DNA of 64,000 bases from Patescibacteria group bacterium (GCA_049296775.1 JBAQTB010000001.1:288992-352991); one strand, 5' to 3'. Positions 1-64,000 are shown, numbered from the stretch's first letter. The notes: generated by a model not told the origin, from the letters alone. A program made the numbers and translations.

Positions 1-4
1 AGAT

Positions 5-2056
5 TTGTTTGGAGATGGAGCTACGTATAATGCTGGTGCTGACTATGCTGAGTTCTTCTATACCTTAGATAGTTCACTGACGGATCACCAGGTGGTGTGT
101 CAGGATACTTTGAACAATTTAGCGGTGAAGAAGTGTGGCGCTGGTGACAAGAAAATTGTGGGTGTGGTGTCTGTGCAGCCGGGCTTTGTGGGAAACAACA
201 TTCCAGGTGCAGATGGTAACTTGGATGACAATCCAAATTACCGGATTGTTGGTTTGGAAGGACAGATTGATACTTACGTGACCGCTGCAGACGGGCCGAT
301 TGCGGTGGGTGATGCTTTGACAACGTCAGCGGTGACGGCAGGATATGCCGGTAAGGCTAGTGCAGCGGGTAGGGTGGTGGGTTATGCGTTGCAACCCATG
401 GCGGCTGGTAGCGGTCTGATGACGGTGCGTGTGTCACCGGGTTGGGATGCAGGGAATGTGATCACGCCGACGGGTGGAGTGACGAGTTTCACCAATACTT
501 TAGCTTTGGAATCCCTATCGACCGCGACGGCTGCAGCTCCAGCTTCTCATTCAAACGCCTTAGCTTTCCGTGGCTCGGCTTGGAATGGCAGCGCCGCTCA
601 GACCGTGGCGATGACGTTGTCGAATAAGGTGACTAGTTCAAGTAGTTACAAATTGTCAGTCGCTAATGACGCGGGGGCGGAGGTGGCTTACATTAATAAC
701 CTCGGAGATTTGGTGTTGTCGGGTAAGTTGTACCCATCTAATCAAGGTGTTGCCCAGACTTCTGCGTATATTTATTACGATAGCAGCGGTGTTGGTTATA
801 TGCGTACCAATGCAGCCGGTTGGGGAGTGGGTTCTTATGACTTTGCCGAGCTCTTCCCGTCACCTCAGGTGCTGACGCCGGGTGAAGTGGTGGTGTTTGG
901 TGACGGTGATGAGCAGGTCAAGCGGTCTACGGGCGCTACTTACGACGATAGGATCGCTGGTGTCGTATCGACACGTCCGGGCTTCTTGGCCGGTACTTAT
1001 AAGCCGGGTGATAGCCCGATTGCGTTAAGCGGCCGTGTACCAACCAAGGTCAATACTCAAAACGGCAGTATCGCGATTGGTGACCCGTTGACGACTTCCA
1101 GCACTCCGGGAGTCGCTATGAAGGCGACTCAACCTGGCCCAATTGTCGGTTATGCCTTACAGAACTTCTCTGGCACTAACGGAATGATTTCGGTCTTCAT
1201 CCGCGCCTCTTATTATGATGGTGATGGTAGCCAGGTTCCAGCTATGGCCGCGGCACCGGTGTCTGGTGTGGGCAATACGGCTGATTTGACCAGTTTGAGT
1301 TTGAATGGTGGTCCGATTACTTCAGTGGCCTCCATTACGGGTCTCGGTAACACTTGGCGCTTAACGGAGATTGGCGACTTTATTACACGTGGTCGAGTGG
1401 TACAGTTGGTTAAGTCACACCAGAATGAGGATGTTGAGACTTACATGGTGGCGGCTAGGGAGATGACCATTCAGTTATCTGGTACCGCTACGTTGAGCGG
1501 GAATACGGCTGTAGTCACTTTTGACGATATCGATCCTCAGTTTAACGATGTGATTAGCACCATGGCGCCGTACCGTGTCCTAGTGACACCATCCGGAGTG
1601 ACTGGTCAGTTGTATGTGACTAACAGGACGACGACCGGCTTCACAATTAGTGCAGAAGGTGCTGCAAATGGTGTGATCGTGGATTGGTTAGTGATTGCTT
1701 ACCATAAGGATTACGAACCAACGCCAACAGTAGCCACAGACGAGCCTGTCGATCCACAGCCAGAGGAAGTTGTACCACCAGAGCCTGAAGTAGCTGGTGA
1801 GGCGACGGAAACAACCACCCCTAGCCCCTCCGTGGCCGGAGGGGAAGGTGAGGTGACTGAGGAGCCGGTCATTGAGACGCCGGTGGACGAGCCAATTGTT
1901 GAGCCGGAAACAGAAGAGCCTGCTACAGAAACGACCACCCCTAGCCCCTCCGTGGCCGGAGGGGAAGGCGAAGTAACTGAGGAGCCACCGGTGGAAGAGT
2001 CGGCAGTCACTGAGCCAGAGCCAGAAGTCACACCTGAAGTACCCGTTGGCGGCTAA
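5..2056 (+). CDS. Secreted/cell-surface repeat protein (5' partial; the N-terminus lies upstream of the window)
   Basis: The ORF is open to the window edge. There is an internal duplication: the VVGVVSVQPGFVGN...IVGYALQ block recurs as IAGVVSTRPGFLAG...IVGYALQ. The C-terminus is Pro/Glu/Thr-rich and carries the unit ETTTPSPSVAGGEGEVTEEP twice. No recognisable enzymatic motif. Confidence 0.5.
   Translation: MFGDGATYNAGADYAEFFYTLDSSLTDHQVVCQDTLNNLAVKKCGAGDKKIVGVVSVQPGFVGNNIPGADGNLDDNPNYRIVGLEGQIDTYVTAADGPIAVGDALTTSAVTAGYAGKASAAGRVVGYALQPMAAGSGLMTVRVSPGWDAGNVITPTGGVTSFTNTLALESLSTATAAAPASHSNALAFRGSAWNGSAAQTVAMTLSNKVTSSSSYKLSVANDAGAEVAYINNLGDLVLSGKLYPSNQGVAQTSAYIYYDSSGVGYMRTNAAGWGVGSYDFAELFPSPQVLTPGEVVVFGDGDEQVKRSTGATYDDRIAGVVSTRPGFLAGTYKPGDSPIALSGRVPTKVNTQNGSIAIGDPLTTSSTPGVAMKATQPGPIVGYALQNFSGTNGMISVFIRASYYDGDGSQVPAMAAAPVSGVGNTADLTSLSLNGGPITSVASITGLGNTWRLTEIGDFITRGRVVQLVKSHQNEDVETYMVAAREMTIQLSGTATLSGNTAVVTFDDIDPQFNDVISTMAPYRVLVTPSGVTGQLYVTNRTTTGFTISAEGAANGVIVDWLVIAYHKDYEPTPTVATDEPVDPQPEEVVPPEPEVAGEATETTTPSPSVAGGEGEVTEEPVIETPVDEPIVEPETEEPATETTTPSPSVAGGEGEVTEEPPVEESAVTEPEPEVTPEVPVGG
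1790..2030 (+). repeat. Tandem direct repeat of about 120 bp, two units, inside the 3' end of the surface-protein CDS
   Basis: The near-identical stretch ccacccctagcccctccgtggccggaggggaagg... occurs twice (around 1815 and 1935). This is the DNA basis of the duplicated TTTPSPSVAGGEGEVTEEP peptide. Confidence 0.6.
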
Positions 2057-2082
2057 ACTGTGGCATCATACTAAGGACGCGC

Positions 2083-4416
2083 TTGAGTCGCGTCCTTATA
2101 GTTATGACTAGACACTGGATTGAGAGACTACAAATCGCCGCTAAAGGCTTAGTTTTAGCCAGTATTGTTTTGGTGCCAGTGACGGTACTGCCGTGGACGA
2201 GTGATATTTTTGAAATTAATAAGCAATTAGTTTTCATTTTAAGTGTTGGGAGTGGAGCGGCGTGTTACATGTTGTCATTGCTTTTAGGCCGGCAAGCTAT
2301 CAAGTGGCCAAATGTTTTGATCCTCTTGCCGCTCCTCATGATTTTAGCCACGGCCATGAGTGCTGCGTGGTCAGTGTCACCGATAGTGAGTTGGTTGGGG
2401 CAGGGCGGTCAAGAATATGCGAGCGTTTTGAGCTTGATTGGTTTTGTGGGCGCATTTTTGCTGATTAAAACGTTGTCGGCCACAGAGCGATTTACGGGTT
2501 GGATATTTTTGAGTTTATTGACTGCGGCTGGTGTGGTGGGTGTGGCGTTGATACCGACATTTCTGGGTTTTAGTAGCTTGAGTTTTGGGAATTTGCTTGG
2601 CACGCCGCATGCCTGCGCGGTGTATTTGTTGATCGTGAGTACTTTAGCGTGCGGCTTGTGGCTAGTTAATTACACGCCGGCGGTAGTTGGGATGTGGCGT
2701 TGGTTGAAGGTTACTATGGGTGTCACGTTAACCATGACAGTGTTGACGTTGCTGGCACTTGATTCAAGTTTGCTGTGGGGCTTAGCGTTAGTGAGTTCTG
2801 GTAGTTTGCTGCTGATAACTTTTTGGCAAGCGGATAAATTTAAAGACTCATTACGTTTTGCGCCGGCAATTTTGCTCTTTGTCTTGGCGGCTGTATTCAT
2901 TGTGTTGCCGACACCCCTGGCTTCACCGTTTGTGCAGGAGATTTCTCCCAATTTATCCACGAGTTTAGGTGTGGCGACGGGGGCTTGGAATGAGGGAAGT
3001 GTGGCTTTTGGGTCAGGACCAGGGACTTTTGCCTTAGTTTATCCCAAGTACGCTCCGCTCAGCATTAATGAGAGTGATTTTTGGAATTTCAATTTTGATC
3101 GCGGGAATGCGTTTTTGGTGACACAGTTAGCGACCAATGGGTTGGTCGGCGTGCTTGCTTGGGTATTCTTTGTGACCGTGATCATTGTGTTGAGTTTACG
3201 ACATTTGGCCAAGGCTGAGGTAAAATCGTCAGTAGTGATTCCAACATTTGCTAGTTGGCTCGTTTTGGTGGTGGCAGCGGCGGTGTACCCGTACAACTTT
3301 ACTTTGACTTATTTGTTTTGGATCTTGTCGGCGGTTTTGGTGACTGGATTGCTGCACGGCGAGCATGTAGCTGGGTTGAGTACTTCAAGGCAGCGTCTAG
3401 CGACGGTGTTTGTGAGTATTTTAGTGTTTGTCGGAGTGCCAACGGCTTTGTTTTTGACCATGCCTGAGTATATTTCTCAAGTAGCTTTTGCTAAGGCCAT
3501 CAAGCTTAATACTGAGGCTAAGACTCCAGAACAGGTCGACGACGTTATTTTGTTGTTAGACAAGGCGGCCGTGGGTAATCCGCGTCATGATGTGTATTAC
3601 CGCAATTTAGCCGGTGCCTTTTTGCGACGTTTATCTGTACTCACGTCCGCAGAAGCTGGTGATGACCAGTATGTACAATCCGTCATCGCTTCTACGATTG
3701 CAGCCGCGACCAAGGCTACAGACATTGGACTCAACAATGTTTTGAATTGGGATGTCAGAGGGATGGTATATCGAGATTTATTGCCCATCGTTCCAGATGC
3801 AGATTTGCCGGCCATCGAGGCGTATGAGATGGCGATTAAACTCGCACCCACTAACCCGAGTTACCGCGTAGAGGTCGCTAGAGTTTATTTGAGCATGGCG
3901 GATGCGCAAACTCCTTTAATGCAAAATGAAGACAAAGCGGTCGCCAATCAGGCCCAGGCAGATAAAGATCTGGCCTTGGCTAAGGCTGAAGAGCATTTAG
4001 TTACGGCTATCGCCTTAAAATCGAATTATCCTTTAGCTCAGTATTACTTGGCGTTACTTAAGGAGAGACAGGGTGATTACGCTGAGGCGGTGCGAGGTTT
4101 AGAATATGTAAAATCACAAGTGCCCGGAGACGTGGGTGTGGGGTTGCGTTTGGGTTTGCTGTACCTGCGACAAGGAAAGCAAGATTTAGCGCAGGTCGAA
4201 TTGCAGCGCGTGGTTAATCTTGCCCCTGATTACGCCAATGCTCATTGGTACTTGTCAGTAGCTTTTGAACAAAAAGGCGATCTTACGAGCGCCATTGCGG
4301 AGGTCGAAAAAGTTCTAGCTACCAATCCGGATAACGTCTCAGTTAAAACCCGTTTAGAGCGTTTGAAAGCTGGCGAGACCTCAGCACAAATTCCCGATCC
4401 AATCGGCTTGAACTAG
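2083..4416 (+). CDS. Polytopic membrane protein with C-terminal TPR repeats (O-antigen ligase/Wzy-like architecture)
   Basis: The N-terminal ~450 aa is a run of hydrophobic helices. The C-terminal ~300 aa has repeated A..Y/L..G TPR-like helical pairs (YYLALLKERQGDYAEA, ANAHWYLSVAFEQKGDL). Confidence 0.55.
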   Translation: MSRVLIVMTRHWIERLQIAAKGLVLASIVLVPVTVLPWTSDIFEINKQLVFILSVGSGAACYMLSLLLGRQAIKWPNVLILLPLLMILATAMSAAWSVSPIVSWLGQGGQEYASVLSLIGFVGAFLLIKTLSATERFTGWIFLSLLTAAGVVGVALIPTFLGFSSLSFGNLLGTPHACAVYLLIVSTLACGLWLVNYTPAVVGMWRWLKVTMGVTLTMTVLTLLALDSSLLWGLALVSSGSLLLITFWQADKFKDSLRFAPAILLFVLAAVFIVLPTPLASPFVQEISPNLSTSLGVATGAWNEGSVAFGSGPGTFALVYPKYAPLSINESDFWNFNFDRGNAFLVTQLATNGLVGVLAWVFFVTVIIVLSLRHLAKAEVKSSVVIPTFASWLVLVVAAAVYPYNFTLTYLFWILSAVLVTGLLHGEHVAGLSTSRQRLATVFVSILVFVGVPTALFLTMPEYISQVAFAKAIKLNTEAKTPEQVDDVILLLDKAAVGNPRHDVYYRNLAGAFLRRLSVLTSAEAGDDQYVQSVIASTIAAATKATDIGLNNVLNWDVRGMVYRDLLPIVPDADLPAIEAYEMAIKLAPTNPSYRVEVARVYLSMADAQTPLMQNEDKAVANQAQADKDLALAKAEEHLVTAIALKSNYPLAQYYLALLKERQGDYAEAVRGLEYVKSQVPGDVGVGLRLGLLYLRQGKQDLAQVELQRVVNLAPDYANAHWYLSVAFEQKGDLTSAIAEVEKVLATNPDNVSVKTRLERLKAGETSAQIPDPIGLN

Positions 4417-4451
4417 GCAAAAATGGTTAAATCGCATAGACTAGGCCGCGT

Positions 4452-5528
4452 ATGTTAAATGTTGGCATTGTTGGGTTACCGAACGTGGGCAAATCTACTT
4501 TATTTACGGCACTTACCAAGAAACAGGTAGATTGTGCTAATTTTCCGTTTTGTACCATTGAGCCGAATGTGGGCGTGGTTGAGGTGCCAGATGTTAGGAT
4601 CGATATTTTGAAAGACATGTCTCATAGTCAGAAGACTATCAAGACCGCTATTGAGTTTGTAGATATTGCCGGATTGGTTAAGGGAGCGCACAAGGGAGAA
4701 GGGCTTGGCAACAAGTTTTTATCCAATATTCGTGAGACGGACATGATTGCGCACGTGGTGCGATCATTTAAGAATGACGATATTATTCACGTGGACGGTT
4801 CGGTGGATCCAATTAGAGATGTAGAAGTGATCGAGCTTGAATTGGCCATGGCCGATCATGCGACCGTGGGTAAAATGTTGGATGGAGTGAAGAATAAGTT
4901 GAAGTCAGGCAAGGATCCGGAGGTAGTGGCGCAAGTTTCCGCTTTTGAAAAATGGTTAGCCGCGTTGTCTGCAGGCAAATTGGCGAGAACGGTGGAGTTT
5001 ACTGATGAAGAATTATTAGCGATTAAGGGGATTCGTTTGTTGACCAACAAACCGATTTTGTACATTGTTAACGTCAACGAGGCGGAGGCGAATGATCCAG
5101 CCTGGGTGTCGCCGCTTGGACCTGAGCGTTTAGCGGTGCCAATTTCTGTAAAAATCGAGGCGGAATTAGCCGGACTACCATCTGAGGAGGCGGTGGATAT
5201 GTTGTTAGCGCTCGGTATGACTGAATCTGGTTTAGATAAAGTCATTAAAAAGTGTTACCAGCTTTTGAATTTGATTACTTACATCACGACCGGTGAACAG
5301 GAAACTCGCGCTTGGACAATTGAGGGGGGCACAAAGGCGCCACAAGCTGCCGGCGTAATTCATACTGATTTTGAAAAGAATTTCATTCGGGCTGAAGTCA
5401 TTGCTTACACGGATTATATTGAATGCGGGGGAGAGTCTGGCGCTAGAGACAAGGGCAAGTTACGCATTGAGGGCAAAGATTACGTGATGCAAGATGGAGA
5501 TGTTTGTCATTTTAGAATTGGGGGCTAG
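4452..5528 (+). CDS. ychF: Ribosome-binding ATPase YchF (Obg-family GTPase)
   Basis: GIVGLPNVGKSTLFTALT P-loop; NFPFCTIEPNVGVV; C-terminal TGS-like region DFEKNFIRAEVIAYTDYIE. Confidence 0.9.
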   Translation: MLNVGIVGLPNVGKSTLFTALTKKQVDCANFPFCTIEPNVGVVEVPDVRIDILKDMSHSQKTIKTAIEFVDIAGLVKGAHKGEGLGNKFLSNIRETDMIAHVVRSFKNDDIIHVDGSVDPIRDVEVIELELAMADHATVGKMLDGVKNKLKSGKDPEVVAQVSAFEKWLAALSAGKLARTVEFTDEELLAIKGIRLLTNKPILYIVNVNEAEANDPAWVSPLGPERLAVPISVKIEAELAGLPSEEAVDMLLALGMTESGLDKVIKKCYQLLNLITYITTGEQETRAWTIEGGTKAPQAAGVIHTDFEKNFIRAEVIAYTDYIECGGESGARDKGKLRIEGKDYVMQDGDVCHFRIGG

Positions 5529-5593
5529 GGGTTGACGTACGCCTGATTTTTTGTCAGACTGTAGTGTCTACCTTGTCTGATAGGGGGTGACAT

Positions 5594-6049
5594 GTGAGTA
5601 CGGAGGTCTTAATCGCTCTGGGATCTGGGGTTGTGTTAACAGTGATTTATTCGCTGTTAGGGACGGCATATGCCTGGTGGCGTTTGGGGGCGTGGTTGCG
5701 GGTACACCGTGACCATTACGCCGAGCCGCAAGTGAGCTCAGACATTGAATTGTGGTTTCTGTTCCCGAGCGAGTCGTGGAATAGGACATTGGGATTATCT
5801 GATCTGCACGCAGGATCACCGCTGCATTTGGCGGCGCACTCCTGGGAGGCTAGAGGGATCAATCGTCAGGTCAGATTGCATCATCTGAGGCACTATCTAG
5901 CGTTGACGCGCTGGGTGTGGCCGTTCTTGGTGGCTCGTAACATTGCTCTTTGCGCGTATTACGTGCCTTGGTTGGTAGCTTTGCTGATTATGTCAGTATG
6001 GCCGCCGGTAAAAGCGCGTCGTCCAAAGGGCGAGCGTCCGCATTACTAA
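5594..6049 (+). CDS. Hypothetical small membrane protein (GTG start)
   Basis: GTG start preceded by AGGGGG about 7 nt upstream. Hydrophobic segments. Visibly GC-richer than the neighbours. No recognisable domain. Confidence 0.3.
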   Translation: MSTEVLIALGSGVVLTVIYSLLGTAYAWWRLGAWLRVHRDHYAEPQVSSDIELWFLFPSESWNRTLGLSDLHAGSPLHLAAHSWEARGINRQVRLHHLRHYLALTRWVWPFLVARNIALCAYYVPWLVALLIMSVWPPVKARRPKGERPHY

Positions 6050-6110
6050 ACTCTGGATGGAGACAGTCAGCTGACCGCCTAGCGTCTAGGCGGTCTTTTC
6101 TATGTAAACA

Positions 6111-6140
6111 AAAAACCGCCGTCTCAGTGAAGACAGCGGC
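6111..6140. terminator. Hairpin between convergent genes
   Basis: ccgccgtctcagtgaagacagcgg is an imperfect palindrome preceded by an A-run. Confidence 0.35.
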
Positions 6141-6145
6141 AGGAG

Positions 6146-6766
6146 CTAGTTGGTGCTGAGCCTGGTAGCGGCTAGTACCTTGACCACATATTTGGGGAAG
6201 TCGGAATGATCTCCGACCTCCACGTTGCCGGGGCCTTGGTTGTAGGCCTCGAGACCGTCGGCGACGTTGCCGAAGCGATTGGTGTAGTCCTGGAGCATGA
6301 CGGCTCCAAGGACGATGTTGTGTTTGGAGTTGGACTGGTAGTCCAGTTTTCCAGCCTGCAAGCCGAGCAGCCGAGTGGCCGCGATCACGTGCCGTTGGCC
6401 GGGCAGATCGATCTGCATGATGCCCTTGGCATGCCCGGTGCCAAAGTTTTGGCAGCCACCGGATTCGATGGTGGCGAGTCCGATTAGGAGCTCGACGGGC
6501 TGATTGGTCAGTCGCGCAGCAAGCTCAAAGTCTGACTTATAGTTCAGACAGTTTTTGAACTGTTTGTCTGTCTTCCGAGCTCGTTCGACCGGTATTTGCT
6601 CGGTGACGAGCTCGTCGAGACGGTCAATCGACCGTTCTTCGGAGGGGGTGATCACCTGAATGACGATTTGAGGTTTTGTTTGGGCTTCAAATGTCGGCAG
6701 GGGCATCTTGAGGATCAGTAGAAGGGCGGCCAGGCTGGCCAAAAGGCGGGCGGTAGCGGTGAGCAT
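6146..6766 (-). CDS. Lytic transglycosylase (SLT domain) with N-terminal signal/anchor
   Basis: ESGG catalytic region; IMQID; the AYNQGPGNV motif typical of the SLT family; hydrophobic N-terminus MLTATARLLASLAALLL. The ORF extends to 6820, but the internal Met at 6766 is the likelier start. Confidence 0.7.
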   Translation of the reverse strand: MLTATARLLASLAALLLILKMPLPTFEAQTKPQIVIQVITPSEERSIDRLDELVTEQIPVERARKTDKQFKNCLNYKSDFELAARLTNQPVELLIGLATIESGGCQNFGTGHAKGIMQIDLPGQRHVIAATRLLGLQAGKLDYQSNSKHNIVLGAVMLQDYTNRFGNVADGLEAYNQGPGNVEVGDHSDFPKYVVKVLAATRLSTN

Positions 6767-6835
6767 GGGGACTCCAAGTGGGACATGAGTATAGCAAAAA
6801 ATCGCCATTTTGTCAAGCAAAAATGGCTAAAACTA

Positions 6836-6866
6836 ACAAAAAAACAGCCCGCTTGGGCTGTTTTTT
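6836..6866 (-). terminator. Rho-independent terminator downstream of the methyltransferase gene
   Basis: aaaaacagccc gctt gggctgtttttt: a perfect stem flanked by A and T runs. Confidence 0.6.
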
Positions 6867-6875
6867 ATCGGCTAC

Positions 6876-8057
6876 TTACTGGGGGAGTTTGAAGCGGAGA
6901 ATCTGGCGACCAACGTGCTGATCGGCATGGCGATACACCATGTTATCGCAGGCGGTAGGCGCGGCTGTAAAGCTAAGCTTATGCAGAATGTCGGTGACGG
7001 GTACAAAATAAGGTTGTTCATTGACGTAGTGGACAGGGGCGGCAATGACGAGCACGCCACCGGGTTTGAGAACAGCCTTTAAAGCGGCGAAACTTTCCGT
7101 GTATAAGGTTTCTAGATATTTGATCGCCTCTTCAATATCTGAGACTGATTCTACACCGCGGCGTGGTCGGCCGAGATATGTTTCTGTCACAATGGCATCA
7201 ACGCTAGCGGCTTCTAGGTGGTCGTTGACGTCTTTAGCCTGACCTAGATAAGTGCGTAGCTCGCCAGTTTTGAAGCCTTGCGCAGCTAACCAGTCTTGGT
7301 TGGCTTCTGTGTCACTAATGGCAACATCGTTAATGTCACCGCCGATGAGTTGAGAAAAACCACACAACCCAGCTTCCATGAGGACGGTGCCACTGCCACA
7401 GAAGGGATCGAGTAAAGTTTTGCCGCCGCCGTACAAGCCGGTCAAGTTCACCATGATACGCGCTAGTTTAGGAGGTAACATGCCTTGTTTGGCATTGCGT
7501 CTCGGACGGTTGAAATCACGGTTGGCCCAGTCATCAATGTTTTGTACGGCACCAGTGCGTCCAATGACAATGTCGTTATCTCTGACGATCAAAACGTATT
7601 CAGCTCCTTTACTGAGCAAATGATTACTGACAACTACAATAGCGGATAGGGTTGCCTCCTTGGAGATGACGTATCTAGCGCTGCGACCGGCTTCTTTTAG
7701 ACGTGATTTTGTTTCTAGACCTAGGTTTTTGGTAGCTGTACGCACCTGATCGAGCTTGGATTGATTGGCACCGTAAACACTTAACCCGAAATTGAGCTTA
7801 CCTTCTGGGTGGTTGGCTATAAGATCATTAGCTAAAAAAGCGGCTAATTCTTTTTGATCAGTGGTTGTAACTGTACCAATGACAGTCCCGAGCTTCTGAG
7901 TGCCACCTAAGCGGAACTGTAAAGCATTGAGATCGGTATCAATATCGTCAAACAGCGCTAATTGACCAGCACGCCAGCTAGGAGAAGAGGTGGTAACAAC
8001 GCCAATTTCCGCGATCGAGAGATCGGGATGGGCACCCAAGAGAGCAAAGATTTGCAT
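6876..8057 (-). CDS. SAM-dependent RNA methyltransferase, UPF0020/THUMP-type (Trm11/RlmL-like)
   Basis: LLDPFCGSGTVLMEAG motif I and a DAIVTE-type motif IV region. The N-terminal MQIFALLGAHPDLS region resembles the THUMP-like N-terminus of this family. Confidence 0.6.
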   Translation of the reverse strand: MQIFALLGAHPDLSIAEIGVVTTSSPSWRAGQLALFDDIDTDLNALQFRLGGTQKLGTVIGTVTTTDQKELAAFLANDLIANHPEGKLNFGLSVYGANQSKLDQVRTATKNLGLETKSRLKEAGRSARYVISKEATLSAIVVVSNHLLSKGAEYVLIVRDNDIVIGRTGAVQNIDDWANRDFNRPRRNAKQGMLPPKLARIMVNLTGLYGGGKTLLDPFCGSGTVLMEAGLCGFSQLIGGDINDVAISDTEANQDWLAAQGFKTGELRTYLGQAKDVNDHLEAASVDAIVTETYLGRPRRGVESVSDIEEAIKYLETLYTESFAALKAVLKPGGVLVIAAPVHYVNEQPYFVPVTDILHKLSFTAAPTACDNMVYRHADQHVGRQILRFKLPQ

Positions 8058-8149
8058 ATTGGCGTGATGTTAGCAGACTTATGGAATTTTGGCTAGTCTT
8101 TAGGATTATTTGCGTCTTGGTCGGTTCAGATAAGTTTATGGCCTGGAGC

Positions 8150-8178
8150 TTGACCAAAGTCTAGAACTCGGCTAGGAT
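8150..8178 (+). promoter_or_regulatory. Candidate sigma70-type promoter of the rpsF operon
   Basis: TTGACC, a 17-nt spacer, then TAGGAT, about 95 nt upstream of the rpsF ATG. The leader contains the hairpin ctactttc...gaaagtag. Confidence 0.4.
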
Positions 8179-8273
8179 TCCGACACTTATTCTTGTCCAT
8201 GATCGTCTACTTTCCTTTAGGTAAGCGAAAGTAGTTTGATCGCCCGTCCTAGAGACGAGGCCGAGTCAACACT

Positions 8274-8765
8274 ATGTTGTACGAAATCATGACCATTTTG
8301 CCGTCTCAGTACGCTGACACGGAGGTAGATGGTGTTGTAGCTACAGTGAGCGCGGTGCTTGAAAAGTCAGGCGCTAAGGTAGAAAAGAGCCATTCTTTTG
8401 GGAAGATTAAAATGGCTTACCCAATTGAGCGTCAGCGTTACGGTACGTATATCTTGTTCTACGTTCAGGCCGAGCCTGAGATGTTGAAGAAGTTAGACCT
8501 AGATATGCGTTTGACTGAGGAGGTTTTGCGTCATATGGTCATTGCTCGTCCAGACGGCATGCCAAAGGGAGAGTTCAAGTTAGTTCAATACACTCCACCG
8601 TTGACCCCAGAAGGTCGCCGTGCAGGTGAGCGTGATGAGCGGACTGATCGTCCAGAGCGTACAGGTAAGCCAGTTGCCACCGAGGCTGCTGGTAAGGTGA
8701 CCACTCAGGAACTTTCAAATAAGTTGGACCAGATTCTAGACTCAGATATCATGAAGAATATCTAA
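8274..8765 (+). CDS. rpsF: 30S ribosomal protein S6 with charged C-terminal extension
   Basis: Conserved operon rpsF-ssb-rpsR. The N-terminus has MLYEIMTILPSQ... with the S6 pattern. The C-terminal tail is rich in R/E/D. Confidence 0.85.
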   Translation: MLYEIMTILPSQYADTEVDGVVATVSAVLEKSGAKVEKSHSFGKIKMAYPIERQRYGTYILFYVQAEPEMLKKLDLDMRLTEEVLRHMVIARPDGMPKGEFKLVQYTPPLTPEGRRAGERDERTDRPERTGKPVATEAAGKVTTQELSNKLDQILDSDIMKNI

Positions 8766-8808
8766 TTCAAACTGGTCACAATTGAGGAGATCCTCAATAC
8801 AAAAACTT

Positions 8809-9276
8809 ATGGCTTCTTCATTGAACAGAGTTACCTTGATTGGTAACCTCACCCGTGACCCAGAGTTACGTAAGACCACCGGCGGACAGTCAGTAGCTTC
8901 CTTCACGATTGCGACTAATCGCGCTTACACTAGCTCAGATGGTCAAAAGAAAGATCAGGCGGATTACCATAGTTTGGTAGCCTGGGGCCGGTTGGGTGAA
9001 ATTTGTGCGCAGTACCTAGTGAAGGGCAAGAAGATTTACGTTGACGGTAGATTGCAGACCCGTGAATGGGATGGACAAGATGGCCAGAAGCGTTATCGCA
9101 CTGAGGTGGTGATTGAGAACATGATCATGTTGGATAGATCCGGCCAGGTCAGTGGGGCACCAAAGTCACTAGACGCAGCTGACGCTGCTGCTGAGGCCGC
9201 TGCCGCTCCGATCATGACAGATGAGCCATCACAGGCACCTAATGAAGAAATTAAACTTGAAGACATTCCCTTTTAA
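8809..9276 (+). CDS. ssb: Single-stranded DNA-binding protein
   Basis: LNRVTLIGNLTRDPELR OB-fold start and the C-terminal acidic tail ending DIPF. The ORF track starts at a TTG at 8782; the ATG at 8809, preceded by GAGGAG, is preferred. Confidence 0.9.
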   Translation: MASSLNRVTLIGNLTRDPELRKTTGGQSVASFTIATNRAYTSSDGQKKDQADYHSLVAWGRLGEICAQYLVKGKKIYVDGRLQTREWDGQDGQKRYRTEVVIENMIMLDRSGQVSGAPKSLDAADAAAEAAAAPIMTDEPSQAPNEEIKLEDIPF

Positions 9277-9282
9277 TCCTCT

Positions 9283-9513
9283 ATGATGAACAATAAAACA
9301 ACTGCCAAGGGCGAGCGTTATTGCTTCTTCTGTGTGAACAAAGATGTAGTCATCGACTACAAGCACACAGAGTTGCTCCGCCGTTTCTTGTCCTCTTACG
9401 GAAAGATCGTGCCACGCAAGCGCAGTGGAGTCTGTGCTACTCACCAGCGCCAAGTAGCTGCCGAGATCAAGCGCTCACGTATCATTGGCCTGTTGCCATT
9501 CGTACTTAAATAA
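9283..9513 (+). CDS. rpsR: 30S ribosomal protein S18
   Basis: CFFC...IDYKHTELLRRFLSSYGKIVPRKRSGVCATHQRQVAAEIKRSR is the canonical S18 sequence. Confidence 0.9.
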   Translation: MMNNKTTAKGERYCFFCVNKDVVIDYKHTELLRRFLSSYGKIVPRKRSGVCATHQRQVAAEIKRSRIIGLLPFVLK

Positions 9514-9517
9514 GTGC

Positions 9518-9546
9518 TAGCAAAGCGGCTTCGGCCGCTTTTTGCG
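9518..9546 (+). terminator. Terminator after rpsR
   Basis: aaagcggc ttcg gccgcttttt. Confidence 0.5.
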
Positions 9547-9550
9547 TCTT

Positions 9551-10501
9551 ATGTTATCTAAGGACGATCTTCAATTGCGCGCAAAACTTTGGAACGATGT
9601 ACAAGCATCGATTCATGGTTTTTTTGCGTCGCGTGGGTATCTGAATGTGCAGACTCCGCTCATTGTTCGTTCGCCAGGGATGGAGCCGAATCTTGATCCG
9701 GTTGGTGTTGATTTGCGTGTGCTGGGCGGAGCGCTCCCACCCCTTAGCAAGGGGGGGAATGAAGGGGGGGTCGTTACCTTGCGCGGAGGACTTATCACGA
9801 GTCCTGAGTATTCAATGAAGAAATTATTAGCTGGGGGACTGGAAAAGATTTATACGTTGACCCCGGTCTTTAGGAATGTCGAGAAAATGGGGGAGCGTTG
9901 GAGTGTGGAGTTTACAATGTTGGAGTGGTATCAGCAGGGGCAGAATTACGAGGCGTGTATGGTTGAGACTGAGGAGCTGGTGAATGCTCTTTTAGGGGCA
10001 ACTCCGCCTTGGCCGCGCATTAGTTATGTGAAAGAGTTTGAGAAGGCTTTTGGTTATCACCCCGCCGATGCTACTCCGGAACAAGCTAGCAAGGTCGCTG
10101 ATCTGTTTCAGTTTGAAGTCATGCCTAAGCTTGAGGCCGAGCACGCACGCTTTTTCTTGACGGAGTATCCCGTGGCCGAGGCCGCCCTCGCTCAAAAGAA
10201 CCCCGACGGTCGCTCAGCTCAGCGCTTTGAGGCTTATGTTAATGGTCTCGAGATCTGTAATGGTTTTACGGAGTTAGTTGATCCGGTTGAGCAACGGGCC
10301 AGATTTGAGCTGGAAGCGGCTGAGCGTTTAGCGGCTGGTAAGGAGGTCTTTCCAATTGACGAAGACCTCTTGTCTGGGCTAGGATCTATCACATCGCCGA
10401 GTTTTGGCAATGCCTTGGGGGTTGATCGTTTGATCATGCTTAAGGCAGGCGTTAAGACAATTGACGCCATTCACTTATTTCCACCTTCACTCAGGTTTTA
10501 G
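9551..10501 (+). CDS. epmA: EF-P (R)-beta-lysine ligase EpmA (PoxA/GenX; a LysRS class II catalytic-domain paralog)
   Basis: SPEYSMKKLL, FRNVE, FTMLEWY, FEAYVNGLEICNGFTEL and GVDRLIML all match the truncated lysyl-tRNA synthetase paralog. The gene sits directly upstream of efp. Confidence 0.75.
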   Translation: MLSKDDLQLRAKLWNDVQASIHGFFASRGYLNVQTPLIVRSPGMEPNLDPVGVDLRVLGGALPPLSKGGNEGGVVTLRGGLITSPEYSMKKLLAGGLEKIYTLTPVFRNVEKMGERWSVEFTMLEWYQQGQNYEACMVETEELVNALLGATPPWPRISYVKEFEKAFGYHPADATPEQASKVADLFQFEVMPKLEAEHARFFLTEYPVAEAALAQKNPDGRSAQRFEAYVNGLEICNGFTELVDPVEQRARFELEAAERLAAGKEVFPIDEDLLSGLGSITSPSFGNALGVDRLIMLKAGVKTIDAIHLFPPSLRF

Positions 10502-10557
10502 TTATTTTACCCTTACATCTAATCTCTAATAACTAAATTCTAAATTCTTCTGTTAAT

Positions 10558-11124
10558 ATGGCCTCTCCAAATGACATCAGAAAAGGGACAGTTATCAATC
10601 TTGATGGCGAATTGTGGGCGGTAGCTAGCTTCCAACGTGTATCACCGGGCAAGGGCAGCTCATTTGTGCGTACCAGAATTAAGTCTTTGTCTAGCGGTAA
10701 GGTGGTAGAGCATAACTTCAAGTCAGCAGAAAATCTGACCTATGAAGATGTGGGCTACAAGAAGATGCAATTTATCTTTGCAGATGACAACACTTTGACC
10801 TTCATGGACGGCAACACTTACGAACAGGTCATGATCGGACGTGACATGGTGGGAGATGACGCTAAGTATTTGAAGGAAGGTTTGGAAGTCACAGTAGTCA
10901 TGCATAACGATAACGCCATTGCCATGGAGTTGCCACTCAAAGTGCAATATACCGTGAAGCAAACTGATCCAGCCGTGGCTGGCAACACTGCCTCTGGCAA
11001 CGTCCTCAAAGATGCTTTGACAGATAACGACCTAGCCATTAGGGTACCAATTTTCATTAAAGAGGGTGATGATGTAATGATTAGCACAGAAACTGGCGAT
11101 TACGCCGAGCGCGTTGCTAAGTAA
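10558..11124 (+). CDS. efp: Elongation factor P
   Basis: IRKGTVINLDGELWAVASFQRVSPGKGSSFVRTRIKSL contains the conserved KGxxF loop region; length about 188 aa. Confidence 0.9.
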   Translation: MASPNDIRKGTVINLDGELWAVASFQRVSPGKGSSFVRTRIKSLSSGKVVEHNFKSAENLTYEDVGYKKMQFIFADDNTLTFMDGNTYEQVMIGRDMVGDDAKYLKEGLEVTVVMHNDNAIAMELPLKVQYTVKQTDPAVAGNTASGNVLKDALTDNDLAIRVPIFIKEGDDVMISTETGDYAERVAK

Positions 11125-11127
11125 ATA

Positions 11128-11158
11128 AAAATCCGCCATTATCGGCGGATTTTTATTT
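11128..11158 (+). terminator. Terminator after efp
   Basis: aaaaatccgcc atta tcggcggattttt. Confidence 0.6.
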
Positions 11159-11177
11159 CTGATACAATGGTTTTGTT

Positions 11178-13526
11178 ATGGCTAAAAAGGTGAAACGTAA
11201 ATCCTCGGCAACAGACTATTCTGAGCCACTGTTATCTAGCGAGGTCAAACACAGCGCTTTAGCCATTTTGATGATGGCTTTGGGAGCCATTATGTTGTTG
11301 GCGGTGTTTGGTTTAGCTGGTGGCGTTGGTGACTGGGCCGATGATCACATGGCACGCTTTTTGGGTATTTCACGAGTAGTTGTGCCGGTGCTCTTGATGT
11401 TAATGGGGGCTAGTGTGGTCATGAAAGAGTCGAGTTTAGTGAGTGTCCGAGGTTTATTGTCATTACTTGGGTTTATTTTAGGCTTTAACGGAATCGCGAA
11501 TTTACTCTTTGCAGCCGATTCGGCAGATAAGGTGGCGGTGGCTAAGGCTGGAGGTGTGGTTGGTCTTTTGACTTCCGATCTGTTAGTGGGCGCCATGGGT
11601 TTTTGGGTGGCTTTAATTATTGCGATCACCGTGTTTTTAGTGTCTGTCATGGTACTTTTCAATGCGTCCGCTCAGTCTGTGTTGGGTGCGCCGTTGCGTT
11701 TCTTGAAGGCTAGGGAAAGCGAGGACGTTGATGGCGAGGAAGTGGATGAGGATGAAGAACCAGCTGAAGAAGATCTTGAGGAAACTGATGAGGAAGTTGA
11801 GGAAGAGGCTGAGGAAGAAATGCCAGCGCCAGCGGCCGGCAAGTTAGGTAAGATCGCTGCAGCTTTTAGAGCTAAGAATGACGAAGAACAGGTCATGACC
11901 ACCAGAGAGCAGCGTAAAAGTACAATTTCGCTTGATCTTTTAGATAACAAACGATCAGATGGTAAGGCGGGCGACATTGAGCGTAACCAAGAGATCATTT
12001 CTAAAACGCTAGAGCAGTTTGGCATTCATGTCGAGATGAGTGAGGTCAGAGTGGGGCCAACCGTGGCTCAATACGCTTTCCGTCCAGCACAGGGTGTGAA
12101 GTTGGCTAGAGTGGTGGCTTTGCAGAATGATTTAGCTTTGGCGTTAGCTGCGCACCCCATTAGAATTGAGGCGCCAATCCCAGGCAAAGCGTTGGTTGGC
12201 GTTGAGGTTCCCAACCAAACTTGTGCCAGAGTTGGTTTGCGGGAGGGCATGGAGTCAAAAGAGTACATGGCGCGTAAATCAAATTTTGCGGTGCCGCTTG
12301 GTAAAGATATTTCTGGTGGAACGCCGCTCTTATACGTGGAGAAGGCTCCACATATGTTAGTGGCTGGTGCGACCGGTTCGGGTAAGTCCGTATGTTTAAA
12401 CGGGATTATTATTTCGTTGTTGTACCAGAACGGTCCAGATGAGCTGAAGTTCATCATGGTTGATCCTAAGCGGGTTGAGCTTGGCGTCTACGCAGGTATC
12501 CCACACTTATTAGTGCCCCCAATCGTTAAGGCGGATGAGGCCGTGAATGCACTTAAGTGGGCGGTTAGGGAAATGGAACGCCGACTTGATTACCTGTCTA
12601 AGTTTGGGGCGCGGGATATCGATTCATATAACGCTAAGAGCAAGGAGAAGCTGCCAAGAATCGTGATTGTCATTGATGAGTTAGCAGATTTGATGATTCA
12701 GAATAAGCGTGAAGTCGAGGCGGTGATTGTGCGGATCGCCCAAATGGCACGTGCGGCCGGTATTCATTTGATTTTGGCGACACAGCGTCCGTCAGTGGAT
12801 GTGATTACCGGTACCATTAAGGCAAATATTCCAACACGTCTAGCGTTTGCGGTGGCGTCACAGGTGGACTCTAAAACGATTTTGGATACAGCCGGTGCGG
12901 ATAAATTGTTAGGTCGGGGTGACATGTTGATGTCGACACCAGAGATGAGTAAACCACGGCGTGTACAGGGTGCCTTTGTATCAGATGTAGAGATCGAAAA
13001 AGTTGTAAATTTCCTTAAAAAAGAAAGTGCTCCGGATTATAATTACCAAATTACGGAAGGCGGTAATGGGGGATCTGGTGGCTCAGCGTACAATTCTGCA
13101 GATAAGGATGAATTACTGGAAGACGCAATTAAGATTGCGATTGATGCTGGCCGGGTTTCCACCTCATTCTTGCAGCGTAAGATGAAGATTGGTTATTCAC
13201 GGGCTGCCAGAATTGTAGATGAGATGCAGGAAATGGGTGTCGTTGGTGCCGCAGATGGCTCCAAGCCAAGAGAAGTGCTGATTTCTGAGTGGCCACCGGC
13301 TGGATTGAACGTTGGTCCGGATGAAGATTTTGATGAAAATGGTGCTGGCGATGACAACGACGAATCCGAGGCGCCGGAGGAGTTAGATGAAGACGTCATG
13401 GACGAGATCATGGAAGATGCTGAGCCGAATGAGGAGTTAGTTGATGACGCGGACGAGGAGGATGAAAGTCTCGATGAAGAGGATGACGATGAGGAAGAAG
13501 TTGATGAATCCGAAGATAAAAAATAA
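11178..13526 (+). CDS. ftsK: DNA translocase FtsK/SpoIIIE
   Basis: N-terminal TM helices; Walker A VAGATGSGKSV; the ILATQRPSVDVITG motor; a C-terminal gamma (winged-helix) domain LQRKMKIGYSRAARIVDEMQ. Two long poly-acidic segments (the linker and the C-terminal tail DEEDESLDEEDDDEEE). Confidence 0.9.
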   Translation: MAKKVKRKSSATDYSEPLLSSEVKHSALAILMMALGAIMLLAVFGLAGGVGDWADDHMARFLGISRVVVPVLLMLMGASVVMKESSLVSVRGLLSLLGFILGFNGIANLLFAADSADKVAVAKAGGVVGLLTSDLLVGAMGFWVALIIAITVFLVSVMVLFNASAQSVLGAPLRFLKARESEDVDGEEVDEDEEPAEEDLEETDEEVEEEAEEEMPAPAAGKLGKIAAAFRAKNDEEQVMTTREQRKSTISLDLLDNKRSDGKAGDIERNQEIISKTLEQFGIHVEMSEVRVGPTVAQYAFRPAQGVKLARVVALQNDLALALAAHPIRIEAPIPGKALVGVEVPNQTCARVGLREGMESKEYMARKSNFAVPLGKDISGGTPLLYVEKAPHMLVAGATGSGKSVCLNGIIISLLYQNGPDELKFIMVDPKRVELGVYAGIPHLLVPPIVKADEAVNALKWAVREMERRLDYLSKFGARDIDSYNAKSKEKLPRIVIVIDELADLMIQNKREVEAVIVRIAQMARAAGIHLILATQRPSVDVITGTIKANIPTRLAFAVASQVDSKTILDTAGADKLLGRGDMLMSTPEMSKPRRVQGAFVSDVEIEKVVNFLKKESAPDYNYQITEGGNGGSGGSAYNSADKDELLEDAIKIAIDAGRVSTSFLQRKMKIGYSRAARIVDEMQEMGVVGAADGSKPREVLISEWPPAGLNVGPDEDFDENGAGDDNDESEAPEELDEDVMDEIMEDAEPNEELVDDADEEDESLDEEDDDEEEVDESEDKK

Positions 13527-13528
13527 CC

Positions 13529-13792
13529 ATGGAGAATTTTCAAAAAGAGTGGAAATCTTTTAAGCTCGATTTAATGCAATCGATGCATGACGCCTTTCGA
13601 GATAATAATGAGCTCATTTTTCAGGAGATTCGAGCGACTAAAACTGAGTTGCGTCGGGAGTTGATACAGGGTCTTAGGACAACCAAGATTGATCTCATCA
13701 GTGAGATCACTGATTTTATTGGTGATCGACTTCTGCCACAGCTTGACGATCATGAGCGGCGTTTGGTTAAGCTTGAAGCTAAAATCATTTAA
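13529..13792 (+). CDS. Small helical protein, paralog family member 1 of 4
   Basis: 87 aa. It ends ...LLPQLDDHERRLVKLEAKI, which matches ...ILPQMDNHEDRLVVLETKI of the 36670 copy. AFRDNNELIFQEI matches KFRVNNEQLIQMM. It starts 3 nt after the ftsK stop and is followed by a terminator. Confidence 0.55.
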   Translation: MENFQKEWKSFKLDLMQSMHDAFRDNNELIFQEIRATKTELRRELIQGLRTTKIDLISEITDFIGDRLLPQLDDHERRLVKLEAKII

Positions 13793-13797
13793 CTACA

Positions 13798-13826
13798 TGA
13801 AATCCGGCCAGGTGGTCGGATTTTAG
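13798..13826 (+). terminator. Terminator after paralog 1
   Basis: aaatccg gccaggtggtc cggattt, then tt. Confidence 0.5.
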
Positions 13827-13868
13827 TTTGCAAAACAGACAGCTTGGAGTAAAATTACTCTGATCTTT

Positions 13869-14591
13869 ATGGTGTTTGTTAAACGTAAGTTGGATTCTGT
13901 TCCAGAAACACTGGGGGAGAAATTGCGAGCGCTGAGGCGTACTCAAGCGGTGAGTTTGCCAATGTTGGAGCAGATGACCAGAATTCAAAAACGTTATTTA
14001 GAAGCTTTGGAGCATGCTAGGTATGACGAATTGCCTGAGCCGCTGTATACACGTAATTTTTTAAAGGCTTACGCTAGGGCGCTTGGGGCTGATGAGGATT
14101 ATTTTTTAGAGTTGTATGAGGAAGAGGTGGGCCGGACAGATCTGCTGGGCCCGCATCGGCTGCCGCGGATGAGGGTTAGAAAGGGCAGATTTTTTGTACT
14201 CTCGAGAGTTACAACTGGGATTTCTGTGGCTTTGCCAGCGCTAGCAATTGTGATTTATTTATTGGCACAAACTTCTGCGTTATTGAAATCGCCGGAGATT
14301 ATTGTCGAGAGTCCCGTTGATCAATCTGCGGTTAGAACAGCAATTTTGTCAGTTGAGGGTTATGTGACGACAAACGATGTTACCGTGACGGTGAATGACG
14401 AGACGGTCATTGTGGGGGAGGATTTGCGATTTACAACAGAGGTCGATTTATCTAGGGGACTGAATATCATTACCGTAGCGGCTAAACGTAGATATTCACG
14501 TTCGAACGTGATTTATAGGCGAGTAATTTTTGATTCTAACCTCTCAAGTTTTTTACAGGGGATAACTTTCGTGAGCTTTCAAAAAAAGTAA
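13869..14591 (+). CDS. RodZ-like HTH (XRE-type) membrane protein
   Basis: The N-terminus LGEKLRALRRTQAVSLPMLEQMTRIQKRYLEALEHARYDELPEPLYTRNFLKAYARALG resembles the RodZ/HTH_25 N-terminus. It is followed by a single TM segment LPALAIVIYLL. Confidence 0.5.
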   Translation: MVFVKRKLDSVPETLGEKLRALRRTQAVSLPMLEQMTRIQKRYLEALEHARYDELPEPLYTRNFLKAYARALGADEDYFLELYEEEVGRTDLLGPHRLPRMRVRKGRFFVLSRVTTGISVALPALAIVIYLLAQTSALLKSPEIIVESPVDQSAVRTAILSVEGYVTTNDVTVTVNDETVIVGEDLRFTTEVDLSRGLNIITVAAKRRYSRSNVIYRRVIFDSNLSSFLQGITFVSFQKK

Positions 14592-14687
14592 GGTAGACTT
14601 CGTTCGTATTCTGTTCGTATGTCATTTGCTCCTTTTTAAACTTAAATGATTACGAATTAACCTTTAATTAAGTTTTAGTTTGCGTGT

Positions 14688-15752
14688 ATGGCAAAAGCAG
14701 GAGTAAATCCAAGATTAGCAGCGGCCGCAGAAGCGATGAATCAGATCAAGGAACGTTTTGGTGAGGGGAGTATTATGCGTTTTGGTGAGGCTAAGTCTAC
14801 CAACGTAGACGCCGTGCCGACCGGTTGTTTGTCATTAGATCTGGCGCTCGGAGCTTTGGGTGTGCCAAGAGGTCGGGTGATTGAAATTTACGGACCTGAA
14901 TCCTCAGGTAAGACCACCTTGGCTCAGCACATCATTGCAGAATGCCAGAAGGCGGGTGGAATTGCGGCTTTCGTGGATGCTGAGCATGCCCTAGATCCTG
15001 ATTACGCTAGAAAAATCGGAGTGAATGTTGATGAGTTGTTCATTTCTCAACCAGACACGGGTGAACAGGCATTGGAAATTGTAGAAACCTTGGTACGTTC
15101 CAATGCGATTGATGTAATCGTGGTGGACTCGGTGGCAGCTTTGACACCTAAGGCGGAAATTGAGGGCGAGATGGGGGATAGCCACATGGGTCTGCAGGCG
15201 CGTTTAATGAGCCAGGCTTTGCGTAAACTCACTGGGACACTATCTAAGACGGGTACGGTGCTGGTTTTCATTAACCAGATCCGTATGAAGATTGGCGTGA
15301 TGTTCGGTAATCCAGAAACCACTCCGGGTGGTAACGCGCTTAAGTTTTATGCTTCGGTGCGTATGGAGATCCGTAGAGCAGCTCAAATTAAGCAGGGGGA
15401 CAAAGTCATTGGTAACCGGGTCAAGGTTAAGATTGTAAAAAATAAGGTCGCGCCGCCTTTCCGAACAGCAGAATTCGATATTATGTACAATGAAGGAATT
15501 TCTGTGGCTGGCGATATGTTGGACCTTGGGGTGACGGTCGGGTCTTTGGATAAGCGTGGTAATAGCTATGTTTTTGGAGAGGAAAAGCTTGGAGTTGGTC
15601 GTGAGGTAGCCAAATTGTACTTGCGTGAACATCCTGAAACCATGGAAAAACTACGCGGTAAAACTCGAGAAGCAGCTTTGAAGGCTGAGGGTTTGCTCCC
15701 AGTAGCTTCTGAGCTGGATGAGGCAGAATCACCGGTGGCAGAGGTTGTTTAG
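14688..15752 (+). CDS. recA: Recombinase RecA
   Basis: [18 protein letters not shown] Walker A; FVDAEHALD; [28 protein letters not shown]. Canonical throughout. Confidence 0.95.
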
Positions 15753-16024
15753 CGCCATTGGCTTAGAGCAGGTGCGGTGTTATACTGGAGACGAGCTCGT
15801 TTCCAGTATTTGCGGGACAAGACGCGATATTTTCTGACTAGTTATAAAACGCAGTCGGGGTTTAGTCCCTGGCAATCTCTCTCCTCGTGTTTTGGCGCTC
15901 GCTTCAGATTTCTTTCTCTTCGTAGTTCTTGTCCTGCATGTTCTGGCTGTGAGCTGAGTGTTGATGAAGTTTTAGAGTGGCTAAAATTAGCCAAATTTAT
16001 ACCCACTCTTACGGTTGACGTTTA

Positions 16025-16053
16025 CTTAGTCCTTTGATATACTTCCGGACACT
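16025..16053 (+). promoter_or_regulatory. Candidate promoter for rpoBC, followed by an untranslated leader of about 180 nt
   Basis: TTGACG, a 17-nt spacer, then TATACT. No rplKAJL genes lie upstream. The 480-bp gap between recA and rpoB has no convincing ORF. Confidence 0.35.
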
Positions 16054-16233
16054 TGCGCCACCTTACTTGGGGTAGGGGGTCGCGATGTAAAAAAATCTTT
16101 ACTCGTTTAGGCATGTTTGTGAGCCGCCTGAACGCTGCCGCAGTTGGTTTAAATACCACTGTCGTGGCGCCGGAACAAAACGAGCGATAGGAATCAGGAC
16201 ACCAGCCTTTTGGTATGGTGCCTTTTGCGTTTT

Positions 16234-19200
16234 ATGTCAAAAACCATCATTACACAGATTGGAAATAGAAAGGCATTCGCTGCTCTTAACACAGCTGCGG
16301 ATTTGCCAGACCTGATCGAGATCCAGAAGTCATCGTATGACTGGTTCTTAGAGGAAGGTATTCGTGAACTTTTTGATGAAATTTCTCCCATCAAGGACTT
16401 CATTGGTAGGGATCTTGAGCTGACGCTTGAGAATTACTACCTAGATGAGCCGAAATTTGATGAATCTACCAGTCGCGCTAAGAACGTGACTTTTGAAGCT
16501 CCTTTACGTGTTAAGGCTAAGCTTAGGAATTTGCGTAATGAGGACAGTAAGGAGCAGGAGATCTATTTAGGCGATTTGCCGGTCATGACACCGCGCGGCA
16601 CGTTTATTATCAACGGCGTTGAGCGCGTGGTTGTGTCGCAGCTGGTCCGTTCTGCTGGTGCCTTTTTTACAGCCGAAGTTTTGCGTGGTCGTCGTTATTA
16701 CGGTGCTAAGATTATTCCAAATCGGGGTGCCTGGTTAGAGTTTGAAACTGATGCCAAGAACGTAATTTGGGTTAAGATTGATCGTAAGCGTAAGGTGGCT
16801 GTGACCGCTTTGATGCGTGCTTTTGGCTACACCACTAATGAAGAAATCAGCTCTTTGTTTACGGATGTCGATGTTCACCCAGCTATTAAGTACATTGAAG
16901 CAACTTTGCAGAAAGATGTTTCTACCAATGAAGAAGAAGGTTTGCGCGAAGTTTATAAGCGTATCAGACCGGGTGACTTGGCTACGGCTGACAACGCTCG
17001 TCAGTTGATCCACGCCATGTTCTTCAAGTTTGATCGTTATGACTTGGGAGCGGTGGGTCGGTATAAGTTTAATTTGCGTTTTGGAGTTGAAAACCCAGAT
17101 GACAACGTTACTGTTGAAGAACGTCGCATTTTGACTAAGGAAGATTTGGTCGCCATTGTGCGCGAGATCATCCGCCTCAACATTACGCAGGACGAACCGG
17201 ATGATGTTGACCACTTGGGAAATCGCCGTGTGCGTTCAGTGGGCGAGTTGTTGCAGTCACGTTTCAGAATTGGTTTGGCCCGCATGGAGCGGATTGTGAA
17301 GGACAGAATGTCCACTCAGGACATTGATTCTTTGACGCCAGGCAAGTTGATTAACGCCCGTCCAGTTATTGGTGCCGTGCGTGAGTTCTTCATGTCTTCT
17401 CAGCTGTCACAGTTCATGGACCAGACCAACCCGTTGGCTGAATTGGAGCACAAGCGCCGTTTGTCAGCCATGGGTCCTGGAGGTTTGTCACGTGAACGAG
17501 CTGGTTTTGAAGTTCGTGACGTGCACACCACGCACTACGGACGTATTTGTCCAATTGCAACTCCTGAAGGTCCGAACATTGGTTTGGTGGGTCACTTGGC
17601 TAGCTATGCCCGCGTGAACCCTTACGGTTTTATTGAAACTCCTTACAGAAAGGTGGTTAAAGTTGGTGACAGAGCTCAGGTTAGTGAAGAAATGGTGTAC
17701 TTGAATGCTTTCACAGAAGAGAAGGCGGTCACTTGTCCGGCTACCATTATTATTGATGCCAAGGGCTTTTTGGTGGATGAATACGTAGAAGGTCGTGAGC
17801 ACGGTGAGCCACGTTTGGTGCGCTCACGAGACGTTGAGTACATGGACGTGTCTACCACTCAGATTGTGTCAGTAGGTACGGCTTTGATTCCTTTCCTTGA
17901 GCACGACGACGCTACCCGTGCTCTGATGGGTACGAATATGCAACGTCAGGCTGTGCCAACAGTTAAGCCACAGGCGCCACTTATTGGTACGGGCATGGAG
18001 CGCCGCGCCGCGCTTGATTCTGGTCACGTTTTAGTGGCAGAAGAAGACGGTAATGTTACTGAAGCTGATGGCGTTAAGATCACCGTGGATTACAAGAAGA
18101 AGGGCATGGTGACTTACAAGTTGAACAAGTATTTACGGTCTAACAACTCAACAGCGATCACTCAGCGCCCTACCATTGTGGCGGGCATTAAGGTCAAGAA
18201 GGGTGACGTTTTGGCTGATGGTCCGTCTGTTCAGAATGGTGAATTGGCACTCGGTCAGAACATGCTCGTAGCCTTTATGAGCTGGGGTGGTTACAACTAC
18301 GAAGACGCTGTGATCATGTCAGAACGCGTGGTTCAGGATGACCGTTTCACCACCATTCACTTGGAGCACCTCACCTTAGATGTGCGCGATACCAAGCTTG
18401 GTCCTGAGGTGGTAACATCTGACATTCCAAACGTGTCTGAAGAAAAATTGAAGAATTTGGATGCTGAAGGTGTTATTCGCGTGGGTGCAGAGGTTAAGAG
18501 TGGTGACATTTTGGTAGGTAAGATTACCCCTAAGGGTGAGACCGAGCTGTCTGCTGAAGAAAAATTGTTGCGTGCCATTTTCGGTGAAAAAGCACGTGAG
18601 GTGCGTGACTCTTCCTTGTATTTAGAGCATGGTCGTAAGGGTAAGGTGGTAGATATCAAAGTCTTCTCTAGAGAAGAGGGGGACAATTTGCCTCCAGGAG
18701 TGATCAAATCTATTCAGGTTACCATTGCCGACCTCCGTAAGTTGCAGGCCGGTGACAAGGTAGCTGGAAGACACGGTAACAAGGGTGTGGTGTCGATTGT
18801 AGTGCCGGTTGAAGACATGCCATTCACTGAAGATGGTAGACCAGTTGACGTGATTTTGACTCCGCTTGGTGTGGTGTCACGTATGAACTTGGGTCAGATT
18901 CTTGAAGTTCACTTGGGTCTTGCGGCCGATAAGCTAGGTTTCAATGTGGCTACACCAGTTTTTGCTGGAGCTCCAGACGTAGCTATCAGAGAGCAGTTAG
19001 TGGCCGCTGGTTACCCAGAGAGTGGTCAGTTGCGCTTGATTGACGGTCGTACCGGTGAAGCTTTTGATCATGCGGTGACCGTGGGTATCATGTACATGCT
19101 CAAGTTGAACCACATGGTTGAGGATAAGATGCACCAGCGCTCTATTGGTCCATACTCGCTCATTACTCAGCAGCCACTTGGTGGTAAGGCTCAGTTTGGA

Positions 19201-19476
19201 GGTCAGCGTTTTGGAGAAATGGAAGTTTGGGCGTTGGAGGCCTACGGCGCAGCGCACACCTTGCAAGAGATTCTGACGATTAAGTCAGATGACGTACCGG
19301 GCCGTGCCAAAGCTTACGAGGCGATCATTAAGGGGGAGATCATTACTAAGGTGAATATTCCAGAGTCCTTTAACGTGTTGATTCGTGAGTTAAAGGGTCT
19401 TGGTCTTGATGTTGAACTATTGAAAAATACCAAGAAAGTCGAGTTTGGAGATGACAAGCCTAACCGACGCGCCTAA
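16234..19476 (+). CDS. rpoB: DNA-directed RNA polymerase subunit beta
   Basis: Canonical beta motifs throughout (RxxPGDL..., [17 protein letters not shown]). The ATG at 16234 is preferred over the ORF-track start at 16210. Confidence 0.95.
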
Positions 19477-19487
19477 CCTCAAGCCTT

Positions 19488-22400
19488 ATGTCGATGAAAT
19501 TCGAAACCCTAAAATCTACCGACTTTGACTCGATTAAGCTCAAAGTTGCTTCTCCGGACGTGATTCGGAGTTGGTCATATGGTGAGGTTAGTAAGCCTGA
19601 AACCATTAACTACCGAACTCAGAAGCCTGAAAAACAGGGATTGTTTGCTGAAGAAATTTTCGGACCGTCTAAGGACTGGGAGTGTTACTGTGGTAAGTAC
19701 AAAAAGATCCGTTACAAGGGTATCGTATGTGATAAATGTGGCGTAGAAGTTACGCAGACCTCAGTGCGCCGTGAGCGCATGGGTCATATTGAGTTGTCTG
19801 CTCCAGTCACACATATTTGGTTCTTGCGCGGCGTACCCTCAAAGATCGGTACGGTCTTGGACATGAGTGTTCAGCAGATCGAAAAAGTTGTGTACTTTGG
19901 CGCCTTCATTATTACGGACGTAGTTGAAGAGGCTAGAGTGCAGACTTTGGAGCAAGTAAAAGAGGAGTACAAGGCTAAGAAGAAGATGATTGAGGGTGAA
20001 GTCAAGCGTGATTTGGCGCGTGCAGAAGAAAAGTTGGCAGATGATAAAGCTGGTTTGAAGGCTGAAATCAAGCGTATTAATGAGATCTCTGAGGCTAAGC
20101 TTGAGGAACTTGAGACTGACTTTATCCAGGTAGATAAGGATTTGAAGGAGCTAGCGCCACTCAAGGTTATTAGCGAGGCTACTTACCATGACTGGTCCAT
20201 GCGCTACGGCCACATTTTTGATGCTGGTATTGGTGCCGAGGCCATTGCTAAGTTGCTTGAGCGCGTGAATATCCCAGAAACAGTTAAGGTCTTAAACGAG
20301 GAGCTAGAGAATACCTCTTCAAAGGCTAAGTATGACCGCATCATGCGTCGTTTGAAGTTGTTTAAGGCTTTGAACAAGAATGATGTTAACCCAGGTTGGA
20401 TGATTACGCGCGTGTTGCCAGTGATCCCTCCAGATTTGCGTCCAATGGTGCCGCTCGATGGTGGTCGTTTCGCTACCTCTGATTTGAACGATTTGTATCG
20501 ACGCGTCATTAACCGCAATAACCGTTTGCGCCGCTTGTTCGCTTTGAACGCACCTGAAGTTATTACTAGAAATGAGAAGCGCATGTTGCAGGAGGCAGTT
20601 GATGCTTTGATCGATAACTCAGCCAGACAGTCTAAGACAGTTATCGCAGCCACGGGTAAAAAGCGCCAGTTGAAGTCTTTGGCCGATATTTTGAAGGGTA
20701 AGCAGGGTCGTTTCCGCCAGAACTTGCTCGGTAAGCGTATCGACTACTCCGGTCGTTCAGTCATTGTGGTTGGACCACATCTGAAGTTGTCTGAGTGTGG
20801 TATTCCAAAGAAGATGGCGTTGGAATTGTTCCGCCCATTCGTGATCGCTAAGTTAATTGGTCGCGAGTACGTGCATAACATTCGTTCAGCGAACCGGTTC
20901 ATTGAAAGTGATCGGGCTGAGGTTTGGGATATTTTGGAAGAAGTCACTAAAGATAGCTACGTGCTCTTGAACCGTGCTCCAACTTTGCACCGTTTGGGTA
21001 TTCAGGCCTTTAGACCGAAATTGATTGAAGGTAAGGCGCTGCAGATTCATCCTTTAGTGTGTGAAGCATACAACGCTGACTTCGACGGCGACCAAATGGC
21101 GGTCCACGTGCCTTTGACGGCCGAGGCTCGTTATGAGGCTGAGCATTTGATGTTGTCTATTCGTAACTTACTGAAGCCATCTTATGGTGGACCGGTAGCT
21201 ACGCCTGGAAAAGATATTGCTTGGGCCTGTTTCTACTTGACCTCAACGCATACCGAGGCTGATGAGAAGGATCTATTCTCATTTGCAGATGAAGATGAAG
21301 CAATTTATGCGCAGGAGGCAGGTGTAGTGAAACTACAGGATTGGATTCGTGTGCAGCGTAACGGTGAGAATTTGGTGACCACGGTTGGTCGTATCATCGT
21401 TAACCGCATGTTCCCGGAGAAGATCGGCTATCAGAACAAGATTTTGGCCAAGAAAGAGTTGGCTAACATTATTCGCGATATTCTTGAGTATTACGGTCAG
21501 GAATTTACGGCGGGTATCTTGGATGAATTGAAGGAGCTTGGCTTTAAGTACGCCACGGCCTCCGGTTATTCATGGGGTATGGGCGGTTTGCCTGAGGTGG
21601 TTGGTAAGAAAGAGTTGATTGAGGATGGTGATAGACGCATTTTGGAAGTTGAGAATTATTACGAGCAAGGTTTATTGACGCAGAGTGAGCGTCATAGCCA
21701 GATCATCAAGATTTGGACTGAGATCAAGGATAGTATTGCTGAGTTAGCTAAGACATCTTTGCCACATACTAGCTCTGCTTACACCATGATTGAATCTGGT
21801 GCTCGTGGTGCTTGGGGTCAGTTGACTCAGATGATCGGTATGATTGGTCTGAAGAGCTCACCATCTGGAGACATTATTGAATTGCCGGTGAAATCTTCCT
21901 TCAAGGACGGCGTGTCTGTGCTGGAGTTCTTCATCTCTAGCCACGGTGTGCGTAAAGGTCTAACCGATACCGCGCTTAAGACCGCTAATGCTGGTTATTT
22001 GACCCGTCGTTTGGTGGATGTGGCTCAGGATGTGGTGGTGCGTGAAGTAGATTGTGGTGATGATAAGGGCGTATTGCTGACCAGAACTGAATCTGAAGAA
22101 ATTGGTGAGGCTTTGCTGATCCGTATTCTTGGACGCATGGCGTTGTCTGATGTTTTGATGCCAGGGGAGCGCAAGGCCATTATTCAGGCGGGAGAATTGA
22201 TCACAGAAGATCATATTCGTGAGATGAAGAAGTCTGGTAAGGAGCTAGAAGAGGCACATGTGCGTTCAGTTATGACCTGCCGAATTCGTCGGGGTGTGTG
22301 TCAGAAGTGTTACGGATATGACTTGGCACACAACAAGTTGGTCAAAATGGGAACAGCGGTAGGTATTATGGCCGCTCAGTCTATTGGTGAGCCGGGTACA

Positions 22401-23513
22401 CAGTTGACCATGCGTACCTTCCATACTGGAGGTGTGGCTGGAAAAGATATTACTCAAGGTTTGCCGCGCGTTGAAGAATTGTTCGAGGCACGTTTGCCTA
22501 AGCGTAAGGCCGTCATGAGTGAAGTATCCGGTAAGATTGAGATTGAAAAGGCGGCTAGAACGGTAGTGCAGGCGAATACTGGCAAGGAAATGGTCGACAC
22601 TACGCCTGGTCAGAAGATCGTCAAGATTCGCCACGCAGCTGTAGAAGAGAAGACTTTCTTGTTCGGCAGAGGCGGTAAAGCCTTGGTAGCCGAGGGGGAG
22701 AAGGTAGTTGCCGGTCAGGCGATTGCGGAGAAGACTAAGGGTGAGAAGGTACTCGCCGATGTCGATGGTATTGCTAAGTTAGGCAAGACCAACGTGCTCG
22801 TGGTGCACGATTCTGAAAAGACTCGTGAATATATCATTCCACACGGTTACACCTTGTACGTTAAGGACGGTGATGAAGTGGTGGCTGGTGACGCGTTAAC
22901 TGATGGTCACTTGGACTTGCAGGCTCTGTTTAAAGCCAAGGGTCAATACGCCGTGCAGAAGTATTTGTCTAAAGAGATGCAGTTCATTTACTCTTCTCAA
23001 GGACAGAAGCTGAATAACAAGCATATTGAGGTGATTATTCGTCAGATGTTTAGTCGCGTACGCGTTGATGATCCGGGTGATACTGATTTGTTGCCAGGTG
23101 AGATCATTGAAAAGGCGACTTTGCTAGACGAGCAAGACCGAATTGATGCCATTGGCGGTAAATTGTCTGGTTTTGAACCGTTATTGCTTGGTGTGACGAA
23201 GGTATCTCTATCTACTGAAAGCTGGTTGTCTTCAGCCTCTTTCCAGGAAACGGCTAGAGTACTGATCAATGCTGCGGTGACTGGCAAGGTGGATGAGTTG
23301 GCTGGTCTGAAGGAGAACGTGATTATTGGTCGTTTGATTCCAGCTGGTACTGGTTTTGAAGGCAATGAAGTAGTCATTGATTATCCTAAGAAGATTTACG
23401 AACAACCCGTTGAATTGAGCCCAGCTGTAGCTGCAGAAATTAAGCTAGAAGGTCCACAAACTGGAACTATAGCAGCAGAAGATTCCATGCAAGCTCCAAA
23501 ATCAGAAGAGTAA
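19488..23513 (+). CDS. rpoC: DNA-directed RNA polymerase subunit beta'
   Basis: Zn-finger CxxC...CDKCGVEV; the NADFDGDQMAVH catalytic triad; trigger-loop and bridge-helix regions. 1341 aa. Confidence 0.95.
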   Translation: MSMKFETLKSTDFDSIKLKVASPDVIRSWSYGEVSKPETINYRTQKPEKQGLFAEEIFGPSKDWECYCGKYKKIRYKGIVCDKCGVEVTQTSVRRERMGHIELSAPVTHIWFLRGVPSKIGTVLDMSVQQIEKVVYFGAFIITDVVEEARVQTLEQVKEEYKAKKKMIEGEVKRDLARAEEKLADDKAGLKAEIKRINEISEAKLEELETDFIQVDKDLKELAPLKVISEATYHDWSMRYGHIFDAGIGAEAIAKLLERVNIPETVKVLNEELENTSSKAKYDRIMRRLKLFKALNKNDVNPGWMITRVLPVIPPDLRPMVPLDGGRFATSDLNDLYRRVINRNNRLRRLFALNAPEVITRNEKRMLQEAVDALIDNSARQSKTVIAATGKKRQLKSLADILKGKQGRFRQNLLGKRIDYSGRSVIVVGPHLKLSECGIPKKMALELFRPFVIAKLIGREYVHNIRSANRFIESDRAEVWDILEEVTKDSYVLLNRAPTLHRLGIQAFRPKLIEGKALQIHPLVCEAYNADFDGDQMAVHVPLTAEARYEAEHLMLSIRNLLKPSYGGPVATPGKDIAWACFYLTSTHTEADEKDLFSFADEDEAIYAQEAGVVKLQDWIRVQRNGENLVTTVGRIIVNRMFPEKIGYQNKILAKKELANIIRDILEYYGQEFTAGILDELKELGFKYATASGYSWGMGGLPEVVGKKELIEDGDRRILEVENYYEQGLLTQSERHSQIIKIWTEIKDSIAELAKTSLPHTSSAYTMIESGARGAWGQLTQMIGMIGLKSSPSGDIIELPVKSSFKDGVSVLEFFISSHGVRKGLTDTALKTANAGYLTRRLVDVAQDVVVREVDCGDDKGVLLTRTESEEIGEALLIRILGRMALSDVLMPGERKAIIQAGELITEDHIREMKKSGKELEEAHVRSVMTCRIRRGVCQKCYGYDLAHNKLVKMGTAVGIMAAQSIGEPGTQLTMRTFHTGGVAGKDITQGLPRVEELFEARLPKRKAVMSEVSGKIEIEKAARTVVQANTGKEMVDTTPGQKIVKIRHAAVEEKTFLFGRGGKALVAEGEKVVAGQAIAEKTKGEKVLADVDGIAKLGKTNVLVVHDSEKTREYIIPHGYTLYVKDGDEVVAGDALTDGHLDLQALFKAKGQYAVQKYLSKEMQFIYSSQGQKLNNKHIEVIIRQMFSRVRVDDPGDTDLLPGEIIEKATLLDEQDRIDAIGGKLSGFEPLLLGVTKVSLSTESWLSSASFQETARVLINAAVTGKVDELAGLKENVIIGRLIPAGTGFEGNEVVIDYPKKIYEQPVELSPAVAAEIKLEGPQTGTIAAEDSMQAPKSEE

Positions 23514-23522
23514 GCTGATCAC

Positions 23523-23557
23523 AAAATCGGTCCCCATGCGGGATCGATTTTGTTTTT
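23523..23557 (+). terminator. Terminator after rpoC
   Basis: aaaatcggtccc catgc gggatcgatttt, then gttttt. Confidence 0.5.
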
Positions 23558-23605
23558 GCGTCAGGGTATGATGTCTGTAGCTCCCCAGCCTTTGATTATT
23601 TATTT

Positions 23606-23869
23606 GTGTGTATGTTTGATCGGCAGACACTTGATCAACTGCGTGGGGTAATGAAGGAGGTTATTCGTGCAGAGGTCCCTCCAATTGTTAAAGACATTGT
23701 CCAAAAAGAAATTTCTGAGCTTATGGAATATCAGATTATTCCACAATTTAACGATATCCATCGTGAATTAGCCTGGATCAAGAATCGTATGGTCACCAAA
23801 GATTTTCTTGAAGAGCGATTAGAGAGATTTCGAGTTGATCTGGGACTGAAATATCGAGCTGTTACCTAA
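23606..23869 (+). CDS. Small helical protein, paralog family member 2 of 4
   Basis: 87 aa. IIPQFNDIHRELAWIKNRM parallels LPQLDDHERRLVKLEAKI of members 1 and 3. It lies downstream of rpoC with its own terminator (ggacgag...ctcgttttt). Confidence 0.5.
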   Translation: MCMFDRQTLDQLRGVMKEVIRAEVPPIVKDIVQKEISELMEYQIIPQFNDIHRELAWIKNRMVTKDFLEERLERFRVDLGLKYRAVT

Positions 23870-23932
23870 AAAGCCTTACAGGACGAGTTTTAATGGCTCG
23901 TTTTTGTTTTTGTAACAAGGTATTATGTAGGT

Positions 23933-24433
23933 ATGCAGGCCAAGTCAGGAAAAATTATTTTAGGTCTTGATCCTGGGTATGGGCGCTTGGGTTTTGGGGT
24001 GATTGCTGCTGATGAGCGGAGGAAGCTGAGTTACGTGGGTTGTGGCGTGATTACCACCGCTAAAGGTGTGGTGCACCGGGACAGGCTGTTTGAAATCGCT
24101 AAGGATTTAGAGGCATTAATTGCTAGATATAGTCCCACTTTGATTGCAGTTGAGGAGTTGTTTTTTGTTAAGAATATAACTACAGCCTTAAAAGTTGCAG
24201 AAGTTCGGGGGATTATTTTGTATTTGTCAGCTAAGTATCAGATTGATCTCATTGAGATTAAGCCGACCGAGATCAAGATGGCGGTGAGTGGAGACGGGCA
24301 TGCAGATAAGTTGCAGATGCAAAAAATGATCACGATGTTGCTAAAATTAGCTACGGTACCACAGCCGGATGACGCTGCGGATGCTTTGGCGGTGGCGTGG
24401 GCGGGGGAGGGTAAGTTTAGGGTGTTGGATTAG
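23933..24433 (+). CDS. ruvC: Holliday junction resolvase RuvC
   Basis: ILGLDPGYGRLGFGV catalytic Asp region; a C-terminal DDAADALAVA acidic motif. Confidence 0.85.
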   Translation: MQAKSGKIILGLDPGYGRLGFGVIAADERRKLSYVGCGVITTAKGVVHRDRLFEIAKDLEALIARYSPTLIAVEELFFVKNITTALKVAEVRGIILYLSAKYQIDLIEIKPTEIKMAVSGDGHADKLQMQKMITMLLKLATVPQPDDAADALAVAWAGEGKFRVLD

Positions 24434-24454
24434 AGAAAATGTTATACTTGAGCC

Positions 24455-24913
24455 GTGAAAATCTTAACGCGTAAAATTGGAAAAGTGCGATTGGTGGTGA
24501 TAGTTTCGGTATTTTTGTCATTACTATCGATGAATTTGACCGGAGTTTTATTGGCCGTCACGGATCCGTTCAGACCTCCAGAGTTTGTGCCACCACCCAC
24601 GCCGCGTGAGTACTTGGCGGAGCGTTGTGAGGAGGTGGGCTGTGATTTTGTCTTACTCGACACGATTATTTTTTGTGAAAGTACTTGGAGAATGGTGAAA
24701 AATTCCAGTTCTTCGGCGTTTGGATATTTTCAAATTATTGATGGTACGGAAAAGACCACTCCGCAGTATGCGGCCGGCCTGCGCAAGTTTGATCCGTACG
24801 CGAATATCGACATGGGCATTTATCTCAACAGCAAACGCGGCACCAATCCGTGGAATGAGTCAAAAGGTTGTTGGCAGTGGCGTTACAGGCAAGCAATGGC
24901 AGAGCTCGAGTAA
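24455..24913 (+). CDS. Small transglycosylase/lysozyme-like (SLT-type) domain protein with N-terminal TM anchor
   Basis: CESTWR catalytic Glu region and a GYFQI (GLMQI-like) motif. The hydrophobic N-terminus LVVIVSVFLSLL. Confidence 0.55.
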   Translation: MKILTRKIGKVRLVVIVSVFLSLLSMNLTGVLLAVTDPFRPPEFVPPPTPREYLAERCEEVGCDFVLLDTIIFCESTWRMVKNSSSSAFGYFQIIDGTEKTTPQYAAGLRKFDPYANIDMGIYLNSKRGTNPWNESKGCWQWRYRQAMAELE

Positions 24914-24982
24914 ACAAAAAACTCATTAGGTCCCTCGCGTTCGCTCGGGACAAAAAAATCCTGGTTAAAACCAGGATTTTTT

Positions 24983-25057
24983 TGGAGCGGGTGGAGGGAG
25001 TCGAACCCTCATCATCAGTTTGGAAAACTGAGATAATAACCGCTATACGACACCCGC
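24983..25057 (-). tRNA. tRNA-Trp (anticodon CCA)
   Basis: Reverse complement is GCGGGTG...CAGTT TTCCAAA AACTG...GGTTCGACTCCCTC CACCCGC T CCA. The anticodon loop reads UU CCA AA. The CCA end is encoded. Confidence 0.8.
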
Positions 25058-25223
25058 TTACCTGCTCGCTATTACTTTCGTCCCATATTTTGTCGCCGGC
25101 CTCCGGGCCTCGTCTACGTACCTATCAGTACGTCTCCTCGGTCCTCGGTCGTCTCCTCATCTGGAACGAAATTAATACGCTCGCATGTGATTGGCTCGTG
25201 AAGAGCGAATCAAGGGTAATTTA

Positions 25224-26234
25224 TCAGATAGTGGGATTTCTTTCAACTAGCCAGGTGCCATTTAGGGCTTTGAGCTTGGCATTCGGGATTTTGAAGCCGG
25301 CAGCCAGCTTGTGCCCACCACCTCCGTATTTATCCTCAGCTAATTTGGCTACGTCTCGGCCACGGCTACGCATGCTACCCTTCACGGCTCCATCAGCTGT
25401 TTCTCTGTACACGACCACGACTTCATGGTGACCGTCTAGCATGGCGTGTAGAAACCCAGAGATGCCCCCGATGTCGTCTTCTGTGCCTTTATACAGCTGC
25501 ATATCCCTAAGAGTGATGGCAGTGGCCGTAGCGTTGAGCTCAGTGTCATGAAAGAGCCGTTGCATAGCCAATCCCCAGAGCTGCAAAGAGGCCAGCGAGC
25601 GTTGCATGAGGGTGTGGTGCACGACGATTTTTAAATCGGCACCAAGTTGCACTAGTTCAGACGAAGCATCTAGGGCAGCAGTGGTGGTATTCGGGGTGGA
25701 AAATAGCACCGTATCCGTACAGATGCCGGTAAGTAGACATTGGGCTGCATCGGGAGATACCGGCCAGTTGGTAGCTTTTACAAAACGCCAAACTACATCG
25801 GCACTGGAAGCGGCCTGCGGTTCCACCAGGTTGACAGTGCCATACTTGGGATTGGAGGCGTGATGATCAAAAACGACCACTGGTACTTTATGCGCCATGC
25901 TTGGGAGGAGGGCTTTGATATATTCGCCGTCTGAGCAGTCCGAAATAATCACGAGGTCGATGGTAGTTTGTTTAAAAACCTCTACATCCCGACGAATGAC
26001 ATCAATGGCGGGAATGAATTTGAAAGTCTCTGGTAAGGGCTTAGGGGAAAATACTTCCACGAGACGCTGTTCACCTGTTAAGGGGTGATTATGGGGGGCA
26101 AGGTTATTTAAAACATGATACAGTCCCATGGTTGAGCCAATGGTATCGCCGTCGATACGTTCGTCTGTCAATAATAAAATATGTCTAGCATTAGCGATTA
26201 AATCTTGGATTTTTTGATAAATTAAGTTAGTCAT
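25224..26234 (-). CDS. nrnA: DHH/DHHA1 phosphoesterase NrnA-type (oligoribonuclease / pAp phosphatase)
   Basis: DGDTIGS, VVFDHHASN (the DHH motif), and GGGGHKLAAGF (the DHHA1 GGGH motif). Confidence 0.75.
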   Translation of the reverse strand: MTNLIYQKIQDLIANARHILLLTDERIDGDTIGSTMGLYHVLNNLAPHNHPLTGEQRLVEVFSPKPLPETFKFIPAIDVIRRDVEVFKQTTIDLVIISDCSDGEYIKALLPSMAHKVPVVVFDHHASNPKYGTVNLVEPQAASSADVVWRFVKATNWPVSPDAAQCLLTGICTDTVLFSTPNTTTAALDASSELVQLGADLKIVVHHTLMQRSLASLQLWGLAMQRLFHDTELNATATAITLRDMQLYKGTEDDIGGISGFLHAMLDGHHEVVVVYRETADGAVKGSMRSRGRDVAKLAEDKYGGGGHKLAAGFKIPNAKLKALNGTWLVERNPTI

Positions 26235-26357
26235 ACGCTGCTCGCCTATCAGTGTAGGGGATGAGTAAGTGTAGCTGAGTGGTGGCTAAGGGTCAAGCTT
26301 TGGGGTTTGACAAAGCTGGGGATTAGGCTAGTTTATACAGGTCTTTTGGGGGTAGCG

Positions 26358-27008
26358 ATGGAGAACGAAAGTGATGAGTGGGCGCATTTGTCTAATGAGA
26401 TCAAGGACAAGATTGCACTTAACGTGGGGCGGTTGATCATTCAGGCCCTACAGAAGGGCGGAGGTGCGGTGTTGGATGCCGTCGCCCTCGGGTTTGATGA
26501 CGGTTCGCTTAAACTGGCTGAGATTGTAAAGATCTTGGTAACAGATATCAGTATTACAAACTTCACCGTCGAGCTACAGCCAGGTATCCCTTGGCAGGTT
26601 CGACTCTCTGAACTCAAGCTACAAGGTATAGGCAGATTGGTCACAGAGACTGATTTCCCTTTGACCTTGGTGCCCAAAGCTACCGTTAGACAATTGAAGC
26701 TCGTGTCTCTCGGACGTCAAATTGACGAGGATGACGTTGAGGCCTGTTTGAGGGATATGGGGCTGCGTTCTGCGAGTACGTCGGAGTTGCTGGCCCATGC
26801 GGCTCAATACAGCTTTCAAGTCCGCATGCGGATGCTGGGGGCGTTAGCGCGAAATCAGACCCATCGTCGCAATCTGGTATTAGTGACAGAACCAGGCGAA
26901 CATGGAGAGCCGTGTCGACGCTACCTGTACGGTGAAGAATCGCCGTTCAGTCAAAGAGTACGTTTACCCGCGGGTACTAACATTCTTGCCGCCTTACTTG
27001 AGGAGTAA
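26358..27008 (+). CDS. Hypothetical protein, paralog of the 42307 gene (shared ELLAHAA motif)
   Basis: ATG at 26358 preceded by GGGGG. The C-terminal half TSELLAHAAQYSF...HRRNLVLV aligns with VHELLAHAANRPD...NRRVALL of the 42307..42951 product. Function unknown. Confidence 0.45.
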   Translation: MENESDEWAHLSNEIKDKIALNVGRLIIQALQKGGGAVLDAVALGFDDGSLKLAEIVKILVTDISITNFTVELQPGIPWQVRLSELKLQGIGRLVTETDFPLTLVPKATVRQLKLVSLGRQIDEDDVEACLRDMGLRSASTSELLAHAAQYSFQVRMRMLGALARNQTHRRNLVLVTEPGEHGEPCRRYLYGEESPFSQRVRLPAGTNILAALLEE

Positions 27009-27165
27009 GCCAGGATATGGCACGTACCGCAGGACTTGCCCGCTTATGTCTACTGATCCTAGGTCGGGAGACAATGAGCGGGTTTTTGAATTCAAGAATG
27101 GCCTAAGGTTAAGCAGTCTTTATGACTAGGCTAGGGCTTAAAATTAGGTTACAATACTTGCAACT

Positions 27166-29493
27166 ATGTATCTCCAGCGCTTAGAAGTTCAGGGGTTTAA
27201 GACCTTTGCCAAGAAGACAGTTTTGGAGTTTCCGGCGCCACAGGCGGGGTCGAATCCATTAACAGTGGTGGTGGGGCCGAATGGTTCGGGTAAATCTAAC
27301 TTGTCTGACGCTATCCGGTGGTGTCTCGGTGAACAGTCGATGAAACAACTGCGGGGCAAGGAATCGCAAGATATTATTTTTTCTGGTTCTGAAGGGCGTG
27401 GTCGCGCTAATTTTGCGGAAGTAACTTTGACCTTCAATAATGAAGACAAGAGCATGCCGAGCATTGAGGCGAGTGAGGTCACAATAGCGCGTCGGCTGTA
27501 TCGGGATGGGGAATCGAGTTACATGATGCAAGGAGCTGAAGTTAGGTTGAGCGATATTCAATTGACTTTGGCTGAAGCAGGTGTGGGTCAACGCTCGTAC
27601 GCGGTGATCGGTCAGGGTATGGTTGACCACATTTTGACCTCATCACCAGAGGAACGCAAGATTTTTTTCGATGATGCTACGGGCGTGCGTGGTTTGCAGA
27701 TCAGACGTCACCAATCGATGCTTAAGTTAGAGCGTTCGGCTAAGAATTTGGCTGATGTTGAGCTCCTTTTACAGGAACTTGAACCACGTTTGAATTTACT
27801 TAAGCGCCAAGTGAAGCGTTTGAATGAGCGTGAAAAAGTAGAAGCGGAGCTCAAGGAAATCTCAGCGAACTATTTTGGTACTCAATTTTGGAACTTGCAA
27901 GATGAGAAACTAGCTATCGACACCAAGGTGCAATTAGCCCTCCAAAAAGTGGAAGCTAAGAAGTCTGAGTTGATGGCCGGAGATGCCAAACTGGCAGAGA
28001 TGGAAAAGGCTGAGGCTGGTAAGGTGACGGATACTAGCGGCGTGCAAGAATACCAGTCGGCGTACAAGACGGCGCAAGAAGAGTTGGCGGCTGCCCGTAA
28101 GGCGCACTTTGCGATTGAGCGTGAAATTGAACTGGCTAAGGTCAGAGCTCAGTCATCTTGGGCGCCTTTACCGCTGACTGACATTATTGGGGAGGTGAAG
28201 GAGCTGGCCAGTTTGCATGAGCGTTTGTTTGCTATCGTAAAGACGTGGGGACGGGTCGTCGACCCATCCGTACGTGAAGGCGAGATTCAGAATGTGGTGC
28301 AGGAGATTGAGGCGGCGCTCGGCCGGTCGAGCAAGCTGCGGGATCGCCTGATCAAGCCGAATCCTGAAGATTTCAAGGTCGATCCTAAACATAAAGCAGA
28401 TCTAGATAATGCTAACGGGTCGATTAAAGCCGCTGAGGCCAAGGTTAAAGAGGCTGAACAGGCTATGGATGCTAAGGCCAGAGAAGCCTCGGCCTCTAAG
28501 AGCGAAGTATTTGCTTTTCAGCGGTCTTTACGCCAGTTGCAGGCCGAGGTGATGCAGCTAGAAAATGAGCGCAATGCACATAGCGTGGAATTAGCGCGCG
28601 TAGAAACTCGGATTGAGTCGCTCATGGTTGAGTCACGTGATGCTATTGGGGAGCAGCGCACTGAAGACATGATCCGTACCGCGCCTGAGACTCGGGCTGT
28701 GAACATTCATGAGCTACATGACAAGATGGTCCGTGTGCGTCATCAACTTGAGATGATCGGCGGCATCGATCCGGAGGTCGTGAAAGAACATGATGAAGTT
28801 AATGAACGGTTTACGTTTTTGTCGACTCAGGTATTTGATTTGCGCGGTGCGATTAAGGCGACTGAACGGGTGGTGGATGAATTGGATCAAGAAATCAGAT
28901 CCCAATCAGAACGGGCCTTTAAATCGATTAACGAACATTTCCAGAAATATTTCAAAGTGTTGTTCGGTGGGGGTTCATGTTCACTCGTTAAAATGACGCA
29001 GGATGATGTTTCTAGTGAAAATCAAGTTGTTTTAGATAGAGCCATGGAGCAAGTGGCGGGGGAGCATAACGAACAAGAGGAGTCTTCAGAGAGAATTTCA
29101 GAGCGTGTGGCTAACCGTAAAGAGGCTGTGGCGGGAATTGATATTCAAGCCACGCCACCTGGCAAGAAATTGAAGGCGCTGAATTTGCTGTCTGGCGGTG
29201 AGCGCGCTTTGACGTCGATTGCGTTGTTGTCTGCCATCATGGAAACCAATCCGTCGCCGTTTGTGGTATTGGATGAGGTTGATGCCGCGTTGGATGAAGC
29301 GAATACCGTGCGTTTTGCGAATATTTTGAATGAATTACGTTTGCATACGCAGTTTATTGTCATCACACACAATCGCGCGACCATGGAAAAGGCCGATACG
29401 TTGTACGGCGTCACCATGGGGGATGAGGGTATTAGTTCGTTATTATCGGTGCGATTGGAGGATATCGCGGGGGGCGATTCGGCGCGGCGGTAG
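27166..29493 (+). CDS. smc: SMC-family chromosome-condensation ATPase, short form (775 aa, no recognisable hinge)
   Basis: The N-terminus MYLQRLEVQGFKTFAKK...VVGPNGSGKSNLSDAIRWCLGEQS and the C-terminus LSGGERALTSIALLSAIME...VVLDEVDAALDEANT...FIVITHNRATMEKADTLYGVTM are canonical SMC head motifs. The middle is coiled-coil-like with no glycine-rich hinge block. Confidence 0.8.
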   Translation: MYLQRLEVQGFKTFAKKTVLEFPAPQAGSNPLTVVVGPNGSGKSNLSDAIRWCLGEQSMKQLRGKESQDIIFSGSEGRGRANFAEVTLTFNNEDKSMPSIEASEVTIARRLYRDGESSYMMQGAEVRLSDIQLTLAEAGVGQRSYAVIGQGMVDHILTSSPEERKIFFDDATGVRGLQIRRHQSMLKLERSAKNLADVELLLQELEPRLNLLKRQVKRLNEREKVEAELKEISANYFGTQFWNLQDEKLAIDTKVQLALQKVEAKKSELMAGDAKLAEMEKAEAGKVTDTSGVQEYQSAYKTAQEELAAARKAHFAIEREIELAKVRAQSSWAPLPLTDIIGEVKELASLHERLFAIVKTWGRVVDPSVREGEIQNVVQEIEAALGRSSKLRDRLIKPNPEDFKVDPKHKADLDNANGSIKAAEAKVKEAEQAMDAKAREASASKSEVFAFQRSLRQLQAEVMQLENERNAHSVELARVETRIESLMVESRDAIGEQRTEDMIRTAPETRAVNIHELHDKMVRVRHQLEMIGGIDPEVVKEHDEVNERFTFLSTQVFDLRGAIKATERVVDELDQEIRSQSERAFKSINEHFQKYFKVLFGGGSCSLVKMTQDDVSSENQVVLDRAMEQVAGEHNEQEESSERISERVANRKEAVAGIDIQATPPGKKLKALNLLSGGERALTSIALLSAIMETNPSPFVVLDEVDAALDEANTVRFANILNELRLHTQFIVITHNRATMEKADTLYGVTMGDEGISSLLSVRLEDIAGGDSARR

Positions 29494-29518
29494 GGACGGG
29501 GGATGCAAATCCCATACC

Positions 29519-29613
29519 GTAGAGACGGCCGTGAGGCCGTCTCTTACACATCGCGCGGGTGCATGCGTGATCGCGGGTGGAAAAGCGCGAGACGGCCAGA
29601 AGGCCGTCTCTAC
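29519..29613. repeat. Inverted doublet of REP-like palindromes (GTAG-initiated)
   Basis: Hairpin 1 (29519-29546) is GTAGAGACGGCC gtga GGCCGTCTCT. Hairpin 2 (29589-29613) is GAGACGGCC agaa GGCCGTCTCTAC, which is the same unit in the opposite orientation. Between them atcgcg(c)gggtg occurs twice. Confidence 0.5.
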
Positions 29614-29626
29614 GGCGATATGCAAT

Positions 29627-30136
29627 ATGCCAAATGACAGATTCCGTGATCGGTATCGTATTTCGTCGCCCCGATTATTGGGGTGGAATTATGCCAAATC
29701 GGGTTGGTATTTTGTGACGATATGCACAAAAAATCGTAATCATTATTTTGGTGATATCGTTACGATGCCTGATGGTATTGCTGGTATGGAATTAGGGCTT
29801 GCAGGTGATATTGCCTTAAGGGAAATTATGGCCCTGAAGACTCGCAGGCCGAATATAAACGTTGATACCTTTGTAGTCATGCCGAATCACGTGCACTTAC
29901 TGATTCAACTTGGAAAGCAGAATAACTCTGCACTTGGTGTCATAATTGGCCAATTAAAGGCGGGGATCACGCGCTGGGTTACGGATGCCGGGATGACTGA
30001 TTTTGCTTGGCAGGAGAGATTTCATGAGAAAATATTGCGATACGGTTTAGGCGTGGATGAGGTCCGTGCCTATATCCGTAATAATCCTAAGCAATGGCTT
30101 AAAGACCGCAATAACCCCCTGGGCATTTACATGTAG
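29627..30136 (+). CDS. HUH single-strand (Y1) transposase, IS200/IS605 TnpA or REP-associated tyrosine transposase (RAYT)-like
   Basis: WYFVTICTKNRNHYFG; the HUH motif MPNHVHLLIQL; a C-terminal catalytic-Tyr region RAYIRNNPKQW. About 170 aa. It lies immediately downstream of the palindrome doublet. The ORF-track start at 29330 overlaps the smc 3' end and is rejected in favour of the ATG at 29627. Confidence 0.65.
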   Translation: MPNDRFRDRYRISSPRLLGWNYAKSGWYFVTICTKNRNHYFGDIVTMPDGIAGMELGLAGDIALREIMALKTRRPNINVDTFVVMPNHVHLLIQLGKQNNSALGVIIGQLKAGITRWVTDAGMTDFAWQERFHEKILRYGLGVDEVRAYIRNNPKQWLKDRNNPLGIYM

Positions 30137-30163
30137 TATGCTTTACGCTAAGATCCCAAGCTT

Positions 30164-31057
30164 ATGGTATTTGGTTTTAAAGGTGAAAATAATCAGCCCG
30201 CTAGACGGCCCGGAAGAAGCCCGAATGCTTCAGGTAGACCGCACAAGCAAGGTCGAAGGCCGAATGCTAGCCAATCTAAGGCCCCAGTGGCTGCTGCCAA
30301 AGGTGCTAAAGGTTCATGGGAGCCGGTGGCTAAATGGTACGGTAAACATCTAAAAGAAGAGGATACTTTTCAATCTGAGGTGATTTTTCCAGGTTCTTTG
30401 CGTTTGTTGTATCCCGTAAAAGGCAAAAATTATCTCGATATTGCTTGTGGTGAGGGATCATTTGCCCGGGCGGTGGCGAATACGGGGGCTATGGTGATTG
30501 GTTTTGATATTTCTTCGACCTTGATTAAGCAGGCTGAGGCCAAAAAAATCAAAGGGGCAACTTTCCGTGTCGCCAACGCTATCGATTTTGCCAGATATTA
30601 CGACCAGGCGACCTTTGATGGCGCTGCTTGTAACCTGGCTATTCAAAATATCGATGAGTTTGCGGCCGTGTTCAAGGATGCTGGCAGAGTGTTAAAGTCA
30701 GGCGCTCCATTCGTGATTGTGCTGAATCACCCTATGTTCCGTATTCCTCGGCAGACTGGTTGGGGTTGGGATGAGGGTAGAGGCTTGCAATTCAGACGCA
30801 CTGACGCGTATTTGTCGCCGAATGAAATCCCGATTGTCGCTAATCCGGGGGAGGGCGCTAAAAGTAAGGTAACCTATTCGTATCACAGGCCACTTGAGAC
30901 TTACATCAAGGAGCTAGCTAATGCAGGTTTCATGGTCGATGCTATCGAAGAATGGATCTCACACCGCAACAGCGATAGTGGCCCTAGAGCCAAAGCCGAG
31001 AACCGCGCCCGCCAAGAGATCCCAATGTTCATGGCAATTCGAGCGATTAAGAAGTAA
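30164..31057 (+). CDS. Class I SAM-dependent methyltransferase with basic low-complexity N-terminal extension
   Basis: YLDIACGEGSFARAV and MVIGFDIS (motifs I and II). The N-terminal ~60 aa are Arg/Pro/Lys-rich with the repeat RRPGRSPNASGRPHKQGRRPNAS. The start codon is uncertain. Confidence 0.65.
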   Translation: MVFGFKGENNQPARRPGRSPNASGRPHKQGRRPNASQSKAPVAAAKGAKGSWEPVAKWYGKHLKEEDTFQSEVIFPGSLRLLYPVKGKNYLDIACGEGSFARAVANTGAMVIGFDISSTLIKQAEAKKIKGATFRVANAIDFARYYDQATFDGAACNLAIQNIDEFAAVFKDAGRVLKSGAPFVIVLNHPMFRIPRQTGWGWDEGRGLQFRRTDAYLSPNEIPIVANPGEGAKSKVTYSYHRPLETYIKELANAGFMVDAIEEWISHRNSDSGPRAKAENRARQEIPMFMAIRAIKK

Positions 31058-31058
31058 T

Positions 31059-31364
31059 ATGAAAATTTCGAAGCATCAGCATCGTTTTCTTCTTGGAGCA
31101 GGGTTGATTACGGTTTATACGTTGGTAGCTGGTTTTATTACGATGTCATCAGAACGTTTTTCGTTCTTGACTTTCCCACTGGCCCCTGGTGTTGTCGCTC
31201 CATTTCTTGTAGCCGAGGGGTTGTCGATAGACGTGTCATGGGAGAGCGGTGTCGTACCTTTTTTGATCACCATGTTTTTAATCGACGCTATCTTTTATGG
31301 ACTCGTCGGTGTGCTTGTAGGTTGGTTGGTCGATAAATATCGATCCATGAAGCAGCCATGTTAG
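31059..31364 (+). CDS. Small integral membrane protein
   Basis: 101 aa with three hydrophobic helices. The ATG is 2 nt after the methyltransferase stop. Confidence 0.4.
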   Translation: MKISKHQHRFLLGAGLITVYTLVAGFITMSSERFSFLTFPLAPGVVAPFLVAEGLSIDVSWESGVVPFLITMFLIDAIFYGLVGVLVGWLVDKYRSMKQPC

Positions 31365-31403
31365 CCTTGGCCTCTTAAGATTTCTCACTTTCGTTCGAAA
31401 TAT

Positions 31404-31667
31404 ATGTTCAAACTTGGAGCGCAATGTCAGAGCTGTGCGATGCCGATGTCGAAGGATCCTGAGAATGGTGGGCTGAATGCTGATGGTACAAAATCGACAG
31501 ATTATTGTAGTTTTTGTTTGAGAAACGGTGAGTTTTGTGCTAAAGAGACTTTAGAAGATTTTCGTAAAGGGCTTGATGAGATGTTAAAGGCTAAGGGTCT
31601 GTCCTGGTGGATTCGTAAATTGACCTGGTATCAGTTGCCGACTTTGAAGCGCTGGAAGCAGAAATAG
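31404..31667 (+). CDS. Zinc-ribbon domain protein (CxxC...CxxC)
   Basis: CQSCAMPMSKDPENGGLNADGTKSTDYCSFCLRNGEF is the pattern of the putative zinc-ribbon family common in Firmicutes. Confidence 0.55.
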   Translation: MFKLGAQCQSCAMPMSKDPENGGLNADGTKSTDYCSFCLRNGEFCAKETLEDFRKGLDEMLKAKGLSWWIRKLTWYQLPTLKRWKQK

Positions 31668-31678
31668 TGATTGCAAAT

Positions 31679-31708
31679 AAACTCGTGACATTGGTCACGA
31701 GTTTATTT
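31679..31708. terminator. Bidirectional terminator between convergent genes
   Basis: aaactcgtgac attg gtcacgagttt: a perfect 11-bp stem. Confidence 0.6.
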
Positions 31709-32716
31709 AATTCGACACAAATGTTTTAAGGCAGAAATGTCGGCGTCACTGAGTTCGCTGCTTTCACCTTCATTTAGCCGATACATCATCGCCGTTGGAT
31801 CTTCTACGTGATCCAGGCCGAGAGCGTGGCCAAGTTCATGAGCTAAAACGCGGATGAGTTTGTCTTGATTTTCAAATTGATAAATATTGATCTCGTCACC
31901 GTTATTGCTGGCGCCAAAAGTACCTTCTACAAATTCGTCACCGAGAGCATCGCCGATAGTGTTGTATCTGGTGGCGGTGAGGTTAAGTTTTTCTGATAGG
32001 TCATTTAAGGCATCAGCTAAAGTGTTGACGGTGTCGGCTGAGTCATTGATTGCGAGGACTTGTTCATTGATCACTGCCGCTTCGGCATTTACAGCCTCTC
32101 TTTCCGCAACTATTTCCTGTTTGTCTTTTGGCTTGATGCTGTCTTCTGTTTTTAAGGCATCCAAGCGTGCTTCATAAGCTTTGGCCCGGGCTTCATGGTC
32201 TTTGAGCTGTTGATCTAAAGTGGCTTTTTGATCTAAATAAGTTTGATAAGCAGATGCGTATTCATCTTTGAGAGCATTGTAACTGGCATTGTTGGTTTCA
32301 ATGGTGAGTCCGAGCTGGCTGAGACGCTTGGTACTTTCTTGGCGATAATCGTAAATTAAATTTATAGACAAATCTCCGTTTCCTTTGTGTATAAAAAGTT
32401 CTTTACCAAGAGAATCTTCCCAGATACTTTCGGCGGCTAAAATGGCAGCGGCGAATTGTTCTTCTGTGAGGTTGAAGCGGGGATCGACTGACTTGATAGA
32501 GTAGCTGATGGGGGACTTGCACGGAAAGAACGAGTGGCGTAAGTCTTGAAGAGTAGAGAGTTTGAAATAATCACGATAAATAAAGATGACCCCAACGAGT
32601 ACAATACTAAGCAAGCCTAGCCAGATGACATCAAGGACGCTTTTGATCTGATTACGCTTGGGACGTTTGAACATAAAATTAGCATACCTCATTATGGCTA
32701 AAATAATCCATAACAA
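31703..32716 (-). CDS. Membrane-anchored zinc metalloprotease, matrixin-like (HExxHxxGxxH plus Met-turn)
   Basis: VLAHELGHALGLDHVEDPTAMMY: a zincin motif with three His and an AMMY Met-turn. An N-terminal TM segment and a central coiled-coil (KDHEARAKAYEARLDALK). The true start is probably an internal Met (32692 or 32674). Confidence 0.65.
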   Translation of the reverse strand: MLWIILAIMRYANFMFKRPKRNQIKSVLDVIWLGLLSIVLVGVIFIYRDYFKLSTLQDLRHSFFPCKSPISYSIKSVDPRFNLTEEQFAAAILAAESIWEDSLGKELFIHKGNGDLSINLIYDYRQESTKRLSQLGLTIETNNASYNALKDEYASAYQTYLDQKATLDQQLKDHEARAKAYEARLDALKTEDSIKPKDKQEIVAEREAVNAEAAVINEQVLAINDSADTVNTLADALNDLSEKLNLTATRYNTIGDALGDEFVEGTFGASNNGDEINIYQFENQDKLIRVLAHELGHALGLDHVEDPTAMMYRLNEGESSELSDADISALKHLCRIK

Positions 32717-33038
32717 GCTGATAAGAGATAAGATTCCAGAGATTTTAAGGCGTAAACAAGTACTGTTTGAATTGAAGCAACTGACTGAGAATGTGGAGTT
32801 TGAACAGGCTTTACGCGGGAAATTGGTTGAGGAAGCTGCGGAGGTTGCGGCTACATTAGATCATGAGGCTTTAGTGACAGAGCTGGCGGACGTGGCTGAA
32901 GTGGTGAAGTCTTTATGCGTATTGAAAGGGATTACAGCCGAGGAGATTGAACGGGCGAGAGCGCAGAAATTTACGGAGCGAGGTGGTTTTGATGAGCGGA
33001 CCTGGCTCATGTGGAGTGATGAAACTGAGAAAAAATAA
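32694..33038 (+). CDS. MazG-like nucleotide pyrophosphohydrolase (small all-alpha NTP-PPase)
   Basis: IIHNKLIRDKIPEI...KLVEEAAEV...ELADVAEVV matches the EExxE metal-binding helices of the MazG-like family. Divergent and overlapping with the metalloprotease gene start. Confidence 0.55.
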   Translation: MAKIIHNKLIRDKIPEILRRKQVLFELKQLTENVEFEQALRGKLVEEAAEVAATLDHEALVTELADVAEVVKSLCVLKGITAEEIERARAQKFTERGGFDERTWLMWSDETEKK

Positions 33039-33088
33039 GACGCCGCGTCCTCGGAGCAAGGCTCAGACGAGGACGCGGCGTACGGCTA
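33013..33088 (+). repeat. 76-bp direct repeat, copy 1 (contains a strong hairpin and the last codons of the MazG-like gene)
   Basis: ggagtgatgaaactgagaaaaaataagacgccgcgtcctcggagcaaggctcagacgaggacgcggcgtacggcta. The internal palindrome is gacgccgcgtcctcg...cgaggacgcggcgt. Confidence 0.85.
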
Positions 33089-33113
33089 CTTGGAATTTTG
33101 TTTCCAGAACCTC

Positions 33114-33638
33114 TTAGGTAGGATCGTCAATACCGACGATAATCTTTTCACCCTGCGGATTGAAGGCTGTACGGGGCCGGTAAGCTCCGTACAGATCTGA
33201 GTGGAAATCTCCACGGACGGGCTCTGGGGTGAGACCGAGCGCTACCAGTACGGTAGCTATGAAGGATGATCCTTCACTCGTGCCAGAGTTCCACTCGACT
33301 CGAGAGTCGGAGTGGAATCGTACAAAACGACCAGACTCCTTGCCTCCCTGAAAGGGGTACCAGGTCATTGTTGACCCGTCCTCCTCCATGGTGGCGTTGG
33401 TTCTATCGCCTCCCTCCTCACAGAGGATTTCGAGATCCGTCCAAGAGGGGTCGGGCAGCTCAGGTACGCGACCGTCGCGCCAGTATTGATCCCCTGTAAT
33501 CAGGGCGGCAGCTACGCGTACCGCATATTGCGGTGCGACGGTGGTCCCAGTGGCGCTGACGACGGTATTCATGCTAACTCCTCGAGCGTTAGCTCTGGCG
33601 AATTGCCAGAGTGATGTCGCTCTCGCTCGTTCTATCAC
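33114..33638 (-). CDS. Hypothetical protein, GC-rich orphan (between the direct repeats)
   Basis: 174-aa ORF with codon usage visibly GC-richer than the flanking genes. No recognisable motif. Confidence 0.4.
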   Translation of the reverse strand: MIERARATSLWQFARANARGVSMNTVVSATGTTVAPQYAVRVAAALITGDQYWRDGRVPELPDPSWTDLEILCEEGGDRTNATMEEDGSTMTWYPFQGGKESGRFVRFHSDSRVEWNSGTSEGSSFIATVLVALGLTPEPVRGDFHSDLYGAYRPRTAFNPQGEKIIVGIDDPT

Positions 33639-33889
33639 AAATTGCGATAGAAAGAATGAGAGCGTCAGCAGAAATGCAGGCTAGGAGATATATTTTAGGT
33701 CAGTATTCAATTGTGATGATACAGATCAAATGACGTGGAATCTTAATTTTTCCAGTTTATTTTGACGAAGAACTATAGCATTTTTTAGTAGAAATGTCAA
33801 TCAAATTATGACAATTATGCTAAAAACTAAGCAAAATAAGTGTATTGTTCGCAACTATACTGCCATTGTTTTAATGACATACTGAGTAC

Positions 33890-33965
33890 GGAGTGACGAA
33901 ACTGAGAAAAAATAAGACGCCGCGTCCTCGGAGCAAGGCTCAGACGAGGACGCGGCGTACGGCTA
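33890..33965 (+). repeat. 76-bp direct repeat, copy 2 (one mismatch to copy 1)
   Basis: Identical to 33013-33088 except t to c at the eighth base. It is preceded by an AT-rich non-coding stretch of about 250 bp (33640-33889). Its last three bases form the stop codon of the 33963..34751 gene. Confidence 0.85.
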
Positions 33966-34751
33966 GTTGCCGAACTCTGCTTTCAATTCTTCATGCGTGA
34001 AGCCTTGTTGAGCGAAACACATAAACTTTTCTCGATCCATTGCCTGGAGGCGTGGAGTCCCGATATGCGGGAGCACATTACGGCTCCAGGCTAATTCAGT
34101 CGCCACTACCCGGGAATTTGGGTCTGTACGCGTGTAGTGGAAGCATTGTCCGGCGTGGACCTGTTGAGCGGGGATTCCGCTACTCAGGGTTGACCTGATC
34201 TTACTCGGCCACGGTCGTTCGAGCATGATCTGGAAGGCGAGCAGCGTGTCGATGTCGCCAACGATGAGCGCGTTGCTATGTCCAGAGTCGTTGCTCTGGA
34301 TTAGCTCCGTGAATAATGGCAACAGGCGAATAATGACTTGGTTTGGGGGCTCAAATTTTGGAGGTGCCCAGTAGCGCAAGTCTCGATTTGGTTGCGCGGT
34401 AAGCTCAGTTGCACAACCAGAGTAGCGATCGCGGTTCCCGATGGGACCGATGTGTTCCCATGTGTGTCCGGTCAGTTCTGATCTGACGTTCCATTCGGCG
34501 TCCTCGAAGCCTAAGCGGTAAGCTGTTTCTCGTGCAGGTCTCGATTCAGGCATCAGGCATTGGTCGAAGTTTTTCAGGCCATTGGCTCTGAGCCAGTTCC
34601 CGGTAGCTATGACTTGAGAGGTGCCTACAGACGTGAGTGTGGCTGTGTGTTGTCGGTCATGCCGATTAGGCAAGTCCTCGACGCTTTTTGGTACATTGGT
34701 ACCGATATGCCAGTCACCTACGCACACCAGTACCAAATTCATTGGTCCCAT
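33963..34751 (-). CDS. Hypothetical protein, GC-rich orphan (possible phosphoesterase-like; uncertain)
   Basis: 262 aa with GC-rich codon usage. Weak GDxHxG-like (CVGDWHIG) and IVGDID motifs. No confident family assignment. Confidence 0.45.
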   Translation of the reverse strand: MGPMNLVLVCVGDWHIGTNVPKSVEDLPNRHDRQHTATLTSVGTSQVIATGNWLRANGLKNFDQCLMPESRPARETAYRLGFEDAEWNVRSELTGHTWEHIGPIGNRDRYSGCATELTAQPNRDLRYWAPPKFEPPNQVIIRLLPLFTELIQSNDSGHSNALIVGDIDTLLAFQIMLERPWPSKIRSTLSSGIPAQQVHAGQCFHYTRTDPNSRVVATELAWSRNVLPHIGTPRLQAMDREKFMCFAQQGFTHEELKAEFGN

Positions 34752-34956
34752 TTTTACCCCCTAACAGTTGTGAGAATGTTCGCGTTGAGTGGTGATAGTT
34801 TATAGCTACAAATCTAGCTAAAGTCAAATATGTTTAGGTTATTTGCCCCGACAGGCCTTGACAAAGATTGCTGACAAAGCTACTCTTTGGCGACTAAACT
34901 TTATTTACTTTCAGATTTTGGACGCTTTTAGCCGCATCCGAATTCTGACCTTGATT

Positions 34957-35343
34957 ATGTTGACTATCCGTTTGTCGCGCACTGGAAAGCGCAAGCAGCC
35001 TTACTACCGTATTGTTTTACAGGAACAGACTCGTGATCCATGGTCTCCTGCTATCGAAATTTTGGGCCAGCTTAACCCACGCAATGATCGTTCTGAAGCC
35101 GAGTTGGATTTGGAGCGGATTAAGTACTGGCTAGGCAAGGGTGCTAAGCCATCTAAGGGCTTGTACAACTTGTTTGTAGATAAGCAGTTGATTAAGGGCG
35201 ATAAGGTTAACAACATTAGTTTGACTGCTAAGCGTCGTAAGGCTATTGAAGATGCTAAGCCAAAAGCTCCTGAGCCTAAGGCGGAAGAGGTGAAGGTAGC
35301 CGAGCCAGCAGCTGAGGCGCCAAAAGCAGAAGCAGCAGTATAA
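34957..35343 (+). CDS. rpsP: 30S ribosomal protein S16 with Lys/Ala/Glu/Pro-rich C-terminal tail
   Basis: MLTIRLSRTGKRKQPYYRIV is the canonical S16 N-terminus. The ORF track begins at 34843, but the ATG at 34957 fits. A candidate promoter TTGACA-17-TACTCT lies near 34858. Confidence 0.85.
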   Translation: MLTIRLSRTGKRKQPYYRIVLQEQTRDPWSPAIEILGQLNPRNDRSEAELDLERIKYWLGKGAKPSKGLYNLFVDKQLIKGDKVNNISLTAKRRKAIEDAKPKAPEPKAEEVKVAEPAAEAPKAEAAV

Positions 35344-35442
35344 TTGTTGTATAATGTAGTTATTCGAGTGTCTTTGAGTCTTAGAACTTAATGAGTTCTA
35401 AACTTTAGTGGCTTGAATCCTAGAATACTGAAACCTGAATGT

Positions 35443-35817
35443 ATGGAATTTGATCAGGAGTTTGTTGAGTACATTGTTAAGGCGCTAGTTAACAAGCCAG
35501 AGGAAGTTAAGTCAGACCGCAAGGTTGATGAACAGGGTGTGTTGATCACCGTGCATACGTCACCTGAAGATACTGGTTACGTGATTGGTAAGGGCGGTAA
35601 GACCGCAGTGGCTATCCGGACCTTATTGGCGACGCTTGGTGCTAAAGGTAATCTACGTATCAGTTTCCGGATTGATGCTCCAGATAACGGCAAGCGCCGT
35701 ATGCCTGAGGCCACCGGCGGAGAGACAGCCGTAGCTGAGCCGGTAGGTATGTCAGCTCCAGTAGCTGACACATCTCCAGACATGGATGAAGCCTCAGTCG
35801 ACAGTTTGACGTTCTAA
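35443..35817 (+). CDS. KH-domain RNA-binding protein (YlqC/UPF0109-like) with C-terminal extension
   Basis: VIGKGGKTAVAIRTLL has the GxxG KH loop. This is the conserved rpsP-KH-(rimM)-trmD neighbourhood. Confidence 0.7.
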   Translation: MEFDQEFVEYIVKALVNKPEEVKSDRKVDEQGVLITVHTSPEDTGYVIGKGGKTAVAIRTLLATLGAKGNLRISFRIDAPDNGKRRMPEATGGETAVAEPVGMSAPVADTSPDMDEASVDSLTF

Positions 35818-35938
35818 GCAAGAAAAACCAGTCCGCAAGGGCTGGTTTTGCATTTTTGTATGATCATGTGTGGATCGCAAACAACGCCAGAGGTTTATTT
35901 ACAGAAGAGATCGATAGTTATAGTATGCTTTATCAAGT

Positions 35939-36655
35939 ATGAAACGTTTTGATGTCATTACGATTTTTCCAGAAGTGATCGCCCCGTATGCGGAGGCGTC
36001 GATTTTAGGTAAGGCTCAGAAGAAGAAGCTTTTGAAGATTGAGGGACATGATTTGCGCCAGTACTCCAAGGATAAACATAAGAAGGTCGATGATACTCCG
36101 TATGGCGGGGGAGCTGGTATGGTGATGACCGTACAACCGTTCGAGGCCGCTGTGCATGCCGTTAAGCAAAGAGACGGGTCGGCGACCCGTCTTTACCGTG
36201 CAGTGCGCGGGGTCAAGCGCAAGGGCGCCCGTGTCATCCTCACGTCTGCTTCCGGCAAACGCTTTACTCAGGCTGATGCCAAACGTTTGGCGGAGTACGA
36301 TCAAGTGATCTTTTTGTGCGGACGTTATGAAGGCGTTGATCACCGAGTTCAGGAAGCTATCGCTGATGAGGCGCTCTCAATTGGGGATTATGTTCTGACG
36401 GGAGGGGAGCTGCCGGCACTCGTGATGATTGATGCGATTGCTAGAAACATCCCAGGTGTTTTAGGCAACGCTGAAACTTTGACTGAAGAATCACATGGCG
36501 CTGACGGTGAGCTTGAGTACCCGCAGTACACTAAGCCTGAGAGTTACAAGTTCAAAAATCGAAAGACTTTAGCGGTGCCACCTGTACTCTTATCAGGTAA
36601 TCATAAAGACATTGAAAAGTGGCGAAAGGAGCAGATGCGATCCAAGGAGATGTGA
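35939..36655 (+). CDS. trmD: tRNA (guanine37-N1)-methyltransferase
   Basis: MKRFDVITIFPE, GGGAGMVM, LCGRYEGVDHRV, and the GDYVLTGGELPALVMIDAIAR SPOUT knot motifs. Confidence 0.9.
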   Translation: MKRFDVITIFPEVIAPYAEASILGKAQKKKLLKIEGHDLRQYSKDKHKKVDDTPYGGGAGMVMTVQPFEAAVHAVKQRDGSATRLYRAVRGVKRKGARVILTSASGKRFTQADAKRLAEYDQVIFLCGRYEGVDHRVQEAIADEALSIGDYVLTGGELPALVMIDAIARNIPGVLGNAETLTEESHGADGELEYPQYTKPESYKFKNRKTLAVPPVLLSGNHKDIEKWRKEQMRSKEM

Positions 36656-36669
36656 TAAACTATTTGTAT

Positions 36670-36978
36670 ATGGAGATGACCAAGGAACAATTGAAAGATG
36701 TTTTCAGCGAAGTGATGGATGAGAAGTTCAGGGTGAATAATGAGCAGTTAATCCAGATGATGGACGATGAGTTTAGATATAATAATGATTTATTGTTGCA
36801 AGAGATGAGGGCGGTCGAAAATAGGATAGAGAAAAATTTTGATAACAAGCTTACGGTTACAAAAGATGAAATTTTAGCTGGGGTCGCTGACCTAGTAGGC
36901 GGGAGTATCCTGCCTCAAATGGATAATCATGAGGACCGATTGGTAGTCCTTGAAACGAAGATTTCGGTCAAAGGTTAG
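36670..36978 (+). CDS. Small helical protein, paralog family member 3 of 4
   Basis: 102 aa. FRVNNEQLIQMM and ILPQMDNHEDRLVVLETKI match member 1. It starts 12 nt after the trmD stop. Confidence 0.55.
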   Translation: MEMTKEQLKDVFSEVMDEKFRVNNEQLIQMMDDEFRYNNDLLLQEMRAVENRIEKNFDNKLTVTKDEILAGVADLVGGSILPQMDNHEDRLVVLETKISVKG

Positions 36979-37152
36979 CTTGTAGATTTTTCGTAGGTAC
37001 GGGTCAAGCAGTTGGCTGCGAATTTGATAAAATGACATTTTTTGGCTGATTTTGGCCACGTGAGATAGGGGCTTTTTAGGGCATCGCGATTGGGAGGTCG
37101 ACCAGACTTGAAAAGGGCCTGTTTTCATCCCCAGAAAATAGAGGTGTAACGC

Positions 37153-37181
37153 TTGACAGGGTTTTTTATATCGGTTAAACT
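37153..37181 (+). promoter_or_regulatory. Candidate rRNA promoter
   Basis: TTGACA, a 17-nt spacer, then TAAACT, about 400 nt upstream of the mature 16S 5' end. Confidence 0.45.
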
Positions 37182-37579
37182 GCCGCTCGTCGCTGAAAGA
37201 TCCTTAGTCCTTTCCCATTCGGTCCATTTTCGACTCACGAAGCCTCGGCGGTTTCGTCTACGTAGTATTCACTACGTTTCCTCACCGCCACTCCGTTTAT
37301 CGAAACTAGCCTCGAATGAGAAAGTCCTAATGTCAAAATCTTCTGGACGTGGACTTTCACAATTTAGATAACCATATCAAAACGATGTATCAACCCCACA
37401 GTAGAAGCTTCGCTTCACTGTAGGGCTAAGCAATGATTAATTGTGTGATTACAACGTCCTATTCCAAAGTCCTAAACCCTCGGGTTTAGGCGACTATGAG
37501 GTGATACGTAAGTATCTACTTAATGGTTTAGCAGATACCCCAAACGTAGCTCCGCAAGGAGCGAAGTGGGGGTGTTTTT

Positions 37580-39071
<1,492 letters not shown>

Positions 39072-39191
39072 TCAAAGGAATTTTCCTTTATCGGTCGAGA
39101 TCATAGAGTCGTACGTAAGTATGACTTTACGATACACGGGACGTTGTAATCACAGAGTTAGTCATTAGAGCATCGCTTGATTGGTATCAAA

Positions 39192-39240
39192 CAAAAAACT
39201 ACCCTGATCAGCTAACCTGACCGTTGCGGGTAGTTTTTTG
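39192..39240 (+). terminator. Terminator downstream of 16S
   Basis: aaaaactaccc ...ccgttgc gggtagtttttt. Confidence 0.5.
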
Positions 39241-39270
39241 TTTTATGAGATATCGAGATTATCGGAAACG

Positions 39271-39302
39271 AAAAAACAACGTCCAGAGACGTTGTTTTTT
39301 GG
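39271..39302. terminator. Second, bidirectional terminator
   Basis: aaaaaacaacgtc cagag gacgttgtttttt: a perfect 13-bp stem. Confidence 0.55.
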
Positions 39303-39396
39303 TGTCATAAAGTAGTCATCGCTTTGCTCTGACACTTTATGACTATCACGAAGAGGGACGAAAACAAAAAAGAAATCCGTTTGGATTTCTACTTTG

Positions 39397-39471
39397 TGGT
39401 GCCGGGAGACAGGATCGAACTGTCGACACAAGGTTCTTCAGACCTTTGCTCTACCACTGAGCTACCCCGGC
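39397..39471 (-). tRNA. tRNA-Phe (anticodon GAA)
   Basis: Reverse complement is GCCGGGGTAGCTCAGTGGTAGAGC...AAGGT CTGAAGA ACCTT...GGTTCGATCC...CCCGGC A CCA. Its own hairpin plus T-run (agaaatcc gttt ggatttct) lies at 39368-39396. Confidence 0.85.
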
Positions 39472-39774
39472 GTAAGGAAGATTCATTTAAATAACCCCTC
39501 TCCTTTGTTGCGGGTCCCTGATTTTTATTCACCGTATGGTTACATACGCCTCATAAAAATCTTTCCCGCGCCTCGGATAGAATTATTTAAATGAATCTTC
39601 CTGAGGGTATTGAATTTAACGGATCTTCTTGATGTTTGTCTGCGTTGTGAAAAGTTGATTTAAACAGTTGGATACGAGGAGTCGACTGAGTAAGGACGAA
39701 GCGTATATGGAATACGGTGAGTCCGACGGAAGGCGACGACAATGTAGCCGGCTGTTTAAATCAACTTTTCTTAC

Positions 39775-39851
39775 TGGTGGGTGTGGATGGATTCGAACCA
39801 TCGACCTCTTCCTTATCAGAGAAACGCTCTAACCAACTGAGCTACACACCC
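39775..39851 (-). tRNA. tRNA-Ile (anticodon GAT)
   Basis: Reverse complement is GGGTGTGTAGCTCAGTTGGTTAGAGC G TTTCT CTGATAA GGAAG ... GGTTCGAATCC ... CACACCC A CCA. Confidence 0.85.
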
Positions 39852-39934
39852 AAAATGTCAAAGAATAACGAGGATATAGTAATGCTAAAATGGGGTATCG
39901 TCAAGCGTGCAGTAGCTTGCTATAATGCTCAGGT

Positions 39935-40891
39935 ATGTTTTCAAATATCCACAAATTTACTAGCTTAGCCTTATTGTGCGCCGTGGGCCTAGGCCTGGCG
40001 CCACAAGTACGTGCTGTTGACCTATACGCTAATGAGGCCGTAGCCTACTCCTTTGCCGATCTCTGGAGTCCGCAGAATGCCGTAGGGGCCCCAGACCAGT
40101 TGTATACGGACTTCAGAAGCGCGAATACGTATGTGAAGCTAGATATGGGCGAGGGTGAAGAGGGTCGAGATGGTGTGACCTTATTTTTTCAATCTTTGCA
40201 GTACGGAGCCAGGGTAGTCGTAACTTTCTATTCAGTGGACAATGTGATCGTGGGCACTGCGAATACTTTGTTTACTCCTGGTCAGGTGGAGTGGACCGCC
40301 AGCTACTTCGGTGAGGAATCATTCCGATACGTGAAGATTGAGTCGCCTGAATCTGAGCAGTGGAAATTGGATGCCATCCAGGCTTCAGCCATTAGTACCC
40401 CCGTAGCTGATGAAGAGCCAGTGGTGGACGAGCCGGTGGTTGATGAAGAACCTGTAGCAGAAGAGGAGAGTGATTCGAATAAGCTAATTAAATTAGCCTC
40501 AAGTGATGCCGTGTACGTGATCGGGGATGACGGTAAACGCCACCCGTTCCCGAATGAAGTAACTTTTACGTCCTGGGGATACTCGTTTGCTGATGTAGAA
40601 ACGGTTGACTCGACGACCATGGCTAGCTATTTGATTGGTGGCAGTGTCACGGTGAAGCCTGGTACGTATTTGGTGAAAATTCAGAGCGTGCCCAAGGTGT
40701 ATGCTGTGGCACCAAACCGGACATTACGCTGGATTTATACTGAGGATATCGCCATTGAATTGTTTGGGGAGCAGTGGGCTAGCGAGGTGATTGATGTCTC
40801 TGATGCCTTTTGGCCAGATTATCAATCAGGAGAATTGATTAACTCCGCCTCAGATTTAGTGGGTTGGGAAACAGAAACGCAGCCGTTTTAA
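39935..40891 (+). CDS. Secreted hypothetical protein with signal peptide and acidic PVVDE repeats
   Basis: The N-terminus FTSLALLCAVGLGLAPQVRA is followed by a cleavage-like AVD. The central acidic repeat is PVADEEPVVDEPVVDEEPVAEEE. Confidence 0.5.
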   Translation: MFSNIHKFTSLALLCAVGLGLAPQVRAVDLYANEAVAYSFADLWSPQNAVGAPDQLYTDFRSANTYVKLDMGEGEEGRDGVTLFFQSLQYGARVVVTFYSVDNVIVGTANTLFTPGQVEWTASYFGEESFRYVKIESPESEQWKLDAIQASAISTPVADEEPVVDEPVVDEEPVAEEESDSNKLIKLASSDAVYVIGDDGKRHPFPNEVTFTSWGYSFADVETVDSTTMASYLIGGSVTVKPGTYLVKIQSVPKVYAVAPNRTLRWIYTEDIAIELFGEQWASEVIDVSDAFWPDYQSGELINSASDLVGWETETQPF

Positions 40892-40997
40892 GCTGGTAAT
40901 ATCAACGATTATGACCGGCTCTTCAGGGGCCGGTCTTGATTTTTACGCGATTTTGTGCTATTATTTAATGTCCCTTAACTCAGTATCTGGAGGTTGA

Positions 40998-41222
40998 ATG
41001 ACGATTGATAAGGTGATGACGAAAGATGAAAAGGCACAAGCGCAGCTTCGGTTGCAGGATCAGTCTTACCTGAAGCTGGTGGGCTTGCTGGCGCTATTAC
41101 TCGGGCTAACGCTCGTGCCGGACTGCTTACCATTCGTGGACGAGGCGATTCTCGTGGCGATGAGTGTGCCGGTTCAGATGGCGATTGTTCGTAAGTTTTT
41201 GACGGACATTGGTCTTCTCTAG
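40998..41222 (+). CDS. Small hypothetical protein (one TM helix)
   Basis: 74 aa, with GGAGG 6 nt upstream of the ATG. No homology recognised. Confidence 0.25.
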   Translation: MTIDKVMTKDEKAQAQLRLQDQSYLKLVGLLALLLGLTLVPDCLPFVDEAILVAMSVPVQMAIVRKFLTDIGLL

Positions 41223-41352
41223 GGGCTGGCTGGGTGCATCTGCATTCGGCCGGCCACGTTTCTTTACTTATTCTAGGAATTTGCCTAAAATATCCCCTTG
41301 GGGTATTATTTGGCCGCACAAGTCTAGCGGATTTATTGAGTGTTAAGAGTAT

Positions 41353-41428
41353 CGGGCTGTGGCGCAGTTGGTAGCGCGGCTGGTTTGGGACCAGCAGGTC
41401 GCAGGTTCGAGCCCTGTCGGCCCGACCA
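41353..41428 (+). tRNA. tRNA-Pro (anticodon TGG)
   Basis: CGGGCTG T G GCGC AGTTGGTA GCGC G GCTGG TTTGGGA CCAGC AGGTC GCAGG TTCGAGC CCTGT CGGCCCG A CCA. Confidence 0.85.
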
Positions 41429-41430
41429 CA

Positions 41431-41462
41431 AAAAGCATGACTTCGGTCATGCTTTTTGTGTT
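41431..41462 (+). terminator. Terminator after tRNA-Pro
   Basis: aaaaagcatgac ttcg gtcatgcttttt. Confidence 0.55.
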
Positions 41463-41517
41463 TACAGCCGAAGCAGGCCAATAGTTTGGCCTGCGGCATG
41501 GTCGTTACAGCGTATTT

Positions 41518-42186
41518 TTGATGACGTGCTACAATCACATTATGAAATACCCGTCAGTGACGATGGAATTGCAGATGGTAGCTGGGGGATATCCGGTGGT
41601 GATTGGAGTTGATGAAGCGGGGAGAGGGTGTTTGGCGGGGCCGGTAATCGCGGCGGCGGTGGTGTTTGAATGGGGGAGTGAGATGCAGAAAGCGCGACGT
41701 GAGCTGAAAAAGCTCGTGCGGGACAGTAAATTGTTGCCACGTGAGACCCGCAGAGAAGCTAATGCTCTTATTCGGGCGCATGCTCAGGCTTTTGCGATTG
41801 GCTCCAGTGAGGCGGATGAGATCGACCGGATCAATATTCTCCAAGCGACGTTTGTGGCTATGAATCAGGCGGTGAGCAGAGTAAAAGAGCAGTTGCCGAC
41901 TCAGGATATGTTTATTTTGGTGGACGGTAATAAGACCATCCCGGGTGTTGGAGGGATGCAGGAGGCAATTATTGATGGCGATGCCAAGATTTTTACCATT
42001 GCGGCAGCTTCGATTATTGCTAAGGAGCACCGGGATAGCCTCATGGAGAAGGTGCATGAGATGTATCCTCAGTATAATTTTGCTAAACACAAAGGTTACG
42101 GCACCCTAGAACACCGCCGAGCCATTGAACAACACGGCATGTCGCCCGTCCATCGTCTAACCTTTACCGTAAAGAATACCCGGTGA
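41518..42186 (+). CDS. rnhB: Ribonuclease HII
   Basis: VVIGVDEAGRGCLAGPV catalytic DEAGRG motif; DSKLL; EIDRINILQAT. The start is uncertain; the Met at 41578 is plausible. Confidence 0.85.
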   Translation: MMTCYNHIMKYPSVTMELQMVAGGYPVVIGVDEAGRGCLAGPVIAAAVVFEWGSEMQKARRELKKLVRDSKLLPRETRREANALIRAHAQAFAIGSSEADEIDRINILQATFVAMNQAVSRVKEQLPTQDMFILVDGNKTIPGVGGMQEAIIDGDAKIFTIAAASIIAKEHRDSLMEKVHEMYPQYNFAKHKGYGTLEHRRAIEQHGMSPVHRLTFTVKNTR

Positions 42187-42306
42187 GACTTGTATTTTTA
42201 TTATAATTGAGGTACATTCATTGGTCCTAGCAATAGGATAAATGACTAACCTTGGGCCTGGACATAGTGTCTGGGTGTGGGGGTTGGCCAATTTGCGAGG
42301 TGTTAG

Positions 42307-42951
42307 ATGAGCAGCAAAAATGTGTCCTGGATGGCGATGCTTGGTCAGGTGTCCAACTTTTTGGCGGTACTTTTGAAGGCCGTGGAGGAGATGGGCGGTT
42401 CCGAGGCCGATCTGAACGTCGCATCGGCCAATCTCACGAAGATGCGTGATCTGGCCGCTCACATCATGGGCATGCCTTGTACGCTGGCCCCGGTCACGAT
42501 TTTCGTGACCATAGTCCGGTACGTTATACCGAGCTTCGATGAATTGCAGCGTCAGTTCGATCGGGTGGATCTAGGGTTCGATCGAGCGCAATTCGATTCC
42601 GTCGACGAATGCAAGAATGTTGGAACCGTCACTCGCCAGCGTCAGTTCGTCTACATTCATCTGGGACGCCACGCCTCGGATGCCGAAGTGCTGGCCGAGC
42701 ACAAGCTTCGGGGGGTTCGTCCAGCCACCGTCCATGAGCTCTTGGCACATGCAGCTAATCGGCCCGATGATCAATATGAGTTTACGATCGTGGCCTTGGG
42801 CTCGGTCGTGGTTGACGGGAAAAACCGCCGTGTCGCGCTCCTGCATGGCGATACTCGTGGTCGAGCTCTTGTTCTGTTTCCGATGGACTACGGTGGTTGG
42901 CACGGAGACTACCGGTTTCTCGCCGTTCTCGAGGCGCCGATGGCCATTTAG
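42307..42951 (+). CDS. Hypothetical protein, GC-rich, paralog of the 26358 gene
   Basis: 214 aa. VHELLAHAANRPDDQYEF...KNRRVALL aligns with TSELLAHAAQYSFQV...HRRNLVLV of the 26358 product. Visibly GC-richer than the flanking rnhB and sufB. Confidence 0.45.
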   Translation: MSSKNVSWMAMLGQVSNFLAVLLKAVEEMGGSEADLNVASANLTKMRDLAAHIMGMPCTLAPVTIFVTIVRYVIPSFDELQRQFDRVDLGFDRAQFDSVDECKNVGTVTRQRQFVYIHLGRHASDAEVLAEHKLRGVRPATVHELLAHAANRPDDQYEFTIVALGSVVVDGKNRRVALLHGDTRGRALVLFPMDYGGWHGDYRFLAVLEAPMAI

Positions 42952-43124
42952 TCCTCGGCGTTGGCCTTGGGCTCTTGGTCGGGTCGTGACGTACACGGCC
43001 TGACCGCACGAACCGTCTTCATGCGCGTGCATGGGACGGTTCTTCTTTTTTAGACTTCACGAACGGGGGCTTTTTAGGTAGGCTAGACGTCTTCCTTGGT
43101 CTTATGTGACCAGGGGCAGGGACT

Positions 43125-44507
43125 ATGCCAATTTCTAGGGAGGTTTTTGAAAATGCATCAGAACATGAGCCTAAGTTTAAGGCTCCGTTTGGGTTAAGTC
43201 GAGAGACGATTATCGATATTTCAACGCAAAAAGGTGAGCCAGATTGGATGTTAGACAAGCGGTTGCGGGCTTTTGAGTTTTTTGAAAAAGCTCCCATGCC
43301 AGGCTGGGGACCGTCACTAGCTGGCCTCGACCTTAAGGCGATTACATATTTTGTACGACCAGATACGGCGGAGTCTAAAACCTGGGCGGAGGTGCCGGAG
43401 GAGATTAGGGAGACGTTTGAGAAGCTGGGTATTCCAGAGGCGGAGCGTGAGGCGCTCGGGGGAGTGGGGGCACAGTATGACTCTGACATGGTGTATCACA
43501 ATTTGAAGGCGGAGTTGTCTGCCAAGGGGGTGATTTTTGAGAACATGGACGTGGCGGTGCGGGAACACGCGGAGCTGGTTAAGGAGTATTTCATGACCCA
43601 GTGTGTGCCTATTCATGATCATAAGTTTGCCATGTTGCATGCGGCGGTATGGAGTGGTGGCACGTTTATTTATGTGCCTAAAGGTGTCCAGGTCGACATT
43701 CCTCTGCAGGCGTATTTCCGGATGAACACGGAACGGGGTGGACAGTTTGAACACACGTTGATTATTGCGGATGAAGGGAGTGATGTACATTACATTGAAG
43801 GTTGCTCGGCGCCTAAGTTTCAGGCCGCGGCGTTGCATGCGGGCTGTGTGGAGATTTTTGTGAAACCAGGGGCTAGAGTGCGGTATTCAAGTATCGAAAA
43901 TTGGAGTAAGAATACGTTCAATTTGAACACTAAACGAGCTGTGGTTGATGCCGGCGGCCGGATTGAATGGTTGAATGGGAATATGGGGAGTGGTACCACC
44001 ATGCTGTACCCGATGAGTGTGTTGCGTGGGAGGGGTGCCAAGAGTGATTACCTAGGGATTGCCTTTGCTGGCCCGTTACAACATCAGGATACCGGTCATA
44101 AGCTGGCGATAGTGGCGCCGGAGTGTGCGGCTACGGTGTTATCTAAGAGTATTTCTGGCGGCGGCGGAAGATCGACCTACCGCGGCATCGTGAAGGTGAC
44201 AGCTGGGGCGGAAAGAGCTAAAGTGAGGGTTCAATGTGACGCGTTAATGCTAGATGGCGCCTCAAGTTCAACCACGATTCCGGTCATGCGCGTAGAGAAC
44301 GAGAGTGCGAGTGTGGCGCATGAGGCGTCAGTGGGTCGATTAGGTGAAAAAGAGCTGTTTTATTTGCAGTGTTTGGGCCTGACTGAACAGGCGGCGGTGA
44401 GAATGTTGGTGGCCGGTTTTTTGGAGCCAGTGGTTAAGGAATTGCCGCTCGAGTACGCGGTGGAGTTAGTGAAGTTGATTGAATTAGAGATGGAGAGTGT
44501 GGGTTAG
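43125..44507 (+). CDS. sufB: Fe-S cluster assembly protein SufB
   Basis: HTLIIADEGSDVHYIEGCSAP and the C-terminal ...ELPLEYAVEL; about 460 aa. Confidence 0.9.
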   Translation: MPISREVFENASEHEPKFKAPFGLSRETIIDISTQKGEPDWMLDKRLRAFEFFEKAPMPGWGPSLAGLDLKAITYFVRPDTAESKTWAEVPEEIRETFEKLGIPEAEREALGGVGAQYDSDMVYHNLKAELSAKGVIFENMDVAVREHAELVKEYFMTQCVPIHDHKFAMLHAAVWSGGTFIYVPKGVQVDIPLQAYFRMNTERGGQFEHTLIIADEGSDVHYIEGCSAPKFQAAALHAGCVEIFVKPGARVRYSSIENWSKNTFNLNTKRAVVDAGGRIEWLNGNMGSGTTMLYPMSVLRGRGAKSDYLGIAFAGPLQHQDTGHKLAIVAPECAATVLSKSISGGGGRSTYRGIVKVTAGAERAKVRVQCDALMLDGASSSTTIPVMRVENESASVAHEASVGRLGEKELFYLQCLGLTEQAAVRMLVAGFLEPVVKELPLEYAVELVKLIELEMESVG

Positions 44508-45321
44508 TATGCAGACACAAGCGAATGCAGTATCGACTAGATTGATCCCGCTATCAGAAGATAGCCGGTTGAGTTTGGCGTTGCCGCGAGAGTTGCGGGT
44601 CATGGCTGGTGAGACGCATGTGTGGGATGAGGTGACTGTGATTGCGCGGGGGGAGCGGAGGGTGATTAGTTTGGATGTGCAGCTGGAGGCGGGGGCCGTG
44701 GGTCAGATGACGAGGATCTTTGAAGTGCCGGAAGGGGCGCGATTGCATATTTTTCACCAGGTGCAATTGGAGGCGGGGGCGAGTTGGCAAAATGCCTTGT
44801 GCATCCGGGGGAGTGGCGAGGTAACCATTCGTCGAGCTATAAAAGTATCCGGAAATGGAGCGCGAGTAGCTTTGGCCTGTGCGGCAGTCATGGATAAAAA
44901 GAGCCATATTTCCGTGGCGGATGAAGTGTTTGTCGAGTCCCCAAATGTGCAAGCCAAGGTCGACACAAAAATTGTGCTCAAGCAGGCGGCTAAATCTGAG
45001 GTCAGGGCTAGGCAAGTTGTTGGTCATGAGGCGCGGGGGAGTTTGGCTTACGAACGCGTGGGTCATTTGCTGTTAAGCCCTCAGGCCGTGGCGGCGTGTA
45101 TTCCAGAATTGGAAGTGAAGACAGATGAAGTGGAGTGTGGTCATGCGGCAACTTTTAGTGAGCCGGATGAAGCTGAGATTTTTTATTTGATGAGCCGGGG
45201 GCTGATTAGAGAGGTGGCCCTAGGAGTTGTGGCCAGAGGTTTTGTGAATGCGGCTTTGAGTGCGGTGACTGAGCCGTGGCGAGAGAAGGCTAGTCAGGTG
45301 TTATTTGCGGATTATGTTTAA
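44497..45321 (+). CDS. sufD: Fe-S cluster assembly protein SufD
   Basis: SufB/SufD beta-helix family. The C-terminus is EVECGHAATFSEPDEAEIFYLMSRGL. It overlaps the sufB stop. Confidence 0.75.
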   Translation: MWVSMQTQANAVSTRLIPLSEDSRLSLALPRELRVMAGETHVWDEVTVIARGERRVISLDVQLEAGAVGQMTRIFEVPEGARLHIFHQVQLEAGASWQNALCIRGSGEVTIRRAIKVSGNGARVALACAAVMDKKSHISVADEVFVESPNVQAKVDTKIVLKQAAKSEVRARQVVGHEARGSLAYERVGHLLLSPQAVAACIPELEVKTDEVECGHAATFSEPDEAEIFYLMSRGLIREVALGVVARGFVNAALSAVTEPWREKASQVLFADYV

Positions 45322-46516
45322 CGTCCAAAAGATTAAACGCGATTTCCCGGCTTTGAGAGCAGGGGGAGTGTATTTGGATAATGCCGCTACCACTCAGATG
45401 CCGGAGGTGGTCTGGGAAAGTATGCAGGCGTATTTAGTGGCGGGTAGAGGTAATCCGCACCGCGGTTTGCACGCTTGGGCTGAACGAGCCTCAGGGGCGT
45501 TGCAGGAGTCCCGGAGACAGGTGGCGGCTTTGCTTGGAGCTGAGCCAGACGAGTTGCTGTTTACTAAAAGTGCCACCGAGGGACTGAATTTATTAGCGAC
45601 ATCTTTAGCGGCACATTTGGGTCCAGGTGACGAAGTTTTACTGAGCATTTTTGAGCACCACGCAAATTTGTTGCCGTGGCGAGAGTTGGCTAAACGTCAG
45701 GGTTTTAGTCTGCGGTATATGCCCATGGCGCAGGACGGATCGGTGGATCTCGACCTTGTAAAGGGTATGGTGACGGCGGCTACCAAGGTGATCTCGATCA
45801 CGTACGCATCAAATGTTTTGGGGGTAATTTTGCCAGTGGCTGAGATTACCCGTTTAGGTCATGCGGTGGGGGCGTTGGTGATTGTGGATGCGGCGCAAGT
45901 AGTTGGGCATGTACCCGTTGATGTTAAGATTCTTGGTTGTGATGCGCTAGTTTTTGGTGCTCATAAAATGTACGGGCCGGATGGCGTGGGGGCGGTGTAT
46001 GTGAACGGTAATTTGAGGAAGATGCTGAAGCCGTTTCTGTATGGCGGCGGGATGGTGACGGAGGTTTTAGATGACGAGATTCATTATGCTGACGATCTCC
46101 GTTTATTTGAGGCGGGTAGCCCAAACGTGACCGGAGCAATTGGACTGGCAGCTGCTTGCAAGTATTTAATGTCACTCGGTTTAGCGGAGATTCAGCAGCA
46201 TGAAGCCGGGCTAACACAGGAGCTGATGGCTCGTTTGGTGGAGGTACCTGAGGTTAAGGTTTATGTTCCCAATCCTAAGTTTGGCAGGCTTGGTGTAGTG
46301 TCTATGAGTCTTGAGGGAGTACATTCGCATGATCTAGCGCAGGTGTTAGCTGACCAGGGGATTGCGGTTCGGGCTGGTTATCATTGCGCTGCGCCTTTGA
46401 CGAGATGTTTGAATGTCAGCGGCACCGTGAGAGTCAGTTTGGGTGTTTACAATGACCTAGCCGATATTGAGCAATTGGTGACGGGGATTGAAACGGGTTT
46501 GAAACGTTTGGTATGA
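45305..46516 (+). CDS. sufS: Cysteine desulfurase SufS (class V aminotransferase)
   Basis: YLDNAATTQ; GNPHRGLH; SAHKMYGPDGVG, where the PLP Lys lies in ...FGAHKMYGP; active-site HCAAP... near the C-terminus. Confidence 0.85.
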   Translation: MRIMFNVQKIKRDFPALRAGGVYLDNAATTQMPEVVWESMQAYLVAGRGNPHRGLHAWAERASGALQESRRQVAALLGAEPDELLFTKSATEGLNLLATSLAAHLGPGDEVLLSIFEHHANLLPWRELAKRQGFSLRYMPMAQDGSVDLDLVKGMVTAATKVISITYASNVLGVILPVAEITRLGHAVGALVIVDAAQVVGHVPVDVKILGCDALVFGAHKMYGPDGVGAVYVNGNLRKMLKPFLYGGGMVTEVLDDEIHYADDLRLFEAGSPNVTGAIGLAAACKYLMSLGLAEIQQHEAGLTQELMARLVEVPEVKVYVPNPKFGRLGVVSMSLEGVHSHDLAQVLADQGIAVRAGYHCAAPLTRCLNVSGTVRVSLGVYNDLADIEQLVTGIETGLKRLV

Positions 46517-46884
46517 GCGACATGTACCGGGAGCAATTATTAGAGCACGCCCGTAGCCCCCGTAATTACGGACGCTTAGAGGCGGGGGCGTTGACTTGTC
46601 ATCTAGCTAATCCGTCATGTGGTGACGTGATTGATGTGTTTATACGTTTGGATGCCGATCAGAGGATTGTCGAGGTGTCGTTCACTGGTCAGGGCTGTGT
46701 TATTAGTCAGGCCGCTACGTCAATTTTGCTAGAGAGTGTGCTAGGTAATCGGCTTGACGAAGCGGCGGGTATAGATCAGGCTAGGGTCCTGGAGTTGTTA
46801 GGCGTAATTCCTGGTCCGATGCGTATGAATTGTGCTTTGCTACCTCTCAAAGCCTTACAGAAAATTTATGTTGACTATAAGTAA
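46513..46884 (+). CDS. sufU: SufU/NifU-like sulfur acceptor
   Basis: NPSCGDVIDV and GQGCVISQA carry the conserved Cys pair of the SufU family. Confidence 0.8.
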   Translation: MSDMYREQLLEHARSPRNYGRLEAGALTCHLANPSCGDVIDVFIRLDADQRIVEVSFTGQGCVISQAATSILLESVLGNRLDEAAGIDQARVLELLGVIPGPMRMNCALLPLKALQKIYVDYK

Positions 46885-47542
46885 TTTGAGTGTGCAGCGG
46901 GCCGGCAAGTCAGTGTTGCTAGATTTTAGTTTGCAGCTAGCGGCAGGGGAGTTGGTGGCGGTCGTTGGTCCCAATGGTGTTGGTAAATCCACCTTGGCTT
47001 TGGCCTTGCTTGGGCATCCAGACTGCATGATTACGTCCGGGCAGGTAGATTTGGATGGCCAGGATTTGTTAAGTTTGAAAACTGCGGAGCGCGCTAAGCT
47101 GGGTTTATTTTTGGCGCATCAAGAGCCGCCAGCGATTGCGGGGGTGACTTTGGCGAGTGTCTTGCGGGCTGCGAGTGATGCCACTAGATCGACGCCTTGG
47201 AGTACGGCTGAATTTTTCGATAGGTTAAGGGCTGTGACTGTTAGATTAGGGCTTGGCACAGACTTTGTGAATAGAGATTTACATGTGGGGTTGTCTGGGG
47301 GAGAGAAGAAACGGGCCGAGCTCCTGGCACTGTTAGTCTTGCAGCCTAAGTATGCCATTTTGGATGAGATAGATGCGGGTATGGATACTGAGGCGCGTAC
47401 TTTGACTCAAGAAGTTTTGGCTGAGTTGCGTGCGGCGGGCACGGGCTGTTTGGTTATTTCTCATAATGAAAGTTTTATACATGGATTGAATGCGACTTGT
47501 CAGCTTTCACTCCAATCCTTAAGCGGGGATAAGCGTCTTTGA
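46868..47542 (+). CDS. sufC: Fe-S cluster assembly ATPase SufC
   Basis: GPNGVGKSTLA Walker A; LSGGEKKRAELL signature; ILDEIDAGMD Walker B. The ATG at 46868 is preferred over the ORF-track start at 46832. Confidence 0.9.
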   Translation: MLTISNLSVQRAGKSVLLDFSLQLAAGELVAVVGPNGVGKSTLALALLGHPDCMITSGQVDLDGQDLLSLKTAERAKLGLFLAHQEPPAIAGVTLASVLRAASDATRSTPWSTAEFFDRLRAVTVRLGLGTDFVNRDLHVGLSGGEKKRAELLALLVLQPKYAILDEIDAGMDTEARTLTQEVLAELRAAGTGCLVISHNESFIHGLNATCQLSLQSLSGDKRL

Positions 47543-47574
47543 TAAATCTTATAAGGAGCGTATATTTTTGCAGT

Positions 47575-47802
47575 ATGTCTGATTTTTCTAGAGAACAAAT
47601 AAACATTTTGACCTCAATTGTAGAAAGGGTTGTTGAAGCTAACAACCGCTCGCTCGAGAGATCTTTTGAGTCTAAGCTTGAAGCGAGTAATCGCTCGCTA
47701 GAGCGGTCGGTGGTGAAGGGCGTCTCGGGACTGGTGGATCGATCGATTGAAAGTGAGGGGAGAGATATTCGTGATTTTATTGAGCGCAAGCTTAAAACTT
47801 AG
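47575..47802 (+). CDS. Small helical protein, probable paralog family member 4 of 4
   Basis: 75 aa with the internal repeat NNRSLERSFESKLEASNRSLERS. It is positioned after sufC, as the other members are after ftsK, rpoC and trmD. Similarity to the others is weaker (the ANNRSLE motif aligns with VNNEQLI). Confidence 0.4.
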   Translation: MSDFSREQINILTSIVERVVEANNRSLERSFESKLEASNRSLERSVVKGVSGLVDRSIESEGRDIRDFIERKLKT

Positions 47803-47879
47803 GCGTAAGATTTGGCTAAGAAATAATTTGCACTCTCATGGGGAGTCTGCTAATATGAACAGGTAATCTTGTTTATATT

Positions 47880-48500
47880 ATGCAAAATTCTCCTAGGGCT
47901 GAACACTCTCAATATTTGATTCCAACCGTGATCGAGAAGACGAATTACGGCGAACGCGCTTACGATATTTACTCACGCCTACTGAAAGATCGCATTATCT
48001 TTTTGGGTACGGCGATTGATGATGGGGTGGCGAATGCGGTGATTGCTCAGTTGCTGTTTTTAGAGAGCCAAGACAAGGCTAAGGACATTAAGATTTACAT
48101 CAACAGTCCGGGTGGTTCGGTGTCAGCTGGTTTGGCGATTTATGACACCATGCAATACATCGGTCCAGATGTTTCTACTATCTGTGTGGGTATGGCAGCG
48201 TCGATGGGAGCGTTCTTATTGGCGGCTGGAGCTCCGGGCAAGCGTTTTGCTCTGCCAAATTCTGAGATCATGATTCACCAAGTGTTGGGTGGGGTTCAGG
48301 GTCAGGCGACAGATATTCAAATTCACGCAGAAAGAATTTTGCAGCTTAAAAAGACTTTGAATGAGCTGTTAGCGCATCATACTGGCCAGACCGTGACTAA
48401 GGTGACTGAAGATACTGAGCGCGATAACTTCATGGTGGCTAAGCAGGCTCAGAAGTACGGCTTGATCGATAAGGTCATTAGAAAGGCCTCCGAGACCTAG
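47880..48500 (+). CDS. clpP: ATP-dependent Clp protease proteolytic subunit
   Basis: [43 protein letters not shown] (active-site Ser) and MIHQVLGG (His). Confidence 0.9.
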
Positions 48501-48718
48501 GTTTTGGCGGAAAGCTTGACGTATTGCGAATTACCAGGTAATTTACCCCCTTCGCTTGGGAGGGCTAGTAGCGAATCGGGGGGTCTGGTGAGCGCGATAC
48601 TGCGGTCACGACAAGCATGGGGATGTATGAGTTGTATTTCCTGGATCCGTCTGGGCAATCACAGCAAATGTATCTTCTTGACCGCAGTATCGCGAATATC
48701 AGCTGAGGTTAAGAAATA
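48501..48718 (+). ncRNA. Candidate structured ncRNA in the clpP-proximal intergenic region
   Basis: A 220-nt non-coding gap. CGCGATACTGCGGTC (about 48597) is the exact reverse complement of GACCGCAGTATCGCG (about 48680), closing a loop of about 68 nt. The strand is not determined. The 71-codon ORF at 48504..48719 has no coding-like features. Confidence 0.25.
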
Positions 48719-48752
48719 ATTAAAAAACAGAGCAAATTGCTCTGTTTTTTAA
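48719..48752. terminator. Bidirectional terminator
   Basis: aaaaaacagagcaa att gctctgtttttt. Confidence 0.6.
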
Positions 48753-48753
48753 G

Positions 48754-50715
48754 TTATATCGGCTCGTCTGAGATGCCTTGGACTTCACCGGAGGACGTAT
48801 CTCCACCCGGACTCCCGACCCCCACGAGACATATAGTCGGTAGAGATCTGTAAGTTGAGAAGAATTCTCTGGTTTTGAGGGTGCCGTCAGGCATGATGAT
48901 GTTGTAATCAAAGGTGGTAGTAGCCCCAGGGTGAGCGGCTTGGCATTTGCGGACGCCAGGAGCTAGGGTTGTAGTGGGCTTTTCTACAGTTGCACCGTAG
49001 CCAGTCCAGCTGAGGACCACTGGCGGCGTGTATGAAGCTTGGCGACCATCTGAGGTGCCCCAGAAGGTAAAGACCAGCTCATTGGTGGCTGAGTCTACGT
49101 GGGTAGCGAGCATGACGTAATTGCCGGTGTCATTGGTGATTTTGAGGTCTGGCGAGGGGTCGTAAAGAGTAGCGTCAGTTCCCGGGTTATTGTTGGAGGG
49201 GTCGTTGTAATAGCTAACCACAAGTGAGTGATTGCGACGTTCAGCGATGTCTAGTCCTGAGTTCATGGCGGCTCTGAAGGTTGTGGTACCAATTTGGCAC
49301 AAGCCACCTCCGATTTCCGGGATGATCTGATCGCCCTTGATAACTAATTCTGGGAGATAGCCGTCGGCAACGGTGAAAGGTTTGAGATGCTCGATTAGAG
49401 AGAGCGTTTCACCGGGAGCAACTAGGAGGCCGTTTAGTTTATCGGCGCCGTGGCGAATGTTGGCGCGACGATTGGCTGGGCTGCCGGCAAAGCTAGAAAA
49501 ACCAACGCCTAAGACTTCTTTGATACCTAAGTCATTGGCGCTGCCGGTTGGAATGGCGGGTTCGGTTTTTTCGGCGGCAATGGTGATGGTGGAGTTTGGT
49601 GTACCAAAGACGGCGAGTAAGTCATCTAGCACGGTATCATCTTTGATCACAAAACCATCGCGGCTTTCTGAGAATTCAATTACGCGATCACCTTCAACCA
49701 CGAACTTAGCGTCTTGTGGCGCGATATCGATGTCAGTGTGAATCTCGTTCAGAAAGGCTTCCATGGCAGCCGTATCTAAAGTTAGACTTGGGTTGCCTTC
49801 TGCGTCTTTGGTAGGGAGGAGCCAGATTTCTAGATCCTTGCCAGTAATCGGGTAGGTGAGCGCCTGGCCATACTCTGGAGCAAAGCTGAGCGTATACGGC
49901 GCATTCTCAACCGCGGCAGTGGCGTCTGGAATCAGGGTTTCGGCTTCTGATTTGGTAATGCCGGCTGAGCGTTCAATGAGTCTTAAAGACAAGGTATCCA
50001 AGTGTAAATCTTGGGCGTCAGTGGTGAGTTCAGTTAGTCCAGTTTCAAGATCGATGACGGCACCTTCTACGGCTTCAACTACGCTGACTGACAAGCTGTC
50101 ACCACTGCCGACAAACACAAAGTCAGTCGGTGTGCCAGAGGACTCAGCATTTGGGAAGGCTTCACGTATGGCGGCCTCGAGCTTGGTTTCTGCTAGCACG
50201 TAATGAGCGTCTAAGTGTTTAGGCGCGACGGTGAAATGATAGAGGGGAGAGAAGAAGTTTTGGAGTTGGTGGTCTGATCTGCCAACGGCCAGGGCTTCAT
50301 CGACGCTGGCGTTAACATCCCAATCAATGAGTTGATAAACTAGGTCAGGATCAGTGGCGACGTTGGTTCTGAGGTCGAGATGTTGTGTGGTGTTATAGAG
50401 CTCAACGTCAACGCCGGCATCCACCATGTCATCAAAAGAGTTCTGGAGGAGTTCGGTGGCGGCCAAACGATCCAGCCCACCAACCCGCACGCCGGCGACA
50501 GTAGTACCAGGTAAAATTAAATCTTGGGAGTAAGCGTAAGTGGCGCCAGCAGCACCGACCACTATAAAGCTACCAAAAATTAAAATGATCACGGCAATTT
50601 TAGCCGCTCTGATTTTCCCAGAGCCTGGAACCTTGGGAGAATCTACTTTAAAAACTTGGGGAGTATCTTCAGAGTGTGAGCTTGGGGCGGTGGGGTGAGG
50701 GGTATGTTTGCTCAT
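48754..50715 (-). CDS. VanW-family protein with N-terminal TM anchor
   Basis: GGGLCQIGTTTFRAA is the VanW signature. A Pro/Ser-rich N-terminus is followed by a TM helix, and the extracytoplasmic region is large. Confidence 0.65.
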   Translation of the reverse strand: MSKHTPHPTAPSSHSEDTPQVFKVDSPKVPGSGKIRAAKIAVIILIFGSFIVVGAAGATYAYSQDLILPGTTVAGVRVGGLDRLAATELLQNSFDDMVDAGVDVELYNTTQHLDLRTNVATDPDLVYQLIDWDVNASVDEALAVGRSDHQLQNFFSPLYHFTVAPKHLDAHYVLAETKLEAAIREAFPNAESSGTPTDFVFVGSGDSLSVSVVEAVEGAVIDLETGLTELTTDAQDLHLDTLSLRLIERSAGITKSEAETLIPDATAAVENAPYTLSFAPEYGQALTYPITGKDLEIWLLPTKDAEGNPSLTLDTAAMEAFLNEIHTDIDIAPQDAKFVVEGDRVIEFSESRDGFVIKDDTVLDDLLAVFGTPNSTITIAAEKTEPAIPTGSANDLGIKEVLGVGFSSFAGSPANRRANIRHGADKLNGLLVAPGETLSLIEHLKPFTVADGYLPELVIKGDQIIPEIGGGLCQIGTTTFRAAMNSGLDIAERRNHSLVVSYYNDPSNNNPGTDATLYDPSPDLKITNDTGNYVMLATHVDSATNELVFTFWGTSDGRQASYTPPVVLSWTGYGATVEKPTTTLAPGVRKCQAAHPGATTTFDYNIIMPDGTLKTREFFSTYRSLPTICLVGVGSPGGDTSSGEVQGISDEPI

Positions 50716-51083
50716 ATATCTGGGTCACGGCGCACGTGCAGACGTACGCTGTCACTGGCTTTAGGGATCGAAATAGTTAAAATGCCATTTTTTAAAGCGG
50801 CCTCAGCTTCATCAGCTTTGACACGACACGGTAGGATCACGGAACGAGAAAAGGCCCCCCAGAAACACTCTTCATAATGCACCGTAGCACGCACAGGTAC
50901 GGCGTCAACATGGCGCTCGCCACGAATAGTGACCAGGTCTTCATTGACATGAATATCCAGGTCTTGTTCTTTTACCCCGGCGATAGCTGAACGTATCAAA
51001 ATAGTGTCAGGGGTTTCAACTACGTCGATGGCTAATTGTCCTTCGTCATTTTTCCAGGCGAAGTCTTCAGGTGACGTCTTCAT
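50712..51083 (-). CDS. Small heat-shock protein (Hsp20/alpha-crystallin)
   Basis: The alpha-crystallin domain reads AIDVVETPDTILIRSAIAGVKEQDLDIHVNEDLVTIRGER...NGILTISIPK. Confidence 0.8.
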   Translation of the reverse strand: MKTSPEDFAWKNDEGQLAIDVVETPDTILIRSAIAGVKEQDLDIHVNEDLVTIRGERHVDAVPVRATVHYEECFWGAFSRSVILPCRVKADEAEAALKNGILTISIPKASDSVRLHVRRDPDI

Positions 51084-51164
51084 ATTTGATTGTATTTTAC
51101 GCGAAAAAAATGACTTTGAGAAGTTGGTTGTGAGTTACGGGGAGAAAGTGTAAAATATCCGTGT

Positions 51165-52280
51165 ATGCAGACACAAACTTGTGCTGTCAGGACACAGACT
51201 CCGCTCACGTTGCAGCGTGTAATGTTGGGTGTGATGGCCGTAGTGATCGCGTATTTTAGTTTACAGGTTTCTGGGATTTTGACGTTTTCACCTCAGGTGA
51301 CCACGGCCACAAATTTAGGGGCCGTGTTACTTGTTGGATTGGTGGCGTCATTATCTTCTTGCACGGCCATGGTGACGGGGGTGGTGGCGGCCGTGTCAGC
51401 TACACAAGTAAAAGTGAGTTCACATGTGTATTTTCACGTGGGGAGATTACTTGGGTTTGCGGGTTTGGGGGTAGTGGTTGGTTGGCTAGGGCAGATGGTG
51501 AGTTTATCCGTTACGGCGAATAGTTTGTTAGTGATTGTGATCGCACTCCTCATGTTAACGCTAGGCGTACATTTAATGCGGCTTCTGCCGCCAGGTGTGT
51601 GGTTCTTTGCGCCACCAGCAAAATTAACTCAAGCGATTACGGCTTTAACGACCAGTCATAATCCGTTGATTCCTGGTGTGATTGGCGTTTTGACCTTCTT
51701 TTTGCCGTGTGGTTTTACGCAATCTATGCAGTTGTATGCCTTGTCTACGGGAAGCCCCGTGCAAGCGGCCTTGATCATGACGGTATTTGCGATAGGTACT
51801 TTGCCGTCATTGGCGGGCATTAGTTTACTCGCGAGTAAAGTGACAGGTACCAGTAAAGTGAGGATGAATTATGCAGTGGGGGCCGTGGTAGTGGCGCTTG
51901 GGATTGCGAATTTACATAACGGTTTAACCTTGCTGGGGTGGACTGGCTTCAGAGCTGACTACGCGCCGGTGGTGATGGCGGCTGTGATTTTGCCAGATGG
52001 CAGTCAACGGATTGAAATGGAAATTACACCAGCGGGTTACGCTCCAAAAAATCTGACAGTGGTTGAAGATATTCCAGTCACTTGGGAGATTTATGGGACT
52101 GAGCAGTTGGGGTGTGCCGATACGCTAGTGTCTCAAACTTTTGATTTAGCTGAAAATATTCAGCCAGGGTTTAATCAAATTATGTTCACGCCAACCGAGC
52201 CTGGGGTGTACGCGTTTAGTTGTTCCATGGGCATGGTGCGCGGTACCATGACTGTTTTACCGGGGGAAAATACCTTGTAA
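51165..52280 (+). CDS. Integral membrane protein (DsbD_2/TauE-like TM core) with C-terminal extracytoplasmic beta-sandwich domain
   Basis: Eight hydrophobic helices including FFLPCGFTQSMQLYAL. The soluble C-terminal ~110 aa is cupredoxin-like. Function unknown. Confidence 0.5.
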   Translation: MQTQTCAVRTQTPLTLQRVMLGVMAVVIAYFSLQVSGILTFSPQVTTATNLGAVLLVGLVASLSSCTAMVTGVVAAVSATQVKVSSHVYFHVGRLLGFAGLGVVVGWLGQMVSLSVTANSLLVIVIALLMLTLGVHLMRLLPPGVWFFAPPAKLTQAITALTTSHNPLIPGVIGVLTFFLPCGFTQSMQLYALSTGSPVQAALIMTVFAIGTLPSLAGISLLASKVTGTSKVRMNYAVGAVVVALGIANLHNGLTLLGWTGFRADYAPVVMAAVILPDGSQRIEMEITPAGYAPKNLTVVEDIPVTWEIYGTEQLGCADTLVSQTFDLAENIQPGFNQIMFTPTEPGVYAFSCSMGMVRGTMTVLPGENTL

Positions 52281-52441
52281 AGAGGTGGGATTACTTGATA
52301 TTGCCACATTAAAATGGCTATGTTACGCTTGTTTTGCTAAGCATCCGTGTGACGTGACTTCTCCGCTGAAAATTCTGCATTAACTTTCAGAATTCACCAA
52401 TCGTGAGAGTACACCACAATCGGAGAAGTAATTTTGCCCTT

Positions 52442-52705
52442 ATGGCAGATGACGCACGTGTGTTCGTTGGTGGTATTCCTTATGCCGCTACCGAAGATGA
52501 GTTGAAAGCACATTTTGGTGCTGCAGGTGAAGTAGTTTCTGTCTTCCTTCCGATTGAAAAGGAGACCGGTAGAAAGCGCGGCTTCGGTTTTGTTGAATTC
52601 AACACCGCTGAAGAGCAGGCTAACGCCGTTAAGATGTTTGATCGCACCGATCTTGGTGGCCGCTCCATTAGCGTCAGCCCAGCTCGCGCCCGCGATAACG
52701 CTTAA
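52442..52705 (+). CDS. RRM-type RNA-binding protein
   Basis: RNP-2 VFVGGI and RNP-1 RGFGFVEF. The long 5' leader has a small hairpin. Confidence 0.75.
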   Translation: MADDARVFVGGIPYAATEDELKAHFGAAGEVVSVFLPIEKETGRKRGFGFVEFNTAEEQANAVKMFDRTDLGGRSISVSPARARDNA

Positions 52706-52769
52706 GAGTTACAGAAGAAAGTCTCCGCCCCTAGTGGTGGAGATTTTTGTTTGTTATGATGTACGTAAT

Positions 52770-53828
52770 ATGCAAACTATTTCTCATTCGGTGATCGCGC
52801 GTTGGTTTTTCCTACTTTTAGCCTCGGGAATCATTTACTTATACTGGCAGATCATCTCCCCGTATATTATTGTGCTGATTACAGCGGCAATTGCAGCCGT
52901 GATTTTAGCTCCAATTGAGAGCAGGATCCGTAAAGTGGTAAAAAGCCCTAAATTATCTGCAGTGTTGATGATACTTTTGGTGCTGATTGCGATTGTTGGC
53001 CCACTGATTGCGATTAGCGCCGTCATGGTCAACCAAATTAACGATATCGCTAATCAAACTTTAGGTAATCCTGAATGGCGAGCAGATTTCGATTTTAGAA
53101 ATTTGGAGATTGTCGACAGATTGCCGGAGCCTTTGAAGCAACAAGTGTTAGCCCAGAATCCAGCTGACATTTTTAACTCGGCCTTGAGTTGGATCCAGGT
53201 ACATATTGGGACGATTTTCTCGAGTGGAGCCACAGCTTTATTCAAGACAGGTATCTTCTTCATCTGTTTGTTCTTCTTCTTGCTGGATCGGGAAAGAATT
53301 TACAAGGAGTTATTGGCATTGAGCCCTCTGAAAGATGCAGTAGATAGGAGTATCGCGACGCGCATGATTGAAACGGTGAGGGGAGTGGTTTTTGGGGCTT
53401 TAGTGGTAGCGGTTACTCAAAGCGTGGTGGCTGCTATTGGATTGACGATCTTTGGAGTGCCGGGTGCTCTAATTTGGGCAGCTCTAGTCATTATTACGGC
53501 ACAGATTCCAATGCTTGGCAACGCCTTGATTATGGGCCCGGCAGTAGCTTACTTGTTACTGACAGGGCATGAGGGTGCGGCCCTAGGTTTGGCGATTTGG
53601 GCGGTGGTCGCCGTTGGTTTGATTGATAACCTCTTGAGTCCGTTAATTGTTGGCAAGCGGACCAGGATGCACGCGTTGTTAATTCTGTTGTCGATTTTGG
53701 GTGGTTTGGAATATTTTGGCCCAATCGGCTTTATTCTTGGTCCAACCTTATTAGCGGCGTTGTTGGTAGTCGTGGAATTATATAAAGCGGGGATTATTGA
53801 GCATGGCGCCTCCGCTCAGTCGGCTTGA
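52770..53828 (+). CDS. AI-2E family transporter (PerM/YdiK-like)
   Basis: Eight TM helices and a Gly-rich C-terminal block LGGLEYFGPIGFILGPTLLA typical of the family. The ATG at 52770 is preferred over the overlapping ORF-track start. Confidence 0.7.
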   Translation: MQTISHSVIARWFFLLLASGIIYLYWQIISPYIIVLITAAIAAVILAPIESRIRKVVKSPKLSAVLMILLVLIAIVGPLIAISAVMVNQINDIANQTLGNPEWRADFDFRNLEIVDRLPEPLKQQVLAQNPADIFNSALSWIQVHIGTIFSSGATALFKTGIFFICLFFFLLDRERIYKELLALSPLKDAVDRSIATRMIETVRGVVFGALVVAVTQSVVAAIGLTIFGVPGALIWAALVIITAQIPMLGNALIMGPAVAYLLLTGHEGAALGLAIWAVVAVGLIDNLLSPLIVGKRTRMHALLILLSILGGLEYFGPIGFILGPTLLAALLVVVELYKAGIIEHGASAQSA

Positions 53829-53862
53829 GGCTAGAGTAAGTTAGTGCTAGGCTGATAAATAT

Positions 53863-54264
53863 ATGAATAAACGTGTTGCCATTGTTTTAGGACAATTTCA
53901 TAAAGTGTACGCCGAACGCATGTTGGTCGAGGCTAAAACGGCCTTGCTGGCGGCTGGTCTAGAGGTGATTTCAGAAGTTTGGGTGCCGGGATCTCTGGAA
54001 AAACCCTTAGCTTTGAAACGTTTATTGTTGCGTTCGGATATTGATGGTGCGGTAGTCCTTGGGATTATTGAGCGGGGGGAGACTAAGCATGGTTTAGTGA
54101 TGGGGGAGGTAGTGATGCAGGCGATTGTGGATTTACAGTTGCAGACCATGAAGCCAGTTGGAGTTGGTATCTTGGGCCCAGAAATTTTACCCGATCAAAT
54201 CGAACCCAGACTATTACCCTACGCCAAAGCCGCCGCCGAGGCCCTAGGGGTGATGTTGAAGTAG
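53863..54264 (+). CDS. ribH: 6,7-dimethyl-8-ribityllumazine synthase-family protein (RibH-like)
   Basis: VAIVLGQFHKVYAERMLVEA...WVPGSLEKPLALKRLL...DGAVVLGIIERGETKHGLVMGEV has the flavodoxin-like lumazine-synthase pattern. No other rib genes are nearby. Confidence 0.6.
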   Translation: MNKRVAIVLGQFHKVYAERMLVEAKTALLAAGLEVISEVWVPGSLEKPLALKRLLLRSDIDGAVVLGIIERGETKHGLVMGEVVMQAIVDLQLQTMKPVGVGILGPEILPDQIEPRLLPYAKAAAEALGVMLK

Positions 54265-54399
54265 CCCAAACGAGGGCGTGATCGCAGAGTTTTACCTCAG
54301 ATATAAGCATCCACTTGATGGGTGCTTTTCGTGGTCTTTCCTTTCTCTACATGTATCAAGGAATTTAGCCAATTATAGCTAAATAATAGCATTTTTCTC

Positions 54400-54428
54400 T
54401 TGACAAAATGTCCGAAAAGTAGTATGGT
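54400..54428 (+). promoter_or_regulatory. Strong candidate promoter driving the GC-rich orphan gene through a structured leader of about 165 nt
   Basis: TTGACA, a 17-nt spacer, then TATGGT. The leader has two copies of the (t)tcgtggtt(c)tcgt motif and the RBS AGGAGG. Confidence 0.45.
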
Positions 54429-54593
54429 TGTTTGTCGAACAATCGAAACATGGGAGGTTTTCGTGGTTCTCGTCCGGTAGGTCAAAATAGGCCTTTCGAG
54501 CAAGAACCCATGAGGAGAGAATCTCGTGGTTTCGTAACCGCTGGCATGCGCTAGCGTTCGGAGACATCCGAGCCAACACGATAGGAGGCAAAT

Positions 54594-55043
54594 ATGTCCA
54601 GATTCATCCACGGTAACGACGCGACCAACAACATGAGTATCTTTCGCGGTGGGCGCCAGCTCATCGTCCAGAACGTCTACAAGCGCGCCGGCTCCCAGGA
54701 GTCGGTCGCGTTCCTGACCTACAAGGACGCGGCCGAGAAGCCGCGGTCCTCGTACCATTTCGATCAGTGGTGCGAGGATGAGGTGATCCTCATCCTCGAG
54801 CCCAGCCAGGGACCCTACCTCCCGGCGCAGGTCGGGGACGAGATCCGTCATGTGGACGGGGGTCTCTCGATCGGCTATCGGTGGCGCCACGTCGTCACGG
54901 AGGACGACCTGGACCGCGGCTACGTGGTCGGCGGCGAGTACCAGGGCGTCCGCTCTGGCCGGCTCGAGCATCCGGTTTTCCTCCGGCCGCGGACGTTCTA
55001 CCAGCGTGGGAACGCGGAGAGGGCTTCCCAGTCCGTTTTCTAG
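54594..55043 (+). CDS. Hypothetical protein, strongly GC-rich orphan
   Basis: 149 aa. GGAGGC RBS 7 nt upstream. Third-codon positions are almost all G/C, unlike the flanking genes. A terminator follows. Confidence 0.5.
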   Translation: MSRFIHGNDATNNMSIFRGGRQLIVQNVYKRAGSQESVAFLTYKDAAEKPRSSYHFDQWCEDEVILILEPSQGPYLPAQVGDEIRHVDGGLSIGYRWRHVVTEDDLDRGYVVGGEYQGVRSGRLEHPVFLRPRTFYQRGNAERASQSVF

Positions 55044-55164
55044 CCCGGAGGTTCTAGGCCTCCGCCACCATTCATTCCTACCGAGCCGGCCATCCTAGAC
55101 AGGCCGAGCTCAAACCCTCCCCGTGCACGGATCGCATGGAAACGGAGATCACTGGATCCAACTC

Positions 55165-55206
55165 AAACCCGGGAAGCGCTGCACTTGCGCGACCCGGGTT
55201 TTTTAT
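55165..55206 (+). terminator. Terminator after the GC-rich orphan
   Basis: aaacccggg aagcgctgcacttgcgcga cccgggtttttt. Confidence 0.55.
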
Positions 55207-55699
55207 TTCCGGTTATTTTCTCAAACTCAATTTAATCGTTGGTTGATTGAAGGTTAATTCTTGGATAGTCGTTGCTCTTTAAAACAAAAAAGACCACCTT
55301 TCGGTGATCTTTTTTGTGGTGACCCCACGCTGACTGGCCATGAACTTTTCAAAAAGTTCCAAGGAGTTGACCCCACTTTTACTTATCTGGAATGGCGAGG
55401 TTTCACGCTTTCTACAAAGCGAGCGCAAGCCCAAAGAATTTGCAGTAACCTACTAAAAAAAATCGTATAATTAAAGAAAATATCTCATATTTATCTATGA
55501 AAAATTCGCGCAATGACAATTTAACAGATGTTGTTCAAAATCTTCCTACTGCTGCAAGTACTGGAGGAAACAAACCAGCTGGTACGGTCACTACCAGTGA
55601 CGGAACTCAGGTTACTTTGGGCCGCCGCGGTGGAAATTTCAAGCCCCTTTCCTCTCCTCAGAGAGGAATGAACTTGAAGCTCTAGATCACTGGTCTCTA

Positions 55700-57127
55700 C
55701 TAGGCAAGTAAAAAATAACTGTGCGGGACACTCACTACTAATAAATCATCACAGATTGATAGACGATCTTTATTGATAGTGAGTCCATACTTACACCCCC
55801 TATCATTGGCGGTATTCCTTGCCTGTGCAGTCCCTTTATCGCCACTTCCAACTTCTATGGCGATAGGTTTTGATCTCTGAGGCGTCAATATAAAGTCAGC
55901 CCTATTTTCAGCTGCTTCGTAAGTCAGGATTCCTGTTCCAGGATTGACGAACTCTCTATAGAAGTGCAGAGCCGCAATATCTTCCATAAGGCATCCCTTG
56001 AAGTCCAACGGATCCACCTTTATTGAATAAACCTTAATTAATGCCGCTCTGATATTCGGCGTCATAAAAAGGAACTTCGCGGGTTTTCTCGCCTTTGCAG
56101 TGCTAGATCCTTGTGGTGGTACTTTAATGATGAGCTCAGCTTGTACGAGTGCATCCATCACTCCCGTTACTGTTATTGGATGCATCTTTATATCCTGAGC
56201 AAGTTTAACGATACTGACTACGTCCTTATCTGATAAGTATAGCGCTATTTGTTTGATCTTTTTTAAAGTCTCTGGGTCAAAACGCTTAATCGCCACCAAG
56301 TCGTTATTTATAATTCTATCAATCAGACCATTGATCTGATTGTAAGCCGTCATGGTGTCCGTATATGTGGCGGTAAAGGGTAATGTTCCAATTTCAAAAT
56401 AATGCTCCACCTGAGTCTGATCGACTTGAGACCAGTATTCATCTACTTCATTTTTTAATACCTCAAGACGCGTAAAACATTCCTCTGCAGAGTCTGAATA
56501 GTAAAGAGCTTCCCTAAGTTTATTTTTTAAACCTTTTTTAGGGAAAATACGATTTTTTATTAATTGATACTCGACGAAGCTAAGCGGATATAATTTCTCC
56601 AGCTTACTACGCCTCGCAATATCTGGGTTCGCCTGTAACTCTAACGCCGAAGATCCTGTACAGAAAATAAATATCTTTTTATTTTTATCGAAAACAGCCT
56701 TTAAAATCTTCCCCCAGTTACTATCTGTTTGAGTTTCATCAATTAGAATAAACGTTCTATTTCTCAGACCCTCCAGACTAACGCCTTTTATAGTCTCAAA
56801 GGCCTCAAGAACTTCGTTTAGAGTAAATCCTGCTACTTCAATTTGATCTACGGAGAAATATAGAATATCCTCTTTCTCAACACCATTTCTTATAAGCTCA
56901 AGATAGGTTTGAGCCATAATCGTGCTCTTTCCTACACCTCTCAGGCCGATCATAATCAGCCACCGTATATCAGACTTATTTGTTAAAAAATCCTTTACAT
57001 ACTGCTTACTTTTCACAAACATGTGACGCTCAAAATACTCCCTTCCAGTGGAGTCAGTCGCTAGACCCTTTGCGATAATAGGGCCGTTCTCAAGTCGTTG
57101 TTTAACTAAATTATCTAAACTAGGCAT
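55700..57127 (-). CDS. AAA+ ATPase of the AAA_14/DUF4143 (COG1373) family
   Basis: IGLRGVGKST Walker A and ILIDETQ Walker B, with a C-terminal winged-helix-like region. The gene and its surroundings are visibly AT-richer than the rest of the window. Confidence 0.7.
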   Translation of the reverse strand: MPSLDNLVKQRLENGPIIAKGLATDSTGREYFERHMFVKSKQYVKDFLTNKSDIRWLIMIGLRGVGKSTIMAQTYLELIRNGVEKEDILYFSVDQIEVAGFTLNEVLEAFETIKGVSLEGLRNRTFILIDETQTDSNWGKILKAVFDKNKKIFIFCTGSSALELQANPDIARRSKLEKLYPLSFVEYQLIKNRIFPKKGLKNKLREALYYSDSAEECFTRLEVLKNEVDEYWSQVDQTQVEHYFEIGTLPFTATYTDTMTAYNQINGLIDRIINNDLVAIKRFDPETLKKIKQIALYLSDKDVVSIVKLAQDIKMHPITVTGVMDALVQAELIIKVPPQGSSTAKARKPAKFLFMTPNIRAALIKVYSIKVDPLDFKGCLMEDIAALHFYREFVNPGTGILTYEAAENRADFILTPQRSKPIAIEVGSGDKGTAQARNTANDRGCKYGLTINKDRLSICDDLLVVSVPHSYFLLA

Positions 57128-57238
57128 AAATTTCTCTTATACAGTATAGTATATAAGAGTCATAAATAAAGCAATCCTTAGCTTATATTAGCCAATATTA
57201 CTTCTCACTTGTTTTTAAAATGACCTGTCTTTTAAATT

Positions 57239-57421
57239 ATGAATGGACAGATTGGACGAAATATCACTCCATTGACGCTTGTGCAGTGGGAGAGGACTAG
57301 AGATTCAAAAGCGCGATTTCTAGTTTATTACGGCTCTCATCTCACCTCCATTTCAGGGGCTTGTAGTGCCGTCTCCATTGCCCGCTCCACCTTTTATAAC
57401 TGGATAGGTACAGATGCTTAG
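57239..57421 (+). pseudogene. Fragment of an IS3-family-like transposase (HTH only)
   Basis: ISGACSAVSIARSTFYNWI resembles the HTH of IS3 OrfA (...ACRxFGISRxTFYRW...). The reading frame stops after 60 codons. A further 35-codon piece (MFDKLIAAGDGHSIRYF...) follows in another frame. Confidence 0.4.
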
Positions 57422-57675
57422 TTTAGGGGCACTATTAGTGATTGAGAGGTTGCACAGGTAGATTTCGCGGAAGATATGTTTGACAAGCTTATAGCGGCCG
57501 GAGACGGTCATAGCATTCGCTACTTCTTGGACCGACGTTCAGACCGCTGGAAACAAAAGAAAAGCGGCTTCGCGACATCGTGAAGCCTGTTTGCGGTATT
57601 CGGTAGGTTGACAGAGGGGGTGTGCTAGCCACCCCCTCACCCATTCATTCGTTGTCAGAACAGGGTTGAAATAGT

Positions 57676-57906
57676 ATGAAGAACGGACAACATGTTGTTC
57701 CTTACGGGACTGATTGGGCGGTGCGTCGTGCCGGGTCGGATCGAGTAACTTCGGTTCATTCGACTCAAGCAGCGGCGTATGACGCAGGACGTGACATCGC
57801 GCGCAATCAGGCCACGGAGGTTTTCCTGCATGGACGTGACGGACGCATTCGGGATCGTGAAAGTTTCGGCAACGATCCGCGCAGCTCCCACGATACCAAG
57901 CACTAG
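57676..57906 (+). CDS. DUF2188-family small protein
   Basis: MKNGQHVVPYGTDWAVRRAGSDRVTSVHSTQAAAYDAGRDIARNQATEVFLHGRDGRIRDRESFGNDP matches the DUF2188 consensus (...W.V..eG....s.f.Tq.eA...areiAk...sELvIHg.DGrIr...SyGnDP). GC-rich. Confidence 0.6.
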   Translation: MKNGQHVVPYGTDWAVRRAGSDRVTSVHSTQAAAYDAGRDIARNQATEVFLHGRDGRIRDRESFGNDPRSSHDTKH

Positions 57907-58019
57907 GAGTACTCATCCCCGCCCATTCGTGGTGCGGGGATGTTGTTTGAACGCTCATTTATCTTCCCCTAATTGCTCATCGGGTGTAAGCTAGATCAAA
58001 GTATAAGTTTTAGATCAAT

Positions 58020-58970
58020 ATGAGAAAAGAACTTGGACAAATTGAGCCAGTTCGTTTGCGTGATGTTTGGGCGACTGAACCAGAGTTTACGCGTTGGCTT
58101 GCGCAGAAAGATCATTTAACTGCGTTAGGAGAGGCACTTGGTTTAGATTTGACTCTTCTTGAAACAGAAGCTGGAGTTGGAGATTTTAGTGCAGATATTT
58201 TGGCTGCGACAGCGGAAGGGGGTGCAAGCGAGGAAAAGGTTATTATTGAAAATCAGTTTGGCACAACTGATCACGATCATCTAGGTAAGTTATTAACTTA
58301 TTCATCTGGTCGAGATGCGAGTTATATCGTATGGATTTTTGAGAACATAAGAGAGGAGCATAGACGGGCCATTGATTGGCTTAATGAGAACACAACTGAT
58401 GAAGTTTCTTTTTTTGCTGTACAGCTAGAGCTTTGGCAGATCGGTGTATCACTTCCCGCGCCGAAGTTCAGTGTTGTATGTCGACCTAATGATTTAGCAA
58501 AGACAGCTAAACGCCAAGCGGCAACTCGAGCTGAAATGAGTGAGGGTAAATTGCGGCAGCAGGAGTTTTGGGAGCAGTTTCGCGCCTTTGGTACTGAGCT
58601 TCAATCTGATCTCCGTTTCCGTACGCCACGACCGCAACACTGGTATGATCTTAGTATTGGTAGTAGTGATGCACGTATTTCACTTACCGTGAACACGAGG
58701 GAAGGGTTCATCGGTTGCGCTATTTATATTCCTGACAACAAGGAATTATTCGCCTTTCTTCAACAGGAGAGTGAGTCGATAGAAAGGGAGCTTGGTACAA
58801 GGCTTGAGTGGGTCGATCCGCCTGGTAAAAAAGCAGCGTATGCGATTCAGTATTTTACAGATTTTGATATTTTAGATGTCGCAAAGTATCCTGAGTGCTT
58901 CGACTGGTTGATTGGTCGTGCTACCGCTTTTCACCAAGTATTTGCACATCGAATTAAAAACCATGGGTAG
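58020..58970 (+). CDS. Hypothetical protein with PD-(D/E)xK-like nuclease motif arrangement
   Basis: GDFSADIL...VIIENQFGTTDHDHLGKLLTY: a D...ExQ arrangement reminiscent of PD-(D/E)xK folds. There is a second conserved-looking block IVWIFENIREEHRRAIDWLN. The assignment is weak. Confidence 0.4.
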   Translation: MRKELGQIEPVRLRDVWATEPEFTRWLAQKDHLTALGEALGLDLTLLETEAGVGDFSADILAATAEGGASEEKVIIENQFGTTDHDHLGKLLTYSSGRDASYIVWIFENIREEHRRAIDWLNENTTDEVSFFAVQLELWQIGVSLPAPKFSVVCRPNDLAKTAKRQAATRAEMSEGKLRQQEFWEQFRAFGTELQSDLRFRTPRPQHWYDLSIGSSDARISLTVNTREGFIGCAIYIPDNKELFAFLQQESESIERELGTRLEWVDPPGKKAAYAIQYFTDFDILDVAKYPECFDWLIGRATAFHQVFAHRIKNHG

Positions 58971-59004
58971 CGACTTCGATGCATGAAGTTACTCATCGTC
59001 ATTC

Positions 59005-59040
59005 ATCAAAAAAATCACCTGCCGAAGCAAGTGATTTTTT
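59005..59040. terminator. Bidirectional terminator
   Basis: aaaaaatcac ctgccgaagcaa gtgatttttt. Confidence 0.5.
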
Positions 59041-59114
59041 GGTGACCTCACCGGGAGTCGAACCCGGGTTACAGGCTTGAAAAGCCCGTGTCCTAACCAT
59101 TAGACGATGAGGCC
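59040..59114 (-). tRNA. tRNA-Glu (anticodon TTC)
   Basis: Reverse complement is GGCCTCA T CGTC TAATGGTTAGGACA CGGGC TTTTCAA GCCTG ... CCGGG TTCGACT CCCGG TGAGGTC A CCA. Confidence 0.85.
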
Positions 59115-59215
59115 AAGATGATCTTAGCCGCGAAAGAATACCTAAAAAAGCGTCTGTGGTCAAGCTGCGGTCTGGCGGGTGTTACGGCCAAGCAATTTCA
59201 AGCTTGTAAATTTGT

Positions 59216-59797
59216 TTAAGCTGCAAAACGTGAGTTTAGTTTTTCCCAATTTAAAGTCTGCATGAAGGCGTTGATGTAGTCGGACTTTTGGGCCGGCATA
59301 TAGTCGACCATGAAGGCGTGCTCCCACATGTCCATGGCCAAGATAACGGGCAGTCCGGCGAGGTGGCCAAGTTCATGATCGCTGACCCAGACGTTGTGAA
59401 AAGTGCTGGTTTTAGGGTCGAGGGTTAAAAGCACCCAGCCGATACCGCGCATCATGCCGATAGCTTTGAATTCTTGGGCCCAAGCTTCAAATGAGCCCCA
59501 TTGTTTGCTGAGGGCATCGACCAGTGTGCCGTTTGGTTGTCCGTCACCGCCGAGGGATTCAAAATAAAGTTCGTGTAAACGCATGCCGTTAAATTCAAAC
59601 CCAAAACGGCGCTTGAGCTCAGATAGGGCTAGGGCATTGGCTTCAGAATCGCTCATGAGCTCAGCGATTTTTGCAGTGATAGTGTTCACGTTTTTTACGT
59701 ATCCAGCGTAAAGTTTGAGGTGGACTTCTAGCTGTTTAGCAGATAGTCCTTGGACATTGTCTAGAGCGAAGGTTTGTTCAACGTAGGTCATAAACAT
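59216..59797 (-). CDS. sod: Fe/Mn superoxide dismutase
   Basis: DMWEHAF (Asp and His metal ligands) and the N-terminal EVHLKLYAGYVKNVN helix (His ligand). 193 aa. Confidence 0.85.
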   Translation of the reverse strand: MFMTYVEQTFALDNVQGLSAKQLEVHLKLYAGYVKNVNTITAKIAELMSDSEANALALSELKRRFGFEFNGMRLHELYFESLGGDGQPNGTLVDALSKQWGSFEAWAQEFKAIGMMRGIGWVLLTLDPKTSTFHNVWVSDHELGHLAGLPVILAMDMWEHAFMVDYMPAQKSDYINAFMQTLNWEKLNSRFAA

Positions 59798-59923
59798 CTC
59801 AAATTTAAGCTGGAATCTTCTGGTATTCAGGGTACAGGAATTTGCCCAATCACGCTATATTGCCAGGCATCATTGAGGTAATCACGCATGGACAGACTCA
59901 AGTTTATTCAGTAAAATTGCGTT

Positions 59924-60937
59924 ATGCGTATTTTAGCGATTGAAAGTAGCTGTGATGAAACTGCTGTAGCCATCCTGACTGGGGAGGGAGAGGTTTTGAC
60001 GTTGGAGAAGTCGATTGTGAGATCGCAAATTGAGTTGCATGAGACTTACGGTGGGGTGGTGCCGGAAGTGGCGGCGAGAGAGCATTTGCAGCTCATGGTG
60101 CCAAGTTTGCATCAGGCGCTAGCGTCTGTGCTTGATGGGGAAGTCGATCTGATCGCCGTGACGGCTGGTCCGGGTTTAGCTCCGGCTTTGCGGGTAGGGG
60201 TGGAGACGGCGAAGGCTTTGGCGTGGGCTTGGAATAAACCGTTGGTGGGGGTGTGTCATTTGGAGGGGCACATGTATGCGCCGTGGTTGGGCGAGAGTGT
60301 ACCGATGTTTCCGGCTTTGGCTCTGATTGTGTCAGGCGGACATACGGAATTGGTTTTGATGAAGGCTCATGGTCAGTTTGAGAGGCTGGGGGAGACGCTG
60401 GACGATGCTGCTGGAGAGGCTTTTGATAAGGTGGCAAAAATGTTGGGGCTTGGTTACCCGGGCGGACCAAAAGTTGCTCAGTTGGCGGAGAGCGGTAATG
60501 CTAAAGCTTTTGATTTTCCACGGGCCATGCTGGACAAGGACAATTTAGTGTTCAGCTTTGCGGGGTTGAAGACATCTGTTTTGTATACGCTCCGCAAACA
60601 TGAAGACCAGCTGAATGATCCCAAGTTTAAGGCCGATATTGCCGCGTCTTTTCAGGAAGCGGTGGTGGATGTGCTCGTCAAGAAAACTCTGCGAGCCATT
60701 GGGCAGGTTAAACCGGCTTCAGTAATTTTGGCCGGGGGAGTGGCGGCGAATTTGGCTTTGCGCGCACGACTTGACGAGGCTTGTAGTAGCGTCGACGTCC
60801 CGTTGTTCGTGCCCGAGTTCCAATACGCCATGGACAACGCCGCTATGATCGCCGTGGCCGGTTATTTTAGGGCTTTGCAGGGAGACTTTATCGACCCTGT
60901 GCTCTTGCAGGCTGATCCCAACATGGACATTCTTTAG
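59924..60937 (+). CDS. tsaD: tRNA N6-adenosine threonylcarbamoyltransferase TsaD (Kae1/YgjD)
   Basis: MRILAIESSCDETAVAI, CHLEGHMYA (HxxH metal site), SGGVAAN. Confidence 0.9.
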   Translation: MRILAIESSCDETAVAILTGEGEVLTLEKSIVRSQIELHETYGGVVPEVAAREHLQLMVPSLHQALASVLDGEVDLIAVTAGPGLAPALRVGVETAKALAWAWNKPLVGVCHLEGHMYAPWLGESVPMFPALALIVSGGHTELVLMKAHGQFERLGETLDDAAGEAFDKVAKMLGLGYPGGPKVAQLAESGNAKAFDFPRAMLDKDNLVFSFAGLKTSVLYTLRKHEDQLNDPKFKADIAASFQEAVVDVLVKKTLRAIGQVKPASVILAGGVAANLALRARLDEACSSVDVPLFVPEFQYAMDNAAMIAVAGYFRALQGDFIDPVLLQADPNMDIL

Positions 60938-61034
60938 ATAGCCACGATTGTTTGACCATCCTGAGGCGAATGCCGAAGGACGGGGTCTCGGTGGCCGGCT
61001 GCTAATCCTTCGTTACCTCAGGATGGGTAAAAAT

Positions 61035-61454
61035 ATGACATACACTTCCAAGTCTGCTGAAGATACGCAGAAAATTGCCGCTGACTTTGCCAAGACTCTA
61101 AAAGGTGGTGAGTTTATTAGTTTGATCGGAGATTTGGGAGCAGGGAAGACGACCTTTACGCGAGGCCTGGTTGAGGCCTTGGGCGGCACGGTCCGCGTCA
61201 AATCACCGACCTTCACCATCATGAACGAATATCCGGTTGATTTCGGTAACATTAAACGTGTCGTTCATATCGACTTTTATAGATTTTCTGATACTTCAGA
61301 ACTGGAGGCCCTGTCACTAGAAGACGAACGCCGGCCGGATACTGTCATTTTAGCCGAGTGGCCAGATGCCCTCTTCGGATATGAATTGAAGTCTAATTTG
61401 CTGGTTAGATTATATTTAATTACAATGAATGAGAGGAAGATTGAAATTATTTAA
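61035..61454 (+). CDS. tsaE: t6A biosynthesis ATPase TsaE (YjeE)
   Basis: LIGDLGAGKTTFTRGL P-loop and SPTFTIMNEY...HIDFYR. The ATG at 61035 is preferred over the ORF-track start at 60948. Confidence 0.8.
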   Translation: MTYTSKSAEDTQKIAADFAKTLKGGEFISLIGDLGAGKTTFTRGLVEALGGTVRVKSPTFTIMNEYPVDFGNIKRVVHIDFYRFSDTSELEALSLEDERRPDTVILAEWPDALFGYELKSNLLVRLYLITMNERKIEII

Positions 61455-61457
61455 TTT

Positions 61458-62021
61458 ATGGTTGAAAAAAGGGGCGGCTCACGTGAATTTTATTCTGGTA
61501 GAGAATTGGAAGTGGACGTATTCGGTAAGCCTAAGTTTCCCACCGAGTATGAACAGGCGTATCGGCGCCTAGCAAAGGAACGTGGCGGGTACCTGCCTTA
61601 CGAAAAGGCTCAATCTTTGATACGAGAGTTTACACCTGATGATCCAACTAACCCAAGTAAGGAATTTGCACGTGATTTGCGTTTAGCTATTTGCGAGATC
61701 TTGGAGCTGGAAGGGGAAGAGGCCGATATCGTTAAGATTTACAGTGCGCTTGGAACGGCATTAGATATTTACCATGGGGTGGATGCATGGATTGAGATTG
61801 ATCTAGATGGTTTGCATGCTGAAGCGAGTATGGATGTTACTCATAGAAGTGATAAGTTAGATGATGGACATAAGGCGGATGTAATTTTAGGCGACATCCT
61901 GGAGCCAGAAAACGCAAAGTACCTGGCTGAAGTAGATAAATACGCGGAGACTGTTGCGGATGTGTTGTTGGATGGACTTAGAAACGCTAGTAAAAAGGGA
62001 GTTAGAGCCGTTAGGAGATAA
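61458..62021 (+). CDS. Hypothetical protein
   Basis: 187-aa ORF tightly following tsaE and ended by a strong terminator. No recognisable motif. Confidence 0.45.
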   Translation: MVEKRGGSREFYSGRELEVDVFGKPKFPTEYEQAYRRLAKERGGYLPYEKAQSLIREFTPDDPTNPSKEFARDLRLAICEILELEGEEADIVKIYSALGTALDIYHGVDAWIEIDLDGLHAEASMDVTHRSDKLDDGHKADVILGDILEPENAKYLAEVDKYAETVADVLLDGLRNASKKGVRAVRR

Positions 62022-62026
62022 TATTA

Positions 62027-62066
62027 AAAGACCGCTATAGATTGACAAGGCGGTCTTTTTTTGTTA
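62027..62066 (+). terminator. Terminator
   Basis: aaaagaccgc tatagattgacaag gcggtctttttttg. Confidence 0.55.
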
Positions 62067-62095
62067 CTCTGTCCAGTTCCTAACTGGAGGTAGTT

Positions 62096-62374
62096 GTGGA
62101 AAATCAATGCATCGCTTGTGGGACCGGGCGTGGAGCTCGACCGGTAATCTGTGGTGATTGCGTCGATCCATCAGGGGTCTCTACTTACTGCAGGGGTTGT
62201 GGCTTTAGAATGCCTTTAGAGATCGCTGATGTTGGGTTACTCATGGACCATCTTGAGACTGAAATCGAGGTTCCGATGGGAACGGTACTAGTGTACCTCG
62301 TGCGGTGTCCGTTGTGTAGAGACACACATGATCCGTGCATATACCCGCAAAGACTCTTTTCGGTGATCGCGTGA
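62096..62374 (+). CDS. Small Cys-rich protein with four CxxC pairs (zinc-ribbon-like)
   Basis: CIAC, CGDC, CRGC, CPLC within 92 aa. GGAGG lies upstream. Confidence 0.45.
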   Translation: MENQCIACGTGRGARPVICGDCVDPSGVSTYCRGCGFRMPLEIADVGLLMDHLETEIEVPMGTVLVYLVRCPLCRDTHDPCIYPQRLFSVIA

Positions 62375-62386
62375 AGATCACGTATC

Positions 62387-62413
62387 TGGACCCACAAGTG
62401 GTGGGTCCTTTTT
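62387..62413. terminator. Bidirectional terminator between convergent genes
   Basis: ggacccac aagt ggtgggtcc tttttt. Confidence 0.55.
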
Positions 62414-63117
62414 TATCCAAACCGCAATAAAGTAGTCCCTACAATCGCGGCGGTTTCGGCGCGGAGGATGAGGTTGCCGAGGGTGACAATATGCGCTTGA
62501 GAGTTTTTAGCGAGGGTGATTTCTGGATCGGAAAAGCCGCCTTCTGGGCCAATGAATAAAGCGACCTCGCTAGATTTATGGAGTTTTGGCAGTTTTTCGC
62601 CACCGGATTCATGAAAGAAGAGGCGGATTGATTTTTCTGTGTAGGCCATGGCTTCACCGAGTTTGAGGGGTTCGGTGATGGTTGGCAGGGTCGTCCGACC
62701 GGATTGTTCGGCTGCTTCCCTCACAATATCGTTCCAACGTTTTGGAGTATCTTTTGGTCTTTTGATGACACGATCGGTGAGGAGGGGGATGAACTTAGCT
62801 GCTCCGAGTTCAGTGCATTTTTGCAGAGTCCATTCAAAAGTATCGCGTTTGGTCATGGCAGCACAGACGGTGATGCTGGGAAGAATCGGCTTTGAGATGT
62901 TTGAGCTACCGATCATGCCCATGATGGCAGTTTTGGTAATGTTGGTGATTTGGCCTTCTAGCTCTTCGCCGTCACCAATCATGAGACTGATGGGGTCGCC
63001 AAGTTTCATGCGTAGCACGGTGGAGATCTGTTTGTGTAGACTGCCGGCGGGGATACAAAAAGCTTCCGCTGATTTAGCGATCCATTCGGCGGGAACAAAG
63101 AACCTGGCGGTACGCAT
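62413..63117 (-). CDS. rsmE: 16S rRNA (uracil1498-N3)-methyltransferase RsmE
   Basis: PUA-like N-terminus; LFIGPEGGFS; LGNLILRAETA (SPOUT knot). Confidence 0.85.
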   Translation of the reverse strand: MRTARFFVPAEWIAKSAEAFCIPAGSLHKQISTVLRMKLGDPISLMIGDGEELEGQITNITKTAIMGMIGSSNISKPILPSITVCAAMTKRDTFEWTLQKCTELGAAKFIPLLTDRVIKRPKDTPKRWNDIVREAAEQSGRTTLPTITEPLKLGEAMAYTEKSIRLFFHESGGEKLPKLHKSSEVALFIGPEGGFSDPEITLAKNSQAHIVTLGNLILRAETAAIVGTTLLRFG

Positions 63118-63999
63118 TTAAATTCCGATAATTTTCTTAACTTCTTCCACTGAGGTTAACCCATCTACGGCCTTTAGTAAACCGTCTTGAGCCATGGTGA
63201 TCATGCCTTGAGCTTTAGCGACATCACGCATTTCGTATTCGGAAATACTGCCCTTCAGGATAGCTTGTTCAATAGCCTGGTCCTTGATCAGGATTTCGTA
63301 AATACCCAAACGGCCTTTATAGCCGCTGTCATTGCATTTATCACAGCCTTTTGGGCCCATGAATTGGACTTTGCTTAGATCGACCTTGGCTTCACCGGAG
63401 GCTTCCGAGATGTTGTCTAATTGAGCTTTAACTTCAGCGAGCAATTCTGGTTCCAGTGTAGTTGGTTGTTTACACGCGCATAAACGTCTGATGAGTCTTT
63501 GGCCCATGATGGCGTTGATAGCGGGGGCTAGGAGGTGAGGAGCTACGCCCATGGAGAGGAACCGTGGCACGGCTCCGGCGGCGTCATTGGTGTGAATAGT
63601 GGACAGGAGGAGATGACCGGTTAAAGCGGCTTGAATGGCAATTTCAGCCGTTTCAAGATCACGAATTTCTCCCACCATGACGATATCAGGATCCTGACGC
63701 AGAATCGAACGTAAGCCTTTAGCAAAAGTGTAGTCCTTGCTGTAATCAATCTGGCTTTGATTGAGACCTTTGACTTTATATTCAACCGGATCTTCCAGGG
63801 TAATGATTTTTACGTCTTTGGTGTTGAGTTTGCTCAAAATCGCGTAGAGCGTAGTGGTTTTACCGGAGCCAGTTGGTCCGGTGGTGATGATCATGCCGTT
63901 TGGACGCTCGATCTCTCTTGTTAGGCGCTTCAGGGAGGCCGGTCTAAAACCAAGTTTTTCGAATTCTAACGCAATCGTGTCAGGATTCAGTAAACGCAT
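63118..63999 (-). CDS. Type II secretion / type IV pilus assembly ATPase (GspE/PilB family), C-terminal part only; the N-terminus lies beyond the window edge
   Basis: TGPTGSGKTTTL Walker A; the VGEIRD Asp box; the ATGHLLLSTIHTNDA His box; a C-terminal CDKCNDSGYKGRLGIYE Zn-binding motif. Its stop is 1 nt from the rsmE start. Confidence 0.8.
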   Translation of the reverse strand: MRLLNPDTIALEFEKLGFRPASLKRLTREIERPNGMIITTGPTGSGKTTTLYAILSKLNTKDVKIITLEDPVEYKVKGLNQSQIDYSKDYTFAKGLRSILRQDPDIVMVGEIRDLETAEIAIQAALTGHLLLSTIHTNDAAGAVPRFLSMGVAPHLLAPAINAIMGQRLIRRLCACKQPTTLEPELLAEVKAQLDNISEASGEAKVDLSKVQFMGPKGCDKCNDSGYKGRLGIYEILIKDQAIEQAILKGSISEYEMRDVAKAQGMITMAQDGLLKAVDGLTSVEEVKKIIGI

Positions 64000-64000
64000 G

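Follow-up and report, generated by a model that had tools for sequence, protein, structure and literature searches.

The variable interval on the 3' side of a tRNA-Glu gene in the chromosome of a Patescibacteria metagenome-assembled genome (MAG), spanning positions 54265-59035 (~4.8 kb) of the 64,000-nucleotide stretch that we analysed (the window), is probably a gene-turnover hotspot in which at least four single-gene cassettes of differing composition were acquired separately, rather than as one element. We favour this mosaic reading because the interval contains four GC classes and four terminator-like hairpins, and because homologues of its genes occur in different contexts. It is an ordinary kind of variable region and not a new ATPase-plus-nuclease system. 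The sole gene in the interval with an assignable function encodes a nuclease which, with some confidence, we assign to the PDC-S11 family as a type-IV-like restriction enzyme consisting of one protein.

The compositional evidence is clear in both directions. Across the rest of the window the GC content in 500-bp steps is 0.486 +/- 0.035, with a range of 0.40-0.586, and two segments of the interval lie beyond that range: 54.6-55.1 kb at 0.646 (z +4.6) and 56.4-56.9 kb at 0.36 (z -3.6). Tetranucleotide distance reaches its window maximum over the ATPase gene (z 5.8), and for the nuclease gene it is host-like (z ~0), such that this gene may be an old resident. By gene, GC content is 64% for a gene encoding a 149-aa protein, 39% for the ATPase, 57% for a DUF2188 gene and 44% for the nuclease. 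Fold tests identify the four hairpins, and most cassettes end with one of their own. The patchiness described in the initial annotation was therefore borne out by windowed GC and tetranucleotide analysis, and the ORFs, tRNA-Glu and terminator hairpin that it claimed all proved real on gene, family, tRNA and fold evidence. NCBI lists three of the proteins under a Patescibacteria group MAG. Given that the sequence derives from a MAG and that the GC jumps are abrupt, the patchiness could in principle reflect an assembly chimera. However, over 48020-64000, a range that covers the whole interval and both flanks, the sequence is 100% identical to a 53.9-kb contig from a separate assembly of run SRR28012402, and synteny with relatives holds in both flanks, making a chimera extremely improbable. 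Apart from the tRNA, Rfam searches detected no RNA family in the interval, riboswitches included, and the island proteins had no match in NCBIfam.

The interval is bounded by a ribH-like gene (53863-54264; DMRL_synthase 1.9e-24) and by tRNA-Glu(UUC) (59040-59114, minus strand; ARAGORN, Rfam 63.9 bits), the 3' end of which faces the variable DNA. A hairpin flanked by A and T runs, and thus resembling a bidirectional terminator, is placed between the nuclease gene and this 3' end (59009-59040; inverted repeat I7, fold z -4.6). In the closest long relative, L081, in which ribH is 84% and the RRM protein 93% identical, DNA homology ends exactly at the ribH stop codon (54264) and restarts at SOD, the same flanks surrounding 4.6 kb of unrelated genes. 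The tRNA-Glu of L081 is 100% identical (59035-59114) and is inverted relative to the flanks, and its 3' side too borders foreign DNA, 3.4 kb long and patchy in GC. The content of the interval differs again in L054, L056 and L059, and the orientation of tRNA-Glu varies among relatives. The ribH/AI-2E-to-SOD interval of the nearest metagenomic relatives holds quite different genes, and the island genes are absent from the syntenic interval of every relative examined. Together with the break at the ribH stop codon in L081, this supports the earlier proposal that horizontally acquired, variable DNA lies 3' of tRNA-Glu. The empty site that had also been anticipated, with ribH followed directly by tRNA-Glu, was not found; the nearest case is L054, in which the order is SOD, tRNA-Glu, a small GIY-YIG gene and AI-2E, without ribH and with the 3' side of the tRNA empty. 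A scan of a genome collection with TsaD gave no relative above 51% identity, and the nearest relatives reach at best 75% for SOD and 81% for TsaD, too distant to date the order or the independence of the acquisitions. Exact-sequence queries with the ribH-like protein and SOD returned no record.

The initial annotation had interpreted the interval as a single tRNA-integrated element whose integrase was lost. Were this so, one element would have targeted the 3' end of tRNA-Glu, its genes arriving together, and would later have lost both integrase and att sites. The position of the variable DNA on the 3' side of the tRNA is in keeping with this, as is L081, where the inverted tRNA again has foreign DNA at its 3' side, and L054, where the same side is empty. 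In addition, close homologues of both the ATPase and the nuclease ride elements with tyrosine or serine recombinases. These features are shared with tRNA-gene-associated genomic islands, which similarly comprise deviant foreign DNA 3' of a tRNA that is missing in relatives and carries accessory or defence cargo. Other expected hallmarks are lacking here. No integrase or recombinase remnant was found among the ORFs scanned in 54265-59035, a repeat search of the interval found no terminal repeats, and no IS ends were found within it. There is no duplicated tRNA 3' segment: blastn-short searches with the tRNA-Glu and 40 nt on each side found nothing inside the island beyond matches of 9-11 nt, as expected by chance, and the longest tRNA match anywhere in the window is 13 nt, in tRNA-Gly. 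Unlike such islands, the interval also combines several compositional classes, four in all, and the orientation of its tRNA changes between relatives. Each gene, moreover, has homologues that occur without the others; the nearest homologues of the ATPase, the 149-aa protein and the nuclease are each found in different contexts elsewhere, and the DNA or translated similarity, where compared, extends to the single gene only. Taken together, these data make a common arrival of the genes unlikely, and separate acquisition of cassettes is the reading that we prefer. One element that later decayed and was given secondary insertions is a less probable alternative.

The nuclease is encoded on the plus strand at 58020-58970 and is 316 aa in length. 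It is a putative modification-dependent nuclease of the Madara/MdgA type (PADLOC PDC-S11), matching model PDLC04911 with residues 1-314 on profile positions 1-314 of 318 (2.1e-110, 367 bits) and two further PDC-S11 models also strongly. An N-terminal NucS-like PD-(D/E)xK domain (D59, E77, Q79) is combined with a C-terminal DUF4268 domain (PF14088, 2.9e-26, residues 180-311). D59, E77, N78 and Q79 do not vary among 48 homologues; by position only, the conserved acids would correspond to the mutated residues Madara D63 and MdgA E77. The predicted fold and the invariant D59/E77/Q79 bear out the PD-(D/E)xK-like signature that had been noted in this protein, and the proposal that the interval carries defence-type genes is likewise supported. 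The suggestion of an uncharacterised module has been overtaken, since the family has now been characterised through Madara and MdgA. Madara (PDC-S11, from E. coli ECOR34) restricts T4 with glucosyl-hmC and not plain-cytosine T4, an activity abolished by D63A (bioRxiv 10.64898/2026.09.05.749240). MdgA, a DUF4268 nuclease of metagenomic origin, is far more active in degrading T4 DNA than T4-GT7 DNA in vitro, and E77A abolishes this (PMC12366544). Both restrict modified-cytosine phage in E. coli, each as a single gene (bioRxiv 10.64898/2026.09.05.749240; PMC12366544).

We connect the protein to these two enzymes through the PADLOC model and the domains that they have in common, and through the agreement in residue number at E77. 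By analogy, the DUF4268 domain would recognise hypermodified phage DNA and the NucS-like domain would then cut the DNA so recognised, with unmodified host DNA being spared, so that a methylase partner would be unneeded. The likeness extends to the full-length PDC-S11 match, a NucS-like domain bearing a conserved Asp and Glu, the DUF4268 domain, a single gene without a methylase, and a family whose members occur in restriction or defence loci, on plasmids and on prophage-like contigs. Homologues of the nuclease studied here lie within type III, type IIG and GmrSD restriction loci, on 64 plasmids and on 67 viral contigs. There are differences, however. The host here is a Patescibacteria MAG, and no BREX or restriction-modification locus adjoins the gene in the window, unlike its homologues. 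The third motif residue is Gln (E-N-Q), which is invariant in this branch. The C-domain of Madara is distantly EVE-like according to its authors, whereas our fold search placed YktB/YbjN/secretion-chaperone-like folds nearest. Compared with the NucS/EndoMS mismatch endonucleases (PDB 2vld, 5gke), the nuclease lacks the N-terminal DNA-binding domain and the PCNA-binding tail, and DUF4268 comes after its nuclease domain; it has no sequence-level match to any PDB chain.

The AT-rich part of the interval includes ~500 bp without a supported gene (55206-55699), which surrounds a hairpin flanked by A and T runs that again resembles a bidirectional terminator (55284-55317; inverted repeat I3, fold z -3.7). 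ORFs of 62 and 69 aa in this stretch have no family match and were not called in the independent assembly. The ATPase follows on the minus strand (55700-57127, 475 aa; PADLOC PDC-S01), in agreement with the earlier description of an AT-rich segment carrying a COG1373-type AAA+ ATPase on the opposite strand. It comprises an AAA_14 domain (PF13173, 1.5e-23; PDC-S01, 2e-29), a wHTH and a putative PD-(D/E)xK-like DUF4143 C-domain, the match to which (PF13635, E 1.1e-4, 22.5 bits) is under the Pfam cut-off of 28.1, though DUF4143 is present in nearly all close homologues. The Walker motifs (G60-T68 and D129/E130) are invariant in the subfamily alignment, and D410, E424 and approximately K430 in the C-domain are conserved across the subfamily. 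The protein resembles PDC-S01 in having an AAA_14 domain in which Walker A and B are intact, a wHTH-like middle, conserved acids in a DUF4143-like C-domain and carriage on mobile elements; it departs from the family in the sub-threshold DUF4143 match and in its E-x-K motif, which reads E-V-G with the conserved Lys six residues on. Where named, the closest homologues are nearly all from Patescibacteria, and they sit in integrase- or recombinase-bearing elements. One that is 70% identical lies in a tyrosine-integrase element and shares only the gene and ~80 nt upstream.

Next to the ATPase gene, on the plus strand at 57239-57589, a 60-codon HTH-like ORF is followed by two stops and ~55 more codons. 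This had been called an IS3-like transposase fragment with a frame-shifted continuation. The matches are all weak (Pfam HTH_Tnp_1_2, E 0.06-0.07; PHROG small terminase, 0.004, and transposase, 0.0098), family and repeat searches detected no DDE domain and no inverted repeats, and the continuation is in the same frame behind the two stop codons and contributes no score. It may be a decayed small HTH gene. We also asked whether a 19-nt repeat whose copies, at 55059 and 57632, bracket the AT-rich part might be a target duplication, and rejected this: the copies match at 79% with an exact core of 10 nt, chance alone predicts ~15 such 10-nt matches in 5.6 kb, and the copies lie off the compositional boundaries.

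ATPase-plus-nuclease pairs are common among known defence systems, and the ATPase and the 316-aa nuclease had been suggested to form such a pair; the former would then serve as sensor or motor and the latter as effector of a two-component anti-phage system. Both proteins do match PADLOC candidate models, but each is there a single-gene candidate. Their genes lie on opposite strands and differ in GC content (39% vs 44%), and the 0.9 kb that separates them contains the HTH pseudogene-like ORF, the DUF2188 gene and a terminator-like hairpin. Among 76 loci with a PDC-S11 homologue, none had an AAA_14-type ATPase (tblastn and family profile) or a DUF2188 gene within 5-8 kb. The ATPase already carries a putative nuclease-like C-domain of its own, and Madara and MdgA act as single genes. 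We therefore regard a joint function for these two genes as highly improbable.

Descriptions of defence systems in Patescibacteria are few, and a single phage is known for the group (PMC12366544). The presence of an intact Madara/MdgA-type nuclease gene in such a genome suggests that their phages may carry modified DNA, and the nuclease is a ready candidate for heterologous testing. More broadly, the locus illustrates a reduced genome keeping a small tRNA-side slot in which single-gene cargo is replaced over time. Current understanding is not altered by either point; the practical outcome is that the proposed ATPase-plus-nuclease system is not supported as a unit.

The DUF2188 gene (57676-57906, plus strand, 76 aa) was found to be GC-rich, as had been stated, and its family assignment is secure (PF09954, 1.3e-22, profile 1-62 of 62; PADLOC single-gene candidate PDC-S16, 2e-30; phrog_3220, 5.9e-22). 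A terminator-like hairpin separates it from the nuclease gene (57914-57941, plus strand; -24.5 kcal/mol, z -3.4). The ATPase and this protein each represent single-gene cargo, independent of one another and of a kind often seen on mobile elements and in defence islands, and a defence role is only predicted for either. It is conceivable, though in our judgement rather doubtful, that neither is immune in function, the two being mobile-element genes with a maintenance, regulatory or selfish role, or else passengers in decay, and the label of defence islet a product of permissive models. By reported frequency, PDC-S01 ranks fourth among PADLOC calls in prokaryotes, most candidates still await validation, and a defence function has yet to be demonstrated for any member of the family; the one representative assayed in E. 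coli failed to protect against T4, T5 or T7. For DUF2188 we found no experimental test of the predicted role in the literature, and the pseudogene-like HTH ORF adjoins both genes. Against this, both reading frames are intact, the Walker motifs and the D410/E424/K430 residues of the ATPase are conserved across the subfamily, and the PDC-S01 and PDC-S16 families were originally chosen for being embedded in defence loci.

The most GC-rich cassette contains the gene for the 149-aa protein (54594-55043, plus strand; GC3 87%), which was also called in the independent assembly. Although the initial annotation was right to identify a GC-rich gene here, it is not an orphan and belongs to a very rare family, with ~13 clusters of small-protein homologues among 1.8 billion representatives, which share the motifs HGND, LPAxVGD, EDLxRGY and PVFLRPR. 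The gene is conserved (dN/dS 0.38), and its product is confidently predicted to adopt a fold for which no solved structure gave a match. In the window the gene lies beside defence candidates. Homologues elsewhere form GC-rich patches beside lower-GC DNA, in one locus (L133) adjoining toxin-antitoxin genes, and no relative was found in viral contigs. We regard it as a rare mobile gene. Going further, it might represent a new fold and a new small mobile cargo (e.g. a defence, anti-defence or toxin component) that enters lower-GC genomes as a self-contained high-GC cassette, a proposal that we would regard as speculative and on balance improbable. Two matches to giant proteins were spurious or repeat-driven on re-scoring with the family profile. 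A reverse-strand ORF of 224 aa over the GC-rich patch was likewise rejected, its GC3 being 57-67% vs 87% in the plus frame, which is the frame that gene callers picked. The cassette is closed by a terminator-like hairpin and U-run (55165-55205, plus strand; inverted repeat I6, -25.2 kcal/mol, z -4.3). Its upstream region and leader (54265-54593, plus strand) begin immediately after the point at which L081 homology ends. The consensus promoter reported there is present as TTGACA-17-TATGGT (54400-54428, plus strand), a 10/12 match in the promoter scan, but the region is not enriched, with 7 promoter-like sites against 6.7 expected from shuffled sequence. The promoter block is partly common to another locus (L134), the leader folds with z -3.9, and the region includes a 33-codon upstream ORF (54450-54551, plus strand) and an 18-nt direct repeat (D3, at 54318 and 54450).

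The DNA between the ribH-like gene and tRNA-Glu (54265-59035) is best read as a small set of single-gene cargoes that accumulated independently of one another. Scans for ORFs and tRNAs, together with the profile of base composition, bear out its layout as drawn in the initial annotation. The ribH-like gene (53863-54264; Pfam DMRL_synthase, 1.9e-24) is followed by a GC-rich ORF of 149 codons (54594-55043, + strand), a 475-aa AAA_14 ATPase (55700-57127, - strand; Pfam 1.5e-23) with a weak C-terminal DUF4143 match under Pfam's cut-off (1.1e-4), a 60-codon ORF (57239-57421, +), a DUF2188 gene (57676-57906, +; Pfam 1.3e-22) and the gene for a 316-aa protein (58020-58970, +) with Pfam DUF4268 in its C-terminal half (2.9e-26). 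tRNA-Glu(UUC) lies on the - strand (59040-59114; ARAGORN, Rfam), and beyond it stand Fe/Mn superoxide dismutase (SOD) and then TsaD (both Pfam). An assembly chimera is unlikely, because run SRR28012402, assembled separately, yields 100% identical sequence throughout 48020-64000. The ribH-like product is short (133 aa) and scores 79 bits, below the NCBIfam equivalog cut-off of 84.6. About 500 bp of AT-rich DNA (55206-55699) is without a supported gene, homologues being sought and not found for its 62- and 69-aa ORFs. Elsewhere in the window, a 16S rRNA gene stands alone (37577-39072), with no 23S after it, followed by tRNA-Phe and tRNA-Ile on the opposite strand.

The initial annotation was largely correct in observation and half right in interpretation. 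The patchy composition that it described exceeds chance: against a background of 0.486 +/- 0.035 in 500-bp windows (range 0.40-0.586), GC reaches 0.646 (z +4.6) and falls to 0.36 (z -3.6), with 64% in the 149-codon ORF, 57% in DUF2188, 44% in the nuclease and 39% in the ATPase. Tetranucleotide distance peaks for the whole window in the ATPase gene (z 5.8), and the nuclease gene does not deviate. Foreign, defence-flavoured DNA does lie beside a tRNA gene. The further proposal of a single degraded element integrated at that tRNA is not supported, since no integrase or recombinase family matched any scanned island ORF, no tRNA-Glu repeat rose above chance length, and no inverted or direct terminal repeats of the island were found. 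The interval also has four strong hairpins with flanking U or A runs (z -3.4 to -4.6), placed 3' of the GC-rich gene (55165-55201), 3' of the DUF2188 gene (57914-57941), between the nuclease gene and tRNA-Glu (59009-59040) and, as a perfect-looking bidirectional terminator hairpin, inside the AT-rich spacer (55284-55317). The nearest relatives of each island gene sit in unrelated contexts elsewhere. One ATPase homologue, 70% identical, lies inside an element that encodes a tyrosine integrase plus an HTH_17 excisionase, and another adjoins serine recombinases and a Rep_O-like gene, the similarity of ATPase homologues to the window being limited to the gene and about 80 nt upstream. Nor does anything identify the supposed IS3-like transposase relic as IS3: the HTH similarity of the 60-codon ORF is weak (Pfam E 0.06-0.07; PHROG small terminase 0.004, transposase 0.0098), and its continuation, thought to be frame-shifted, is in the same frame past two stop codons and brings no gain in score. 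Together they may be the decayed remains of a small HTH gene.

The species-representative genome collection held no close relative (best TsaD match 51%), and a SOD scan of metagenomes recovered environmental contigs, from groundwater among other sources, with identities of 60-75%. In the closest, L081 (ribH 84%, RRM protein 93% identical), DNA homology to the window breaks off precisely with the stop codon of ribH (54264) and returns at SOD; its order is AI-2E, ribH, a gene of class-II aaRS-like type, tRNA-Glu, unrelated and partly GC-rich ORFs over some 3.4 kb (one an RpoA-CTD-only protein), SOD and TsaD. tRNA-Glu (59035-59114) is 100% identical there (13970-14049) and inverted relative to the flanks. 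Contig L054 reads SOD, tRNA-Glu, a 91-aa GIY-YIG gene and AI-2E, with ribH missing, and in L056 and L059 a ribE-ribH cluster adjoins SOD in the opposite orientation, tRNA-Glu lying further on. The window's island proteins are absent from all four loci. Foreign DNA lies 3' of tRNA-Glu in the window and L081, and nothing on that side in L054. The interval is a recurrent landing place, also subject to inversion, because relatives differ in both content and tRNA-Glu orientation. No clean empty site was found in a close relative. Orientation relative to SOD is opposite among relatives (also L054 8823-8897, L056 13249-13323), which implies repeated inversion of the segment bearing tRNA-Glu. The L081 hotspot encodes two proteins (12790-13296 and 14271-15134), one of 168 aa in which the C-terminal domain of RNA polymerase alpha (2.3e-21) makes up nearly everything and one of 287 aa that is class-II aminoacyl-tRNA-synthetase-like (AsnA-like); in L059 an ORF of 924 aa that matches no Pfam family (15674-18448) directly adjoins tRNA-Glu. 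The ribH-like gene is isolated beside the AI-2E permease gene in the window and L081, and in L056 (10625-12120) and L059 (10603-12070) ribH follows putative riboflavin-synthase-like (ribE) and small riboflavin-kinase-like ORFs.

The sole interpretable gene of the interval is the 316-aa nuclease. It matches the PADLOC PDC-S11 model, a single-gene defence candidate, end to end (2.1e-110), and its "D...ExQ" signature is real, since D59, E77, N78 and Q79 are invariant among 48 homologues. An AF2 model built from these (pLDDT 87) suggests a C-terminal domain like the YktB, YbjN and secretion-chaperone folds. Madara, the PDC-S11 protein of E. coli ECOR34, restricts T4 containing glucosyl-hydroxymethylcytosine and spares cytosine-T4; it has a NucS-like PD-(D/E)XK N-domain and is inactivated by D63A (bioRxiv 10.64898/2026.09.05.749240). 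MdgA, a DUF4268 nuclease from functional metagenomics, degrades T4 DNA and hardly T4-GT7 DNA, and is inactivated by E77A (PMC12366544). DUF4268 had already been linked to GmrSD type IV enzymes, as their partner. The catalytic residues of the 316-aa protein are probably equivalent to those mutated in Madara and MdgA, and judged by its sequence it is a new, phylogenetically distant, putative member of an already validated modification-dependent nuclease family. Its homologues adjoin type III and MmeI-like type IIG restriction-modification systems, GmrSD-HNH loci, RhuM/Fic genes, UvrD-like helicases and AAA_15/21 ATPases, and occur on 64 plasmids and 67 viral contigs.

The suggested uncharacterised ATPase-nuclease module is wrong in that the literature has since characterised the nuclease family, and the pairing itself is unsupported because neither an AAA_14-type ATPase nor DUF2188 lay within 5-8 kb of PDC-S11 homologues at any of 76 loci, searched by tblastn and a profile from the ATPase subfamily. 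The ATPase matches PDC-S01 (2e-29), a very common, unvalidated candidate in which, by its published description, a PD-(D/E)xK domain is fused to an ATPase; one representative gave no protection in E. coli. Walker A and B, D410, E424 and G426 are invariant in the subfamily and K430 nearly so; the closest homologues, where the source names an organism, are nearly all from Patescibacteria lineages. The DUF2188 protein matches PDC-S16 (2e-30), and in the literature found its defence role is a prediction, with no experimental report.

The GC-rich gene is the most unusual item of the interval. Its GC3 (87% in the + frame) and its dN/dS relative to the unrelated contig L134 (0.38) mark it as a real coding sequence. 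Zero matches came from Pfam, PADLOC and PDB sequence searches. It is no orphan: there are three homologues among 5.8 billion clusters and 15 matches when HMMER was run in full over 1.84 billion representatives (two, to giant proteins, spurious), the family having HGND, LPAxVGD, EDLxRGY and PVFLRPR in common. The homologues are themselves GC-rich patches next to lower-GC DNA, and one has HicA and a pair of nucleotidyltransferase/HEPN type as neighbours. L134 has part of the promoter block TTGACAAAA ... TTGTTTGT in common with the window and does not share the remaining leader. An 18-nt direct repeat, ATGGGnGnTTTTCGTGGT, has copies at 54318 and 54450 and a looser third near 54510, and the 54450 copy opens a 33-codon upstream ORF (MGGFRGSRPV...). 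For the 166-nt leader the fold is more stable than in any of 200 shuffles (z -3.9).
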